A DNA stretch of 56,500 nt from the IMG/VR virus record IMGVR_UViG_3300035703_000116, positions 1-56,500 of that record; one strand, given 5' to 3'. Shown piece by piece: positions 1 to 56,500 of the stretch; the first letter of the stretch is position 1, and each line of letters starts with the position of its first letter. Below the pieces are notes generated by a model. It did not search any database. It was not told where the DNA came from and saw only the letters and a list, made by a program, of their open reading frames with translations. The stretch is from a virus. Its lineage: Duplodnaviria; Caudoviricetes. The position numbers and the translations under genes are program-made.

Positions 1-3000
1 TTTAAGGAAGTCGGCAAAGACCTGTTTGGCGGTCGTAGTGCCTTCAACTAGCCCGGTAATGCCATTGGCAAGAGAGTTGCCAACCGCATCGCCGATGCTT
101 TGAGAAACACGAATGGCAAGCGCTTCAAAATTATTCAGCTCCGCCTGTGCGCGAGTGATGAAATCTTGGATCTCTCTTCCTCGCTCGCTTTCTATCGCTT
201 TGCCAATCGCCCCAGTGCCGGGCTTTCCATCTGCTGGCGCTGTACCAGCAGCCTCCTCAAGCGCTTTCTTTCTATCTTTAATGCCTTGAATTTCCGTATC
301 AATTTGCGCCCTAAGTGCTTCAGTCGTCGCCTCAACCGCTTTTCTCTTTTCTAGCTCGTTGATGATCGTATCAAGTTGTGCAATTGCAAGCTCTTTTGCC
401 TTCTCGATTTCAACGACACGTTGCGCAACTGCTTCGGTTAGCCCTTGAGAAATTAGCTCGCTGTAACGAGTCCTTTCTTTATCTGCGTCAAGGATAGACT
501 GATTAATTGCGTTAATCGGGGCCTCAACACCCTTAATCAGCGTATCAATCGAATTTCTAAAATTCTTAATACCCTGCTGCGACAATAAATCCTGCGCTTC
601 AAGCGCTGCATTGACAACAGCGGCAATTGCCTGCTTTTGCTGCGAAACAACTGCGTCAATGCCCTGCGTAGGAACTCCGCCGCCGCCAACCTGGCCAACG
701 CCGCGAAGAGCCGGCGGAGTGGCGATTTCTTTGACTTGCTTACGCTGCTCTCCAACAAGCCGATACAAATCAAACGCAGCCTGGCGAGCCTCAATTGGCA
801 GATTGGCATTCTTGGTTGCCAACCTAAGCTCGTTTTGCATCATCTTCAATTGAAGATCAGCAATTTGTTTTTCAATTGCAAACCTGCGATTGTCAAACTC
901 CTCGTTTCTACGACGAACCTGTTCGTTGATGTCGGCAACACGACGAGCCGTTTCGACATTCAGTCGAGATACCTCCTTCTCGATACTTGCCTTGAACTCA
1001 GCAGCCTGATAGTCAAACTTGAGCGCATCAAGAGCTGCATCTCTTTTGATTTTCGCCGCCTCTTCCTCTGCGGAAAGCTGATCCTCGGTGAATTGAGCAA
1101 CGATTTCAGCCGCTCTTCTTGCGGCTTCTTCGACTTCAGGGCGCTGTCCCTGTCCCGCACCAGCAATGATCTCTCGGTTGATGAGCTGGAGCTGTCTGAG
1201 CCTGTTCTGACCTTGTTGGTCAAGCAGTTGATTCTCCTGCTCAAGAACAGAGAACCTGCGACTAGCTACTTCATTTTCAACTCTTTCGCGAATCTGCCCA
1301 ATGCTTTCCTCGTATGAGCGAACGAGATCTGCGCGTTGCTTATCAAGATCCTGCTGCTCACGCGCCACAGAGCGAACTTGGTCAACTAAGGATTTACCAA
1401 GATCAATTACTTCGAGTCGCTTTTGCAAGCGATTGATCTCGGATTCAATCTCCTGCTTAGGATCAAGCTTGATCTTCCCTTGAATCTCAATTGCCTGCCA
1501 TTTATCAACAATATCTTGAAGCGCGCCGCGTTCCTGCAGCATTCCTATCTCTGCGTCAGTAGGAGCATTTGGAGCGAAGAAGCCACGTTGAATACCTTGC
1601 TGCTGAAGTCGCTGCCTAACCTCTTGGTTAAATTGCCCGGTTTGCTCTTGGCTGAGATTCGCACGAAGCAGGCGAACCCTGCCAGCGGCAGCCGCTTGAC
1701 CAAAGATATTTGCAAAAAATCCGGTAACAGAGGCAAGCGGGCCGGCGGCAACGGCCTGCATTTGTTGGCCAAGCTCAGCAAATGCTCGATTAAGCCTGTC
1801 GCTCTCGCTGCCAAGCGTCTTGAGGTTGCTTACGCCATCAACACCAAGCCTTCTAATTGCTTCTTCTTGTATTAAAGCGGAGGCCGTAGCGGTATCACCA
1901 TAGTCAATTGTTTTTCTGATAGTATCTTCAAGCGCCTTACTTGAGAAGAAAGATTTTTCTGCAAGTTGGTCAAAGTTTTCTATGGGCTTTTCAAGTGCAG
2001 CACCAAGCTCTTTTGCGCTCTGAACTGCGGTGTCAAACGCTGTCCCAAGAGCAGTGCCAACCAGCGAGAGACCGAACCCCAGGCCGCCACCAGCAAAGCC
2101 ACCCAAGGCGCCACCAGCGCCACCGCCAACGGCTGCGCCAAGCCCTTGTCCGAAGAGCAGGGGGAAGGCGCCACCGATCAAGCCCTCAGAAGCGGCTCGA
2201 CGAATTGACTCCTGACGAGCCCTGCCCGTAGCGACGCGACGCTGACGACTAGCACGAAGTGACTCTGGATCAAGAACCCCTTGAGAAACTCTTTCCTGAG
2301 GCGTCATTGCAGCAATCGGGCGCTGACGAAGCTCTCGATTTCTTTCGCGGATAATTTGGACTGAACGCTGAAGCTCTTCGTTCTCTTGCTGCTGAACAGC
2401 GAGGGAACGTCCTTTGTCGTTGACGGTTCGCCTTTCAAGCTGTCCAATCGTTGCAGCAAATCCCTGCTGCTTGGACATCCTCTCAAGTAGATCTTGCTGA
2501 AGCTGATTGATTCTTGCTGTTGTATTAAGCAGCTCCCTGTAGGCTGATTGAGCGGTTTCGGTTCTTCCGCCCGGAAACAGCTCTCCACGCGCCGGAACCT
2601 GCGAGAGCGAATAAGAAGATCCAGTTAAAAACGCAGATCGCTCCCTTGCAATCTCGGCGCTTTGCCGTCCTTGCGTAGCAATTCTTCCGCGCTCAATCGT
2701 TTGACGAATAAATCGCTGCGTCGAAGACTCACCCTTCGCCCTTAGCTCGTTCGCCTGCTTGAGATACTCAGCGATTGTTTTGGCTTCGGTAGCAGCTTGA
2801 CCCAAGCCCTCAGCAAACAACAGGGATGTATCTGCTGCCTCTTGAGTCCTTTGCGCCATCGCTCCCGTCGCTGTCGCAAGAAACTCTGGGCTGAGAAGCT
2901 CTCTCGCTCCACCACCAATGAATGCGCCACCGCGACCACGGCGCATTGGGCCAGCGAATGCCGTTTGACCAGCGGCAGGGAGCGCCGGAAGTGTTTCAAT

Positions 3001-4380
3001 TTTCTTGCCTACGGCATCAAGCCCAGAACGTGATGCGTCTAGCACCATGTTCATCTCAGAAGCCTTGTTAATTACCGATTCAAAAAGATTTGTCTGTCTA
3101 TCAAGCGTCAGCTTTATATTTTCTCCAAATTTCGTTTCACCAAATTTTTTACCAGCGAGAAACACCGCATCAGCTGCGGTTTTCATTGCTGGAGCAAAGG
3201 CGAGAGCAGCAACAGAGGCAAGACCGAGCGAGCCAGGGACATTACCCAGCGCCGAAAGCATGTCGTTAATGATTCCAGGGATGCCGCCAAGTGCGTTATT
3301 AATTGCCCCTCCGATTGCACCTGCCGCCTCAATTGCTGGACCCTGAATTGGGCCAAGGTTTACATTTCCGAGTGCTTCTTGGGTTGCTGCGTAAGCACCA
3401 CCTAGGCCAAGAGCGCCAAGGCCAACGCCCCCCCTGATTGCAGCGTTTCTGGCTCCACGCGCAATTTTTGCGCCCTGCCCAAATGTCAAAGCATCAAAAG
3501 TAGCTCCGCCAGCCTTCTTTGCGATAGCCGCCACCGCTTGTGCAGTGCTAAGAGCTTGACGTCTGGCCTCTTTTTGCTGTTTTTCGTATTGGGAAGAAAA
3601 GCGCTGGCGCTCTTTTGCCAACTGTTCCTCAGCGGAAATCTGGGCCTTAATATTGGAAAGCAGTTCTCTTCCAAGTCTGGGATCTGCAAATTTATTAAAA
3701 GCACCAGTAGTTTTATCTCTTTGCTTTACGAGATTGAATTCAGCAGCGGCAAGGCGACGAATAATCTCTTCATTCTCAGAAAGAGCGGCAGCCCTTTTAC
3801 GAAGCTGTTCAATTTGCTGGGCATACCCCCTCGCCTGCTCCCTCAGAAAGTCGGCATTTATTCCAGTGTTTTTTGTACCAGCAAGAGTTCGATTCCATTC
3901 TCTTTGATCCTCAACAAGGGCGCTCAGCTCGTTTCTTAGCTGGGAAATAATTTTTACGTCGGCCAATCTAAAGGCACTCTTTAACGCTGTAGAAACTTCG
4001 TCAAATTGCTCTTTTATCTCCCTGAGCTTTCCTCTTGTCTGATCAAGTCCTTTCGTTTCAATCTCGAATGCGCGAGATAGCCTTGCGGTTCTTGATCGCT
4101 CTCTTCGCAACTGCGACTCAGTAATTAAAGCGCGTTTTGTCTCGGCGTTTACATCCGCAATGGCGGCAGCCTGAAGCCGCGTGGCGGCGGCAGTTTTTTC
4201 GATTTGCCCAAGCGCATTAATGTATGTTTTAATGTCGCTAACACGGCCAAAGACACCGCGCTCGAAAAGATCTTGTATAGAACCCGCGGTATCTTCTATT
4301 GCCTCAAGTGTTGAGCTTAATTTCTTTAGCTCTGAGGAGCCTTTTAAGATTAAATTAATCTGAGCGTCGTAACTAGCCAC
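1..4380 (-). CDS. Tail tape measure protein (3' end outside window)
   Basis: GTG at 4380 gives MASYDAQINLILKGSSELKKL. The same frame at the window edge reads ITGLVEGTTTAKQVFADFLK. Long, Ala/Gln/Glu-rich, downstream of the tail chaperone. Absent from the ORF track, consistent with no stop inside the window; interior not translated codon by codon. Confidence 0.9.
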   Translation of the reverse strand, partial: MASYDAQINLILKGSSELKKLSSTLEAIEDTAGSIQDLFERGVFGRVSDIKTYINALGQIEKTAAATRLQAAAIADVNAETKRALITESQLRRERSRTARLSRAFEIETKGLDQTRGKLREIKEQFDEVSTALKSAFRLADVKIISQLRNELSALVEDQREWNRTLAGTKNTGINADFLREQARGYAQQIEQLRKRAAALSENEEIIRRLAAAEFNLVKQRDKTTGAFNKFADPRLGRELLSNIKAQISAEEQLAKERQRFSSQYEKQQKEARRQALSTAQAVAAIAKKAGGATFDALTFGQGAKIARGARNAAIRGGVGLGALGLGGAYAATQEALGNVNLGPIQGPAIEAAGAIGGAINNALGGIPGIINDMLSALGNVPGSLGLASVAALAFAPAMKTAADAVFLAGKKFGETKFGENIKLTLDRQTNLFESVINKASEMNMVLDASRSGLDAVGKKIETLPALPAAGQTAFAGPMRRGRGGAFIGGGARELLSPEFLATATGAMAQRTQEAADTSLLFAEGLGQAATEAKTIAEYLKQANELRAKGESSTQRFIRQTIERGRIATQGRQSAEIARERSAFLTGSSYSLSQVPARGELFPGGRTETAQSAYRELLNTTARINQLQQDLLERMSKQQGFAATIGQLERRTVNDKGRSLAVQQQENEELQRSVQIIRERNRELRQRPIAAMTPQERVSQGVLDPESLRASRQRRVATGRARQESIRRAASEGLIGGAFPLLFGQGLGAAVGGGAGGALGGFAGGGLGFGLSLVGTALGTAFDTAVQSAKELGAALEKPIENFDQLAEKSFFSSKALEDTIRKTIDYGDTATASALIQEEAIRRLGVDGVSNLKTLGSESDRLNRAFAELGQQMQAVAAGPLASVTGFFANIFGQAAAAGRVRLLRANLSQEQTGQFNQEVRQRLQQQGIQRGFFAPNAPTDAEIGMLQERGALQDIVDKWQAIEIQGKIKLDPKQEIESEINRLQKRLEVIDLGKSLVDQVRSVAREQQDLDKQRADLVRSYEESIGQIRERVENEVASRRFSVLEQENQLLDQQGQNRLRQLQLINREIIAGAGQGQRPEVEEAARRAAEIVAQFTEDQLSAEEEAAKIKRDAALDALKFDYQAAEFKASIEKEVSRLNVETARRVADINEQVRRRNEEFDNRRFAIEKQIADLQLKMMQNELRLATKNANLPIEARQAAFDLYRLVGEQRKQVKEIATPPALRGVGQVGGGGVPTQGIDAVVSQQKQAIAAVVNAALEAQDLLSQQGIKNFRNSIDTLIKGVEAPINAINQSILDADKERTRYSELISQGLTEAVAQRVVEIEKAKELAIAQLDTIINELEKRKAVEATTEALRAQIDTEIQGIKDRKKALEEAAGTAPADGKPGTGAIGKAIESERGREIQDFITRAQAELNNFEALAIRVSQSIGDAVGNSLANGITGLVEGTTTAKQVFADFLK

Positions 4381-4420
4381 TTCAATCGACCTAGAGTTCC
4401 AGTCAGTCTAGCCAGACACG

Positions 4421-4445
4421 AAAAAGCCGCCCCGGAGAGCGGCTA
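4421..4445 (-). terminator. Intrinsic terminator upstream of tape measure gene
   Basis: AGCCGC-tctccggg-GCGGCT followed by TTTT on the minus strand. Confidence 0.7.
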
Positions 4446-4512
4446 GCTAGGATTTGGGCGCCTTGGCGGTGTGACGACCCCAAGGCATGACCAACTCAAT
4501 TGCGCTGAGCTG

Positions 4513-5463
4513 ATGCAAGAAACGCTACTACAGGCTGGACAGCTTTTTGGTGACTTAACCGCAATTCGCCAAGGAACAAACGAGCAGATCTGGATCTGCA
4601 AGTGCATCTGCGGAAAAGAGCTTGAAGTTACTAGGCGCAGACTGCTGCTCGGACGCGCAAAAAGCTGCGGATGCAAGCGAATAAAATCAAGTGAACCACC
4701 AGTTGGGCAAAAATTTGGGCGCTTGACTGTTCTTGGCCTAGCAAAAAAGAAATACTACTGGCTTTGCAAATGCGAATGCGGCAACAAAACAGAAACAGCC
4801 ACTTTTAGGGTTCTTGCCGGTAGTGCTAAAAGCTGTGGCTGTATAAGACGGGAAGCAAAACAAAACTTAACTGGCAAGCGTTTTGGAAGACTTGTCGTTA
4901 TCAAGCACTTGCCGCAAAAACAAATTATGTGCTTGTGCAAATGTGACTGTGGCTCACCAGAAAAAATAATTCACAACAAGCTACTCTTGGCTGGGCAATC
5001 CACGAGCTGCGGATGCTACAGGTTAGAGCAGGCCAAAAAAGCAAATACAAAACACGGGAAGAATAAATCAAAAGTTCATCGCATATGGCGAGCCATGAAA
5101 GGACGGTGCGAAAATCAAAACAACGATAACTACAAAAATTACGGTGGCAGGGGTATATTCTTTTGCGAGGAATGGAGAGTCTTTCAAAATTTTTACAACG
5201 ACATGGGAGATCCGCCAGTAAATGGGACGCTTGAAAGAATCGACAACAACGGCCCATACGCTCCCTGGAATTGTCGCTGGGCGACAAGAGCGGAGCAAGT
5301 AAGGAATAGAAGGAACAGTATATGGATTACGTTTAATGAGAAAACTCAAATACTTGCAGACTGGGCGGTTGAAACTGGAATACCTGTAGCAACATTGCGC
5401 TACAGGTACAAGACTGGATGGCCACTTGAGAAAATGTTTGCAAGCAATAAAAAGGAGGCTTAG
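4513..5463 (+). CDS. HNH homing endonuclease with repeated Cys-rich (CxCxCG...SCGC) modules
   Basis: Three GxxFGxL..CKCxCG..SCGC modules, then WRAMKGRC, YGGRGI, LERIDNNGPYAPWNCRWAT; antisense to the tail operon. Confidence 0.88.
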   Translation: MQETLLQAGQLFGDLTAIRQGTNEQIWICKCICGKELEVTRRRLLLGRAKSCGCKRIKSSEPPVGQKFGRLTVLGLAKKKYYWLCKCECGNKTETATFRVLAGSAKSCGCIRREAKQNLTGKRFGRLVVIKHLPQKQIMCLCKCDCGSPEKIIHNKLLLAGQSTSCGCYRLEQAKKANTKHGKNKSKVHRIWRAMKGRCENQNNDNYKNYGGRGIFFCEEWRVFQNFYNDMGDPPVNGTLERIDNNGPYAPWNCRWATRAEQVRNRRNSIWITFNEKTQILADWAVETGIPVATLRYRYKTGWPLEKMFASNKKEA

Positions 5464-5654
5464 CGCCTCCTCTTAATCTTCTCCATTTCTTGCTGCTGTT
5501 TTTTGTTCTTAAGAGAATAAAAACAGCTCCAGAGAATTAACTCTTCGTCGGTGACCTTTTCCTTTAATTCGGAAAGGGTCATTTTTAATTCACTTGCGAG
5601 AGAGAGCTGGAAATAAAGCCTGCTATCGCACTCAAGCTGCTGCTCAATCGCTTT
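5460..5654 (-). CDS. Tail assembly chaperone frameshift extension (gpT-like)
   Basis: Open frame KAIEQQLECDSRLYFQLSLASELKMTLSELKEKVTDEELILWSCFY...RRR* overlapping the chaperone 3' end. Confidence 0.75.
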   Translation of the reverse strand, partial: KAIEQQLECDSRLYFQLSLASELKMTLSELKEKVTDEELILWSCFYSLKNKKQQQEMEKIKRRR

Positions 5655-6015
5655 TCATGTCAACTTCCTCGCTCTCTTCCTTATTGGGTTTGAGTACGGC
5701 CAAGATCATCTTCTGAAGCACATCATCAGGCACTTCATGCTTTAGCGCAGCAATGTCACCAGGCTTAAAAAGAGGCTGACCATCAAGGTCTTCAGCTTTG
5801 ATAATCAAGAGCTGCATCGCAAAAGCATTTGCATCGCTTGATTTTGCATTTTTTTGCGCACGTTCGCGTTCGGCGGCGGTCAGCGGCTTGGATTGAAAGC
5901 AGAACTCACTATCGTCATCAAGAATGATCGTGTGAACAACAGGCTCAAAATTAGCTGCTTTGCGCAGGCGGTCAATTGCCCTCATGGGAGAAGACGGGGT
6001 GGGGGTGGCGGCCAT
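5644..6015 (-). CDS. Tail assembly chaperone (gpG-like)
   Basis: MAATPTPSSPMRAIDRLRKAANF...EESEEVDMKSD; lies between tail tube and tape measure. Confidence 0.8.
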   Translation of the reverse strand: MAATPTPSSPMRAIDRLRKAANFEPVVHTIILDDDSEFCFQSKPLTAAERERAQKNAKSSDANAFAMQLLIIKAEDLDGQPLFKPGDIAALKHEVPDDVLQKMILAVLKPNKEESEEVDMKSD

Positions 6016-6067
6016 AGAAAAAACCGTGGTCAGCTTAGACTGTAGATCAAAAGTGTCTTTATTGCAA

Positions 6068-7351
6068 TCAGCGAGAGATCTCCTCAAAATCCATTGAGGC
6101 AACAACCTGATCATCTGCCCCATCGGAGGCGACGACAAGAGTTAGCTCATATGGCGTTGAAGTAAAGGAGTCACGCTCTAGCTGAAACTTAAACAGGGCC
6201 TCTTTAAGAATATCAACACTAGCTACACTTTGATTTGTTGAGCTAGAAAAACCACTAGCGACAATGCGACCATCGGCGTAAGAAGCCCCTGTAATGTTAT
6301 ACTCAACAGAACTGCTAGCGCCAGCACTCACCCAAGTGCCGCCAGTTGTTACACCATTCGCGCGGACTTGCCAGTTAAAATTACCCGTTGAGGCCGCAAG
6401 TAGTGAAAGGGCGGTAAGAATAACGATTCCATCGAGACGCGCAGACTTAAGGCGAAGTGAGATAACAGGATAAAAGACACCGGCAGTGCCAAGTGTACGA
6501 GGAGAAGTCAACGGAATTGAGACGGCCTGCTGCAATCCACGAAGCTCATAACCACCTTCAGAAATTACAGTCGAGCAAATTTGCTTCAATGTACTTGAGC
6601 TTGCTGCTTCTGCCGTGTTCTCGATTTCATAGCGCAACGGCAATGATGCGGTTGTAATATAAGTTGAAGTAATAAAATTAGCGTGATGAAAAGAATGACA
6701 AAGGATAAAAATTCCATTAATAACAAAGCCAAGCCGAACCGTGCCAAGCCCAAGCCACTCAATATCAGCCCACATAATCTGAGCTTTTGCAATGTCAAGC
6801 GTGAAACCATGCTCACCTGTCCCATCAAGCTTGTCGCCATTCCAATTGGCTTGGGAAATCTTCGTTTCAACGACAGATCCGCTGACTGAGCTGCGCTCAA
6901 CAAAAGAGAGCGTCGAGCCATCAAGCTCTAGATAGATCCCATTTGCGGCACCGTAATAACCAGCCCGCTGCCTAAGTCCCGTTTTGGCGGGATTCATCAC
7001 AAATGTATTTAGCACAAGTAATGACTTTCCTGGCTGATAGCTAAAACATTTTGTGGTCTCTCTGTAAACTTTTGAGCCAGAAGCAGTTGTCACAGCAAGA
7101 TTGACGAGACCCTCATTTGCGGAAAAAGTTGCTGCGCCACCGTTTGCAGTGCTTGTAGACCAAAGTCCGTTATCCGCATACCGATGGCTTGAGTCAAAAA
7201 GAGTCAGTGGAGATGAAATCCTCAGACGACCGAACGCATCAACAACAGAGCCGGAAAAACTAGCGTCAACTTCAAGCTTTCCGTCATTGGTTGCGTCAAT
7301 TTCTTTTGCTGCACCAGTTGGCAGCGTTCCATGAACAACAGCGTCAGGCAT
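6068..7351 (-). CDS. Beta-rich putative virion protein
   Basis: 427 aa, Ser/Thr/Gly-rich, DAFGRLRISSPLTLFDSSHRY; inside the tail operon. Confidence 0.6.
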   Translation of the reverse strand: MPDAVVHGTLPTGAAKEIDATNDGKLEVDASFSGSVVDAFGRLRISSPLTLFDSSHRYADNGLWSTSTANGGAATFSANEGLVNLAVTTASGSKVYRETTKCFSYQPGKSLLVLNTFVMNPAKTGLRQRAGYYGAANGIYLELDGSTLSFVERSSVSGSVVETKISQANWNGDKLDGTGEHGFTLDIAKAQIMWADIEWLGLGTVRLGFVINGIFILCHSFHHANFITSTYITTASLPLRYEIENTAEAASSSTLKQICSTVISEGGYELRGLQQAVSIPLTSPRTLGTAGVFYPVISLRLKSARLDGIVILTALSLLAASTGNFNWQVRANGVTTGGTWVSAGASSSVEYNITGASYADGRIVASGFSSSTNQSVASVDILKEALFKFQLERDSFTSTPYELTLVVASDGADDQVVASMDFEEISR

Positions 7352-7366
7352 GATCGTAGATAGATA

Positions 7367-7392
7367 AAAGAAAAGCCCCGCCGAAGCGGGGC
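7367..7392 (-). terminator. Intrinsic terminator after tail tube gene
   Basis: GCCCCGC-TTCG-GCGGGGC-TTTTCTTTT. Confidence 0.85.
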
Positions 7393-7410
7393 AGTGAATC
7401 AAACAATGAA

Positions 7411-8178
7411 TCAGGTGGTGGCGAAGTCGAAGCTCACAGCTTCCGAAGGACGGAAGTTGATAGCAACAGACTGAGCGTCGTCGGGGTTCACGTTCAGAGA
7501 AGCCGAGGTCAAGGTGACAGGCATCTCGATCGAGCGAGATTTAGTGTCATCCACAGAACCACCAGACTCGATGCGCTCCAGGTAGAGCTTCATGGCAGCG
7601 CCAACCTGCTTGCGCAGCAGCACATCTTGCACAAGACGGTTGGCAAGAGCGTTGTCCTCATCGGTCATGTAGACGTTTGCGGTGCCATTGGCATCGCCGA
7701 AGCCAGAGATGTACTTACGGAACGGCACATACTGACCGAGGGTTTGACCAATGGTGGTCACGTCAATCTCAGCGCGGGAGACCTCAAGGCTCCAATCACG
7801 CACTTCTGCCACAACTGCGTAGCTGGCGTAGAAAACTTCAAACTTGTTGGGCGCAGCAACGGTGCCATCATCGGCAATGTCAACAGTTGCACCACCAGCA
7901 GTCGTGGAAACTTGCAGCAGTCCAGTAGAGGCGCTGTAAGCAATCACGTAGTAAGTGGTGGAAGTGCTGAGAGGCGAAGGCAGAGTGCCGGTGCCAACAG
8001 CGCCGGACTGAGTGTTGCGGAAGTTGAACTTAACAGGATCGCCAACTTTGAAGTTAAAGTTGGGACCAACGTTGATCGTGTCGCTTCCGATAACAATGTC
8101 GGACTCACCAAAAGTTGCTGTAGTGCCCGCAGGCTTGTAGTAGAAGGCGCCAGAAACGCCGGACAGAACGGTTGCCAT
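7411..8178 (-). CDS. Major tail (tube) protein
   Basis: VRDWSLEVSRAEIDVTT, ISGFGDANGTANVY and SLNVNPDDAQSVAINFRP motifs; strong codon bias; followed by a terminator. Confidence 0.88.
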   Translation of the reverse strand: MATVLSGVSGAFYYKPAGTTATFGESDIVIGSDTINVGPNFNFKVGDPVKFNFRNTQSGAVGTGTLPSPLSTSTTYYVIAYSASTGLLQVSTTAGGATVDIADDGTVAAPNKFEVFYASYAVVAEVRDWSLEVSRAEIDVTTIGQTLGQYVPFRKYISGFGDANGTANVYMTDEDNALANRLVQDVLLRKQVGAAMKLYLERIESGGSVDDTKSRSIEMPVTLTSASLNVNPDDAQSVAINFRPSEAVSFDFATT

Positions 8179-8235
8179 GACAAGAAGGGGGTAGTGGCTT
8201 GTGTGGGCACTGCCCAGCTAGATACAGGTTAGCGA

Positions 8236-8664
8236 TTACTTGACGCTCGCCTGCCAGCCGGTATCAATGCGCCCAATGAAGTGAGGGGAGTCATTCGGCG
8301 ACTGAAAAGATGGCCCAGTAATTGCGCCAGTTCTCACATAAGTTGTTGTCGAAGTTTTGTTTGCAGCATTCAACGCATCAAGTGTCTGCTTTGCCAGCTG
8401 AATCAATTGCTGACAACGTGCAGGGCCTGCGCTTCTGGGCGCAAAGCAGCGAATAATTAAAGCGCCTCTTGCATAATCAAGTGACCCATCAAGTGTCGAT
8501 TCAGTTGTCAGTCCGAATGTTACATTGATGCGAACGTATTCATTCGGCGGATCAGGTGGGACTGCGGTAATGTTATCGAAATAAACAGGAACTGGAGGGC
8601 TTTGCGTGTTGTAAGCGGTAAGCAGCGGGCCTTCAATTTTGGCGCGGATGGATTGATAGTTCAT
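8236..8664 (-). CDS. Tail terminator / tail completion protein
   Basis: MNYQSIRA..VYFDN; immediately upstream of the tail tube gene. Confidence 0.7.
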   Translation of the reverse strand: MNYQSIRAKIEGPLLTAYNTQSPPVPVYFDNITAVPPDPPNEYVRINVTFGLTTESTLDGSLDYARGALIIRCFAPRSAGPARCQQLIQLAKQTLDALNAANKTSTTTYVRTGAITGPSFQSPNDSPHFIGRIDTGWQASVK

Positions 8665-9257
8665 CAGAATGACTCCTTAAAACCAAGACTTACACCGCGA
8701 CCCAGATCCCTCTTTAGCCCGCCACCCTGCGTGTAAGTGTAATACCAGTCAGGTTCTGCCGTGATCATTGCATTTGGCTTCTCACTGTTATCGTATCCCA
8801 TTGATACGTCATAACGCAGTGATGGCTTTTGTTTTTTATTTGTATTCATTGGACGAAAACCAAACTCAACTGGATCCTTAAGTGGGTCACTGTCATTCGG
8901 ATGAGTATAAACAGCAAGATCCTGGTCAATTGCAATTCCTGCATGAGGAGCGCTATTGACTACCTGAAAGCTGAATTCACCACTATTAAGCGCTTTTTCG
9001 TACCTAGAGAGCGGAAAATTTCTTTTGGTATAATTGTAAATTCGCTCTTTTCCTCTTGGCGATGCACCGGGCTGACCCTCAACTACTACATCCCAAGATG
9101 CAGAAAATTCACCACTCCAAGCGGGGCCAACCTCGACTAAACCGTTTGTTATTTCAACTGCGGCATTTTGAATTCCTTTGGCAAGAGCCTTATTGATGCC
9201 TTGCATCAAATCTTTTGCTATTCCTTTTTCAAGTCCACCGCCTCTGAACTTTGCCAT
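8664..9257 (-). CDS. Neck / tail completion protein (HK97 gp10-like)
   Basis: GPAWSGEFSASW motif; synteny. Confidence 0.6.
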   Translation of the reverse strand: MAKFRGGGLEKGIAKDLMQGINKALAKGIQNAAVEITNGLVEVGPAWSGEFSASWDVVVEGQPGASPRGKERIYNYTKRNFPLSRYEKALNSGEFSFQVVNSAPHAGIAIDQDLAVYTHPNDSDPLKDPVEFGFRPMNTNKKQKPSLRYDVSMGYDNSEKPNAMITAEPDWYYTYTQGGGLKRDLGRGVSLGFKESF

Positions 9258-9258
9258 A

Positions 9259-9636
9259 TCAACTCAGCCTCCCAACAACTGAGTGCATAATAGCGCTATC
9301 GCCTCGATACGAAAACATCCCAATAATTTTCGCAGTTCTTGTTGCACCATTCTGTAAATATCGAATCGAGTCAGTCGTTTGCGGAAAATACCCAGATAGC
9401 GAACTAGCTGCAATCAAAATCTTCACGTCAGTCTGCTGATAAAGCCCCTGCATCTCTTCGGGCTTTAATTCGGAAATGACAATCTTGATTGGGATTTCAA
9501 CGACTGTATTTGAAACCGCCCCAGTTTCAGGTGTGTAAACAGCTTGCCCAGAACTCTTTAGATACGTTGCATTGACCCCAAACTGATCAATCAGCGGGGC
9601 GGGAATTGAAGAAAAAATGTCATCAACAAGTGACAT
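9259..9636 (-). CDS. Head closure / head-tail joining protein
   Basis: 125 aa, YTPETGAV; synteny. Confidence 0.65.
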   Translation of the reverse strand: MSLVDDIFSSIPAPLIDQFGVNATYLKSSGQAVYTPETGAVSNTVVEIPIKIVISELKPEEMQGLYQQTDVKILIAASSLSGYFPQTTDSIRYLQNGATRTAKIIGMFSYRGDSAIMHSVVGRLS

Positions 9637-9642
9637 GACTCA

Positions 9643-10302
9643 TCACAGCGGATTGCTGTACCAACCACCAGTGGCAGGAAAAACCTGCCCACCGGCGAAA
9701 CGAATACGATTTGGACGGAATGCGCCAGCGCCGTAATAAGGATCAATGCGAGCAGTGCTTGTACGACTCACGTATGGCTGATGAAAGCTTGGGTCAATCA
9801 TGTAGCGATACAAAATATCCATTGCAAACGGCGGAATGTAATCAACGCCCGTTTGCGGGGTATCGCCCTGCTTGAACTTAACGCGCAGCGCCCCATCACC
9901 AAGCTCAACTTCTTCGTATTGATTTGTGCTACGAAGGGTTGCACCACCATCATTCACTGCAACCGCCGTATATCCACCTCCACTTCCAAGAAACGCCGCC
10001 ATATAAGCAACGGCAATTTCAAAGTCAATCGGCAGCTCATCAGTTGCAAGCTGACGCCCATCAACTTTGATCAAACGCGGCCAGCTCAAAGATTGCGAAG
10101 CATCAGCGACGTATCCCTTCCACTTCAAGGGGTTGATCGTCATCGTTGCAGCAACAAGCGTCTGCTCTTTTTGCGTGTCACCCAACGACAGCCAAGCTGT
10201 AATGCCAGCGCTCACGGGAAGCTCACCGAGAAGCGTGGTGGCCCTCGCAACGCTGATGAAGGAGTTGGCGTTAGCAGCTCCCAGGGTCGATACGAAGGCC
10301 AT
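9643..10302 (-). CDS. Head-tail adaptor (DnaT-like family)
   Basis: GAANANSFISVA and QSLSWPR motifs; follows the capsid gene. Confidence 0.75.
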   Translation of the reverse strand: MAFVSTLGAANANSFISVARATTLLGELPVSAGITAWLSLGDTQKEQTLVAATMTINPLKWKGYVADASQSLSWPRLIKVDGRQLATDELPIDFEIAVAYMAAFLGSGGGYTAVAVNDGGATLRSTNQYEEVELGDGALRVKFKQGDTPQTGVDYIPPFAMDILYRYMIDPSFHQPYVSRTSTARIDPYYGAGAFRPNRIRFAGGQVFPATGGWYSNPL

Positions 10303-10321
10303 CGTGACGCCTCTCTAGGGC

Positions 10322-10495
10322 TCAGCCCTTGACAGTAGTGGTCTTGGTCTTGGCGCTGGCCACAGGGGCCTTGGGCGCGGGTGCAGGGCAAGCGACAGGG
10401 GCTTCTTCAGCAGGGGCCTCGGCGGGTGCCTCAACCTCAGCCTTCAACTTCGCCTCTTCTTGCTCGCGTGCAAGACGAAAAGTAGTAATCGACAT
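10322..10495 (-). CDS. Small Ala/Pro/Glu-rich protein after capsid gene
   Basis: 57 aa MSITTFRLAREQEEAKLKAEVEAPAEAPAEE...; below the ORF-track cutoff. Confidence 0.65.
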   Translation of the reverse strand: MSITTFRLAREQEEAKLKAEVEAPAEAPAEEAPVACPAPAPKAPVASAKTKTTTVKG

Positions 10496-10513
10496 GACAG
10501 TTACTTGATAGCG

Positions 10514-10536
10514 AAAAGCCCCTCCGAAGAGGGGCT
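10514..10536 (-). terminator. Intrinsic terminator after capsid gene
   Basis: AGCCCCTC-TTCG-GAGGGGCT-TTT. Confidence 0.85.
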
Positions 10537-10549
10537 GTGACTACAGCGA

Positions 10550-11533
10550 TCAGATGTAGCAGCGAAGCTGCGTGATCCGAATGTTGCGATTGTCGGTGAA
10601 CACCTTGCTCCAGTTGGCACCAGTAGCAAGCTCGTTGTTGGTAGGCGAATTACCAGCAGCGTTACCAACCCAACTGATACCGTTCGGATGCACCAGATAG
10701 TGAGTCCGGTTGATCAGATAGTCGATGCCCTTCAGGGAATCGCGGTCGGTCTCGAGAGGAGTCTTGGCAGGAGCAGTTGCAAAAGCAAATGCACCAGGGC
10801 CGAAGAAGTAGGTGTGTAGCACGTCAGCACCACCGGTGCCAGCGCCAGCATCAACAGGCAGGGTGTCGTCAACGAACACCGGGCGACCCAGATAGGTGCC
10901 CAGCTCAAGGCGTTGAGCAGACAGGCGAGTGTCGAGCTGAGAGGTGCTGGAAGCAGGAACAATCAGATCCAGCTTCATCAGTGCGTAGTAGATGCGGGAG
11001 TGCATCAGAACGCCAGTCAGCTCTTGACCTGCATCACCCAGCTTGGCGATGGCGTCAACCATCACGCTCTGAGAGAGCTGAGTGCTGGTACCGCCAGCAG
11101 CGTGAGAAGAGGTCAGAGGGCCACCGGTGGCAAACAGACCCTTGATCACGTTGATCAGTGAGGTCTGCATGTCGCGCACCCAGTACTGACCGGTGCGACG
11201 AGCAATGGCCTGCATGGGGTCAGAACCAGCCAGTTCACCGGCCAGGTCAGAAGCCTTCCAAGCCTTACCACGCATGTTGCGCACGCCGGTCTGCACGTCA
11301 CCAGCCAGAGTGGCGGCGGTCAAACCAGTGGTGTCATCGAGGATCTCGGAGTCACCCGACAGATCACCGAAGAAAGGAAGGTCGATGGTCTTACCACCTT
11401 TGGCGAACTCAGCCTGGATGGCAGAGTTCGTGACCATCAGGCCGGAAGTGACCAGAGCATTGCGGTTTTGCAGCTCTTCCTGCTGGTATTCCAGGAAAAG
11501 CTGAGGAATAAAAGGAATGCCAGCGAGAAGCAT
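10550..11533 (-). CDS. Major capsid protein
   Basis: 327 aa; GGKTIDLPFFGDLSGD, RGKAWKASDLAGELAGSDPM, LGTYLGRPVFVDD; highly biased codons. Confidence 0.93.
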   Translation of the reverse strand: MLLAGIPFIPQLFLEYQQEELQNRNALVTSGLMVTNSAIQAEFAKGGKTIDLPFFGDLSGDSEILDDTTGLTAATLAGDVQTGVRNMRGKAWKASDLAGELAGSDPMQAIARRTGQYWVRDMQTSLINVIKGLFATGGPLTSSHAAGGTSTQLSQSVMVDAIAKLGDAGQELTGVLMHSRIYYALMKLDLIVPASSTSQLDTRLSAQRLELGTYLGRPVFVDDTLPVDAGAGTGGADVLHTYFFGPGAFAFATAPAKTPLETDRDSLKGIDYLINRTHYLVHPNGISWVGNAAGNSPTNNELATGANWSKVFTDNRNIRITQLRCYI

Positions 11534-11678
11534 TGTCTTTGCCTCAAAGAAGAGAAGAAAACAAACGAGCTGCCTACAGCACTGCTGTCAGGCGGATTGA
11601 AAAAGCTTGTGTCGGTACAACCGCACTGCGCGAGCGCTTGGCTCGACTTCACGAGGCACGGCCTCTAACACTGAAATA

Positions 11679-11864
11679 CTAGCGCTTCTTCTTAGCGGCA
11701 GGCTTGCGCTTCTTCTTGGGAGGCATACCGCTTTCACTTGCGGCAATCGCCATCGCCTGAGCGCGACTTGTTACTTTCGCCCCAGACGACGACTTGAGCT
11801 TGCCACTGTAAAATTCACGCATCACTTTGCCAAACTTTGCTTGCTGCTTGCTTGGTTTTTTCAT
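11679..11864 (-). CDS. Small basic protein (DUF6496-like)
   Basis: KFGKVMREFYSGKLKSSSGAKVTSRAQAMAIAASE. Confidence 0.7.
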   Translation of the reverse strand: MKKPSKQQAKFGKVMREFYSGKLKSSSGAKVTSRAQAMAIAASESGMPPKKKRKPAAKKKR

Positions 11865-11883
11865 GATCAGAATGCGAGATAAT

Positions 11884-11907
11884 AAAAAAGCCCCACCGAA
11901 GTGAGGC
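11884..11907 (-). terminator. Intrinsic terminator
   Basis: GCCTCAC-TTCG-GTGGGGC-TTTTTT. Confidence 0.8.
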
Positions 11908-11927
11908 GTCGAAAAACAAAAACGAAC

Positions 11928-12224
11928 TCAGGGAGTTTCATCCAGAGTCCAACCCTTGCCAGTGGCAACTGCTTTCTGACCAGAGGTCAGAGCACCAGTG
12001 CCAGTGCAACCGCTGATGTCCAGGGTCTGAGTACCGGTCACGGTGGGCAGACCGGCAAACAAAGCAACAAGCTGGGCGGTGGTGTAGGTGGTCGGCAGCA
12101 CCAGGATGGAACCAGTACGAAGACCGGTGCCAGCGGCATAGCAAATGCGAATGCCGGAGATCATTTCTTCGATCTCAGTGGTGATCTGGCGACCAATGAT
12201 GTTTTGATCAGTCTTGAAGGGCAT
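11928..12224 (-). CDS. Hypothetical, possible capsid decoration protein
   Basis: 98 aa Thr/Gly-rich; capsid-like codon bias; own terminator. Confidence 0.5.
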   Translation of the reverse strand: MPFKTDQNIIGRQITTEIEEMISGIRICYAAGTGLRTGSILVLPTTYTTAQLVALFAGLPTVTGTQTLDISGCTGTGALTSGQKAVATGKGWTLDETP

Positions 12225-12301
12225 GGCGAGTGAGATGAGCGCTCTGACACATGCTAAGAACCCCTGCCCCGTCTAGCCTTTTCTTGCATAGCAGGCGAAC
12301 T

Positions 12302-12493
12302 GTGTCAGAAAGACGCACATGGAACTCGCCCGTGCGCGAGTCCTGGAATCCCATCATTCATCATCTACTAAAAGCCGTAGACACGCACAATCGACTTTAT
12401 TTTGAAACCTGCGACGAATGGCATCTTCAAAAAGCTAGAGAGATGCGTGCTTATGTTGTTGAACTTAAGGATTGGATTAAAAATCAGGAGTGA
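12302..12493 (+). CDS. Hypothetical protein
   Basis: RRTWNSPVRESWNPIIHHLLKAVDTHN; GTG start assumed. Confidence 0.6.
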   Translation: MSERRTWNSPVRESWNPIIHHLLKAVDTHNRLYFETCDEWHLQKAREMRAYVVELKDWIKNQE

Positions 12494-12502
12494 ATTGCTT
12501 AT

Positions 12503-12778
12503 TTACCATTTTTCGCGGTGACTCCAATAGCGCGGCGAGAATTTGTCGGGGCTTGGATCCTGCGCATTGTGACGTGCATAATATGCACGACGACGAGCTT
12601 TTTCCGCTTCTGTTTTCGGCGCAGATCCAGCCCCCTTCACTCCTTGCTGCCCAAAACGCACAAGTTTAATCCTGTCACCCTTTTTCACTAAAACAGCATG
12701 TGACTTAGTGGGATGGTTAGGTGTTCTTTTCGGCTTATTGTAATCTTCAAAAGTTTCTCCGCGATACGTGATTGACAT
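12503..12778 (-). CDS. Small basic hypothetical protein
   Basis: ITYRGETFEDYNKPKRTPNHPTKSHAV...YWSHREKW. Confidence 0.7.
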   Translation of the reverse strand: MSITYRGETFEDYNKPKRTPNHPTKSHAVLVKKGDRIKLVRFGQQGVKGAGSAPKTEAEKARRRAYYARHNAQDPSPDKFSPRYWSHREKW

Positions 12779-12810
12779 TTTACAAAAGCAGCTATTCGTA
12801 CTGTAGCAAT

Positions 12811-12833
12811 AAAAAAGACCCCCGAAGGGGTCT
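12811..12833 (-). terminator. Intrinsic terminator after scaffold gene
   Basis: AGACCCC-TTCG-GGGGTCT-TTTTT. Confidence 0.85.
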
Positions 12834-12854
12834 CACCCGTCAACCATCTGCAGG

Positions 12855-13697
12855 TTACATGCTCTGAAGAGCGCGTCCCAGCACGGGGTCGAGCTTACCA
12901 GCGATGCGAGCCTCTGAGATCAAGCGCTTTGCCTTGTCGGGATCTTTTTGCAGAATCTCTGCAGCTTTAGTAGCATTCAAAGAATCCTTGCTGAAGGGAT
13001 TGTTTGAATAAGAAGGCGTAGCAGAGCGATTTGTCGTCATGCCAGACCCAGTTGCGCCACTTCCTGCAAAGTAGACGGCGTACTCTTCGTCTTCACGAAG
13101 ACGAGAAACGGCGTCACGAAGAGATACGGGATCGTCCTCCGATCCATACACAACAGTGCTTTCATCGTCAAGAAGACGGAATTTTTCCTTAAGCAACTTA
13201 TAAAGATGCGATGGGCGACGACATTCAACTTTTGAAAGTTCGTCGGTCACAAAACGCTCAAGTTTGTTCTCACGGCGCTTTTCACGCTCCTGATTGCGCT
13301 CCTGCTCAAGCGACTCATTCACCTTGCGCAGATCGGCAAGCTCCTTGCGAAGCGACGTGAACTGAGCCTTTAGGGCCTCATTCATCGCATCGGAAGGCGT
13401 TTGCTCCGACCCCGCACCAGAGGACTGTTGCTGCGTCTCAGAAACGTTGCTATCGGGCTTTTTGCCAAGTGATGCGATGCGATCAGCAATAGCTTCCTCA
13501 TCGAGATCATCAGTCAGCTCGATGCCAGCGACTTTCAAAAAGCTGTCAATCGTCTTCTTTTTCTTAAGATCCTTAAGCAGCCCTTCTTTCGTCGCCTTTA
13601 GCCTAGTGCTTTCGTTTTCCAGCTCGCCTGCCTTCTTTTGAAGGGCCTGGATCACTGCAAGAGCGTCTTCAAGAGTTTCTGGGGTGTGCTCAGTCAC
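12855..13697 (-). CDS. Capsid scaffolding protein
   Basis: Coiled-coil, GSGATGSG linker, NPFSKDSLNATKAAEIL; between portal and capsid genes. Confidence 0.82.
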   Translation of the reverse strand: MTEHTPETLEDALAVIQALQKKAGELENESTRLKATKEGLLKDLKKKKTIDSFLKVAGIELTDDLDEEAIADRIASLGKKPDSNVSETQQQSSGAGSEQTPSDAMNEALKAQFTSLRKELADLRKVNESLEQERNQEREKRRENKLERFVTDELSKVECRRPSHLYKLLKEKFRLLDDESTVVYGSEDDPVSLRDAVSRLREDEEYAVYFAGSGATGSGMTTNRSATPSYSNNPFSKDSLNATKAAEILQKDPDKAKRLISEARIAGKLDPVLGRALQSM

Positions 13698-13718
13698 GCA
13701 AAATCGTCAGTTGACTCG

Positions 13719-15446
13719 TTAAATAGTAGCACTGTTCGCCTCGTTTACTTCAAGAGAGTACTCGGCGAGTTCAAGGTCACGCCCCTCGCTCAGCGAGGAA
13801 GTGTTATCCACGGGGATCTGCCCACGATTTACCATCTGGCGCCCACCAGCGCCAACACCAAGCTGTTGAGCGGTCTCGGTTCCGTCAAGATTCATGTCGC
13901 TTAGCAAATTCTTAACACTAAAATCTGGCAGCCCTTCAAACATTTCACCCGCTTCAAGCATACGCAGGAACATTTCAATCGTAATTGCGTTGCTGTCTTT
14001 GAACAAAGAGCTGAGCGCCATTACTTGTTGAGAGTGCAGCTTAACGGGGATGAAGTTTTTGCTAATCCTCACGCGCACTTCAGGGATAGAGCGATAGGCA
14101 GACGCATACAGCAGCGCACGATTCAGTGCATCTTCCAGCCCCTGCACGAGCACGGCGAGCTGAGAATCGCTCTGAGAGCGGTCCAGGAGCTTCGCAAAGC
14201 CTGACTCGGCCTGGGTTTTGCTGGTAGTCATGGCAACGGCGGCAAGGCGCTCCATGGCCGCTTCCACACGCCTCAGATTCTCGAGCGTGACCGATGCGCC
14301 CTCCATCGAAGCGCTCATCAAACTGAATTTCGCGTCAGGATTCTGCGAGAACAGAGCACGCCCAGCGCCCGCCTTGATCTCATCATCAGGACGCACACCA
14401 GTACCTGTAAGGATCGGCGAGGAAGTCAAGTGAATTGTCTCTGCAAGATCAGCAGACACACTCCAATGATGCAAGTTAAGACGTGCGATGTCAAAAAGAA
14501 GTGGGCGGGCGCGGAAAAATGCTTCTTTTTTACCCCCAAGCACAGGGACGAACGGGATGAACGGAATTGAAAGATATGTAGTTTCTTCAAGAATGTACTT
14601 ATCTACATTGCTTGTGCTGTTGCGCTTTGTGTAAAGACGACAGCGTACTCGCTGTCCTTCAATTGCAGGTTCAACTTCGTCAGAAAGCTGAGAAACATCG
14701 TTATTTGCAAGATTCACGATGTCATATACACGCACTGCAGGGATAACTTCTTCAAAGAATTCGTTCTCTTCGCTTTGACGACGTACTTCTGTCTTGATGC
14801 GCAAGTAAGTGGGAAACGCTCCAAAAATATTCTGCGCCCCGATCTGTGCGTTGAACACGTCATAACGACACTCAAGCACCTGATCCATGCGCATAAGCAC
14901 GAAATAGGGGCGTGGATTGATACGACGCTCCTCAGCAGCACTCAGACCTTCAGGGAGCTTGGGGTATTCGACCCAAATTGCAGAAACACCCCCATCAAGC
15001 GCTTCTGTAAATACTTCTTTTGTGAATGAAGCAAGCGAATGTCCTTCAAGATCAACATCTTCAAAGAAATTGCTCCACTCGGATGGTATAATTTCAGGAG
15101 CAGCAACTCCTTTGCGAAGCGCCGTCCCGCAAACTAAATCACGAAGATGACAGTAATAGTTTTGAAAACTGCTTTGTGCGCGTGTTTTGCGCACTTCATA
15201 GCTTTTTGGCTCTTCCAGATAGTCCTGGGGCAGATACTCGTCAGATGCTTCAGAGAGATAGAACTCAGGAAGCGTGCAAAAACGAATGGGGGCGAGGCGT
15301 GAAAACTGCTCCGCTTGCTCAATCGAATACGCATCTACGCCAGATACTTCTTCAAACGCCTCTTCGTATTCAGGAAAACGCCGCTCGAAGGGCTGCGCGA
15401 TCAAATTATCGGCTGTTGGGACCAGCGAGTTGGGGATGATCGTCAC
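13719..15446 (-). CDS. Portal protein (DUF4055-like)
   Basis: 575 aa after TerL; FFEDVDLEG, RPYFVL, IPFVP, PLLFDIARLNLHHW. Confidence 0.9.
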   Translation of the reverse strand: MTIIPNSLVPTADNLIAQPFERRFPEYEEAFEEVSGVDAYSIEQAEQFSRLAPIRFCTLPEFYLSEASDEYLPQDYLEEPKSYEVRKTRAQSSFQNYYCHLRDLVCGTALRKGVAAPEIIPSEWSNFFEDVDLEGHSLASFTKEVFTEALDGGVSAIWVEYPKLPEGLSAAEERRINPRPYFVLMRMDQVLECRYDVFNAQIGAQNIFGAFPTYLRIKTEVRRQSEENEFFEEVIPAVRVYDIVNLANNDVSQLSDEVEPAIEGQRVRCRLYTKRNSTSNVDKYILEETTYLSIPFIPFVPVLGGKKEAFFRARPLLFDIARLNLHHWSVSADLAETIHLTSSPILTGTGVRPDDEIKAGAGRALFSQNPDAKFSLMSASMEGASVTLENLRRVEAAMERLAAVAMTTSKTQAESGFAKLLDRSQSDSQLAVLVQGLEDALNRALLYASAYRSIPEVRVRISKNFIPVKLHSQQVMALSSLFKDSNAITIEMFLRMLEAGEMFEGLPDFSVKNLLSDMNLDGTETAQQLGVGAGGRQMVNRGQIPVDNTSSLSEGRDLELAEYSLEVNEANSATI

Positions 15447-15487
15447 TGCTCTTCAGAGTCTTTTCATGCAGTGTAGCTCTTACAAGC

Positions 15488-16885
15488 TCAACGCCAACGC
15501 GGGCGAGAGAAGTGAGCTGTTGCGCGTGGCATTGTTTGCCAGACTAGATAACGTAAAGCATCACCGGCGTGGGAAAGATCATGCTTACCCCCTTTTTGTG
15601 GGCGATAATTTTCATCGTAACCCCAATTCTCAAGACTCTGGAGCGTCTCCGGACATGTTGTTGGGTTGACGAGAACACTGTTTGAGTGAATATACATATT
15701 GGCGTGTGAAATAGTTTCAGCAACTGGGGGGTTGCGTCGTTCGGCAACAACTTTGATGCCAGCGCCACGAAGAATGTCGTGATCACTTTCTGTTGCACTG
15801 GTGCTTGCGTGACTGCCACTGGCGTCTGGGTAGCAAGTCACCATTCCATTTGCAAGCTGCCTAGGGAATTTGCGCTTAACGTGCTCAATCAGATCAAATG
15901 TCGTGCGACATGTGTGCTCATCAAAAATGTGAACTGCTTGTCCCGTGGGCGATGGGCGAACAACGGCGTAACAGGACTGACTCTTGCCCACGTTGAAGTC
16001 GGCGCCAAAAACAATAAGCTCGTTCGGCTCTGGATAGAACACGCTCGTGCAATGTTTTTGTCGATCAAATTCATGAAAGACAGTTGCCTGCGCAAGATTG
16101 ACAAATTCACCGTTTAGATAAGCTTCAATCAAATTGGCGGGGTAAGTAGCTCTCAGGTTTTCAATGAAGCCCGGATCAAGATATGGGTTGTCTGCTGTTT
16201 TTGCTTTATACAGTGCTTTTTCGTCTGATGCTTCTCGCACAAACATGTTATAAAGAGCTTTGTGACCCTCGGGCGTAGATGCAAAGCCGAGCTGAGGGCA
16301 TTTCCCTACACGAACGCGCCCCTGGAGTTTTACAATTGCCGCCTCTGCTGTGTGCGTTGAAACTGTATCAATTTCGTCAACAACCATACTTGCGGCATTA
16401 ACCCCGATGATTCTGTTGTAATTTTCAAATGAGCGCAAAAGAATAGGGGTATCGCCCCTTGATAGTTTTAGCGTAAAGACGGGAAGTGGGCTCGTGCGAA
16501 ACTCATACGGAATCCCGTATCTATCAAGTACACTTTGCCATGCAGGAATTGCGACGTCGCGTAAAAGTGGGATTGTGGGCTCGAGAAATAAGTGAGTAAA
16601 GCCCGGACTGCGAAAACATAAAAGTATTGATTTCGTGACTGCTGCAAAGCTTTTCCCGCTACCAAATCCCCCACATAACGCCACCATGCGATGATCAAAA
16701 TCCGTGACAAAATCTTTTTGATGCGGAAGTAGATCAGCAATTATTTTGATCTCACAGGCGGAGTGATCGAATGTATTGTTTCCGCGTCGTGCTATTGCAC
16801 GTAGCTTTGACGTATCTTCAAACAGCCCAAGCGATTGCAACGCGGCTCGATCTGCATAACGACTGCTGCGTGCTTTAGCTGGCAT
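15488..16885 (-). CDS. terL: Terminase large subunit
   Basis: Walker A GGFGSGKS, Walker B VVDE, STPEG, nuclease motifs GADFNVG and HAGDALRY. Confidence 0.95.
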   Translation of the reverse strand: MPAKARSSRYADRAALQSLGLFEDTSKLRAIARRGNNTFDHSACEIKIIADLLPHQKDFVTDFDHRMVALCGGFGSGKSFAAVTKSILLCFRSPGFTHLFLEPTIPLLRDVAIPAWQSVLDRYGIPYEFRTSPLPVFTLKLSRGDTPILLRSFENYNRIIGVNAASMVVDEIDTVSTHTAEAAIVKLQGRVRVGKCPQLGFASTPEGHKALYNMFVREASDEKALYKAKTADNPYLDPGFIENLRATYPANLIEAYLNGEFVNLAQATVFHEFDRQKHCTSVFYPEPNELIVFGADFNVGKSQSCYAVVRPSPTGQAVHIFDEHTCRTTFDLIEHVKRKFPRQLANGMVTCYPDASGSHASTSATESDHDILRGAGIKVVAERRNPPVAETISHANMYIHSNSVLVNPTTCPETLQSLENWGYDENYRPQKGGKHDLSHAGDALRYLVWQTMPRATAHFSRPRWR

Positions 16886-17052
16886 TACTTCTTATTGCTT
16901 TTTCTCTTTTTAGCAGTTTTTGCGGCTTTGCGGAAGTCTGATGCACTAGGCGCCCCCTTCTCGCCCGGCTTTCTCATGCGCTCATCACTGCCCTCTTTAA
17001 TACGCTTGCGTTTGGCGTTGATGTTGGCGTAGAGCCCAGGGCGCTTTTTCAC
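16885..17052 (-). CDS. Small basic protein
   Basis: 55 aa KKRPGLYANINAKRKRIKEGSDERMRKPGEKGAP; TAATG overlap with terL. Confidence 0.7.
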   Translation of the reverse strand: MKKRPGLYANINAKRKRIKEGSDERMRKPGEKGAPSASDFRKAAKTAKKRKSNKK

Positions 17053-17076
17053 GGGGAGCAGGCGACTAAAAGGAGT

Positions 17077-17355
17077 CTATTCTGCGAAGAATAGTATGTC
17101 AGGGATTAAATCAGAGTTGCGTAGCTCAGAGAAGGAGCGAGTGGCAACATCATCAGGGATGAAATTGACAAACGATTGTTGATTTTCACAAACAATCACA
17201 ACATATTCAAATTTATTCAATTTTTGAGTCATGCGAAACAAAAAACGTGATTTTTCATTCAATTTACTAGCTATTGCAAAGCGTTTGAAGTCTTGAGGGC
17301 GCAAATAAATACGTAATAATTCAATGAAAGCTTGTCGATCTAACGTATTTTTCAT
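17077..17355 (-). CDS. Hypothetical protein
   Basis: ATGA overlap with upstream ORF. Confidence 0.55.
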   Translation of the reverse strand: MKNTLDRQAFIELLRIYLRPQDFKRFAIASKLNEKSRFLFRMTQKLNKFEYVVIVCENQQSFVNFIPDDVATRSFSELRNSDLIPDILFFAE

Positions 17356-17552
17356 GTCATTTCACGTGTTGCACTGACAACATCATATTGCGACTTTCGT
17401 GATGCACTCGATAGCTCAACAAAGCGCTTAAATTGTTGTAAATCTTTAATATCAAGTAGCAGCATGTTGATCGCGTCTAGTTGTTCGTCTAATTTTTGCT
17501 GTAATTCTTGCACTTGTTGCTCTAATCGCTCGATGCGTTCCGTTTTTGACAT
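17352..17552 (-). CDS. Small coiled-coil hypothetical protein
   Basis: RIERLEQQVQELQQKL; promoter upstream. Confidence 0.6.
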   Translation of the reverse strand: MSKTERIERLEQQVQELQQKLDEQLDAINMLLLDIKDLQQFKRFVELSSASRKSQYDVVSATREMT

Positions 17553-17573
17553 GACGTGCGTGATAACAAAGCG

Positions 17574-17602
17574 AATCTACTGTGTCGTGCGCGATCTGTC
17601 AA
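17574..17602 (-). promoter_or_regulatory. sigma70-type promoter
   Basis: TTGACA-17bp-TAGATT. Confidence 0.65.
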
Positions 17603-17814
17603 CTGTTAATACTTTGTAAATAGTGAGCTAGAATACGTTTTCAAAAAAATTTAGCAAGTGCTTTTTGTGAAAAGCTTAAGAAGGTGTTTTTTGTTTTGTA
17701 GTGTCTGCTGGAATAGGGAAAAAAAATTTGGGCTGGGGGGTAAAAGTAAGCCCCTCCTGGCGAGAGGCTACCCCCAGAGGGCCGGCGTCGTGGCCGACCC
17801 TACCGGCTGATCGG

Positions 17815-18465
17815 TTACTTTTCGGATCGGATCAGACCTTTGACCGCTGCGACCTGAGCGTTAGCCGGTGCGATCCAGTGTGCGAGAACTGGATCCAACT
17901 GGAGGCCTTTAACCTCCAGCTGCTCGCCGTCGATTTCAACGGGACGGCCTAAGCGTGCGAACAGGGTGCTTGCAACTTTAGCCGTGCTATTGAGGTCGTT
18001 GCCCGCTCCGGTGTCGTACTGCGCCAGCTCGAAGGCGCAATAAAGGCAGGCGATGTCAGCAAGGGCTATCCGGCCTTTGTTTCCACCAGCGAGGGCGATT
18101 GTCGAGAGGATAAAGAGATGGCGGCGGCGGTTACGGGCCGTTGCCCACGCGTCGTTACAGCGGCCGGTGGTGGGGTTCATGCGTGCGGGACGGTTTCGCA
18201 TCGGGGTGTGATCGTTGCCTTCGCGTTCAATCAGCAGATTGTTTGCGTGGGTCATACCGGCGCGGGTGAGGGCAGCCTGCGTGAGGGGCTCCAGCGCTTC
18301 CCATACGGGGTTTGGCTTGGGGCCGTTGTTGGTGGATCGCTTGGCACTGGTTCCTGTTTGCTCCAGTTGGGCGCTGGTGGCGGCCATCAGGGCTTCCATC
18401 TGCTGGAGGAAGTCGGGCTCCTGAGCGGCGTTGGTGGCGGCGGGGGTCTTGGTGGCGCGGGTCAT
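17815..18465 (-). CDS. Hypothetical protein, GC-rich
   Basis: 216 aa ORF; markedly more GC-rich than its flanks. Confidence 0.7.
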   Translation of the reverse strand: MTRATKTPAATNAAQEPDFLQQMEALMAATSAQLEQTGTSAKRSTNNGPKPNPVWEALEPLTQAALTRAGMTHANNLLIEREGNDHTPMRNRPARMNPTTGRCNDAWATARNRRRHLFILSTIALAGGNKGRIALADIACLYCAFELAQYDTGAGNDLNSTAKVASTLFARLGRPVEIDGEQLEVKGLQLDPVLAHWIAPANAQVAAVKGLIRSEK

Positions 18466-18619
18466 TGATCTGCGGTTGTGAGTGAACGGCGAGGCCTTCG
18501 GCGTCGCTTGCTTTTGATCTTAAGCGATAGGTTGCGACTTTGTAGGTTCTGACTGATAAGAGTATTTTATAGCTATACTTTTACATTTAACTAACTATAA
18601 AGTATAAAGTAACAATTCA

Positions 18620-19015
18620 ACGCAAATACAAATACTTAGCAAATAGCAAATAATACTATTACTTTGCAAATACTTGTTAATTACAAACAAACAGCATTTG
18701 CTAATTAACTTTATAGTTTACAAATACCTGGAGAATACAAATAACTAGCATTTGCTATTTAACATTTAGCAATCGCTAACAAATAATAACATTTAACAAA
18801 TAGCTGTAATTACAAATAACTAACATTTGCAAAATAATAATTACATTTAACAAATACTATCTATTACAAACAAACAGCATTTGCTAATTAACAAATAGCA
18901 ATTGTTAATAAATAATTGCATTTAACAAATAACTGTAATTAACAAATACCTGGACATTACAAATAAATACTATTAACAAATAATTGCAAATAATAAATAA
19001 TTGCAAATAATAAAT
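18620..19015. repeat. Degenerate 17-bp periodic array (TTAACAAATA-N7) in AT-rich non-coding tract
   Basis: (C/T)AAATA cores at 18892, 18909, 18926, 18943, 18960, 18977; also 18780/18797/18813/18830, 18721/18738, 18987/19004; exact 30-bp duplicate at 18680-18709 and 18863-18892. Confidence 0.85.
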
Positions 19016-19173
19016 CTTTTTCAGTTAATAAATAAATTGCAATAGTTAATAAATAAACATGCGAATAAATAAATGTAGCAAATAAATCTAATTGCACATA
19101 AATGCAACGCAACAAGCATTGCATTTATTTCTGCGATGAATAAATGTATGCGTGAATGAATAAATGAATGCGT

Positions 19174-19455
19174 TTAATCAAATGAATGCGTCTCAAAGTA
19201 TTTATCAAAATACTCTTTATCTTGAATGTCTTTTTGTTCTTGCATGAATGAATCTGAATGCAATTTACTTAATGAATGTTGAATGATCTTTTCCTTGGTC
19301 CAAAGTATTTCACGTCTCTCATCAAATAAATAATTATCTACTTTCTTGAAATAAAAGTAAACTGGATACTCTCGCCCTTCTTCATCAAATTCACGGCGAA
19401 GAAAAATTCTATCACTGTCAAAACTTCTGTCGGCGGGAATGAATTTCCTGTACAT
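19174..19455 (-). CDS. Hypothetical protein
   Basis: 93 aa ORF directly downstream of the RepL-like gene. Confidence 0.6.
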   Translation of the reverse strand: MYRKFIPADRSFDSDRIFLRREFDEEGREYPVYFYFKKVDNYLFDERREILWTKEKIIQHSLSKLHSDSFMQEQKDIQDKEYFDKYFETHSFD

Positions 19456-19456
19456 T

Positions 19457-19918
19457 TTAACTAAAGGCGTCAGTGAATGTTTTTACAAGATGTCCCCATT
19501 TTTGCTTGCGCCCAACAGAAAATAAGTACGGATTGATTAAGTAATATTTGTCACCACTTGATTCGCAAACACTGGCGACAACAAAATTAGTTTTTAATCT
19601 TTTCAGGCTTGCAGAAAACGCAGTGGGATTAAAACCAATTTCCTCTGATAGCACTTTAGCTGTAAAACGAATCTTTCCTGTTTTTGCATCGCATAATGAC
19701 ATCAATGCAAATAAAACTGTAAAATCTCTAGGCTGCAATTTTCTTTCTTTTATGTATGAAAAATAATTCCTCGCCTCCAACATATGAAACATGGCGAACG
19801 AATGAAATCCCTCTGGGTCAGGGATCTGAGAACGGTTTTCATTTTCAGCTCTAGTCATACCAATGGATCTGGGCATCTCAAATATAACTGACTTTAAGAA
19901 ACGGGTCAAGGAAACCAA
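19457..19918 (-). CDS. Winged-helix protein, RepL-like replication/maintenance family (start uncertain)
   Basis: DFTVLFALMS..KVLSEEIGFNPTAFSASLKRL (HTH) followed by YLINPYLFSVG. Confidence 0.6.
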   Translation of the reverse strand: MVSLTRFLKSVIFEMPRSIGMTRAENENRSQIPDPEGFHSFAMFHMLEARNYFSYIKERKLQPRDFTVLFALMSLCDAKTGKIRFTAKVLSEEIGFNPTAFSASLKRLKTNFVVASVCESSGDKYYLINPYLFSVGRKQKWGHLVKTFTDAFS

Positions 19919-20022
19919 TCCCTGACAGGGCCAAAATCAGCTCCTTCTATTATCTATTAGGAAGAGGGCGACAAAGGGCAAGCCGCCCAGGAATTTTTCA
20001 CAGCGGCGAATAAATAAATTTA

Positions 20023-20658
20023 CTATTCATCAAAATCAGCCTCTTCTAATGCAACAAGTAACTGTTCAACACCTAATGCGCCGCTTTGTAAATTCTTGCC
20101 CACTTCAGCAATTTTTGCGGCGCTGTTAAGTATCGACGGGATGTCACGAATATCTATGCTGCGCTCATTTTCTAAATACTCGTCTAATGTTCTTTGAGAT
20201 AAGGCGGCTAACTTAGCTGCGTTAGCAGATAAGTTCCGCCCCAAGAATTCTTGCTGTAATCTATAAGCTTCTAAACGTTTTTTATGTTCAATCGCTCGTG
20301 AATCTTGTTCTAATTTAAGTTTCTGCTGCAACATATCAATGTCATAGTCGCTAGCTCTTTGTATCCAATTATTCTTTTTGCTAATTGCTAGCACTTTGTT
20401 ATCTTGTAAGTTAAATGTATTTGCAATGTATGTTATTGATCTTCCCGATCCACAATTCAAAAAAAACTTCAGCAATTCAAACTCTTTATCAGTTTCAGAA
20501 GTTGCCCCTCCTCCATTTTTCATATAACTTCTATTTGATAAAATGCGCGAATTCAGAATTGCGTCGGGGTCATTAAACGCGAACTGTTCACGTTCGTGTT
20601 GCGATTCTATAGAATTGTCGTTTTCATTGAAATTATCAGCGTCGAATAAATCAGACAT
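20023..20658 (-). CDS. Putative terminase small subunit / HTH protein
   Basis: GRSITYIA..SKKNNWIQRASDYD HTH followed by long helical region; upstream of terL on the same strand. Confidence 0.55.
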   Translation of the reverse strand: MSDLFDADNFNENDNSIESQHEREQFAFNDPDAILNSRILSNRSYMKNGGGATSETDKEFELLKFFLNCGSGRSITYIANTFNLQDNKVLAISKKNNWIQRASDYDIDMLQQKLKLEQDSRAIEHKKRLEAYRLQQEFLGRNLSANAAKLAALSQRTLDEYLENERSIDIRDIPSILNSAAKIAEVGKNLQSGALGVEQLLVALEEADFDE

Positions 20659-20895
20659 GAACAACAAAAATACTCTGGCGACTGAAGAATAGCATTGAGA
20701 ACAGCCTTAATCAAACACTCCCCATAAAAGGGTCGTGTTTGCACGCTCGCAGGCTCGCTCACACATAAATAAAAACAAGAAGAATAAAAGACAAAAAACA
20801 ACAGGGCGCGGCTAATAAATCTTTGTATCGGCGCAACGATGAAAATCCCGCGCAGCGGAAATAAATAAACTGCGCATAACTACTAGCAGACAATA

Positions 20896-20923
20896 AAAAA
20901 CCCCTGCCGAACTAACGGCAAGG
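20896..20923 (-). terminator. Intrinsic terminator ending early array
   Basis: CCCTTGCCG-ttagtt-CGGCAGGGG-TTTTTT. Confidence 0.75.
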
Positions 20924-20954
20924 GCGAGTCGTTGCAAATTACTTTATCTATAAA

Positions 20955-21152
20955 TTAACGTTTGCAATCAAATAACTTTTCTCCTGCTGCAAAATTATCT
21001 AATTCAGCAACTCGCAAACATGCACGATACTCTAACTCTTTATTAAATTCAATAGTTGTAAAATCAACTGCTGATGCGAAAACTAAAGGGGTGCCAATAA
21101 AAATTGACGCGCAAGCACAAGCTTTTGCAAATGCACAAATGAAGCTATTCAT
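20955..21152 (-). CDS. Hypothetical membrane/secreted protein
   Basis: Hydrophobic N-terminus. Confidence 0.55.
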   Translation of the reverse strand: MNSFICAFAKACACASIFIGTPLVFASAVDFTTIEFNKELEYRACLRVAELDNFAAGEKLFDCKR

Positions 21153-21153
21153 G

Positions 21154-21414
21154 TCAGAAAACCTCCTTGACAAGATTCTTGAGTGCAGTGTTCAAATCTT
21201 TATCGTTCATGTATTTATACAGTACGTCGCAAATAAAATGAGGTTCGGGTAGAAAATGTTCTATCGCATAACCAAAGTCCCATCGAAAACGCTTTGCGTG
21301 ATCTTTTTCAAGTTTGCTTTTAGCATAATTTTCTGGAGTGAAATCAGGATAGTTTTCTTTAACTTGCTTTGCAGCTTGCAAAAGAATCTCGTAATGATCT
21401 TTTTGAATTTTCAT
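21154..21414 (-). CDS. Hypothetical early protein
   Basis: KRFRWD..LYKYMNDKDLNTALK. Confidence 0.7.
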   Translation of the reverse strand: MKIQKDHYEILLQAAKQVKENYPDFTPENYAKSKLEKDHAKRFRWDFGYAIEHFLPEPHFICDVLYKYMNDKDLNTALKNLVKEVF

Positions 21415-21420
21415 GATAAA

Positions 21421-21594
21421 TCAAGCGATGTTTAATTTAGATGCACGCTGCGCTAATTTTAACGCAGCGATTGTAGTGCTCCAGATCTCTAAAAAACGAT
21501 CATGTTGCGATGTAAAACAAAGCGTATAAGTTAAATCTTGCATCATTCGTTTTTGATTGCAACGTGCAATGTTAATCCAGTCTTGAGTGTTCAT
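21421..21594 (-). CDS. Hypothetical early protein
   Basis: 57 aa MNTQDWINIARCNQKRMMQD; fills the gap between neighbours. Confidence 0.55.
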   Translation of the reverse strand: MNTQDWINIARCNQKRMMQDLTYTLCFTSQHDRFLEIWSTTIAALKLAQRASKLNIA

Positions 21595-21620
21595 AACAAA
21601 AATGCGAGTGAGTGAAAAAA

Positions 21621-21821
21621 TCAGTTGTTGATGTAAGTGTAAAATGTCTCAATCATTTTGTATTCTTCATCAGTTAAAAAACAAATACCGAGACGCTTGC
21701 ACAAATAATCTGCGCAACTTGCAACGCTCTCGCCATCACAAATCATTGAAACGCAATCTTTGTTCAAGAAATAAAGAACGCGCATCTTGAGATCTTTTTG
21801 CGCAATTTCAAGTTTAGTCAT
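21621..21821 (-). CDS. Hypothetical early protein
   Basis: First ORF after promoter repeat 1. Confidence 0.6.
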   Translation of the reverse strand: MTKLEIAQKDLKMRVLYFLNKDCVSMICDGESVASCADYLCKRLGICFLTDEEYKMIETFYTYINN

Positions 21822-21886
21822 GAATTTTTTGTTGAAATAAATAAACAGCAAAACAACAAAGCACTTCTCTCTTTGCTGTTACAGCC

Positions 21887-21922
21887 ATTATAGCACGTAT
21901 CACATTGCGTGTCAAGCATTTA
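21887..21922 (-). promoter_or_regulatory. Early promoter repeat copy 1
   Basis: ATAAATGC-TTGACA-cgcaatgtgatacgtgc-TATAAT. Confidence 0.92.
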
Positions 21923-21934
21923 TCAATACGACTT

Positions 21935-22420
21935 TCAAAATAAATCATTGTACGCAACTAATTTATCATAGTAGAATCTATTGTTTGCATCTCTATAAAA
22001 CAGTCTCGGCGCATGATGCAACGAACCCAGGCAAATAACTATTTTCATCATTATGTTCTTTTTTCTATCTAGCAAACAAAACGACGTAACGCAAAACAAT
22101 CTTCTCAACGCATCTAAATACTCATTAACATACTCATGCAAATTATAAATCTTAAACTTGCTTTCATCAACAAACATCTCACGATTATCTTTCACGCATT
22201 GTCGAATCAACTCTTCAGATAAATCAACTGTATTCACAAAATTGTATTCATTCAAACAATCGTAGTTCTGCAAAGAAATGCACGGGAGCGATAAAGGATC
22301 TTCAGGGGCGAGAAATAAAAGTCTCTGTGTTTTGTATCTTTGCAAATAACGTTTTGCTTCGCTGAGTCTTCTTTTAACTTCAGCTGCAGTGAAATGATCT
22401 GTTGCAGAAACTTTGGGCAT
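21935..22420 (-). CDS. Hypothetical protein
   Basis: 161 aa ORF. Confidence 0.6.
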   Translation of the reverse strand: MPKVSATDHFTAAEVKRRLSEAKRYLQRYKTQRLLFLAPEDPLSLPCISLQNYDCLNEYNFVNTVDLSEELIRQCVKDNREMFVDESKFKIYNLHEYVNEYLDALRRLFCVTSFCLLDRKKNIMMKIVICLGSLHHAPRLFYRDANNRFYYDKLVAYNDLF

Positions 22421-22522
22421 TGCATGAATCTAGTACGAGAATCAATTTTCTCTCGCTCGCCAAGAATCGCCCCGAGAAGCCCACTGAATCCCCTGCCCGC
22501 ATGAATCCCCCCTGGGGCAAAT

Positions 22523-22556
22523 AAAAAGCCCCTTCCAGACGATTCTGGAGGGGGCT
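22523..22556 (-). terminator. Intrinsic terminator
   Basis: AGCCCCCTCCAGA-atcg-TCTGGAAGGGGCT-TTTT. Confidence 0.8.
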
Positions 22557-22605
22557 CACGAATCTCTCCGAGGGAGAGATCTATCGACAGGCGACAGAAA
22601 TCAAA

Positions 22606-22875
22606 TCATTTCAAATACTGAGGGCATTGTTTGATAACTGCAAGAAATGAATCAAGAACATCTCTGTCATACATCTTTCCGTTGTACTTAACTTTTATAG
22701 AAGTTCCCGTAGAAATGTAAGCTTCATCAATCGCAGCTTTTCTAGAATCTTCATCAGAAATTCCTAGCCCTCTGTATTCGCAATACTTTTCTGCATACAA
22801 ATTAGGGAGTACCTGCCCCGCATTAACAGCGCAGGGCGCAAGAATAAAAGCCAGCGTGAAAATGAGTTTTTTCAT
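22606..22875 (-). CDS. Hypothetical secreted protein
   Basis: Signal peptide MKKLIFTLAFILAPCAVNA. Confidence 0.7.
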   Translation of the reverse strand: MKKLIFTLAFILAPCAVNAGQVLPNLYAEKYCEYRGLGISDEDSRKAAIDEAYISTGTSIKVKYNGKMYDRDVLDSFLAVIKQCPQYLK

Positions 22876-22899
22876 GATTGTTGTTTGTTGAGAATGAAC

Positions 22900-23079
22900 C
22901 TAAACGATTTCGTTTACAGAAATAACCTCCTTCGTTGAAAAATGCTTTTTGAAACGATCAATCGCATCTTGTTTTGTTTTGCACTCAGAAATAACTGTCC
23001 ACCCAATAAATCCCCGAGCTTTTGTATCTTCGAATAGAATACGAAACTTTCTGTATTTAATTGTTTCGTAGCTGTGCAT
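22900..23079 (-). CDS. Hypothetical early protein
   Basis: TAATG overlap with upstream ORF. Confidence 0.55.
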   Translation of the reverse strand: MHSYETIKYRKFRILFEDTKARGFIGWTVISECKTKQDAIDRFKKHFSTKEVISVNEIV

Positions 23080-23273
23080 TAATTTTTGCATGAGTGCGCA
23101 GAAATCATAACATGCTCAACATTCCCCTCAATAGAAAGCAATGCGTCATCAATAGATTTAATGACTGCACTATTTTCTTTGTAGACTTGAGGGAATTTAA
23201 TTTGCATACGAATTAATTCTGCACGATAATCAACAAGCGCAGTGCGAATTGTTGTTGAAGAAAGAATTGTCAT
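23079..23273 (-). CDS. Hypothetical early protein
   Basis: Tightly packed ORF. Confidence 0.6.
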   Translation of the reverse strand: MTILSSTTIRTALVDYRAELIRMQIKFPQVYKENSAVIKSIDDALLSIEGNVEHVMISAHSCKN

Positions 23274-23280
23274 GATTAAA

Positions 23281-23589
23281 TTAAGCGAATGAATTTTCTA
23301 GTGAGAATTGAACAAGTCGTGTGCGATCATCTTTGTACGCTCGCACTAAATCAAGTATGTCATCAACTTGATCCTCTTGCGTATTAAAATCCTTGCATAC
23401 TAACTTTACAAGCGAAACAAAATGATCGTCTTTGTCAAATAAGATCTCTCTGTTTTCGTCAATTTGCACGAATAAATCAATTGCTTTTTGAGTAATCTGC
23501 ATTTGCGGATTCTCAAAAAAGCCAAGCGTAGATAATCTTTCAAGTGCTCCAAAAACCCAAAGGACTTGACATGTTTTCTTGTCAATCAT
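23281..23589 (-). CDS. Hypothetical early protein
   Basis: VLWVFGALERLSTLG. Confidence 0.65.
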   Translation of the reverse strand: MIDKKTCQVLWVFGALERLSTLGFFENPQMQITQKAIDLFVQIDENREILFDKDDHFVSLVKLVCKDFNTQEDQVDDILDLVRAYKDDRTRLVQFSLENSFA

Positions 23590-23720
23590 AAATCCTCCTC
23601 GTTGTCGTAAAAATAATCGTCGTCAATGAAAAATGAATCATCGCATGTATCACTCATGCAATCAGAATCAAGCCAGGGAAATAAAGCTGATTCTTGCGCA
23701 AATTGTTCCCAGTCAATCAT
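23586..23720 (-). CDS. Tiny acidic protein
   Basis: 44 aa MIDWEQFAQESALFPWLDSDCMSDTCDDSFFIDDDYFYDNEEDL; ATGA overlap with downstream ORF. Confidence 0.55.
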   Translation of the reverse strand: MIDWEQFAQESALFPWLDSDCMSDTCDDSFFIDDDYFYDNEEDL

Positions 23721-23723
23721 AAA

Positions 23724-24098
23724 TCAATCCTCAACACGTTCAGAAAAGGGTAGACGAGAAAGATTCCCGTGCTTTTTAATCGAATACAAAATGTATTCAC
23801 AAAACTCTTGTGCGTATTCTGCCTTGCAATAATCATCTCCTACGCGATACTGAACTTCTGTTTCGCAATCTGTCTCCTCTTGAAACTTTCTAACGTCACG
23901 AATCCAAACATAAATCTCCCACATCGGGCAGCACACCCCAAAGAAATCTTCGTGATCGCTTGTGTATTCACGAACAGAAAAAGAAACATACTGCTTCTCG
24001 TCTGAGAAATTAAATGTTTCGATCTCTTCAGAATCAATCCTGCCGCCGTGAAAACCTCGTGAGAAATCTTCCCAAGTGATCTGTTCTGTGATTTGCAT
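23724..24098 (-). CDS. Acidic hypothetical early protein
   Basis: 124 aa ORF. Confidence 0.65.
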   Translation of the reverse strand: MQITEQITWEDFSRGFHGGRIDSEEIETFNFSDEKQYVSFSVREYTSDHEDFFGVCCPMWEIYVWIRDVRKFQEETDCETEVQYRVGDDYCKAEYAQEFCEYILYSIKKHGNLSRLPFSERVED

Positions 24099-24148
24099 TT
24101 GTCTAGAAAAAGAAACGTGTGTCGATTAAAAATCAGTCGAGCATACAT

Positions 24149-24403
24149 TTATGTGTGCGAAGACCCATCAGGTGAGACACACCCATACATTTTGCAGTTA
24201 GGAAGAAATCCAAACAAATAAACTTCTTTGCTTTGATCGTTAATTTGCTCACACATAAACTTTGCATCTCTGAGCATATCTTTAACTTTAACGTCAAGAA
24301 TCAATGCCCAAGTCAGCAATTTGGATTTTTGCGCTTCAGTCAATAACTGAAACACGTCATAATCAATCTCGTCAGAAACAAAAAGAGGGGCGCGGAAATT
24401 CAT
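24149..24403 (-). CDS. Hypothetical early protein
   Basis: First ORF after promoter repeat 2. Confidence 0.65.
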   Translation of the reverse strand: MNFRAPLFVSDEIDYDVFQLLTEAQKSKLLTWALILDVKVKDMLRDAKFMCEQINDQSKEVYLFGFLPNCKMYGCVSPDGSSHT

Positions 24404-24480
24404 GATTGTCTGTGAAAAAGAAATGAACAAGAAATAAATGCGAGAGAAAAGAAACTACTTCCTCTCCCTCGCATGTTGCT

Positions 24481-24517
24481 ATTATAGCATGTCACACGTT
24501 ACGTGTCAAGCATTTAT
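24481..24517 (-). promoter_or_regulatory. Early promoter repeat copy 2
   Basis: ATAAATGC-TTGACA-cgtaacgtgtgacatgc-TATAAT. Confidence 0.92.
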
Positions 24518-24791
24518 CTGTCGTATCTTTGAATTTATCTTCTCGCTTCAGCAATTCAACTGCTGCGAGTTTTGCAATTACAAATAACTTAGCTTGCGTG
24601 AAAACAAACTGCTTTCTGTATTTACTCTTCAGATAACACAAAATGTTACCCGTGACAGAATCCCATTGCTTAATAGTTACATCCATAAATTGATCATGAT
24701 CTCTTGATTTACAAATGTGCTTGTAAGTTGTTGATGTTTTGACAATACGAATTACCTCGTCGTCAACAAATTTGTTTAAGCTGTCAGTCAT
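24492..24791 (-). CDS. Hypothetical early protein
   Basis: C-terminus reads into promoter repeat 2. Confidence 0.6.
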   Translation of the reverse strand: MTDSLNKFVDDEVIRIVKTSTTYKHICKSRDHDQFMDVTIKQWDSVTGNILCYLKSKYRKQFVFTQAKLFVIAKLAAVELLKREDKFKDTTDKCLTRNV

Positions 24792-24988
24792 TTTTCAAAG
24801 CAAATGTACTTGCCCCCAACAAATGCGTCTCGCAAGAAAACAAGGCGCTCCGGGGGGCAATTATGAAAAGCGTCATTGCTCAGCTTTTCATTAATAAATC
24901 TAGCACCAACAAACCCAATCGTTGTGCCCGCAAAAATTGCAGCAACTGCGTGAATGAACTCTTTGTGCTCAGAAAAGAAGTCTTTCAT
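24788..24988 (-). CDS. Small membrane protein
   Basis: Single hydrophobic helix. Confidence 0.6.
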   Translation of the reverse strand: MKDFFSEHKEFIHAVAAIFAGTTIGFVGARFINEKLSNDAFHNCPPERLVFLRDAFVGGKYICFEK

Positions 24989-24991
24989 GAT

Positions 24992-25279
24992 TCAATCAAT
25001 GTGTTTGATGTAAAATCCTGCGGATTCCCAGGAAATAACCGAGTCGGGCGGATTGAAATCAGTTTTGATACTTGCAAAAAACTCTCCCTCCAATCCATGA
25101 ATTAAAGGGAGATCAACTTCCACCTCGCCATCAAAATAATCTTTCACCCACTGAATCACTTGAGTTTCTAAATCAAGAATGTCATCATCCTTGATTTCCT
25201 TGAAAAACTCTTCTCCTGATCTACATTCATAAATGTAGAGATAGCACTCGAATGGCGCAGATTTGCAAAGTTCAGTCAT
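24992..25279 (-). CDS. Acidic hypothetical early protein
   Basis: 95 aa ORF. Confidence 0.6.
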   Translation of the reverse strand: MTELCKSAPFECYLYIYECRSGEEFFKEIKDDDILDLETQVIQWVKDYFDGEVEVDLPLIHGLEGEFFASIKTDFNPPDSVISWESAGFYIKHID

Positions 25280-25299
25280 TTTGAAATTAAACGAGTGAA

Positions 25300-25674
25300 T
25301 TAAATGTAACCAGCGTCTTGGATGCCCGGCTCATCATAAAACCAGCTAACTGACGCATCTTCGTATTTTTCACGAAGTTTTTCACAAATACCGCAAGGCG
25401 GTGCCCATGCAGTCATAAATTCAATTTGCAAATACTCATCATGATCTTCAACAAAAGAAACATCTGCTGCACAAATGTCCCACTTTGTCCCCCAATTATT
25501 TACGCGCCATGAATACCAGCCGGGCGTAATTGAATCGCCCTGCGGCAACTCTTCTTCTGAAGGTTGAGGGATCAATACATTAAATGGATGATCTTGAGAA
25601 AATAACTCTTTAATCTCTTTGATCTGATCTGCGTCAGCAGAAATCGAAACGCGATTTTCGCACCAGTTAGGCAT
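25300..25674 (-). CDS. DUF1281/YubB-like ferredoxin-fold protein
   Basis: MPNWCEN, WRVNNWGTKWD, FMTAWAPP, YDEPG. Confidence 0.8.
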   Translation of the reverse strand: MPNWCENRVSISADADQIKEIKELFSQDHPFNVLIPQPSEEELPQGDSITPGWYSWRVNNWGTKWDICAADVSFVEDHDEYLQIEFMTAWAPPCGICEKLREKYEDASVSWFYDEPGIQDAGYI

Positions 25675-25704
25675 GACAAAAACTCCGTGTTGAACTAAAT
25701 AAAA

Positions 25705-26136
25705 TCAGAGACAGCAAACGTAATCAATAACTTCTTGCGGCAATTCTTCTTTCAGCCACGCAGTTCCGTATTTGTAACCGTCATCAACTAACGCATCAAA
25801 CCGCTGCAAATACTCACATGCGTCGATGTAGAAATTATCAAACTCAACACCCGAAGCTTTTGCTTGTCGCAAGATTTCTTCTTGCACAAATGTTCCAGCG
25901 CGCATGTCATTTAAGTGCCAACGCTTCCAAATTTCATAAAGTCGCGCAGGAATGATTTCCTTCACTTCATCATGAATCTGCCCCCAGCCAAGCAAATTCT
26001 TCTCTGATTTGAGAAGTTTTTTGCCCGTGAAATAAGTGCCAACAATGCTCAGAGTCTTGAAAGACTTTTTCTCTTTGATTGAAATTTCAAGCGTGCAAGA
26101 GAATTTTTCTCCTGCAAAGAAAACAGTTTTTAGCAT
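25705..26136 (-). CDS. Hypothetical early protein
   Basis: WKRWHLNDMRAG...GYKYGTAWLKEELP. Confidence 0.75.
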   Translation of the reverse strand: MLKTVFFAGEKFSCTLEISIKEKKSFKTLSIVGTYFTGKKLLKSEKNLLGWGQIHDEVKEIIPARLYEIWKRWHLNDMRAGTFVQEEILRQAKASGVEFDNFYIDACEYLQRFDALVDDGYKYGTAWLKEELPQEVIDYVCCL

Positions 26137-26202
26137 GAGATTTTTTGATGAAAAAACAAATACAAGCGAAAAAGAATTGCCCTCTCTCGCTTGTATGACT
26201 AC

Positions 26203-26239
26203 ATTATAGCACGTTACATGCTACGTGTCAAGCATTTAT
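26203..26239 (-). promoter_or_regulatory. Early promoter repeat copy 3
   Basis: ATAAATGC-TTGACA-cgtagcatgtaacgtgc-TATAAT. Confidence 0.93.
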
Positions 26240-26742
26240 TTATCGTCTTTTGCAAAATACCCATCCCACCAGAGTTTTGATTCTTCTATTTGCGCAAGCA
26301 TTTTGTCGCAAAACTTTGCAGCATCTTCTTCTGTTTCATAAATAAATGGATCGTGATCAAATTCACCAGCACCGTAATAACTAACAAGCGTCAAATAAGC
26401 ACTTGCGCATTTAACAACATCTTGCGATGTCAGTAAATTTACAAATTCATCAAGCTCCCATCCAGTGAAATCAGCAACATTCTCTAGAAAATCACTAAAC
26501 CATTCTTTGTGTCTAGGGTGAAATCTATTTGTTCCAACGCCCAGGAATTCTCCGCTGTCATTAACAATTTTGTGACAGCGCCCTAATTCAACTTCACTAC
26601 GCCTTTTGAAATCCTCATCGTAAATTAAAACAATGGGATTGTAAATTCCTCGGCGATCAATGCAAACAAATGCGCCTCCGTATTGAAAAGGATCGGCGTC
26701 ACCAAGATTTGCAATGCAGAAATAGCTAGGCTGCGCTGTCAT
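26236..26742 (-). CDS. Acidic hypothetical early protein
   Basis: NLGDADPFQYGGAFV; ends DDK* within repeat 3. Confidence 0.72.
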   Translation of the reverse strand: MTAQPSYFCIANLGDADPFQYGGAFVCIDRRGIYNPIVLIYDEDFKRRSEVELGRCHKIVNDSGEFLGVGTNRFHPRHKEWFSDFLENVADFTGWELDEFVNLLTSQDVVKCASAYLTLVSYYGAGEFDHDPFIYETEEDAAKFCDKMLAQIEESKLWWDGYFAKDDK

Positions 26743-26978
26743 GATTTGATGTCAGAGAATTTTGTGATTTCCAAGTCAGACTTGGGCAAAGAAATTAGCG
26801 CTTGCTCAAGAACAATTTTTGCAAACTGCTCTTCAATTTTTTCCGAGTCGATAATTTTCCCGTCTTGCGTTCTTTTCTCAATGAGAAAATAATCATCAAT
26901 GCGACGAAAATGAACAATGACAAGTTGTTCGTTGCGACGATCAAAAAGTTTGAATTCGTAAATCTGTTTAATGTTCAT
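26739..26978 (-). CDS. Hypothetical early protein
   Basis: ATGA overlap with downstream ORF. Confidence 0.6.
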   Translation of the reverse strand: MNIKQIYEFKLFDRRNEQLVIVHFRRIDDYFLIEKRTQDGKIIDSEKIEEQFAKIVLEQALISLPKSDLEITKFSDIKS

Positions 26979-26981
26979 GAA

Positions 26982-27272
26982 TCAATCCTCGTCCTCGAAT
27001 GAAAATCCTTCGGGCACTTCCCATAGATCGCCGTCTTGATGCAAACCCCACTTCACGCCATCACTAATCCATTCGGCATCACGAAGAATTTCATCCCAAG
27101 AATCCCAATACAATTCATGATCTGGTCCAGCTTGACAAATAAGAACGGGCTCGTAGGGAATGTGCATTTCCTCAGCAATTTGCGGGTCAATGTGACTGCA
27201 ATAAATCTGAGGGATGTAAATGCCGTTTGTGTCAGAAACAACAAGAATCGGATCTAAATTTTTGCTGGACAT
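26982..27272 (-). CDS. Acidic hypothetical early protein
   Basis: GIYIPQ..GPDHELYWDSWDEIL..LHQDGDLW. Confidence 0.75.
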   Translation of the reverse strand: MSSKNLDPILVVSDTNGIYIPQIYCSHIDPQIAEEMHIPYEPVLICQAGPDHELYWDSWDEILRDAEWISDGVKWGLHQDGDLWEVPEGFSFEDED

Positions 27273-27341
27273 GAGATTTTCTGAGAAGCAAAAGAAACAA
27301 ATGCGACAAAAGAATGATTACTTCTCTCGTCGCATGTGTGT

Positions 27342-27378
27342 ATTATAGCACGTTACATGCTACGTGTCAAGCATTTAT
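27342..27378 (-). promoter_or_regulatory. Early promoter repeat copy 4 (core identical to copy 3)
   Basis: ATAAATGC-TTGACA-cgtagcatgtaacgtgc-TATAAT. Confidence 0.93.
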
Positions 27379-27578
27379 TTGTCATCTTTTACAAAGAAAT
27401 GAGTTCCGTTCAGCGTTACGTTATCTCGATGCGTTAGTCCAATGCAATAATGATTGTCCAAACATTTAATTAAATACTGTCCTATAGAATCTTTGATTAC
27501 AATGTATGATTCAGAGTCGCAATAAACAATCTTGCCTGAATCAACTAAATCGCGAATTTGCTGTGCATTCATAATCAA
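27375..27578 (-). CDS. Hypothetical early protein
   Basis: YIVIKDSIGQYLIKC..IGLTHRD; ends DDK* within repeat 4. Confidence 0.7.
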   Translation of the reverse strand: MIMNAQQIRDLVDSGKIVYCDSESYIVIKDSIGQYLIKCLDNHYCIGLTHRDNVTLNGTHFFVKDDK

Positions 27579-27823
27579 TCGTAATAAGCATAGCGATCGT
27601 TATACATTTCGCACGCAAATTTTTCTTCGTTGCTAATTTCTTCCTCGCCGTAATAACCCTCTAAGAAATCTGGGTCAAGCTCATTTTCTTCAAGCATGTC
27701 ACGAATTTGATCGTGACTCATCCATTTAAGACAAGCGGCTAACAAATTACTTTCACTCGTTCGCTCTTCATCAATCAAATCGTATGCGTACTGAAGTGGG
27801 TTGCTGCTGAAAAGATCTTCCAT
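27575..27823 (-). CDS. Acidic hypothetical early protein
   Basis: LLAACLKWMSHDQIRDMLEENEL. Confidence 0.7.
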   Translation of the reverse strand: MEDLFSSNPLQYAYDLIDEERTSESNLLAACLKWMSHDQIRDMLEENELDPDFLEGYYGEEEISNEEKFACEMYNDRYAYYD

Positions 27824-27843
27824 TGTAGTAAAAGTAAAAAAAC

Positions 27844-27887
27844 AAATCAAAACGAAATCAAAATGAAATCAAAATGAAATCAGAATG
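27844..27887. repeat. 11-bp tandem repeat x4
   Basis: AAATCAAAACG AAATCAAAATG AAATCAAAATG AAATCAGAATG. Confidence 0.85.
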
Positions 27888-28065
27888 GGTTGTCCCAGGA
27901 ATTTGCCTGACGATCAGTAATCTCGCCATCACGATGCAACTGATCTATGAATTGCACAAATGCTTGGCGCTTTGCGCAAATGTCGTCAGCATAATTTGGG
28001 GCGCGAAACTTAATGTGATACTCCCATTCATCCTTGAAAATAGCAATCGCTTCTTGTTTTGTCAT
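27880..28065 (-). CDS. Hypothetical early protein
   Basis: MTKQEAIAIFK..FIDQLHRDGEITDRQANSWDNPF. Confidence 0.72.
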   Translation of the reverse strand: MTKQEAIAIFKDEWEYHIKFRAPNYADDICAKRQAFVQFIDQLHRDGEITDRQANSWDNPF

Positions 28066-28132
28066 GTTTTTTTGAGAAAGAAATGAAACAGAAATGCGAG
28101 AGAGAAAATAATTCCTCGTCTCGCATGTTGCT

Positions 28133-28169
28133 ATTATAGCACGTAATAGCTTACTTGTCAAGCATTTAT
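28133..28169 (-). promoter_or_regulatory. Early promoter repeat copy 5
   Basis: ATAAATGC-TTGACA-agtaagctattacgtgc-TATAAT. Confidence 0.92.
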
Positions 28170-28184
28170 TTATCTAGCAAATAA

Positions 28185-28463
28185 TCAGAGCTGACAATTC
28201 TCATCAATTGCCCAAAGATACAAACGCATCTCTGAGACCTCTAAATCCAGATCACAATACTCATCACGCTCAATAAACAGCCAGAAATAACTTCCTGCGC
28301 CATCATTGTTTTGCATAATCCAATGCCCACCACGATAAACAAAAATCTTTTCTGGTGGAGACTGCTCAAGCTGAAAAATCTCTACAGCATCAAAATCAAT
28401 CTTTTTGAATTCTTCGACAGAAACCTCTTTGCGAGAGTTCTGCCAGTCACGAAACTTTGACAT
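28185..28463 (-). CDS. Hypothetical early protein
   Basis: Single gene between repeats 6 and 5. Confidence 0.68.
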   Translation of the reverse strand: MSKFRDWQNSRKEVSVEEFKKIDFDAVEIFQLEQSPPEKIFVYRGGHWIMQNNDGAGSYFWLFIERDEYCDLDLEVSEMRLYLWAIDENCQL

Positions 28464-28520
28464 GTTCTGAAATAAATAAATTGACAACAGCAAGAAACTT
28501 TGCTTTTGCTGTATGACTAG

Positions 28521-28557
28521 ATTATAGCACGTATGACGTTACGTGTCAAGCATTTAT
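28521..28557 (-). promoter_or_regulatory. Early promoter repeat copy 6
   Basis: ATAAATGC-TTGACA-cgtaacgtcatacgtgc-TATAAT. Confidence 0.92.
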
Positions 28558-28814
28558 CTAGCTATGTTTTTAGTGAAAATTTTACTTTCACAAACATCGC
28601 ACTTCAAAAATCTGTCATTTTGATTCACGCAGTCTGTTTTAATAATCCAGGGCGCAAGTAATGCAAATCTTTCTCTAAAAATATGACAACAATGACTGCA
28701 GGCAACGAAATTTCCTTGCGTCAAAACATATCTTGTTCTCGCATGTTTCTTTTGTGTTAAATACTGCGACGCAAGAATGTCTGCGGTGCGCAATGAAAAA
28801 CTCTTTGAACTCAT
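28554..28814 (-). CDS. Hypothetical Zn-finger protein
   Basis: CSHC...CDVC. Confidence 0.55.
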   Translation of the reverse strand: MSSKSFSLRTADILASQYLTQKKHARTRYVLTQGNFVACSHCCHIFRERFALLAPWIIKTDCVNQNDRFLKCDVCESKIFTKNIAR

Positions 28815-28934
28815 CAAGCTATACAAGAAATGAATAATCGCTTAGCCCGCTCAGAATCCTCTGTGAGCCTCAGAAATCCCCTCGGCGTGGGATAAATCCT
28901 TCGAGGGGAGACAGTCTCGCTGCGGGCGCAGGAA

Positions 28935-29558
28935 TCAGGGGCTCAGCGGTAATAAAGCACCCCACTGCTCACCCATCGCCTCAGCCACTCCCAAATAAGT
29001 TCGACTGCGATTTTTTTGTCTTTCCGGGCCGGGCGGTTCATAATGAACGCGATCAGTCTCTGAAGGATGCAGAAATAAAATCTGCTCCTCTACGTTATTT
29101 GTTACTTTAAGTTTGGGAAGATTCTTCAACCAAAAGCACGTTTGCTTTCGCTCTGGGTGCCCAAAGAAATACGGCTGAATCTTTTGTGAATAGTTTGGAT
29201 TGATCAATCTCTGCCTTGCGTGTGAGTGCATGATTGGGTTTTCAATACAGATTCTTGGGCACGGGTGTGCAAGAAATAAATTAAAAAAATCAACTGCGTT
29301 AAGCATTTGATCCCATCGCCCAGGAGTTTTTCTCAACCATTGAACACCAGACTGCGCGAGATAAGTGCAAGGCGGATGAGAAATAACAAGATCCCAGTCT
29401 TCAGAAAGAATTTCCAGCACATCTCCCTGATAATGTTTGCTGTTTTCTGTTGTTGGGAGCTCTGTTTCAAGAAGATCGCAGGAGACTGCGTAATGCCCTC
29501 TCTTTGCAAATGCTTCGCGCACCCTTCCTGAAAATTCACAGGCGACAAGAACTTTCAT
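28935..29558 (-). CDS. Short DNA cytosine methyltransferase-like protein
   Basis: MKVLVACEFSG, CDL, WDLVISHPPCTYL (PC catalytic motif), IENP, RSRTYLGVAEAMGEQWG. Confidence 0.8.
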   Translation of the reverse strand: MKVLVACEFSGRVREAFAKRGHYAVSCDLLETELPTTENSKHYQGDVLEILSEDWDLVISHPPCTYLAQSGVQWLRKTPGRWDQMLNAVDFFNLFLAHPCPRICIENPIMHSHARQRLINPNYSQKIQPYFFGHPERKQTCFWLKNLPKLKVTNNVEEQILFLHPSETDRVHYEPPGPERQKNRSRTYLGVAEAMGEQWGALLPLSP

Positions 29559-29734
29559 AATGTTTTTTTGATGCGAGCATGTAAATCTTTGTAGATCACT
29601 TTAGCCTCTTTCCATGCACGCTGATTTTCTTCTTTGTCACCGTTTTTCACAAGAGGGACAAAGTTTTCTCCGTAGTTGTGCATGAAAGAAATAGCACTGA
29701 GTAGTGCTATTTTCTCCTTCTTACTTAGGCTCAT
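29555..29734 (-). CDS. Hypothetical protein
   Basis: 59 aa MSLSKKEKIALLSAISFMHNYG; ATGA overlap with the MTase-like gene. Confidence 0.5.
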   Translation of the reverse strand: MSLSKKEKIALLSAISFMHNYGENFVPLVKNGDKEENQRAWKEAKVIYKDLHARIKKTL

Positions 29735-30044
29735 TTCTCAACTGCTCAATCAACATTTCACATTCTTTAGTTTTTTGCTGAGACACAGTTTCACAAACAA
29801 TAAGAAGCTCCTCAACTGTTAGATGTTTTAGAAAGTTTGACTGCATGTCAGCAAATGGGGTGGCAGCTCCATAATCCTCCTCCTGTAGGCACATGCGAAA
29901 CAAATGAATCGCTGCCATCAAAAATTCTGATTCAAACAAATAAGCATACAGCAATTCCTCTGGGCTGAGTTTTGACGCATCTCGTTCACTGTTTTTCCAT
30001 GAACAATAATTGTCAAGCAGTTGATCAAATGTAATCACTTTCAT
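29721..30044 (-). CDS. Hypothetical protein
   Basis: TAATG overlap with upstream ORF. Confidence 0.6.
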   Translation of the reverse strand: MKVITFDQLLDNYCSWKNSERDASKLSPEELLYAYLFESEFLMAAIHLFRMCLQEEDYGAATPFADMQSNFLKHLTVEELLIVCETVSQQKTKECEMLIEQLRNEPK

Positions 30045-30592
30045 TATCTTTTGAGCTCCTGTTTTTGCATAAAAGCTGAATCACAAATCTCTCGCATTGT
30101 GACAGGAGCTTCTCCGCCAGAATTATCATAAAGATACTGCGGAGTGGGATCAATAGTTCCGAACTCGATTGAAAACTCCCTGCCTTCGTTTGTCATGTAT
30201 TCAGCGAGTGCAAATAATTCATCGGGATCAGTATCTTCTTCTGTCGCGCCGGTCTTTTCTTTTAGCACCCAATGAACGTCGTGCGCATGACTAAAATTGA
30301 CCTGATAATAAACAGGCTGAGCTGCGTCAGATTTTGAAACAATCTGTGTCGCATCAATAAAGATTTCACATTCATCAGGGGAATCACCCCCATGAATTTG
30401 TGCGATCACCTGCAACACATCTTTCATGCCGCCCTCGCCATGCTCTTGAGAAACATTTTTCTTGAAGATTTTTTCCTCTTGACTGTAACGAACTTTAGTA
30501 CGCTGAACAATCCAAGTAGCAGTGTTTGACATTTCTTTATCGTAGTAATCTGGTGGATCAAGTGGGCGAGGATCGTAAATAAAATCAGACAT
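30044..30592 (-). CDS. Acidic hypothetical protein
   Basis: DPTPQYLYDNSGGEAPVTMRE C-terminus. Confidence 0.68.
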   Translation of the reverse strand: MSDFIYDPRPLDPPDYYDKEMSNTATWIVQRTKVRYSQEEKIFKKNVSQEHGEGGMKDVLQVIAQIHGGDSPDECEIFIDATQIVSKSDAAQPVYYQVNFSHAHDVHWVLKEKTGATEEDTDPDELFALAEYMTNEGREFSIEFGTIDPTPQYLYDNSGGEAPVTMREICDSAFMQKQELKR

Positions 30593-30788
30593 TTTGAAGT
30601 TCAGCAATGCGAGCCTGTGCAAATCGAGAACCAGGACCGTACTGTTCGTAAAGTTCCGGCCAAGCATTCAAAATCTTTGCTTTGTTTGTAAGATCAGCAG
30701 CGCAGTAAGCATCTGCGAGCTTTTTGCAAAATCCGCCGCCGTAACGACGCATCGTTTCCACAAAAATGTAATGGTCGTCTGGAGTCAT
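30585..30788 (-). CDS. Hypothetical early protein
   Basis: MRRYGGGFCKKLADAYCAADLTNKAKILNAWPEL. Confidence 0.75.
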   Translation of the reverse strand: MTPDDHYIFVETMRRYGGGFCKKLADAYCAADLTNKAKILNAWPELYEQYGPGSRFAQARIAELQNV

Positions 30789-30834
30789 GTTTCTGAAAGA
30801 TAAAAGAAGCACAGCTTTTGTGCTGTACGATTAC

Positions 30835-30871
30835 ATTGTACTACATGCTCGACGCATTGTCAAGCATTTAT
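30835..30871 (-). promoter_or_regulatory. Early promoter repeat copy 7
   Basis: ATAAATGC-TTGACA-atgcgtcgagcatgtag-TACAAT. Confidence 0.85.
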
Positions 30872-31170
30872 TTGTCGTCGTCAAATTTGTAATTTTTTAG
30901 CCCCGTCTCAAGAGATCGACGCAGATTGCCAACAATTTTTTCAATCAAAGAAAGTCCCCTCAAAACTCTAAATAGAAAGTCAGGGCTGATTCTATCGTCT
31001 CGATGAATCAACTTTTCAGTTGTCGTAAATCTGCTTGAGCAATTTTTACAGACGCACCTCCTCTTGATTTCATTTGACTGGGGGCGAGATTCGATAACTT
31101 TTCTTTCCGTGCACTTACAAAAAGGACACTGCACGCCCCCTTTCCTCGCATTTAAGTTTTTATCTTTCAT
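30868..31170 (-). CDS. NrdR-like Zn-ribbon protein (no ATP cone)
   Basis: CPFC..KVIESR..IKRRCVCKNCSSRFTTTE; ends DDK* within repeat 7. Confidence 0.75.
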   Translation of the reverse strand: MKDKNLNARKGGVQCPFCKCTERKVIESRPQSNEIKRRCVCKNCSSRFTTTEKLIHRDDRISPDFLFRVLRGLSLIEKIVGNLRRSLETGLKNYKFDDDK

Positions 31171-31571
31171 GCCAAATAAATCCTCCCATCATCATCAATG
31201 AGAGCAGTAAATTCAGGTTGAGACTGTGCGGCGTCAGTAAGAATTTGTGAAACCTCAGAACTCCAGTCGCCATCCCAAAATCCCGCGCCATGTCTGTTAC
31301 GAGTTAGCACGTAGTCATATTCAGTTTGATTTAATGCGGGCTGCTGGACATCATAAAAATCATCAATGCAATTCCACTTGTCTCCAATTGCTGCAGTGAT
31401 CTTTTCTTCAACGATTGAAATAAACTGCTGATACTCGGTGTAGAGCTTTTTGAGCGATTCTTCTTCAAAGTTTGCGATTGAATAATTCTCGTCAAGCGGA
31501 TCGCCGTATTCGTCGGAATTGGTGTATAAAACAACTTCAGCGAGCGCAGTTAGAGTTGGGTTCATTTCCAT
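31167..31571 (-). CDS. Acidic hypothetical early protein
   Basis: DYVLTRNRHGAGFWDGDW. Confidence 0.75.
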   Translation of the reverse strand: MEMNPTLTALAEVVLYTNSDEYGDPLDENYSIANFEEESLKKLYTEYQQFISIVEEKITAAIGDKWNCIDDFYDVQQPALNQTEYDYVLTRNRHGAGFWDGDWSSEVSQILTDAAQSQPEFTALIDDDGRIYLA

Positions 31572-31580
31572 GATTGATTC

Positions 31581-31895
31581 TCAGTAAACATTACCCAGCT
31601 TGAATTCATTGAGCGCAGACTGAGCAAGCTCGACGGCGACAAATGAAATAATCTCATTCTTTTTCTCAAAAACGAAATGCCTGTCTTCTGAGTATTTTGC
31701 CCAAAACAATGGATACCAGAGATGAACGAAGGTAGTTGCGCGAGAAACAGCGCTGGGCATGTAATCAAAATTGCCCTCTTGAGATTCTGCGTAAATCTTG
31801 CACAAATCTTTTAAGAGTTGATTGAACGTGCGCCCATCGTGATTCTCAACAAACAGCAATAAATGCTGAATGTCTTGCATGTGTCTGAGTTTCAT
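31581..31895 (-). CDS. Hypothetical early protein
   Basis: First ORF after repeat 8. Confidence 0.62.
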   Translation of the reverse strand: MKLRHMQDIQHLLLFVENHDGRTFNQLLKDLCKIYAESQEGNFDYMPSAVSRATTFVHLWYPLFWAKYSEDRHFVFEKKNEIISFVAVELAQSALNEFKLGNVY

Positions 31896-31943
31896 GAATC
31901 CACTGAAAAAGAAAAAGACCACTCTGTGTTGAGCGGTCTTTGT

Positions 31944-31980
31944 ATTGTAGCGCGTTACTCGTTACTTGTCAAGTATTTAT
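31944..31980 (-). promoter_or_regulatory. Early promoter repeat copy 8
   Basis: ATAAATAC-TTGACA-agtaacgagtaacgcgc-TACAAT. Confidence 0.85.
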
Positions 31981-32280
31981 TTCTTGAGCTTTATCACAAA
32001 TCTCTTTGTATGTGACAGCACGCATGTCGTCGTCAAATCCCTCTGCTTCAAGAATTTTCTCTCGCAGCTCAGAAAGAAGCTCGACGTGTTTCATGATTAC
32101 ATCAGCCTTGAAGGCAAGTGCTGAGTAAATCTCTCGACTAACCCACGGCGCAAAAAATGCAGAAATCTGCGCCCTTCTTTTTTCTTTTTTTAGTGCTTTG
32201 ACGCAATCCTCCATTTGCATAAATAAACCCTGCATCAAAGCATTAAGCTCGTGCAAATACAATTCAGACTGCAGTTTCAT
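31969..32280 (-). CDS. Hypothetical protein
   Basis: Stop codon lies in the -35 box of repeat 8. Confidence 0.6.
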   Translation of the reverse strand: MKLQSELYLHELNALMQGLFMQMEDCVKALKKEKRRAQISAFFAPWVSREIYSALAFKADVIMKHVELLSELREKILEAEGFDDDMRAVTYKEICDKAQEINT

Positions 32281-32282
32281 AA

Positions 32283-32741
32283 TTAGTTCAGAAATTGATT
32301 AGCTTTTCCATTGAAAACCAAATCGACGACCTCCTCAAAGGTGATCGGTATTACACAGTAATCAAAATCTCCATCACCCTTTATGATAAAGAAAAACTTA
32401 GAACTTTCAAGGATAATTTTGCGTTGAATCTCGCCAAGTCTATCATGCTTGAACATTCGCATCAGATTGACCTCTACTGCAGTGAGTTCATATTCTCCTT
32501 CCTCCATTCTTTCTTTTTCGTAAAGTTTACAGTACATTGGTAGAAATTGAGATCCAAACTCGTGAATCCACCAAAGGCGAACATCACCAGGTCGTGAACG
32601 ATTTACCAATTTTCTATCCCACACAGAAACATCCGTGCTATTGTGTTTAACGACATTCTCCGCCTCATAGCACATCCACTCGCATAGCGTTAAATTCCGC
32701 AAGTTGCGTTTAACGGCTTGTTGTCTCGTGAGGATTTGCAC
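32283..32741 (-). CDS. Hypothetical protein
   Basis: GTG start assumed downstream of repeat 9. Confidence 0.6.
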   Translation of the reverse strand: MQILTRQQAVKRNLRNLTLCEWMCYEAENVVKHNSTDVSVWDRKLVNRSRPGDVRLWWIHEFGSQFLPMYCKLYEKERMEEGEYELTAVEVNLMRMFKHDRLGEIQRKIILESSKFFFIIKGDGDFDYCVIPITFEEVVDLVFNGKANQFLN

Positions 32742-32767
32742 TTCTGTTTGTTTTATGGGACAAAGGT

Positions 32768-32803
32768 AGTATAGCATTTTACAGAAAAGGTGTCAAGCAT
32801 TTA
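32768..32803 (-). promoter_or_regulatory. Early promoter repeat copy 9 (divergent)
   Basis: TAAATGC-TTGACA-ccttttctgtaaaatgc-TATACT. Confidence 0.8.
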
Positions 32804-33661
32804 AGTTGTACGTTTTTGATTATTTGCTGATAAACCACAAACAACCTCCTCTGGGGTATTTCCGCAAAGAACAATCTTGTAATAAAGAAAATGGTAGTCC
32901 AATTTGTATTCTTTAGCGAGATCAACAAGAGTTATGCTTTTATTGTAAAATTTAATATAAATTGTATTTCTTCTTCTCATCATATTCTCCCCTCTGGTTG
33001 CCCAGCCACAAAGGCCCGGGCCGTAAACCATGTTGTCTTTTTGAAAAATTTCCTTGTCAAGCTGATGATCGGCGGAAGGGCGAGGGCCAAGATCAAAATA
33101 AAAGTTCTGAAATGATCCTCCTTTATCTGGATTCCATCTATCGCAAACAGTTACACCTCTGGCTCCGTAATGAGCGTAACCTGCATTTGTCGGATCAAAA
33201 CACCTATTTAACATATGCCTCCACGCCTGATATTCTCTTGACTTCGACATCCCATGATCTGTTTTTAATTTGTTTGAGCAATCTAAACAGCAAACAGACT
33301 TGCCATGAACCAATCCAATTAGTTCAAGATTTTTTTCTATGCCACAAGAGCAACGAGCTAGTACCCGTCTAACCGGCTTGCCGGAGCGGACATTTGCCTC
33401 TACCTCGCAAATAATAGTCCAACTGCCAAATTTTTTACCAGGAAAAACATTAATACTCCTACGCTTTTTGCCACTGCATTCTTTGCAGCATGTTGATGTT
33501 TTGCTTTTTAACGCAACCTTTAAAACAAACGATTCATTTCCACATGAGCATCTGACAGGAACATGGAATACGCTACTTAATGAACTTTTCTTAAACTCGT
33601 CACCAATTACTATCCATTCACCAAATTTTTGGCCAATGGACAGTGGTATTCTTTTAGGCAT
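32801..33661 (-). CDS. HNH homing endonuclease with Cys-rich repeats
   Basis: Two GxKFGxW..RCSCG modules, then WRHMLNRC, YGARGVTVCDRW, HQLDK..YGPGLCGWAT; same family as 4513-5463. Confidence 0.85.
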   Translation of the reverse strand: MPKRIPLSIGQKFGEWIVIGDEFKKSSLSSVFHVPVRCSCGNESFVLKVALKSKTSTCCKECSGKKRRSINVFPGKKFGSWTIICEVEANVRSGKPVRRVLARCSCGIEKNLELIGLVHGKSVCCLDCSNKLKTDHGMSKSREYQAWRHMLNRCFDPTNAGYAHYGARGVTVCDRWNPDKGGSFQNFYFDLGPRPSADHQLDKEIFQKDNMVYGPGLCGWATRGENMMRRRNTIYIKFYNKSITLVDLAKEYKLDYHFLYYKIVLCGNTPEEVVCGLSANNQKRTT

Positions 33662-33722
33662 CGTTCCAAATACGACTTGGGATGATCAAGAGCCAGGAGC
33701 GGGAACTCGCTGGCTCGCATAA

Positions 33723-34283
33723 TTAAAGCACGGTCACATCAAGATCGGGATAAATCCGCCGGTCTGCGAGCCGTGGCAAAATTTTTCTTGCTTCGGCGTA
33801 AGGGAGGAACGGCTCAACCCTTACGAATCCCATGCCCGAATATGGTGACACCCATTTAGCAATACTGTTCGCAACATAGATTCTTGGAAACTCCTCAAAA
33901 CTTCCAATCCAGATGCAGCCCTCATCTATTGGGGTCTGTGAGTTAAATCTCGTGCGCACAAATGGAAGAAATGCGCCTTCAGGTAAAGCACTCTGATCGT
34001 AACTTGTATAAACTCCACCCCATGCACGCATCTGAAGTTGAAAGTATCTGTCAGTAAACAAACCCGCAATCTCAAATTCACTCATCGCATTATTTTCAAT
34101 CTCCTCAAGCGACTCATAAATGTCTTTGAATCTTGTTGTGTAGTTTTTATTGTTGGACAAGGCTTCTCTGCATAGATGTAATCTCTTTTTCACCTGATTC
34201 GCCGTTATTAAAAGCTCTCCTCGTTGCGAGTATTTCGCACAAAATCTCTTCGCTACTTTTCGTGTCATACCTTTCGACTTCAC
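33723..34283 (-). CDS. Hypothetical protein (start uncertain, possibly 34085)
   Basis: ORF overlapping its upstream neighbour. Confidence 0.5.
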   Translation of the reverse strand: MKSKGMTRKVAKRFCAKYSQRGELLITANQVKKRLHLCREALSNNKNYTTRFKDIYESLEEIENNAMSEFEIAGLFTDRYFQLQMRAWGGVYTSYDQSALPEGAFLPFVRTRFNSQTPIDEGCIWIGSFEEFPRIYVANSIAKWVSPYSGMGFVRVEPFLPYAEARKILPRLADRRIYPDLDVTVL

Positions 34284-34737
34284 TCATGATTGGGCGCTTG
34301 GTCACAATAAACCCTTTCAGATACTGATGCAGACCCCAGCAGTAATCTTCTACTTGCAAATTCCATAACCACTCAAGTATTTCAAATGATCTTCTTCTGC
34401 ACCAATACCAATAATTGCGAAACTTGACAGCATCTTCTTTTTTAGAGACCTGCGCAACATAAAAAGTTTCTTGACACAAAAACTCTTTTACTTCGGGCGC
34501 CCCAATACGAGTTATGCAATAATAGTTGCCCCAACGATATTTAAGTTTTACATGCGCCTTCAGAACTTGAAAATAAAATCTGCGTCGCATGACGTACAAA
34601 GCTCTTTGCTTCCAATAAATCGACGCCGATCTTCTTTTTTTCTCTCGCTGAAATGAATGCCCTTGGGGGCGCAGGAGAATTCCGTGCTTAAACGCTGACT
34701 TCGTAGCCTTGGGCACAAATTTCTTGCTCTCACGCAA
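34147..34737 (-). CDS. Basic hypothetical protein (start uncertain)
   Basis: 196 aa ORF next to the strand switch. Confidence 0.45.
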   Translation of the reverse strand: MRESKKFVPKATKSAFKHGILLRPQGHSFQREKKRRSASIYWKQRALYVMRRRFYFQVLKAHVKLKYRWGNYYCITRIGAPEVKEFLCQETFYVAQVSKKEDAVKFRNYWYWCRRRSFEILEWLWNLQVEDYCWGLHQYLKGFIVTKRPIMSEVERYDTKSSEEILCEILATRRAFNNGESGEKEITSMQRSLVQQ

Positions 34738-34780
34738 GATTGTAAGTTACAATCGTCGCAAGCTTTAGGAGCTTCATGTC

Positions 34781-34963
34781 GTGCTTCCCTTCTTCTTCTG
34801 CGTGATTCTGCCCGGTGGGGCAGACAAATCGAGCGACGAAAAAATCGTCTCGGGCCGCCTCATGCAACGAACCATCTCAGAAGCAATCAGGGCGGTGGAG
34901 GAGCTTTATCCGAGTGCGCTAGAAATCAGGGTCTACAAACAAAAAGCCCTGCAGCCACTTTGA
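34781..34963 (+). CDS. Hypothetical protein
   Basis: First plus-strand ORF; overlaps the next start. Confidence 0.45.
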   Translation: MLPFFFCVILPGGADKSSDEKIVSGRLMQRTISEAIRAVEELYPSALEIRVYKQKALQPL

Positions 34964-35229
34964 AATTCCCCGCCAGCGACGAAGAAAAAATGCTCGTGCA
35001 TCAAGCCATGCGCGAGCTGAAACAATCTCTTGCAAAATCAGCGCAACTCGCTGAACATTTAATTTATTTGCTTGACGATAACTTTCTAGCTATTACTGCT
35101 GAATACAGAAAAGAGCTTTTTCCGAGCATGAGCAAAATCGAAAGTGCTCTTTGGCAGTTAAGCATTCGCTTTTTCAAAACACTGACGCAAAAAGAAAGAA
35201 TCATTAAAAGCGAGAGCGAAGCTGAATGA
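34960..35229 (+). CDS. Hypothetical protein
   Basis: 89 aa ORF. Confidence 0.55.
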   Translation: MKFPASDEEKMLVHQAMRELKQSLAKSAQLAEHLIYLLDDNFLAITAEYRKELFPSMSKIESALWQLSIRFFKTLTQKERIIKSESEAE

Positions 35230-35260
35230 ATCACAAATGACCCTGATCCGCTGACTTGTA

Positions 35261-35289
35261 TTGACAGATCTCGCACTCCATCTTACACT
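35261..35289 (+). promoter_or_regulatory. sigma70-type promoter
   Basis: TTGACA-17bp-TACACT. Confidence 0.75.
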
Positions 35290-35316
35290 TAAGAGGTTCT
35301 ATGCAAAAACCCTGTC

Positions 35317-35559
35317 ATGACTAGACGCGAGAGAGTGAGGTTCAGACCCGGAGACCTCGTGTTCGTCCGCTTCCACGGGGAGCAGGAGTTTGAAATTGTT
35401 GAAGAAGTGCAGTGTGATTCTTTTCTCCCGCACTTCAAATGTAAAACCTGGGGCGGGCGCAGACATGATTACTGGGTGTTCCCACAAATTCATCTTTCTT
35501 CTAAATCAATTCAAACATTGATTCAAGAAGCAAATCGCAAGCAACTTTCTCTCATCTGA
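35317..35559 (+). CDS. Hypothetical protein
   Basis: RFRPGDLVFV; follows promoter. Confidence 0.65.
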   Translation: MTRRERVRFRPGDLVFVRFHGEQEFEIVEEVQCDSFLPHFKCKTWGGRRHDYWVFPQIHLSSKSIQTLIQEANRKQLSLI

Positions 35560-35567
35560 TCAGAAAC

Positions 35568-35954
35568 ATGGCAACTTTTCTTTCTCGTCGGGAAGCTCAG
35601 GAACGTGCGCGTCAAGAAAAAGAGCAAAAGCGTCAAAACAAACTACGTCATAAAGATTTGATGTGGGCGGCTAAGCGACGCTATCTTGATGATAACGAAT
35701 GGTATGAACTTTTTGTTCTTGATCGCACATTTGGGCAGTGGGGACCAGAACAGGCGGAATACGAATTTGGGGTGCTTTCAGAATTGCGTGAATTTTTTGC
35801 GCGTCACGCCGTTGGAAGCAAGTGCCCACACATGAACGCGCTTGAGCGTCATCTTGCACTGCATAACGAAAAAGAAAAAACAGAGGCAAAGCAGAAAAGT
35901 AAAAAGCTGGTTTATGCGCATCCTAATGAGGAAAAACTTGCAAAAGCAAAATGA
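35568..35954 (+). CDS. Hypothetical protein
   Basis: 128 aa ORF. Confidence 0.65.
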   Translation: MATFLSRREAQERARQEKEQKRQNKLRHKDLMWAAKRRYLDDNEWYELFVLDRTFGQWGPEQAEYEFGVLSELREFFARHAVGSKCPHMNALERHLALHNEKEKTEAKQKSKKLVYAHPNEEKLAKAK

Positions 35955-36226
35955 CAAACGAAGAAGAATACAATCCGAGAAACCGTGAAAAATCAAAACA
36001 AGCAAAATATGGCTTGTTTTGGTGCCGTGGATGTGACACGCAGCTTGTGTGCGATGGCGAAAAGTGTTCTGTTTGTGGACTAAAGAACAATCCCTCAAAA
36101 ATTAGATACAGCTAGCAAGCATGTATCAAGTCTGTTTGCCCGTCCGTCGCAGGTCGGGCTTTTTTGTGCCTAGCCGAACTACCGTGTGCCAGTTGTACTA
36201 CTTGGACTAGGCGTGCGGAAAAATGC

Positions 36227-36712
36227 TCACCCCTCTTGGGCAAGCCACCTAGCCCGATGAAGCCTGGCCTCAAAGGCAGCCTCTGCTTTATCTTTAAATT
36301 TTCCAACAAAAACATATTGCTTGAGTTCTGGATGAAACCATCTGGAAATGTAACTGTGAGAAGCTGCATCAAACTTAGCAAATTTATCATCAACGCTGGA
36401 AAGCCATTTGCGCCCTTCGCACAAAGTTAAATTGCGAGAGTTTTCAGATGGTGTAACCCACCTAAGATTCTCAAGTTTATTATTTGATCTATTTCTATCT
36501 ATATGATCGACTCGATCCTCGTACTCATCGGGAAAGATGTCATTCAAAATCAAGCAAAGCTGATGACACTGAAGCCTCGTGCGCTTGTAACTAAGAGTGT
36601 AGTACCCCTGCGGCGTAAGAGTGCCAGCATTTTTAGTTGTACCGTCATTTAGAACTCTTAATATGCAGCTAGGTGAACTGACGCTGTAAATAAAAACACG
36701 CTTCAATTCCAT
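36227..36712 (-). CDS. HNH endonuclease with AP2-like C-terminus
   Basis: VDHIDRNRSNNKLENLRWVTPSEN; FVGKFKDKAEAA. Confidence 0.85.
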   Translation of the reverse strand: MELKRVFIYSVSSPSCILRVLNDGTTKNAGTLTPQGYYTLSYKRTRLQCHQLCLILNDIFPDEYEDRVDHIDRNRSNNKLENLRWVTPSENSRNLTLCEGRKWLSSVDDKFAKFDAASHSYISRWFHPELKQYVFVGKFKDKAEAAFEARLHRARWLAQEG

Positions 36713-36763
36713 TGAATCAAACAGCAAAACTCTTGGTACTCGTTTTTGCATTTTCAAGAAGAG

Positions 36764-36792
36764 TTGACAGGAGTCTCGAACTACTGTACCAT
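36764..36792 (+). promoter_or_regulatory. sigma70-type promoter
   Basis: TTGACA-17bp-TACCAT. Confidence 0.72.
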
Positions 36793-36803
36793 AGTTCGTA
36801 CCC

Positions 36804-37208
36804 ATGCACAAAGCAATGAGCGCTCCTCACGAATCGTTTGGGCCGAATGAACTCACAGAGCCACAGCAAGAGCTTTACAAATGGATCTGCGCCTACATAG
36901 AAAAAACTGGGCACTCGCCTGCTATCAGGGAAATGATGCGAGCGATGAACCTAAAGTCCCCTGCGCCAATTCAAAGCAGACTAAAATTCCTAGAGAAAAA
37001 AGGATGGATCGAAAAAAGAGAAAAAAATGGCAAGCCTGGAATCTGGCCAACGGCACCAGAAAAAGGTGCATCTATTTTCATAAAAAGAGAAGTACTATTA
37101 GCTGCAACAATGACGGCGCCAGATGATAAAAATATCCAAGAATGGATTAATGAATTGATTCAATTTGCAGCAAAAGAAAAAGCTGGAGAGTTTTCAAAAT
37201 GCACATGA
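36804..37208 (+). CDS. LexA DNA-binding-domain protein (no peptidase domain)
   Basis: LTEPQQELYKWICAYIEKTGHSPAIREMMRAMNLKSPAPIQSRLKFLEKKGWI closely resembles the cyanobacterial LexA N-terminus. Confidence 0.85.
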   Translation: MHKAMSAPHESFGPNELTEPQQELYKWICAYIEKTGHSPAIREMMRAMNLKSPAPIQSRLKFLEKKGWIEKREKNGKPGIWPTAPEKGASIFIKREVLLAATMTAPDDKNIQEWINELIQFAAKEKAGEFSKCT

Positions 37209-37531
37209 CCGAAGCACTTGCAAAGTCTCTGGCGCGTGCAGTGCATCTCAGATACAGCATTGTCACGCGACGAGATGAACACAAAAAGCGCGTTCAAGAA
37301 CTAACGCAAAAAAGATCAGCGCTTTACATAAAAGCAACTGACTACCTAGAAGATTCACCGGCGATGAGTGAATTTCACAGACAACTTGATTTACTCGACA
37401 AACAGGAGTTTGAGCTTCATGACGAATTCAAAAAGTTTCTCAGAAAAGCCGACGATGATCTCACAATCGCAATCGGAGAAATTGTACGACAAAAGTTTGG
37501 ACCCGATTGGGATTTCAATTCAGCTATCTGA
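37199..37531 (+). CDS. Coiled-coil hypothetical protein
   Basis: ORF in operon. Confidence 0.6.
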   Translation: MHMTEALAKSLARAVHLRYSIVTRRDEHKKRVQELTQKRSALYIKATDYLEDSPAMSEFHRQLDLLDKQEFELHDEFKKFLRKADDDLTIAIGEIVRQKFGPDWDFNSAI

Positions 37532-37544
37532 ACTTGCGCCCGTA

Positions 37545-37727
37545 ATGAATTTACGACAGGCGCAAAAAGCAAATGACATTCAATCTTTGATTTCGCAGCT
37601 AGCAATTAGCAAGTTACGCGCAGCAGACAGGAATGACAGAAATAAATATGACATACTAGAGAAGCAGCAAATACAAGCTGCAATTGCTGCATTGCAAATT
37701 ATTCAGGAGGTTGAAAATGCTATCTGA
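37545..37727 (+). CDS. Hypothetical protein
   Basis: MNLRQAQKAND... Confidence 0.55.
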   Translation: MNLRQAQKANDIQSLISQLAISKLRAADRNDRNKYDILEKQQIQAAIAALQIIQEVENAI

Positions 37728-38634
37728 TGACGACAGCTTTTTTGAAAGCAAGGCGCGAATTGCAGAGAGACAACCCTTCACTGCATTGCCAAATTGGATC
37801 ATCAGAAAACGTGCAGAAGATGCAAAATGGCTGAGCTGTGCTGAATTTTCAATTTTAGTCACACTGCAGTTTTTTGCAAATGGCGCAGGAATTGATTCGT
37901 CTGTTTTTCCAAGTTACAACACAATTGCAATGTATTCAGGCGTATCAAGAAGGTCTGCAATTGATTGCATTGATTCCCTTATGAGCAAAAAGCTCGTCAA
38001 GAAAGAGTCGAGAAAAAACAAAGACGGTCAGCAATCGAACGTTTACAGATTGATGATTTGGAGTGATAGCGAGCCCGTTCACGAGCCTGGGGGTGGTGCA
38101 GAATCTGCACTGGGGGTAGTGCAGGATTTGCACTGGGGTGGTGCAGGATTTGCACCCGAACAAGAACCAATGAACAAGAAAAGAAAAGAAATCCCCCCTG
38201 TATCCCCCCAGCGACCTCCTGCGCCGCCCACACCCGCCACAGACACGCCTTCACCCGCTTCTGGTACCAAGAGGGTCAAAGCGACTCAGAGCAGCGTTCC
38301 AGACGATCTCAGGCCCCTCTCAGAGCTGATCTGCAGCTTCTTCAACGATCACAAAGCAGGGGCGAAGACGCAACGAGCTTTTGAGGGATTGATTTTGCAA
38401 CTAAGGAAAATCTTGCAAGATAAAAGCGGTGGTATGCAGCATGTAAAAAAGCAACTGCAGATCGCTATCGAGAAATCGCAAATGGGCGAGAAAAAATGGA
38501 GTTCGATTACTTACGAAAATTGGGAGCGCTTTGGAAAACAAAAAACTCCTGCATGGCAAATCAACAACAGACCCAGCACGCAAACTGTCACAACAATTTT
38601 TGAAGAAGACGCAGCAAGCGACTTGCAATTCTGA
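37717..38634 (+). CDS. Replication initiator (N-terminal HTH, lambda O-like arrangement)
   Basis: FPSYNTIAMYSGVSRRSAIDCIDSL..QQSNVY; internal repeats; directly upstream of helicase. Confidence 0.82.
   Translation: MLSDDDSFFESKARIAERQPFTALPNWIIRKRAEDAKWLSCAEFSILVTLQFFANGAGIDSSVFPSYNTIAMYSGVSRRSAIDCIDSLMSKKLVKKESRKNKDGQQSNVYRLMIWSDSEPVHEPGGGAESALGVVQDLHWGGAGFAPEQEPMNKKRKEIPPVSPQRPPAPPTPATDTPSPASGTKRVKATQSSVPDDLRPLSELICSFFNDHKAGAKTQRAFEGLILQLRKILQDKSGGMQHVKKQLQIAIEKSQMGEKKWSSITYENWERFGKQKTPAWQINNRPSTQTVTTIFEEDAASDLQF
38088..38155. repeat. Three 22-23 bp iteron-like repeats, candidate origin
   Basis: TGGGGGTRGTGCAGRATYTGCAC x3 (third copy one G shorter), each with a GTGCA-N5-TGCAC dyad, followed by an A-rich tract. 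Confidence 0.8.
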
Positions 38635-38675
38635 AATACGTGCTACAATCTGCAAACTCTCGCACTCAGAACAAC

Positions 38676-40094
38676 ATGACAACGCTCAGCATTGAAGACT
38701 TTGAAACTCAGCAGGACTCGATTGAAATAGAAAAACACTTTCTTGCCGCCGCCTACAACCATCTTTGTTTTGGGTTTGGCGAACAAGATTGGATTGATAA
38801 ATTCATGGATCTTCCTAAAGGGCGCGAGATATTTTCTGACGCACTCAACAAAAGCATGTTCGATTGCTTGCAAGAAGAACTACTAACTTTCCAGGATGCG
38901 CCGACAAACGAAATTACTGTTTCGACTCGCCTTAGAAAGTTAGTTGAATGCGATGCAGCAACAATTGACAATTACATTGATGAGATCGTTTCACGCCCCG
39001 TAGAAAAAGATCTTGATGTCTGGAAGAACAAAATTATCCCTATCTGGCATTTTCATCACTCACGCTCGCTTGTCAAAGATCATTTAAGGAATTCGCTGGA
39101 CATTGTAGAAAGAAGCTGCAATATACAAGAATCTCAAGTTGCGCTTTCTTATGTGCTAAATGCTGCGCAGCTTATTGAGGGCGTAGAAACACAAAAAGAT
39201 GAGATACATCCCTTTGTCGCCGCTAAGGAAATGCTGCTTGGCCCGAAGCAGGAAAATCGAGTCCTACGCACCCGTTTCGGCTTCCTGAACAGCGCCCTGG
39301 GCGGTGGCCTGAACCATCCCACACTTGGGACGGATGGACGTCTGATCGTGGTTGCAGGACGCCCCGGCAGTGGCAAATCCACCTGGGCCATGAACCTGGC
39401 TCTCGATGTCGCCACAAAAGGGTGCAAGGTGCTTTTTTACACGCTTGAAATGTCAGACAAAGAAGTTTGTCAGCGCATGTTGTCGTGTCTTGATTATTTG
39501 ATGTGCTTAGAAAAAGGTGGAACACCTCTTAGCTATGGGCACATCATCAGGCAAATTAAAGATGAAGAGCAGGAAGAAAGAATTCGCTCAATTCCTATCG
39601 AACGCATCGCCGACAACTTTATTTTCACAAATACATACAACGTCTCGCCAACTCAAGTCGCAACAAAAATCAAAACAGAAAAGCGCAGAAACAAAGACCT
39701 CTCCTTGGTAATCATTGATTATTTGACGCTGATGGATCTTGATTCAGATTCGACAAAAGCTGAGACACGAGCGCTTGCAATTGGCGCTGCAACACGAAAG
39801 CTAAAAACTGTTGCACTGCAAACAGGTGTTGACATTCTCGCCGTTTGTCAATTGAACAGAGGTGTTGAATCGAGAAATGACAAAAAACCAATGCTTTCTG
39901 ATCTTCGTGAATCTGGGCGCATCGAAGAAGACGCAGACATGGTGATCATGAACTATTGGCCCTGGTATTACGACAAGAACGAGGACACAATGCGTTATGA
40001 GTACGCCGTTGTTAAAAACAGAAAGGGCGCAACAGGAACATGCGAGATCTCCTTCGCTAAAGAATTTTATGCAATGACGGAGCGTGCAGAGTGA
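38676..40094 (+). CDS. dnaB: DnaB-like replicative helicase
   Basis: GRPGSGKS, FYTLEM, IIDYL, QLNR, LSDLRESGRIEEDAD, KNRKG. Confidence 0.95.
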   Translation: MTTLSIEDFETQQDSIEIEKHFLAAAYNHLCFGFGEQDWIDKFMDLPKGREIFSDALNKSMFDCLQEELLTFQDAPTNEITVSTRLRKLVECDAATIDNYIDEIVSRPVEKDLDVWKNKIIPIWHFHHSRSLVKDHLRNSLDIVERSCNIQESQVALSYVLNAAQLIEGVETQKDEIHPFVAAKEMLLGPKQENRVLRTRFGFLNSALGGGLNHPTLGTDGRLIVVAGRPGSGKSTWAMNLALDVATKGCKVLFYTLEMSDKEVCQRMLSCLDYLMCLEKGGTPLSYGHIIRQIKDEEQEERIRSIPIERIADNFIFTNTYNVSPTQVATKIKTEKRRNKDLSLVIIDYLTLMDLDSDSTKAETRALAIGAATRKLKTVALQTGVDILAVCQLNRGVESRNDKKPMLSDLRESGRIEEDADMVIMNYWPWYYDKNEDTMRYEYAVVKNRKGATGTCEISFAKEFYAMTERAE

Positions 40095-40684
40095 ATCATT
40101 CCTCTCGCAACACGCCCTGCCCAATCTGTCATAGAAACACGGATGACAAATGCAGGTGGAACGATGAATTTATACTTTGCTACGATGGAGATTCTTTTGC
40201 GCCCCCTCAGCATTTACGTGTCGGCGACAAAATAAAAGTCAATGCAGAAACATTTGCATTGTGCTCAACACTGTCTGGATTTGCGGGAAGCTCTCACTGC
40301 TTTGCGCTTGTCGATGATTTTAATTATCGCTTCTTGAAATATGAAGACAAGCGTGCGTACAGAGCTCAGTGCGTGCGCATCATGAAAGAATTCCTGCAAA
40401 GAAAAAAGTCGATTGATCTTTCCATTAAATTTATCGAGTTGAATGATAATTTGCAAGCGTATAGAGTCGATGAACTGTTAGGTCTTAAGCTGATTGCTCA
40501 GAAATGCAAGTCCCAAGCAGAACATCTTTTAGCTTACGCCTCGGCAAACAAAAGATATGTCGTTGACTATCTCTCGCACGTGAATGCGATTTTTGAGGCA
40601 GAAAAAACAGCAGTCGATGCGCTTGCTGAGATTTCTAGCTTTGAAGAGGTCTGTCTAGGATGCGCCCAAGTATTGACAAAATAG
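40091..40684 (+). CDS. Protein with primase-type Zn-binding N-terminus
   Basis: SSRNTPCPICHRNTDDKCRW; no TOPRIM motifs seen. Confidence 0.55.
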   Translation: MNHSSRNTPCPICHRNTDDKCRWNDEFILCYDGDSFAPPQHLRVGDKIKVNAETFALCSTLSGFAGSSHCFALVDDFNYRFLKYEDKRAYRAQCVRIMKEFLQRKKSIDLSIKFIELNDNLQAYRVDELLGLKLIAQKCKSQAEHLLAYASANKRYVVDYLSHVNAIFEAEKTAVDALAEISSFEEVCLGCAQVLTK

Positions 40685-40708
40685 CAATAGTGCGCAAGAC
40701 TTTGCGGA

Positions 40709-42235
40709 ATGCGCACTCACTCTCTCAACGCAGAACAGACAATGCTTGATCAAATTCCTGCTCAGAAAAAGAAAAACTACATCTCCTGCAAGAAGATCGC
40801 ATCTTTTCGCAAGGGCATGAAAGCGACAGAAAAAGGAAAAATGTCGTCTTCAAGTTATACGTTTTTTGCATTTGAACATGAAAATTCAATTACTTTTTCG
40901 TCGCGCTACAGATCGAAAGACTACGAGGGTGGGTCAGTTTTTAATGATCACTTCAAATATCAACTCAAGATCAGAACGTTAAAATCTGGTGAAAAAAGAT
41001 TTATTTTTTACAACTTGGCTGGGCGCCAAGTCGGAGTTCGCACTTCGTCTCCAAATCACATGCGTAGCAAGTTGGCAATGCTTTGCAGGGCGCAAGAGGG
41101 TAATCGCAAAAAACCCATGCACAAAGACCCTGATCGTGGGCTCTACTTGGCTCAGGAGCGTCGCCTACTTGCTTTTCTGCGCAGCTTTCTGAAGCGTCAT
41201 GGGATCTCGACTCGTTATCTGAGTAACGACCCGTTCTCTTTGATGACGCAGCTCTGCTACCCAGGCACTCGTGAATTTACAGATGAAACACTGCGTAAAA
41301 TTTCTGTTGGTAAATTTCTGATTGACGATCCAGTAAAAACAATTTTACGTACAAACGGAAAGAAGAGTAGGCGCGTTCTATTCAGTGCAATCAAGAAAAA
41401 TCCACTGATGGCGCAAGGATTGCTGCGATTTGCAAAGTACATAAGAATTAATCGCTCACTGGATCATGCGCAAGAATTTCTTGAAAAAATGTCGCAAGCG
41501 CATTTAGATCGCTTTGGGCAAGAACGTATATTTTCGGACGGTCTTTATCACGAGTACGGGGCAAAGTATTTGAAAGCGAAGCAAATGAAGGTTTTTGATC
41601 GCTTATCTATTGATGCAATTATTTCAGCGCTTTATAGCAGTATGATTCTCAATGATACATTTTCAATGATTCACAGACTCAACGCAAATGAAGGATTTGA
41701 TTTCTCGCAAATTCAGTATAATTCGATTAGAGAGTTGCACGATGCACTTACTGAACTAACCCCAAAACGAAGAAAGAATTCTTTTACTCATTTTTTCTTC
41801 AAAGAAAGCAATCCCTCAGTCCAGTTTTGCAAGAAACTGCAAGATGGATTTGTCGATAATCGCTACTCAGTTTGTTACGCGACTGGAACAAAGGAACTTC
41901 ATCAGTTGGCTGGCATCATGCACAACTGTGCTTTTTTCTATTACAATAGAATCGAAAAAGGAGACTACGCAATCTTCTGCATCAAAGATGACGGCAAGAC
42001 GAAGTACATGTTTGGAATGAATCTTTACTACAGAAAAGACGTGAATCGCTTATTTGCAAAGCTTGATCAAGCCGTAGCAATGTGTAACGCAAAAATTGAG
42101 GTAGACATTGAAAACGAATTGAATGATAAAATTCAAAAAGCTCTAGCCCCTTCTATTCTTTATAGCTATGAACTCCGACTACCCAAAAATCAGCCCCGCG
42201 CCGAACTGGGTGTCAATCTTTACGCTGCACCCTGA
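40709..42235 (+). CDS. PcfJ-like domain protein
   Basis: C-terminal LHDAL...ELHQLAGIMHNCAFFYYNRI..YAIF. Confidence 0.65.
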   Translation: MRTHSLNAEQTMLDQIPAQKKKNYISCKKIASFRKGMKATEKGKMSSSSYTFFAFEHENSITFSSRYRSKDYEGGSVFNDHFKYQLKIRTLKSGEKRFIFYNLAGRQVGVRTSSPNHMRSKLAMLCRAQEGNRKKPMHKDPDRGLYLAQERRLLAFLRSFLKRHGISTRYLSNDPFSLMTQLCYPGTREFTDETLRKISVGKFLIDDPVKTILRTNGKKSRRVLFSAIKKNPLMAQGLLRFAKYIRINRSLDHAQEFLEKMSQAHLDRFGQERIFSDGLYHEYGAKYLKAKQMKVFDRLSIDAIISALYSSMILNDTFSMIHRLNANEGFDFSQIQYNSIRELHDALTELTPKRRKNSFTHFFFKESNPSVQFCKKLQDGFVDNRYSVCYATGTKELHQLAGIMHNCAFFYYNRIEKGDYAIFCIKDDGKTKYMFGMNLYYRKDVNRLFAKLDQAVAMCNAKIEVDIENELNDKIQKALAPSILYSYELRLPKNQPRAELGVNLYAAP

Positions 42236-42371
42236 ACTCGATCCACCGGGATACAATGACACTTTTATCGAAATTTATGAGCATCCATACGTAAAACCGG
42301 GGGCAGACAAAGAAGAAAAAGCAAAGGAGAAAAAGAAAAAGAAAAAGCTTGGGCGCAATGAGAAAGCTTAA
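42168..42371 (+). CDS. Hypothetical protein
   Basis: NWVSIFTLHPELDPPGY. Confidence 0.55.
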   Translation: MNSDYPKISPAPNWVSIFTLHPELDPPGYNDTFIEIYEHPYVKPGADKEEKAKEKKKKKKLGRNEKA

Positions 42372-42874
42372 AAGTCATCCCAGTTACTTTCTTTGCTGCG
42401 CGTCGTAACGCAGTTTTGCCTGAACAATCCATCGCTGATAGTCAACCGGATTGGCTTCATTGCGCACCACTTGTTTGAAGTGATCCGCAAATGTTTGCAT
42501 TTCCTCTTGCTTAACGCGTGCTTCTTTTTCGATTTTTTTTGCCAAGCTAATTCTTTTCAAGAGTGCTTGGTGCAATGCCGCCAAGTCAGCTCTGGTATTC
42601 GTAAAATTCTCCCATTCCTTTTGAGTCGATTCGCGGCCATACCTTTTGGCGCGACTAGCTAGAATTTTTAGCTTTGCGTTTACCCTTGTCAGATTTCCAC
42701 TTACTTCATTGGCTACATCTAAAGCGTCTTCAATGTCAATAATTGAGCCATCTTTTGCGCTTATGTTGCGATTCAGGATTTTTGAGAACATAATTGTGCT
42801 GGTGATTGAAGTAAATTGCTACCCTGAAAATTGTACCATTTAACTCGCTAAAAGTCATCCCAGTTACTTTCTTT
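42369..42874. repeat. Perfect 26-bp direct repeat (42369-42394, 42849-42874) flanking one gene
   Basis: TAAAAGTCATCCCAGTTACTTTCTTT twice, 480 bp apart. Confidence 0.9.
42384..42791 (-). CDS. Coiled-coil hypothetical protein
   Basis: 135 aa ORF between the direct repeats. Confidence 0.65.
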   Translation of the reverse strand: MFSKILNRNISAKDGSIIDIEDALDVANEVSGNLTRVNAKLKILASRAKRYGRESTQKEWENFTNTRADLAALHQALLKRISLAKKIEKEARVKQEEMQTFADHFKQVVRNEANPVDYQRWIVQAKLRYDAQQRK

Positions 42875-43141
42875 TCTTTTTTCAAATTCATCAAGCGTTA
42901 CTTTTTCAAAATCAATTGGCGCAACAGGAATTTTTCTTGTCAAGTGCTTGTGAGATGAATTCTCTTCCGTACTAATCCCGTTGATCTCGCAATACTTTTC
43001 ATGCCATTCCTGAATCATTCTTCTATCAACAAAACCCTGCATTAAGTTTGCAATTGCTTGCACACTCTCGCCTTTTTCAAAAAGCAAATTCACCGTCACT
43101 CGCAGGATTCGGTTGAGAGATGTGGAGGCGCGTGTGGGCAT
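42848..43141 (-). CDS. Hypothetical HTH-like protein
   Basis: LLFEKGESVQAIANLMQGFVDRRMIQEW. Confidence 0.6.
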   Translation of the reverse strand: MPTRASTSLNRILRVTVNLLFEKGESVQAIANLMQGFVDRRMIQEWHEKYCEINGISTEENSSHKHLTRKIPVAPIDFEKVTLDEFEKRKESNWDDF

Positions 43142-43156
43142 TTTGCAGCTAAGGGG

Positions 43157-43186
43157 TTGACAGGTCGTACGATCTGATGCTACCTT
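43157..43186 (+). promoter_or_regulatory. sigma70-type promoter
   Basis: TTGACA-18bp-TACCTT with extended TG. Confidence 0.55.
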
Positions 43187-43211
43187 GCATCTGTTCAGCA
43201 CACAAGGCGGC

Positions 43212-43982
43212 ATGTCCGTTCATCAGAAGCTCATGCAGGCGCGTATCGCGCTTCAGGGCAAAAAGCTTTCAAAAAGCGGTAAAAACAAATTTGCTGGGTA
43301 CAATTACTTTGAACTTGGGGATTTTCTTCCCACTGTTCAAGAAATCTTTCTATCGCTCGGAATTTCGGGTGTTGTCAGCTACGGCAAAGACGAAGCCACT
43401 CTGACCATCACCGACTGCAGCAACCCCGACGACTGCATCGAGATCTCCAGCCCCATGTCCAGCGCTGCCCTCAAGGGAGCGCACGAGATTCAGAACCTGG
43501 GCGCTGTACAGACCTACCTGCGCCGCTACCTCTGGGTGACGGCCATGGAAATCGTTGAGCACGACGCCCTGGATGCCGTTCTGGGCAGCGATGCGGGCGC
43601 TGTGGCACCCAAGGTGGCTCCAGCTCCTGCGGCGACCCGAAAGCCCGTTGATGAAACCCCTGGCGGCCTCCCTGCCAGCGTTGCTTTTGCGCCCACCTCA
43701 GTCAACGAAAAGCTTGAAACCAAGCTGATGGATCTGGGTATTACGCAGTACGGAATCAAAACCGTGCTCACGATCACTGAATCCTTGAGCCTTGCAGAAA
43801 TCCCTGAAAACAAAGCAACGGCGCTGCTGAAAGCAGTTGGAAAGGATCACGTCAAGATGTTCAATCAGGGCAAGAACAGCAAGGGCGCACAAATTATTCC
43901 CGAGCCCGTCAGCGACAAAGTAAGCACTAAGTCGATTGATGATCTTGCAAAAGCTGCTGAAGATGCTTTTGGAGATGACTGA
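43212..43982 (+). CDS. ERF-family ssDNA annealing protein
   Basis: KSGKNKFAGYNYFELGDF, IQNLGAVQTYLRRY. Confidence 0.9.
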   Translation: MSVHQKLMQARIALQGKKLSKSGKNKFAGYNYFELGDFLPTVQEIFLSLGISGVVSYGKDEATLTITDCSNPDDCIEISSPMSSAALKGAHEIQNLGAVQTYLRRYLWVTAMEIVEHDALDAVLGSDAGAVAPKVAPAPAATRKPVDETPGGLPASVAFAPTSVNEKLETKLMDLGITQYGIKTVLTITESLSLAEIPENKATALLKAVGKDHVKMFNQGKNSKGAQIIPEPVSDKVSTKSIDDLAKAAEDAFGDD

Positions 43983-44185
43983 TGAAAATCAACACAAGTC
44001 AGCGAGTTACGTTTACTCTCCCTCGCCCTATTTACGAGAAACTTGTTGAGCTGGCGCAGCTAAGCGATACAAGTATTGCTGGGTTGACGAATCGAGCTAC
44101 TCGTGAGTGGCTGGAAGAGAACTACAAGCAGTTCATCGCTTTTTACTCAAAAGACAAGTCGGCGACGCAAGAGCGCTGGAAGTAA
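43982..44185 (+). CDS. Ribbon-helix-helix DNA-binding protein
   Basis: RVTFTLPRPIYEKLVELA..SIAGL. Confidence 0.7.
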   Translation: MKINTSQRVTFTLPRPIYEKLVELAQLSDTSIAGLTNRATREWLEENYKQFIAFYSKDKSATQERWK

Positions 44186-44200
44186 TCAACAGAAATCGCA

Positions 44201-44596
44201 ATGAGAAACAACACTGTTTTCACGATTAGCATCACTGTCGCATCTCTCGCGGCCCTTGCTTTCGTTCTCTGGGGACTTCCCCAACTCGGCGTCTACAACC
44301 GCACCTTGGCCGGCAAAGCCTCCCTCATGGAGGCCGAAAGCACGCGCCAAGTAAAAGTGCTTGAAGCGAAGGCGAAAAAAGATGCAGCTTCGCTTGAGGC
44401 GGAGGCTGAAATCGAACGCGCTAAAGGCGTTGCAGAAGCTAATCGCATCATCGGTGATTCGCTGAAAGACAATCCGCGATATTTGCAGTTTCTTTACATC
44501 AAGGGACTTGAAGAGGGCAGTCAAAATGGAGCAAAAGTAATTTATGTTCCAACAGAAGGCGGCCTCCCTGTTCCAACGCTGGGTATCGAGAAATGA
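44201..44596 (+). CDS. Membrane-anchored SPFH/band-7-like coiled-coil protein
   Basis: TM helix; ERAKGVAEANRIIGDSLKDNPRYLQ..VIYVPTEGGLP. Confidence 0.75.
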   Translation: MRNNTVFTISITVASLAALAFVLWGLPQLGVYNRTLAGKASLMEAESTRQVKVLEAKAKKDAASLEAEAEIERAKGVAEANRIIGDSLKDNPRYLQFLYIKGLEEGSQNGAKVIYVPTEGGLPVPTLGIEK

Positions 44597-44802
44597 GTGC
44601 ACGTTATCTGGTGTACCAAGTTGGTTGCATCGAGTGCGGCGTGTCTTCTTACCCAATCAAGACTTGCGCAACACTTGAAGACGCTCAAGCTGTAGCCAAT
44701 GCGCATCCGAGCACTTGGGAAACCGAGGGCGGAGAAGGCTATGTCACCGTCATTGATTTACAAGAGTGCAAAACGGTTGGCTATAACAGAAACGATGACT
44801 AA
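44593..44802 (+). CDS. Hypothetical protein
   Basis: VGCIECGVSS; ATGA overlap. Confidence 0.65.
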   Translation: MSARYLVYQVGCIECGVSSYPIKTCATLEDAQAVANAHPSTWETEGGEGYVTVIDLQECKTVGYNRNDD

Positions 44803-44835
44803 AGCTGCTGGCTCTACACGCTACGAGGTTCAACT

Positions 44836-45183
44836 ATGACTCAAGAACACCCGATCACCCCTTCGCCTGATCTGATTAGGCAGTGGAATGAAGACGCTGC
44901 CACTGCACCAATGGCAGATCAGCGCTACATCGCCATCCAAGCCGCCCGCTGGGGCGCTGATCAGGAGCTAAAGGCGTGCTGCACCTGGCTCAGCGATCAC
45001 GGCTGGATTGCTGCAGATCCAAAACTCCACGCCGCCCGCCGCCCCAAGTCGCCGAGCTTGAAGGAGCGGGCACTGGAGGCACTAAATGAAGCCGTCTACA
45101 TGGCCGATGACAGCCCACCTGAGGGCATTAGTACGGACCAGGCAGACATCATCCGCCGCGCCCTGGAGCAACTTGATGACTAA
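44836..45183 (+). CDS. Hypothetical protein
   Basis: HPITPSPDLIRQW..AARWGADQEL..PSLKERAL. Confidence 0.7.
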   Translation: MTQEHPITPSPDLIRQWNEDAATAPMADQRYIAIQAARWGADQELKACCTWLSDHGWIAADPKLHAARRPKSPSLKERALEALNEAVYMADDSPPEGISTDQADIIRRALEQLDD

Positions 45184-45349
45184 CACAGACAGGCTTTTGT
45201 CATTTGCCATCTGGGCTTGCATTTTAGGTTTTATTGGATACCAGCTTTTCCAAGAAGCGAACATGGGCCGACAGTGCAGCAAAGGCGGCGGAGTAGTTGT
45301 TATTGCATCAAACCTAACCGGTGTTTGTGTCCGCCGGGCACCGCGCTAG
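45176..45349 (+). CDS. Small membrane protein
   Basis: TM helix. Confidence 0.55.
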   Translation: MTNTDRLLSFAIWACILGFIGYQLFQEANMGRQCSKGGGVVVIASNLTGVCVRRAPR

Positions 45350-45453
45350 TAGTCAACATTACTAGTCATGCTTGAAGCAGCTATTTCCGTGGCCATTATG
45401 GCTTTTTGGATTTACCACTTCACTAGGACCCATTAGAAGTTTCGCCAACCACC

Positions 45454-45717
45454 ATGACCGATTACAAACAAATGTGCGCTGAGCTGCTTAATCGACTTCA
45501 AGGTCTGTATGACGAGCTAGTCGATTCTGAGATGGGCTGGGTTCCCCCTGAAGCTCAAGAATTGATGACACGTGCCCGCGCCGCATTGGCGGAGCCCGAG
45601 CCGGAGGGGCCTACGGATGCCGACTTGCACGCAATGGCTTTCAGTTACTCGCAGCCTTGTTACAAATTTGAATACATCCCCTTTGCTCGCTCTGTCCTCG
45701 CCCGCTGGGGCAAGTAG
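45454..45717 (+). CDS. Hypothetical protein
   Basis: MTDYKQMCAEL..ARAALAEPEPEGPTD..FARSVLARWG. Confidence 0.7.
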   Translation: MTDYKQMCAELLNRLQGLYDELVDSEMGWVPPEAQELMTRARAALAEPEPEGPTDADLHAMAFSYSQPCYKFEYIPFARSVLARWGK

Positions 45718-45728
45718 TCCGTCAACTG

Positions 45729-45959
45729 ATGACTCAACAACTTTCACCCGCTGCTCAGGCAGATCTAGACGACACCTATTACGAGTGGGAACTGGAGGAC
45801 GACGAAGGCGAATGGCAGGCCGGTGGTTCTGCCAACAACTTTGAGGATGTACAGCGGGAAGGAATGCGTTACCTGCAGACCTACGCTCAAGAAGGATTCC
45901 ACAAGCTGATCATCCGCCAACACTGCACAAAGGTTATTCAGGTGATTGACAATGGCTGA
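45729..45959 (+). CDS. Acidic hypothetical protein
   Basis: YEWELEDDEGEWQAGGS. Confidence 0.65.
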   Translation: MTQQLSPAAQADLDDTYYEWELEDDEGEWQAGGSANNFEDVQREGMRYLQTYAQEGFHKLIIRQHCTKVIQVIDNG

Positions 45960-46158
45960 ACTTTCATCTGCTGCTCAGGCAGTGCTGGATGCTGTTGAAG
46001 ACGACTGCATCCACCCAGACGACAAACATCGGATTGCCGCCGCCGCCCTTCGCGCTGCTGCGGATCAGGTGGTGCCACAGGCACTCTGTGTTTACAACCC
46101 TGAATCAATTTCAGTTCGCAATCAGCTTCTCGCGATTGCTGATGAGCTTGAGACCTGA
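45952..46158 (+). CDS. Hypothetical protein
   Basis: LSSAAQAVLDA..IAAAALRAAADQVVP..LLAIADEL. Confidence 0.7.
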   Translation: MAELSSAAQAVLDAVEDDCIHPDDKHRIAAAALRAAADQVVPQALCVYNPESISVRNQLLAIADELET

Positions 46159-46166
46159 TTAACTTT

Positions 46167-46373
46167 ATGGCTAAACGATTAGACTTATCTGACAAATGGG
46201 GCCATTCAGGCATCAGTATTACTTGGACGCCATCCGCTCAGCGTCTTAACGTTAGCGCTTGGTACGACTCTTTTGTTGGAATTGAAGGCGACAGTATGAC
46301 ATTGCATCAGTTTTTCGATAAGCTGGGCATCACCGAAAAAGACTGCGCCAAAGCTTTCAGGTCCGTCAAATAG
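46167..46373 (+). CDS. Hypothetical protein
   Basis: 68 aa ORF. Confidence 0.6.
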   Translation: MAKRLDLSDKWGHSGISITWTPSAQRLNVSAWYDSFVGIEGDSMTLHQFFDKLGITEKDCAKAFRSVK

Positions 46374-46437
46374 ACGATCAACTCCTAGTCAACTTCTAAT
46401 TTCCCTCAAATTAGAACTTCAATCAGCCCGCCCCTCA

Positions 46438-46710
46438 GTGCCGCTCAACAAAGCTTCCCTGCCCTGCCCCAAATGCAATGCTCTGATCACAAAAGTAACG
46501 AGTTCATTAAGAACTCCGAGTGGAGATTTTTACAGATACAGACAATGTGAATTCTGCGGGCACAGATACAAGACGGTACAGCTCGCTGAAATCCTTGCAG
46601 CACCAGGCGAAGTAAGAACAACTCACGAAGGTCACGCAGCCATCATCAACTGGAAAAAAGTTTTTGATCGAGTTCTTCCATCTCTTCTGCAAAAACATGA
46701 CCAAACTTGA
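46438..46710 (+). CDS. NrdR-like Zn-ribbon protein
   Basis: CPKC..KVTSS..RYRQCEFCGHRYKTVQ. Confidence 0.68.
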   Translation: MPLNKASLPCPKCNALITKVTSSLRTPSGDFYRYRQCEFCGHRYKTVQLAEILAAPGEVRTTHEGHAAIINWKKVFDRVLPSLLQKHDQT

Positions 46711-46870
46711 ACACGAACTCTGCCTTGCCATCTCCCCAATTATCAACGATCGAGCGCCAGAGGAGTGGGAGGCGGAATCAAAACGCGCATTGCTTGCAAT
46801 TATCGTTTACTTGCGAGATAATGGGTACTGGCAGGCGGCTGACTTCCTGCTCTCAAACTCTTCTCTTTAA
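46697..46870 (+). CDS. Hypothetical protein
   Basis: MTKLEHELCLAI. Confidence 0.55.
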   Translation: MTKLEHELCLAISPIINDRAPEEWEAESKRALLAIIVYLRDNGYWQAADFLLSNSSL

Positions 46871-46879
46871 TCAGAAAGC

Positions 46880-47641
46880 ATGGCACACCCTAAATCCGGT
46901 TTCTACGTCAAAGACGATCACGAATACGTTTCCGTCAGCTCTGTTCTGGGTAGAACATCAGAGCTGTTCGATCCCAACAAAATAAAGGGTCTTGAAATCT
47001 GGCGACAGATGGAGCCCAACTGGGAAGACATTATGCAGCGGGCGCAGCGCAGAGGAACGATCATTCACGCTGAAGTAGAAATGTCTTTTATGAAAGATGC
47101 AGAAAAACATAAAATGGATCATGCGACGATGGATGAAATTATGAGCTACAACATTCATGAGTACATCACTTATCTGTCGCCCGTTCTTGATTTAATCAAA
47201 AAGGAAAACTTCAAGAATGAAGTCAGCGCTCCATCTTTTTTGATGGAAGAAGCTCTTTACTGTCATCTTGGCTATGCAGGCACTGCTGACTTGCGCCTGC
47301 ACTGGGATGGCCAGTACAGCATTTGGGACTGGAAGACAGTGCGCTCGTACAAAGAAGAGGGCGTCAAGAAAAAAGCAAAATCAATGTCGCATTACAAAAG
47401 CGCTGAAGTGCAGATCGCCGCATATGCACTCGCTCACAATCTCGCTGTAAAACGAGGCGAGCTTGACAATGAGATAACTCAGGGTGTAATATGTGTTTGC
47501 TACGACTGGCGTGAACCTCATGTTCACGTTCTGAACAAGCAAGAGCTGAAAGCTCGTGCGCAAGAATTTATCGAGCGTTACAAAGCTTACTGCTCACTCG
47601 AAAACACCCAATTCCCAAGGCTCATTGAGCCTGAACTCTGA
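46880..47641 (+). CDS. PD-(D/E)XK exonuclease
   Basis: SVSSVLG, RGTIIH, GYAGTADL, IWDWKT, QIAAY. Confidence 0.88.
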   Translation: MAHPKSGFYVKDDHEYVSVSSVLGRTSELFDPNKIKGLEIWRQMEPNWEDIMQRAQRRGTIIHAEVEMSFMKDAEKHKMDHATMDEIMSYNIHEYITYLSPVLDLIKKENFKNEVSAPSFLMEEALYCHLGYAGTADLRLHWDGQYSIWDWKTVRSYKEEGVKKKAKSMSHYKSAEVQIAAYALAHNLAVKRGELDNEITQGVICVCYDWREPHVHVLNKQELKARAQEFIERYKAYCSLENTQFPRLIEPEL

Positions 47642-47997
47642 TGCTCACTCTCGTCGCTAGCGGTTATGTGACCGGCGAAGTTCAAGTTAAGGATGGCGAC
47701 TACGGCAAAACTGCCACTGTCGGTATCCGCTCTAAAACCACCAACGGCAAACAAACCCATTTCGTCAACGCCACTTTTTACGGCAAAAAGATTGAAACTG
47801 CCGTCAAGTTCATGGAGGATGGGCGCCAGGTAACTCTTGTTGGAACCGTCAAAACCGTTTCCCCTAAGAAGAAGAAGGACGGCACTGAATACGTTGCTAT
47901 CTACATGGATGCAACTGATTTCACCATCCCCGAGCGTCAAGGCCAAGAAATGCCCTCTCGTTCTCAGGCGCCTGCCCCAGACGAAATGCCCTTCTAA
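47641..47997 (+). CDS. ssb: Single-stranded DNA-binding protein
   Basis: OB-fold pattern, GRQVTLVG, acidic tail DEMPF. Confidence 0.88.
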   Translation: MLTLVASGYVTGEVQVKDGDYGKTATVGIRSKTTNGKQTHFVNATFYGKKIETAVKFMEDGRQVTLVGTVKTVSPKKKKDGTEYVAIYMDATDFTIPERQGQEMPSRSQAPAPDEMPF

Positions 47998-48202
47998 GCC
48001 CTTGGCGGAGCACAGTCCTATCCCACTGAAACAGGACTGATTCGCCTCCCCAGCGCCAACGCTTCTACTGCTCGGGCCAAGCGGTAGCGGTTAAGCACCA
48101 GCGCACGCAACGTCAAGGGGTCTCATCAGGGAGCAAGGCGGTACCGCCCTTCGCATGAGGGTTCTGGGCCTTGTCAAGGTGAATAGCTCGTAAGCCCAAG
48201 AC
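47998..48202 (+). ncRNA. Putative structured non-coding RNA
   Basis: ORF-free GC-rich intergenic region with several nested stems, ending at a terminator. Confidence 0.5.
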
Positions 48203-48204
48203 TT

Positions 48205-48229
48205 GAAAGCCCCTTCGGGGGTTTTCTTG
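48205..48229 (+). terminator. Intrinsic terminator
   Basis: GAAAGCCCC-TTCG-GGGGTTTTC-TT. Confidence 0.8.
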
Positions 48230-48257
48230 TATCATTTAACAGCGACAGCAAATTGCA

Positions 48258-48803
48258 GTGAACAAGCTCATCGGACTTTATAGCCCCGCCCCTCAATCAG
48301 GTAAATCACTTGCGGCGAACGTTCTTGCACGAACAAGTCATCGCATGATGAGCTTTGCCGAACCGATCAAACGCATGGGTGCAGAGTTCTTTGTTTCGCT
48401 CGGCTACGAAAAAGATGAAGCTGTTGCTTTGGTGTGGGCGCACAAAGAAAGAATTGTCCCTGAGATCAATGCAACGCCCAGGCACGTATTGCAAACGCTT
48501 GGAACGGAATGGGGGCGCGACTGCATCAATCAAAATATCTGGCTTGATTGCATGAAATATCGCATTGAAAAAGAAAAGAGCTATGGCGTTGTCATTGATG
48601 ATGTTCGCTTTCTCAATGAAGCGGAAATGATTAAAGACATGGGGGGCGAGATGTGGAAAATTATTCGACCTTCCGTCGTCAACAAAGAAACGCACGTCTC
48701 TGAAGGTGGGCTTGATGATTGGGATGGATTTGATCGTGTAATTGAAAATACTGGTACGATTCAAGAGTTTCGTGCAAAACTTGACGCTTTGATGACATGC
48801 TGA
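48258..48803 (+). CDS. Deoxynucleoside monophosphate kinase
   Basis: PAPQSGKS, SFAEPIK, PRHVLQTLGTEWGR, DDVRFLNE, HVSE. Confidence 0.9.
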   Translation: MNKLIGLYSPAPQSGKSLAANVLARTSHRMMSFAEPIKRMGAEFFVSLGYEKDEAVALVWAHKERIVPEINATPRHVLQTLGTEWGRDCINQNIWLDCMKYRIEKEKSYGVVIDDVRFLNEAEMIKDMGGEMWKIIRPSVVNKETHVSEGGLDDWDGFDRVIENTGTIQEFRAKLDALMTC

Positions 48804-49534
48804 AGGATCGCGGTGATATTTTTTATGGCGCCCGTCTTGTCGCGGATGCGCGTCTGCATCTCGGCGCTGTAATCAACGGGGGCGATGGAGAATTATTCTT
48901 TGCAACGATGTGGAAGATCATCGACAATGAAGTCTATTTAGGATATAGAACATTTGATAACAGAGACATAAAGATGCACGGAGTCAAAGACTTTATCTTT
49001 AACTTTCATCATGGACTGGGGATTAAAAAAGCAACTCTTGCGACTTTTCTTGCAAACTGCGCAAAAGCTGCAATCAAAGACAAGACGCAGGCGCAGTACG
49101 CATCGAGATTTGCAAAATGGCTGGGAGAGCAGCATGACGGATTTGATTTCCCTCAAGAATTCTTTGAGTACATGCGCATTAAGTATTACATTCAAAAGCG
49201 ATACAGGAAAAAGAATCCAGACAGATACAGAAGATTGCAGATACTTGAAAGAATCTACAATCAATATCCGCAGCTTTTACAAGAAGTCGGCGCAGGGAAA
49301 AAGTACAAAGACATTTTTGACTGCGCAGAAGATCTGACGATCTGGGAGCGAAAGCGCACAGTTCGCCCACTTTCTCTCTACAACAACCCGACAGCAAGGC
49401 AGACAGAGGAGCTGGCGGAAAAGCTAAGCGTCAAGCTGAGCAAGCTGAATCGACGTATTTTGATCGCTAAACTCATAGAAATTTACAAGCGCGACAAGGG
49501 GATTGATGACGGCAAACTTGTTGACGACGCTTGA
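48797..49534 (+). CDS. Hypothetical protein
   Basis: 245 aa ORF in operon. Confidence 0.65.
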   Translation: MLKDRGDIFYGARLVADARLHLGAVINGGDGELFFATMWKIIDNEVYLGYRTFDNRDIKMHGVKDFIFNFHHGLGIKKATLATFLANCAKAAIKDKTQAQYASRFAKWLGEQHDGFDFPQEFFEYMRIKYYIQKRYRKKNPDRYRRLQILERIYNQYPQLLQEVGAGKKYKDIFDCAEDLTIWERKRTVRPLSLYNNPTARQTEELAEKLSVKLSKLNRRILIAKLIEIYKRDKGIDDGKLVDDA

Positions 49535-50045
49535 GCAGTGTTCGATTCAGTCCTATTCATTCTTCGTCGCCGGTAAACCCGAGACTCAGGGCTCCAAGAA
49601 CGCTTTTGGGCGCGTCTACACCGACCGTCAGGGGCGTCAGCGCGTTGCTGTTGCCATGACTGAACAGTCCAAGGGGGTCTATGCCTGGAGGGCCTCCGTG
49701 GGGCGCGTGGCGACACTGATGCGCCCATGCAACTGGGAGACGCAAGGGCTATTTACATTGTCATTGTTATTTTACATGCCTCGCCCTAGAGTTCATTTTG
49801 ATAGTAAGGGGAATCTTAAGCGCAGCGCCCCTTTGTTTCACTCCAATAAGGGCGACGCGGACAAGCTGCTCAGGGCCTGTGGAGATGCGCTGACAAAAAT
49901 ATGTTACGATGATGACGCTTTGATCGTTGCAGCTTCTTCTATGAAGCTGTTCTGTGATCCGACTGATGGCCCTGGCGTTCACGTCAAGGTGTCACGCCTT
50001 GATCAAGAAGCCGCTACGGCAATGATGCTTGCACTCAAGCCGTAA
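49503..50045 (+). CDS. rusA: RusA-family Holliday junction resolvase
   Basis: GKPETQGSK, FYMPRP, DADKLLRACGDAL, YDDDA. Confidence 0.9.
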   Translation: MMTANLLTTLEQCSIQSYSFFVAGKPETQGSKNAFGRVYTDRQGRQRVAVAMTEQSKGVYAWRASVGRVATLMRPCNWETQGLFTLSLLFYMPRPRVHFDSKGNLKRSAPLFHSNKGDADKLLRACGDALTKICYDDDALIVAASSMKLFCDPTDGPGVHVKVSRLDQEAATAMMLALKP

Positions 50046-50107
50046 CGAGACTCTTGCAAGAAAGTGCTCAATGTGCTAACTTGCACAAGTCAACCACGCA
50101 GGCCGTC

Positions 50108-50638
50108 ATGGCACGCAAAAAACAGGACTCAGATACTGCTGTCCTTGATCCCATCGAAACCGATTCTGAAATGTCTGTTGAAGCCGTCGCTCCCGAAGCT
50201 GTCAAGTCCACCAAGGTGAAAGTTGGCGGTGAGCGCAAAGTAGGCCAAGAACTCCTTGACTACGTGCAAGCCAATCAAGGCGTCGCTGGTGATGAGCTTG
50301 CTTTTGGTGCTGGCTACTACACCAAAATCACCGATGCAGAAACTGGGGAGACTCAGACCCGCATTCACAAGAACGAGTTCTTTAAGGCCCTCACCGAAGC
50401 CTCTACTGGCATCGTGATTCCTTCTGCTCGTCGCGCCTACAGCTCCCGCAAGGGTCGCGCTCCCATCGTGACCGTGGGCAAGACCGGCAACTGTGTGGTG
50501 GGCGCTCGTCACAGCGCCATCGCTGGCTTCGCCCCTGGTAGCAAGGTGCAGGTGACTGCCGAAGAGGGCAAGATCGTGCTGACCCCCATGAGCGACGCTG
50601 AAGCCGCTGAAGCCGAAGAGGACGATCTGGATCTCTGA
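50108..50638 (+). CDS. Cyanobacterial AbrB-like transcriptional regulator
   Basis: GQELL..ELAFGAGYY..FFKALTEA..VTVGKTGNCVVG..GFAPGSKVQV..GKIVLTP. Confidence 0.8.
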   Translation: MARKKQDSDTAVLDPIETDSEMSVEAVAPEAVKSTKVKVGGERKVGQELLDYVQANQGVAGDELAFGAGYYTKITDAETGETQTRIHKNEFFKALTEASTGIVIPSARRAYSSRKGRAPIVTVGKTGNCVVGARHSAIAGFAPGSKVQVTAEEGKIVLTPMSDAEAAEAEEDDLDL

Positions 50639-50656
50639 TTCATTTCTCATCGTTCA

Positions 50657-50684
50657 CGCCCTGCTTCGGCAGGGCTTTTTCTTT
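50657..50684 (+). terminator. Intrinsic terminator
   Basis: GCCCTGC-TTCG-GCAGGGC-TTTTT. Confidence 0.85.
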
Positions 50685-50694
50685 CTCTATCAAC

Positions 50695-51078
50695 ATGGGA
50701 CAACTGCAGGAACAAGCTCGTCAATGGCGAAATGCTTTTGAAGTTAAAAGCGACAATCAAAGAGGGAGTCTTCAGTACAATCTTCAGATTAAATTGATCA
50801 TCGAAGAATACACGGAAGTCATTGAAGCGTTTGATGCTTTCAAGCAGGGTGATATTTCTACCCACGCCGAACTGCTCAAAGAACTGAGTGATCTTGTTTT
50901 CGTCTGCTATCAAGCGGCGGAAAATATGGGCTGGGATCTTGACGAAGCGATGCAGCGTGTTTTTGATAGCAACATGAGCAAGCTTGATGATACGGGCGCC
51001 CCAATTAGAAATGAGACAGGAAAAGTGATGAAGGGACCGAACTATCAAAAGCCCAACCTGACAGATCTAGTGCAATGA
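50695..51078 (+). CDS. MazG-like NTP pyrophosphohydrolase
   Basis: LIIEEYTEV, LLKELSDLVFV, SNMSK, GKVMKGPNY. Confidence 0.88.
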   Translation: MGQLQEQARQWRNAFEVKSDNQRGSLQYNLQIKLIIEEYTEVIEAFDAFKQGDISTHAELLKELSDLVFVCYQAAENMGWDLDEAMQRVFDSNMSKLDDTGAPIRNETGKVMKGPNYQKPNLTDLVQ

Positions 51079-51213
51079 CTCGCTACGTGTTCTCTTTTCC
51101 AGCCATTAACGTCTATCACGTTTTTCGAGCTGATTCAAAATATGAAGCCTTTCATCTTTTGATGAATTCTTCGCTTGCCCCCTACTACGGTCAGGCCGTC
51201 CTGTTACATCCCC

Positions 51214-51387
51214 ATGACGGACACTGAAGTAGATGCGATCATTGATGCTGTCTGGACCTCAGAGGCGTCTCTGACGGTCAACCTGAGGGCTCTTGTTCGC
51301 ACTGCTGCCTGCTATGGGTGGCGGTGCGCTCAAGCGGCTCACTGGATCAACAAGCACCGCTCCCAACACGATGGTCAATCCCTTTGA
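51214..51387 (+). CDS. Hypothetical protein
   Basis: MTDTEVDAIIDAVW. Confidence 0.5.
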   Translation: MTDTEVDAIIDAVWTSEASLTVNLRALVRTAACYGWRCAQAAHWINKHRSQHDGQSL

Positions 51388-51520
51388 AGAGCAGAGGCGA
51401 CAGGATCGCCTGGAGTCTTGGTATGAGCAAGACGGGCGCAGCGACAAAAATCACCCTATGCACGCTCTTTACACTGGACTCGCTGGCAAATACATGAACA
51501 AGGAGCAAGACAGTGCTTGA
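51371..51520 (+). CDS. Hypothetical protein
   Basis: RQDRLESWYEQDGRSDKNHPMHALYTGL. Confidence 0.65.
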   Translation: MVNPFEEQRRQDRLESWYEQDGRSDKNHPMHALYTGLAGKYMNKEQDSA

Positions 51521-51665
51521 TTTCGATGATCTTGAGCAACTCTTCCGCGAATACTGGGAGGGTTCTTACCCCAATGCGCCCGCTAACAAGCAATCCGCTG
51601 CTTCGCATATTGCGTTTGCTCATTTTGCTCTTCTGAAAGCAAAGGAGGCGAAGAGTGAAGGTTGA
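51513..51665 (+). CDS. Hypothetical protein
   Basis: 50 aa LEQLFREYWEGSYPNAPANKQ; fills the gap before thyX. Confidence 0.55.
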   Translation: MLDFDDLEQLFREYWEGSYPNAPANKQSAASHIAFAHFALLKAKEAKSEG

Positions 51666-52281
51666 GTTTGTTCACTGCACGCCCGACGCCGAGCGCTTAA
51701 TTGTAAAGATGGCTAGGGTTAGCAACCCGGCGAACGAAGACAATCAAGAGACGGCGCCAAAACTGATTAGATACTTAATCAGTCATAAACATTGGTCGCC
51801 GCTGGAAATGTGCTCGATGTGTGTAAAGATCAGCACTGAGCGTGATATAGCAGCGCAGATCTTGCGTCACAGAAGCTTTAGCTTCCAGGAGTTTTCTACT
51901 CGTTATGCGCAAACTGCAATCGCAGCAGTTCCAAGGTTTAGAAAACAAGACGATAAAAACCGTCAAAGCAGCCATGACACATTCTCTGACCAGGAGAAGC
52001 GAGATCTCGAGTATGCCGCTGCAAGGGTTATCGGAAGTGCATTTGACACCTACGAAGAAATGCTAAAAAGTGGCGTAGCAAAAGAAACTGCTCGCAGAAT
52101 TTTACCCCTCTGCACCCCAACAACTCTTTATATGCACGGAACGCTGCGCTCGTGGGTGCATTACATCGAACTGCGTCGCGCAAATGGCACGCAGTTAGAG
52201 CATCAACAGATTGCGGAAGAGTGCAAGAAGATTTTTATTGAACAGTTTCCACTAATCGGACAGGCAGCTTTTGAGTCATGA
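51655..52281 (+). CDS. thyX: FAD-dependent thymidylate synthase
   Basis: HWSPLE, QILRHRSFSFQEFSTRY, ETARRILP, QLEH. Confidence 0.96.
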   Translation: MKVEFVHCTPDAERLIVKMARVSNPANEDNQETAPKLIRYLISHKHWSPLEMCSMCVKISTERDIAAQILRHRSFSFQEFSTRYAQTAIAAVPRFRKQDDKNRQSSHDTFSDQEKRDLEYAAARVIGSAFDTYEEMLKSGVAKETARRILPLCTPTTLYMHGTLRSWVHYIELRRANGTQLEHQQIAEECKKIFIEQFPLIGQAAFES

Positions 52282-52799
52282 GCATTCTCTGTGATCACGA
52301 GATCGAGCGTCTGTGCAAAGAGCAGGCAATGATGCTGCCCTACAGATCTGAGCAGCTCAATCCAGCAAGCTATGACGTGCGACTTGGCGATCAGATCATG
52401 ATCGAATCAGTCGCCACCGATCAACTCATCCTGACGCCGATCTCCGGGTTCACCAAAGAGAATCCTTGGCTGCTGCGAGCAGGACAGTTCTGCCTCGCCT
52501 GCACCGAAGAGATCTTCAACATGCCCGAGGATGTGGCCGGACACTTCGCTCTCAAATCAAGCAGGGGGCGTGAAGGCTATTCTCATGCACTCAGTGCATA
52601 CATCGACCCTGGGTTTCATGGAAGCCGCCTGACGCTTGAACTTCACAACATCAGGCAGATTCACCCGATCCCGCTGTATCCGGGTCTCTTGATTGGGCAG
52701 GTTGTATTTCAGCGCATGTCAGATGCTCCGCTTATCAGCTACGCCGTTAAGGGCAACTACAACAACAGCGAAACAGTACGTCAGAGTATTTGGACATAA
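52278..52799 (+). CDS. dcd: dCTP deaminase
   Basis: LNPASYDVRLG, KSSRGREG, YIDPGFHG, LTLEL. Confidence 0.92.
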   Translation: MSILCDHEIERLCKEQAMMLPYRSEQLNPASYDVRLGDQIMIESVATDQLILTPISGFTKENPWLLRAGQFCLACTEEIFNMPEDVAGHFALKSSRGREGYSHALSAYIDPGFHGSRLTLELHNIRQIHPIPLYPGLLIGQVVFQRMSDAPLISYAVKGNYNNSETVRQSIWT

Positions 52800-53042
52800 C
52801 TAGGCGAGATCATCAATCATTTTTTGATATTTATCAAGCGAGAACTCTGCGCTCATGTTTTTCATCGCCTCCCCTATCGCCCATACCGCCCTGCTGTTAT
52901 TGAAGGATGCTTGGTGATTGAGGAGTAGCGCAAAGTCAAGCAGTCCCTGATGATCACCCGCCCTAAATAATTCCTTAAGACGTTCACAATTTAATCGCTC
53001 TTGGAACTGATCTTCTGGGCGATAGGTTGGGGATGACATCAT
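52800..53042 (-). CDS. Hypothetical protein
   Basis: 80 aa ORF divergent from the sigma gene. Confidence 0.55.
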   Translation of the reverse strand: MMSSPTYRPEDQFQERLNCERLKELFRAGDHQGLLDFALLLNHQASFNNSRAVWAIGEAMKNMSAEFSLDKYQKMIDDLA

Positions 53043-53218
53043 TCTTCGATGAGTAGTTATGACTGAGCGTAACAAGCCTTATCTAGAAGCGCCATGCAAA
53101 GACAACAACTGGAAGTGGCGTGTTTACGGAATCGGGATGGTGTGGGATCATGCACAGGAGTGGCAAGCCAAATGGAAGCTCCACTGCTTACAAGTCTCTC
53201 AAGGTATTTCCGACGACG

Positions 53219-54106
53219 ATGGCCCGTGACGCGATTCAGAGCTACCTCAATGAGATAGGGCGATACCCGCTGCTTACAAAAGCACAAGAGGTGATGCTTG
53301 GAACGCAAATTCAGGCTTGGATGCTAATAAAAGACAAAGACAGATTGAACTACACAGAAGAAGAGAAAAAAATTGCAAGAGCTGGGGCGAGGGCGAGAGA
53401 GAAATTCATTAAGTGCAATTTGAGATTAGTTGTTAACATTGCAAGAAAATACACGAATCGCTGCAGTAGTCTCGATTTGATGGATTTAGTGCAAGAGGGA
53501 AATGTTGGGCTGGCGAGAGCCGTAGAAAAATTTGACCCGACTCGCGGATATGCGATGAGTACATACGCCTACTGGTGGATCAGACAGGCGATACAGCGAG
53601 CAATGCAGTGCGCCGACTTAACAATTCGACTTCCCATCGGCGTACATGATGCGACATTCAAGATCAACAAAGCTGTTGAGCAACTTACAAAGCAGCTTGG
53701 GCGAGAGCCAAGCTTTACTGAAATATCTGAAGCATCTGATTTGTCTATTGATGAAATCAAAAATGCGTTGATGGCACCTAGGGTAAGCTCAAGTCTCGAT
53801 AAACAGGCGAATGAAAAAGAATCTAGCTCTTTCTTGATTGAATTAATCGCTGATGAGCGAAACTCAAATACGCTCGAAAACGTACATGATCAGTCGCTTG
53901 TTGTCGATATTTATACTGCGATAGAAACATATCTCGACGAAATGACAAAGTTCGTCGTTTTAGAGCGCATAAAAGATCCGCCGACCCCTTGGAAAGAAAT
54001 CTGCGAAATGACAGGGCTCTCTAGGGGAAGACTGCAGAAAATAGAGCAAAACGGTATTAGTCGTTGCGCAATGATCCTGCGCGTCAAAAAAGACCTGAGA
54101 GCTTAA
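53219..54106 (+). CDS. RpoD/RpoS-family RNA polymerase sigma factor (group 2-like)
   Basis: YLNEIGRYPLLT, NLRLVVNIARKY, DLVQEGNVGL, KFDPTRGY, YWWIRQAI; no region 1.1. Confidence 0.95.
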   Translation: MARDAIQSYLNEIGRYPLLTKAQEVMLGTQIQAWMLIKDKDRLNYTEEEKKIARAGARAREKFIKCNLRLVVNIARKYTNRCSSLDLMDLVQEGNVGLARAVEKFDPTRGYAMSTYAYWWIRQAIQRAMQCADLTIRLPIGVHDATFKINKAVEQLTKQLGREPSFTEISEASDLSIDEIKNALMAPRVSSSLDKQANEKESSSFLIELIADERNSNTLENVHDQSLVVDIYTAIETYLDEMTKFVVLERIKDPPTPWKEICEMTGLSRGRLQKIEQNGISRCAMILRVKKDLRA

Positions 54107-54112
54107 AAACTT

Positions 54113-55183
54113 TCAATAATCCCACACTACTTTGGGGCGCCCTTCTCTAATTCCCGTGTGAATAAATCCTTTTGGCGCACCCTTACCTGTACTATATGCC
54201 CAGTTTCTAATACACCATTCTTGCAGCTTGTAAATGTCTGCGCCTTCGATGTACCAATCAACTGCGCCAACACCGGGGACGTTGTAAAGATGTTCTGATC
54301 GACTTGCGCCCCCAACAGCGGCATTAGCAGAAGGCGGTCTAAATCCACTCGTAATGATTATCGGTTTATTCCCAAAAGCAGTGCGTGCGCGTTCAAGAAA
54401 AGCAGCAAGTTCTGCTGCTGTATCAAGCTGATATTGATGTTGAAATCTGCGTTCTTCTTTGTCCAGCGCAAATTCACCAAGTCTGATGTGCGGGGTGATG
54501 CGAGATGAGAAAGGGCTACTGGGGCGCAGCTTGCTGGTCTCTGGGTCGGCGGCAACGGAATCCTTGGCCCATAGCGCCCCTTCGGCCTTACGACGCCTTA
54601 GGAGGCCGGCCTCGACGTTGCTGCCGGGGTTGCGATACAGCTCCATCGCTGCAGGCACCTGCCTCCAGTCTTTTTCACGCAAGCGCTTGCTGATTGTTTC
54701 AAAGCCAGCACTCCCGTAAAATCCTGCGCCTAAATTGTAAGCAAAACTGATGAGCGCACTTTGTTGATTTGCGCCCATTGCATTCCAAAAAGGAATCGTT
54801 GCGCGCAGTTTTTCTGCGATTCGCTCAACCTCAATCTTTAGCAGTTGATCGGCGTCAATGACTGTAATTTTGTCGCCTCGCTGTACTTTGCGCCCATCCG
54901 AATAACGGGTTGTTCCATATCCAATCGTCGCAACATCCCAACCGTGCAATGGGTCTGGATAAGCGCTAAGATGACACCCCTCAAACTCTTTAATGAGTTT
55001 TATCGCTGAATCATAATTAGCAAAGGCGGACGGTTTTTGCTCGGGCGAAGCACGAAAAAGCTCAAGGAATTCTTTTTGCTGCTCTTTTGTTAGCAGCGCC
55101 CAAGCATAATTCCAAGCAGCAATTTGATGCGACTCTGGATGCTGTTTATCAGTCCAGCGTGCGGCAGAAAGGAAGTCGCTCAT
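54113..55183 (-). CDS. Endolysin: GH24 lysozyme fused to peptidase M15
   Basis: IKEFEG..AYPD..TIGYG, SFAYNLG, GLLRRRKAE; then ITSGFRP..N..VGGASRSEH..AVD..FIH. Confidence 0.92.
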   Translation of the reverse strand: MSDFLSAARWTDKQHPESHQIAAWNYAWALLTKEQQKEFLELFRASPEQKPSAFANYDSAIKLIKEFEGCHLSAYPDPLHGWDVATIGYGTTRYSDGRKVQRGDKITVIDADQLLKIEVERIAEKLRATIPFWNAMGANQQSALISFAYNLGAGFYGSAGFETISKRLREKDWRQVPAAMELYRNPGSNVEAGLLRRRKAEGALWAKDSVAADPETSKLRPSSPFSSRITPHIRLGEFALDKEERRFQHQYQLDTAAELAAFLERARTAFGNKPIIITSGFRPPSANAAVGGASRSEHLYNVPGVGAVDWYIEGADIYKLQEWCIRNWAYSTGKGAPKGFIHTGIREGRPKVVWDY

Positions 55184-55455
55184 CGTGATTTACGCTGAGT
55201 CCGAATGGCGTTCTTGATCGGATTATAAAGAAGTGCCAGGGCTTCAACCGTGCTATCGGAAACATTCCCTTTATTGAATTTTGCAGCTAAGTAGGAGATT
55301 TCAGATTCAACAACAGCAGGGGGCGCACCATTGACAATTGCCACTGGCACTGAAATATCAAGCTTTTCGTAGATCCTGGGAAGCGCTTCTCTGACTGCCT
55401 TGTCAAGAGAAATTCTTAACAGAATCTTTGCCAGTTCAACGAGGAGTGCTTTCAT
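55180..55455 (-). CDS. Hypothetical lysis-module protein
   Basis: ATGA overlap with endolysin. Confidence 0.6.
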   Translation of the reverse strand: MKALLVELAKILLRISLDKAVREALPRIYEKLDISVPVAIVNGAPPAVVESEISYLAAKFNKGNVSDSTVEALALLYNPIKNAIRTQRKSR

Positions 55456-55481
55456 TCTCTTGAGAGCATGTCCTCTTCAGG

Positions 55482-55745
55482 CTACTCAGCGTTTCGGCTT
55501 AGCGAGATCAGCGTAGTCAACACTGTCATTAAAACAGTAATTGTTCTGTTGTCTACATCGTTGCAGCCAAAAGGTGTTATGTCAATTCTTGCGCCCTGCT
55601 CTGTTCCAACATATTTTGCGTACCACGGCCAAACAGTTGGGAGTGTGTAAAAACGACAGGCACCCCATTGGACAAGTGCAGTTATTGCTATAACCGCAGA
55701 AATTGTCATTACTGATCGTTGCAGCCAAGTAGGCATTACTTCCAC
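55482..55745 (-). CDS. Putative holin (two TM segments)
   Basis: Two hydrophobic helices, upstream of endolysin. Confidence 0.5.
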   Translation of the reverse strand: MEVMPTWLQRSVMTISAVIAITALVQWGACRFYTLPTVWPWYAKYVGTEQGARIDITPFGCNDVDNRTITVLMTVLTTLISLSRNAE

Positions 55746-55993
55746 ATGTGACGTGTCTTAAGCTTTAGGTCGTCAACGGTATCTTCTACTTTTTCTACTC
55801 TAGTTTCAAGAACCGTAACCCTTTGTCCGATCGCTGTCAATCTTTCAAGAATTAAATCAAGTCGCTGTGGAACGGTAAATGCAATAAACCCAATCCCGCA
55901 TGTCGCCATTAAAATCAACCCCGCCGCTACCTGCTCTTCTACGCCCTTCCAGTTGAACAGCGTTCGCGGCTTATTCTGGCTGTCCTCTGCCAT
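55736..55993 (-). CDS. TM plus coiled-coil protein (holin/antiholin-like)
   Basis: One TM helix then a leucine-zipper-like region. Confidence 0.55.
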   Translation of the reverse strand: MAEDSQNKPRTLFNWKGVEEQVAAGLILMATCGIGFIAFTVPQRLDLILERLTAIGQRVTVLETRVEKVEDTVDDLKLKTRHMWK

Positions 55994-56017
55994 GGCGCAA
56001 AAGCGTTCTCTTGCAGC

Positions 56018-56155
56018 CTAGCGGCCTTGGCCACGCAGCTTTTTCTTGCCACGACGCTTGGGGCGTGAATTTTGACCGTAGCCCTGACTTGTTGTTTTGG
56101 GGCGCCCTGCTTTGTGATCAATGCGTGCAACCCCAGTCTTTGCTTTAGCGACCAT
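56018..56155 (-). CDS. Small basic protein
   Basis: 45 aa ...RPKTTSQGYGQNSRPKRRGKKKLRGQGR. Confidence 0.68.
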   Translation of the reverse strand: MVAKAKTGVARIDHKAGRPKTTSQGYGQNSRPKRRGKKKLRGQGR

Positions 56156-56157
56156 TG

Positions 56158-56295
56158 CTATTTCCTCTTTTTAGATTTACGAGCAATGACAAGCTTGCCA
56201 TCTTTTTCTTTCACTGTCATTCCGGCTTTTTCCGTTTGCCGCTTCAGTGAATTGTATTTTTGAGCGACTGTTAGTTTTTTGCTTTTTGATTTCAT
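56158..56295 (-). CDS. Small basic protein
   Basis: 45 aa MKSKSKKLTVAQKYNSLKRQTEKAGMTV. Confidence 0.62.
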   Translation of the reverse strand: MKSKSKKLTVAQKYNSLKRQTEKAGMTVKEKDGKLVIARKSKKRK

Positions 56296-56309
56296 GATGG
56301 CGAAGCAAG

Positions 56310-56344
56310 AAAAAGCCCATGCGTCTTAAAAATTGCGCATGGGC
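56310..56344 (-). terminator. Intrinsic terminator
   Basis: GCCCATGCG-caatttttaaga-CGCATGGGC-TTTTT. Confidence 0.75.
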
Positions 56345-56362
56345 GTGAGATCAGACCTGCAA

Positions 56363-56500
56363 TCAGCCAGCGTTCCAAGGCACACCAGCAGCCTTACTCG
56401 GACTGTGCTGTTCGTCGAGCTGGGCTTGCAGTGCCGCCTCGATCTCGGCAACCTTCTCATCGCCACCGAGAGCTTCCTTGACCCAGCCGATCACCAGCTC
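56363..56500 (-). CDS. C-terminus of tail-fibre-associated small protein (partial)
   Basis: ELVIGWVKEALGGDEKVAEIEAALQAQLDEQHSPSKAAGVPW. Confidence 0.65.
   Translation of the reverse strand, partial: ELVIGWVKEALGGDEKVAEIEAALQAQLDEQHSPSKAAGVPWNAG

Follow-up and report, generated by a model that had tools for sequence, protein, structure and literature searches.

The closest described counterparts of the array analysed here are the promoter-early stem-loops (PeSLs) of the T4-type myoviruses RB49/phi1, T4/PST and KVP40/nt-1 (Arbiol et al. 2010, PMC2839356; Comeau et al. 2014, PMC4122927). As described there, PeSLs share with the present elements a length of about 100 nt, a strong sigma-70-like promoter, an A/T-rich upstream part and a stem-loop. 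Both kinds of repeat lie between small ORFan genes of a variable early region, neither involves an integrase, and in both a relative lacking a cassette carries a single chimeric element, as in the case of ORF192 in RB49 versus phi1. The likeness to PeSLs put forward in the preliminary description is thus borne out in make-up and setting. However, the PeSL hairpin is located, according to the published description, mostly between the -35 and -10 boxes or over the -10 box, whereas here it follows the -10 box, begins at the predicted +1 and is contained within the module's own mRNA. In addition, the modules described here have no SD at their 3' end, are not enriched for breakpoints, and belong to a phage of approximately 57-65 kb that is not a T4-type myovirus, but has an HK97-type head gene set, ERF, exonuclease and RusA genes, and a sigma factor of its own. 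The best phage matches of this sigma factor hint at a cyanobacterial host.

Other systems resemble the array in part. The morons of lambdoid phages, each of which Juhala et al. in 2000 reportedly described as a gene that is inserted between two others and brings its own promoter and terminator, are likewise autonomous promoter-gene-terminator units with accessory genes, a description that fits single-gene units of the array such as P6 with gene 20. Contrary to morons, the units here are in tandem, have one repeated control element common to all, and the putative terminator of one unit sits inside the transcript of the next. In SPO1 and T5, clusters of strong early promoters drive small host-takeover genes. 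SPP1 has five sigma-A early units bracketed by terminators (PMC6316719). These phages have in common with the present one several consensus host-type promoters, short polycistronic units of small early genes and stem-loop terminators between them. To our knowledge, none of them has promoters in the form of near-identical 100-nt repeats with a +1 hairpin, and the part of the SPP1 account used here (PMC6316719) describes no recombination role for the early units. Integrons also line up unrelated genes as promoterless or short cassettes and have repeats where the cassettes meet, but in this phage there is no integrase and there are no attC-type sites, each block has its own promoter, and exchange at the junctions looks like plain homologous recombination. 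The array is best explained, with a probability of about 0.7, as a series of compact modules for the expression of early accessory genes, in which recombination is a side effect or has at most a secondary role.

Architecture of the array

The window, i.e., the whole 56,500-nt stretch of viral DNA analysed, holds on its minus strand nine copies of TAAATRC-TTGACA-N17-TAYAMT, against a chance expectation of 0.07. The low coordinates of their -10 boxes are 21887, 24481, 26203, 27342, 28133, 28521, 30835, 31944 and 32768, the same nine that had been listed in the preliminary description. A search of the whole window for TTGACA-N16-18-TAYAMT gave ten matches, these nine and an unrelated one on the plus strand at 35261, while shuffled sequence gave a mean of 0.07 and a maximum of 1. 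The upstream-box pattern TAAATRCTTGACA was found nine times on the reverse strand and never on the forward strand, and its reversed control on neither. A profile built from the nine cores matched the window exactly nine times, with 28-45 bits, the next best match reaching 7.3 bits (E 0.98). As had been claimed, six copies have hexamers matching at 12/12 positions plus the extended TG, and P3 and P4 are identical across 39 nt, a stretch at which Logan contigs from the source run end exactly. Among the remaining three, P9 has TATACT with TG, and both P7 and P8 have TACAAT without it.

Whole modules measure about 90-120 nt. From P9 to the terminator at 20900-20925, 37 families of ORFs of at least 44 aa were counted, in cassettes of 1 to 10, which makes the earlier figure of about 35 small genes a fair one; most of the array ORFs gave no match in the family search. 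The role in host takeover or anti-defence suggested for them in the preliminary description is conjectural. The features of the region are as follows.

32742 to 32810, minus strand: module P9, with TAAATGC box, TTGACA, 17-nt spacer and TATACT with TG, hairpin-free (dG -1.9); a short leader runs up to a GTG start at 32741, set by comparison with 152-aa orthologues
31896 to 31986, minus strand: module P8, TACAAT without TG, 11-bp hairpin followed by TTCTTTTTC, ATG at 31895; the TGA within TTGACA is the stop codon of the upstream gene
30789 to 30877, minus strand: module P7, TACAAT and a divergent spacer, 7-10-bp hairpin followed by TTCTTTTATC, ATG at 30788
28464 to 28563, minus strand: module P6, perfect hexamers with TG and a weaker hairpin, driving the one-gene cassette 28185-28463 (gene 20)
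28066 to 28175, minus strand: module P5, perfect hexamers with TG, hairpin and U-rich leader, ATG at 28065
27824 to 27881, minus strand: U-rich, leader-like intergenic stretch of 11-nt tandem units without a promoter; it is one end of a deletion by which genes 22-23 and P4 are gone in other samples
27273 to 27384, minus strand: module P4, core equal to that of P3, 14-bp hairpin (27301-27335) followed by TTGTTTCTTT, ATG at 27272
26137 to 26245, minus strand: module P3, spacer converted to the P4 sequence, 16-17-bp hairpin (26160-26196) followed by TTGTTTTTTC, ATG at 26136
24404 to 24523, minus strand: module P2, 16-17-bp hairpin (24438-24474) followed by TTATTTCTTG, ATG at 24403; the spacer holds the stop codon of the upstream gene
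21822 to 21929, minus strand: module P1, hairpin and TTTATTTATTT, ATG at 21821; the genes that follow it vary most among relatives
20955 to 32741, minus strand: the small-ORF array, about 37 ORFs of 44-207 aa that form nine cassettes of 1-10 genes; nearly all ORFs lack a family match
20900 to 20925, minus strand: GC-rich hairpin resembling a canonical intrinsic terminator, with TTTTTATT, at the array end ahead of a terS-like gene

Each module begins with an almost invariant A/T-rich box, RATAAATGC, in which the stop codon of the gene before it is often embedded. In 7/9 window copies the element contains the stop of the upstream ORF, and 43 of 70 unique elements, compared with 8% of random windows, close every one of the three frames within the promoter.

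The hairpin and the leader

In eight of the nine window copies, a 10-17-bp hairpin (dG -9.8 to -22.3 kcal/mol) starts about 7 nt past the -10 box, at the predicted +1, with a 5' arm rich in purines and a 3' arm rich in pyrimidines. It is followed by a U-rich tract and a conserved, unstructured leader of the UUUCAGAAAA type, free of SD, which ends at the ATG. The eight hairpins and U-rich leaders of the preliminary description were therefore recovered, but the absence of SD is a habit of the whole genome and no cassette-specific trait: SD-like motifs precede 4/11 late genes, 4/13 genes of the rightward operon and 5/33 array genes.

In an information profile of 72 unique elements, which include orthologues and are thus not independent, the box ATAAATGC reaches 1.5-2 bits per position and the seventh nucleotide after the -10 box is always a purine (A in 52, G in 20). 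Hairpin statistics refer to 65 of these leaders, the seven hairpin-free ones of the P9 type (mean dG -5.2, z +0.3) being set aside. The 65 have a mean dG of -17.6 and a mean z of -4.1; the stem starts at nucleotide 7 in 25 of them, at nucleotides 1-4 in 34 and at nucleotide 9 in six, G-U pairs account for 141 of 1008, and T occupies at least 6 of 10 tail bases in 57. The sense strand is the stabler one in 54/65. Among 18 leaders chosen for a common 16-bp geometry, 95.8% of cells pair, a value that none of 500 shuffles reached, versus 86.0% after shuffling and 45-70% in slid controls; both sides have changed at 8 of the 16 stem pairs. The hairpin is under selection at the RNA level, on the sense strand. 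For all 65 leaders aligned by MAFFT, RNAalifold predicted no pairs, because paralogues with unequal stem lengths do not align.

Recombination between modules and the position of breakpoints

At least 23 related contigs, viral or metagenomic and of approximately 70-90% identity, have the array in identical order. In two of these relatives, C and L208, the P6 cassette is absent and a chimeric P6/P5 promoter lies exactly at that spot. The crossover falls within the -10 box in C, with a P6-type spacer (15/17), and at or upstream of the -35 box in L208, with a P5-type spacer (14/17), and the two chimeras are independent. Moreover, the P3 spacer of the window equals that of P4 at 17/17 positions, with seven relatives having a different P3 spacer, and P4 bears a P2-type spacer (16/17) in L201 and L232. 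Judged from these sequences, recombination among promoter copies is real, and comprises both cassette loss and spacer conversion. No integrase match was found among the phage gene families searched, and the genes that could serve such exchanges, ERF and exonuclease as previously reported among them, are the following.

43212 to 43982, plus strand: Erf-like single-strand annealing protein (phrog_155, E 2.4e-19), a candidate catalyst of repeat recombination
46880 to 47641, plus strand: exonuclease
47641 to 47997: SSB-like gene, downstream of the exonuclease
49506 to 50045: RusA-like gene, downstream of the exonuclease

The preliminary description had gone further and proposed a dedicated, integrase-free gene-cassette system, in which the promoter-hairpin repeats would be the principal sites for excision (perhaps as circles), insertion and shuffling. 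Besides the recombinant promoters, the recombination genes and the stop codons built into the element, several observations speak for such a system: single-gene units flanked by promoters occur in the window (gene 20), in L202 (family 315) and in relative D (family 23), families 119 and 121 are inserted against the upstream edge of P5, and replacement of the first genes behind P1, P2 and P3 starts exactly at the leader end. A weak hint comes from the depth in the source run, which is 22.3 between the identical P3 and P4 cores and 31 and 26 in the flanks. The distribution of breakpoints nevertheless makes it unlikely. Only 18 of 72 fall in elements, 36 coincide with ordinary gene boundaries and 18 fall within ORFs; at least 18 successor changes are needed over 13 promoter junctions versus 43 over 37 others (1.38 and 1.16 per junction). 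Breakpoint density in the elements is thus no higher than at ordinary gene junctions, where most of the gene gain and loss takes place, and no replaced segment in this analysis is flanked by two elements. All relatives have the cassettes and promoters in collinear order, the sole translocation seen (families 27 and 29 in relative B) adjoins no promoter, and promoters have themselves been deleted (P4 in L203 and run X2, P8 in L208, P7 in C). The copies do recombine, as had been suspected, but they are not the main seams of the region.

Alternative readings and the proposed working of the module

Contacts with sigma-70 alone are an insufficient explanation for the strong conservation of ATAAATGC and the spacer arms, which counts against the reading as expression modules. 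A possible, if doubtful, reading is that the similarity beyond the hexamers reflects protein-binding sites, the spacer dyad CACGT-N8-ACGTG (core GTA-N6-TAC) being the operator of a phage or host regulator that binds as a dimer and would switch the whole array off or on together, and ATAAATGC a second contact; this would be compatible with the expression modules favoured here. The arms of the spacer are indeed conserved and its centre variable (about 1 bit at s2-s5 and 1.6 at s12, compared with 0.3-0.7 at s6-s11), Watson-Crick symmetry is 50% in the dyad register versus 17-28% in shifted ones, and the dyad is present in 7/9 promoters; with up to three mismatches it recurs at only three other places in the window, all with exactly three, the mean for shuffles being 4.6. 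However, complementarity between the CA of the -35 box and the TG of the extended -10 comes by default, spacers would likewise be kept alike by gene conversion between the copies, and relative B has looser dyads. There is no stand-alone or autoregulatory copy of the dyad in the window, and the obvious candidate regulator, a protein with a LexA DNA-binding domain (36804-37208), lies in an insertion absent from the relatives and matched none of five relatives' records, two of them at least 90% complete.

It has also to be considered that a hairpin and U tract in this place (about +1 to +50) would be expected to terminate the transcripts that start at the module itself, which counts against the expression modules. 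If they formed a true promoter-proximal terminator, mostly short RNAs of about 45-50 nt would be made until a phage antiterminator acts, delaying expression, or else the modules would serve to make these short hairpin RNAs. Terminator-like geometry is kept in 8/9 modules as well as in the relatives, there is selection on the RNA, and consensus promoters imply very high initiation. Yet stem stability per base pair is low and the U tracts are interrupted, no known antiterminator family was detected in family searches of the phage genes, and hairpin sequences vary among paralogues, which leaves no common RNA product. The leaders have no match in Rfam. Termination of this kind is improbable.

The reading of the array as expression modules would work as follows. 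The consensus -35 box, 17-nt spacer, extended -10 and -10 box would be read by the host RNA polymerase with its primary sigma factor, presumably early, so that strong transcription is restarted at every cassette from the purine that is the predicted +1 and the first base of the hairpin. For transcripts arriving from the upstream cassette, the hairpin and U tract may act as an attenuator or terminator, and the cassettes have no other terminator between them; the long stems, rich in A-U and G-U pairs and unlike the GC-rich terminator at 20900-20925, speak against this role. Flush 5'-terminal stem-loops are structures that shield mRNA against decay dependent on the 5' end. In transcripts born at the module, the hairpin would be such a stem-loop, although P9 is hairpin-free and the 5' cap hairpin is therefore not obligatory for expression. 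Since a unit of about 100 nt is directly repeated, homologous recombination between modules, perhaps using the ERF, exonuclease and RusA functions of the phage or functions of the host, now and then deletes a cassette or converts one promoter to another. The modules are thus regarded as PeSL-like units of expression and insulation in a phage outside the T4 type, which serve as occasional substrates for recombination rather than as a dedicated cassette-shuffling system.

Promoter modules, genome and relatives

The array is built from nine minus-strand promoter modules (P1 to P9, with -10 boxes between 21887 and 32768), each of which stands before a cassette, that is, a block of one to ten small open reading frames. 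The pattern TTGACA-N16-18-TAYAMT has ten matches in the window, nine on the minus strand and one on the plus strand at 35261, compared with a mean of 0.07 in the shuffled window. When the upstream box is included (TAAATRCTTGACA), nine reverse-strand and no forward-strand matches are obtained, and the reversed-pattern control gives no match in the window. Similarly, a profile made from the nine cores places those nine at 28-45 bits and everything else in the window at 7.3 bits or less. The nine positions of the preliminary description are exactly those returned by the search, and its six copies with perfect hexamers (12/12) and an extended TG are confirmed, as is the identity of the cores of P3 and P4, which spans 39 nt. 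P9 has the -10 box TATACT with the TG, while P7 and P8 have TACAAT without it.

The window is an entire IMG/VR virus record, which is linear, 56.5 kb long and estimated to be 82% complete, and includes the following features.

Features of the record, with strand where assigned
6068-16885, minus strand: virion protein, tail terminator, head-tail adaptor, major head, scaffold, portal and terL genes
20023-20658, minus strand: terS-like gene
20900-20925: GC-rich terminator-like hairpin
20955-32810: array of modules and cassettes
25300-25674: DUF1281_C domain, in the array
28935-29558: phrog_757 match labelled 'DNA methyltransferase', in the array
30868-31170: NrdR-like zinc ribbon, in the array
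32801-33661, minus strand: HNH endonuclease
about 34990, plus strand: start of the rightward operon
37717-38634, plus strand: O-like initiator
38676-40094, plus strand: DnaB-like helicase
43212-43982, plus strand: ERF-like protein
46880-47641, plus strand: exonuclease
47641-47997, plus strand: SSB-like protein
about 48345-52799, plus strand: nucleotide-metabolism genes
49506-50045, plus strand: RusA-like resolvase
53150-54106, plus strand: sigma factor
54113-55183, minus strand: endolysin

The nearest isolates of this phage share less than 45% amino-acid identity with it. The major head gene is of the HK97 type, its product matching Firmicutes phages (about 38%), terL matches enterobacterial siphoviruses and the cyanophages KBS-S-2A and S-H1 equally (about 38-40%), and the best phage matches of the sigma factor are found in cyanobacterial siphoviruses (38-44% identity). 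A megablast of 21000-33500 against phage records gave no match, no tRNAs were found in the window, and no integrase match was obtained among the 82 open reading frames scanned in this 82% complete record. For most of the 35-42 array reading frames scanned with each library, there is no match in Pfam, PHROG or NCBIfam; besides the three array entries listed, five further ones match PHROGs of unknown function.

Relatives were found by a scan with the promoter pattern followed by BLAST comparison, and include contigs A to E together with about 19 further related contigs from a metagenome scan (here named by L and a number). All related contigs carry the same promoter family on a single strand, and the lineage occurs in freshwater, wastewater and aquaculture metagenomes.

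Related contigs A to E
A: 65 kb, about 88% identical
B: 62 kb, about 70% identical
C: 59 kb
D: 14 kb
E: 18 kb

Several features outside the modules deserve mention. The sigma-70-family factor (53150-54106) contains regions 1.2, 2 and 3, with no region 4 match at E <=0.001. Between a gene for an unknown 216-aa protein and the terS-like region, positions 18632-19089 hold AT-rich iteron-like repeats of about 17 bp, in at least ten copies with a period of 17, which have an alignable stretch in A and could be an origin or packaging site. The open-ended reading frame at 1-4380 (minus strand), of at least 1459 aa and without PHROG or Pfam match, is found at the tail end of the structural block. HNH endonuclease genes are three in number, at 4513-5463 (plus strand), 32801-33661 (minus strand) and 36227-36805 (minus strand). 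The family of the second is mobile among relatives, being found upstream of P9 in the window and in A, between array families 13 and 15 in C, where gene 14 and P7 are missing, and nowhere in D, E or B.

Conserved parts of the module

The conservation of the module was profiled from 72 unique elements of the window and its relatives, a set that includes orthologues and is hence non-independent. The ten bases 5' of the -35 hexamer, A-R-A-T-A-A-A-T-G-C, hold 1.5-2 bits and are conserved like the hexamers themselves, with the box RATAAATGC at 1.5-2 bits per position. In the spacer, the arms are conserved and the centre is variable, with about 1 bit at s2-s5 (GTAA), 1.6 bits at s12 (A) and 1.3-1.5 bits at s15-s17 (TGC). 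The seventh base 3' of the -10 box is always a purine (A in 52 elements, G in 20), followed by a T. A purine at this position lies at the canonical +1 distance of sigma-70 promoters, and in the commonest geometry of the hairpin, its stem begins with this predicted +1.

The spacer arms and ATAAATGC are strongly conserved, possibly as the operator of a regulator. The spacer dyad is weak, with only 5-7 bp, and its geometry had suggested as a repressor the LexA-like protein encoded at 36804-37208 (134 aa). However, this only obvious candidate is excluded as a conserved partner, as the protein matched none of the records of the five relatives and its gene is part of an insertion absent from A, C, D and E. 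The insertion (35911-37195, 1.28 kb) holds an HNH gene together with this LexA DNA-binding-domain protein.

The sequence TAAATGC directly 5' of TTGACA-N17-TAYAAT is also observed in more than 100 unrelated viral contigs, which have SD-bearing leaders and no hairpin. A scan of 185,579 species genomes with the promoter pattern gave 53 stretches, mostly single matches in Clostridia-type MAGs, with two matches on one Peptococcaceae contig and none labelled as a cyanobacterium. The combination of the TAAATGC box with TTGACA may be a widespread feature of strong promoters, not private to this phage. A general hairpin behind any promoter of this kind was considered and rejected, with a mean MFE of -6.9 against -6.1 for shuffled sequences behind 101 promoters from other viral contigs, a set that included three promoters of L132, subsequently found to be a relative.

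In eight of the nine window copies, a hairpin and a T-rich tract come after the promoter, and then a leader without any SD-like motif (0/8) that ends in a start codon; in P9, both the hairpin and a long leader are lacking. The hairpin and U-rich, SD-less leader of the preliminary description thus hold for eight copies, but SD-less starts are not specific to the cassettes, given that SD-like motifs are found before 4 of 11 late genes, 4 of 13 genes of the rightward operon and 5 of 33 array genes. Such motifs are rare in all gene classes (13 of the 57 genes examined), and many starts show an ATC-ATG or TC-ATG context.

Among 72 unique leaders, seven of the P9 type were set aside (no hairpin, mean dG -5.2, z +0.3) and the remaining 65 were folded one by one, giving a mean dG of -17.6 kcal/mol and, relative to shuffled sequences, a mean z of -4.1. 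Counted from the -10 box, 25 leaders have a stem beginning at nt 7, 34 at nt 1-4 and six at nt 9; the stems end at about +40, and G-U pairs make up 141 of their 1008 pairs. The sense strand is more stable than the antisense strand in 54 of the 65 leaders, and in 57 at least six of the ten bases past the stem are T. When all 65 were aligned with MAFFT, RNAalifold predicted no pairs, because paralogues with unequal stem lengths misalign. A subset of 18 leaders aligns without gaps due to its common 16-bp geometry; here, 95.8% of cells pair compared with 86.0% in shuffles, a value reached by none of 500 shuffles, changes on both sides are found in 8 of the 16 pairs, and sliding the partner by 1-3 columns leaves a pairing of 45-70%. 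The folding, strand-bias and covariation results therefore show selection on the sense strand for the hairpin, which could act either in RNA or in single-stranded DNA of the sense orientation.

Across the whole window, no match to an Rfam family was at or above the gathering score. A terminator-consensus scan calls the hairpins of P2, P3, P4, P7 and P8 terminator-like; the module stems are rich in A-U and G-U pairs, and their U runs are interrupted. A leaderless mini-ORF starting at a +1 AUG, of 24, 5 and more than 30 codons in P2, P4 and P5, respectively, was dropped because it is not conserved, with no AUG in P1 and P3. A minus-strand, U-rich intergenic stretch at 27824-27881, made of 11-nt tandem units, resembles a module leader and is promoterless.

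The module also provides the end of the preceding gene. In seven of the nine window copies, the stop codon of the preceding reading frame lies within the conserved element, as the TAA of TAAATGC in five cases, the TGA of TTGACA in one, and a spacer TGA in another. Of 70 unique elements, 43 have all three frames closed inside the promoter, compared with 8% of random windows of the same size.

Exchange between copies and turnover of genes

The module copies recombine. Relative C is without the one-gene P6 cassette and has a single promoter at that spot, with upstream flank, -35 and spacer of the P6 type (15/17), hairpin and leader of the P5 type, and the switch point in the shared -10 region. 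The same cassette is missing from L208, whose chimeric promoter changes type in or upstream of the -35, with a P6-type flank followed by a spacer (14/17) and leader of the P5 type. From their sequences, both are best read as two independent P6xP5 exchanges, because the cores differ and the matching donor is gone from each genome. Shorter exchanges are found as well. The spacer of the window P3 equals that of P4 at 17/17 positions, while the P3 of C, D, L208, L158, L203, L167 and L221 has another spacer and that of A a third one; as the flanks and hairpin of the window P3 are still of the P3 type, its spacer can therefore be assigned to a short gene conversion. The P4 of L201 and L232 carries a P2-type spacer (16/17).

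Assemblies of a possible source run were also inspected. Its Logan contigs are interrupted at the P3 and P4 cores, which are identical, and the piece between them (26212-27371) forms a separate contig with a depth of 22.3 compared with 31 and 26 in the flanks, which is compatible with a sub-population without the cassette but far from proof of it. No joint between two promoter copies was found among the joints listed (15 of 33), which derive from assembled contigs and are blind to rare recombinants and to circles. Contigs of the RNA run cover 24 of 30 bins, a contig coverage that does not show transcription.

For the comparison of gene order, contigs were written as strings of promoters and gene families after clustering their forward-strand reading frames. 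Promoter and cassette order is identical in all relatives; what varies is the genes filling the cassettes and, now and then, the presence of a promoter. Constant gene order, which would speak against the cassette system of the preliminary description, is thus found for the cassettes but not for their content. In L202 (oriented, 12815-13620), two extra promoter modules follow family 26, each preceding a gene absent from the window (families 315 and 316), and look like promoter-flanked single-gene units.

Two counts address whether genes are exchanged at the modules. Counting for each family the different successors minus one, with reading frames of at least 50 aa and without the near-duplicate contig L152, there are 18 changes over 13 promoter junctions and 43 over 37 others, or 1.38 and 1.16 per junction. 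Chained BLAST of the window against 23 relatives, restricted to indels and replacements of at least 40 nt inside the array, gave 36 distinct events and hence 72 breakpoints. The nine elements (with a 10-nt margin), which make up 982 of 11,930 nt, contain 18 of these; a further 36 are no more than 25 nt away from another gene boundary, and 18 are inside reading frames, with the divergent relative B contributing many of the latter. The elements thus hold 25% of the breakpoints, above their share of about 8-10% of the bases, but by a rough estimate their density per nt is no higher than at ordinary gene junctions.

Breakpoints in the elements cluster at both edges, with the insertions of families 119 and 121 ahead of P5 and the missing gene 23 ahead of P4 at the upstream edge, and replacements of the first gene behind P1, P2 and P3 at the ATG edge. 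Such clustering is expected from crossovers in a shared element and from selection for intact signals alike. Among the 36 events, no replaced segment has an element at both ends. Promoters themselves are lost as well. P4 is missing together with genes 22-23 from L203 and from a contig of another sample (run X2), P8 with gene 11 from L208, and P7 with gene 14 from C, where the mobile HNH gene takes their place. The ends of the P4 deletion lie in the U-rich P4 leader and in the leader-like stretch at 27824-27881. The repeats are mostly not the seams of gene turnover, and recombination leaving chimeric elements accounts for only a minority of the indel events. The cassette system based on recombination between repeats is partly supported, by the chimeras of C and L208, but not as the main route of gene turnover.

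Proposed working of the modules and comparison with PeSL elements

The reading preferred here, with a probability of roughly 0.7, is that the modules are units of expression and insulation. Consensus promoters of this kind are known to be read by the holoenzyme with the primary sigma factor of the host, and the match of the modules suggests that the same would apply to them. As the promoter itself holds the stop codon of the preceding gene, no further terminator lies between cassettes, and the hairpin with its U tract is therefore the only candidate attenuator of upstream transcripts; it would attenuate those arriving from the upstream cassette. In transcripts begun at the module, the hairpin would be flush with the 5' end and may protect the mRNA, a flush 5' hairpin having reportedly been found by Emory, Bouvet and Belasco in 1992 to protect mRNA from 5'-end-dependent decay of the RNase E type. 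On this reading, the transcripts of a module would have to escape its own terminator-like signal.

A further-reaching proposal, and a rather doubtful one, regards the module of about 100 nt as a lineage-independent 'expression socket', whose recombination would move or delete whole expression-ready cassettes, as in an integron-like system for accessory genes, without an integrase and well outside T4-like phages. Its parts would be the built-in stops for the upstream gene, a maximal host promoter, the SD-free leader, and a hairpin with the dual role of ending the incoming transcript and capping the new mRNA at +1, with recombination possibly performed by the ERF, exonuclease and RusA functions of the phage. 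The array differs from integrons in the lack of an integrase match among the 82 reading frames scanned of this 82% complete record and in its junction repeats, which are promoters and not attC-like sites.

PeSL elements are the closest known comparison. Two studies (PMC2839356; PMC4122927) describe them as combining a strong promoter of the sigma-70 type, A/T-rich in its upstream part, with a terminating stem-loop, which mostly lies over the -10 box or in the interval from -35 to -10 and is followed by an SD and an ATG. In the first of these studies, the stem-loop ends upstream transcripts and is absent from the promoter's own RNA (PMC2839356), and both describe PeSLs as flanking ORFans, with recombination between them leading to indels and mini-circles (PMC2839356; PMC4122927). 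The array shares with them a strong predicted sigma-70-like promoter with an A/T-rich box, a stable stem-loop as part of the repeat (8/9 window copies), an ORFan setting in a variable region with 36 indel or replacement events among relatives, and indels leaving one chimeric element (C, L208). In contrast to PeSLs, its stem begins 1-9 nt past the -10 box, most often at nt 7 (25/65), its leaders have no SD, and stop codons are built into the element. Furthermore, its genome is not that of a T4-type myovirus (terS-like gene, terL, portal, HK97-type head, ERF, exonuclease, RusA). The array resembles a PeSL array in its predicted working and represents a variant of it from a different lineage of phages. 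The literature found on PeSLs concerns T4-type or cyanomyovirus phages only, with none for siphoviruses.

Promoter repeats should not be equated with cassette mobility. The related contigs, at least 23, represent a natural experiment in which repeat-mediated recombination can be measured, and is real but minor. The module itself offers a compact and testable design by which termination, re-initiation and 5'-end protection would be coupled, and with the array the PeSL principle is seen in an uncultured lineage of phages of about 60 kb that is unrelated to the T4 type.
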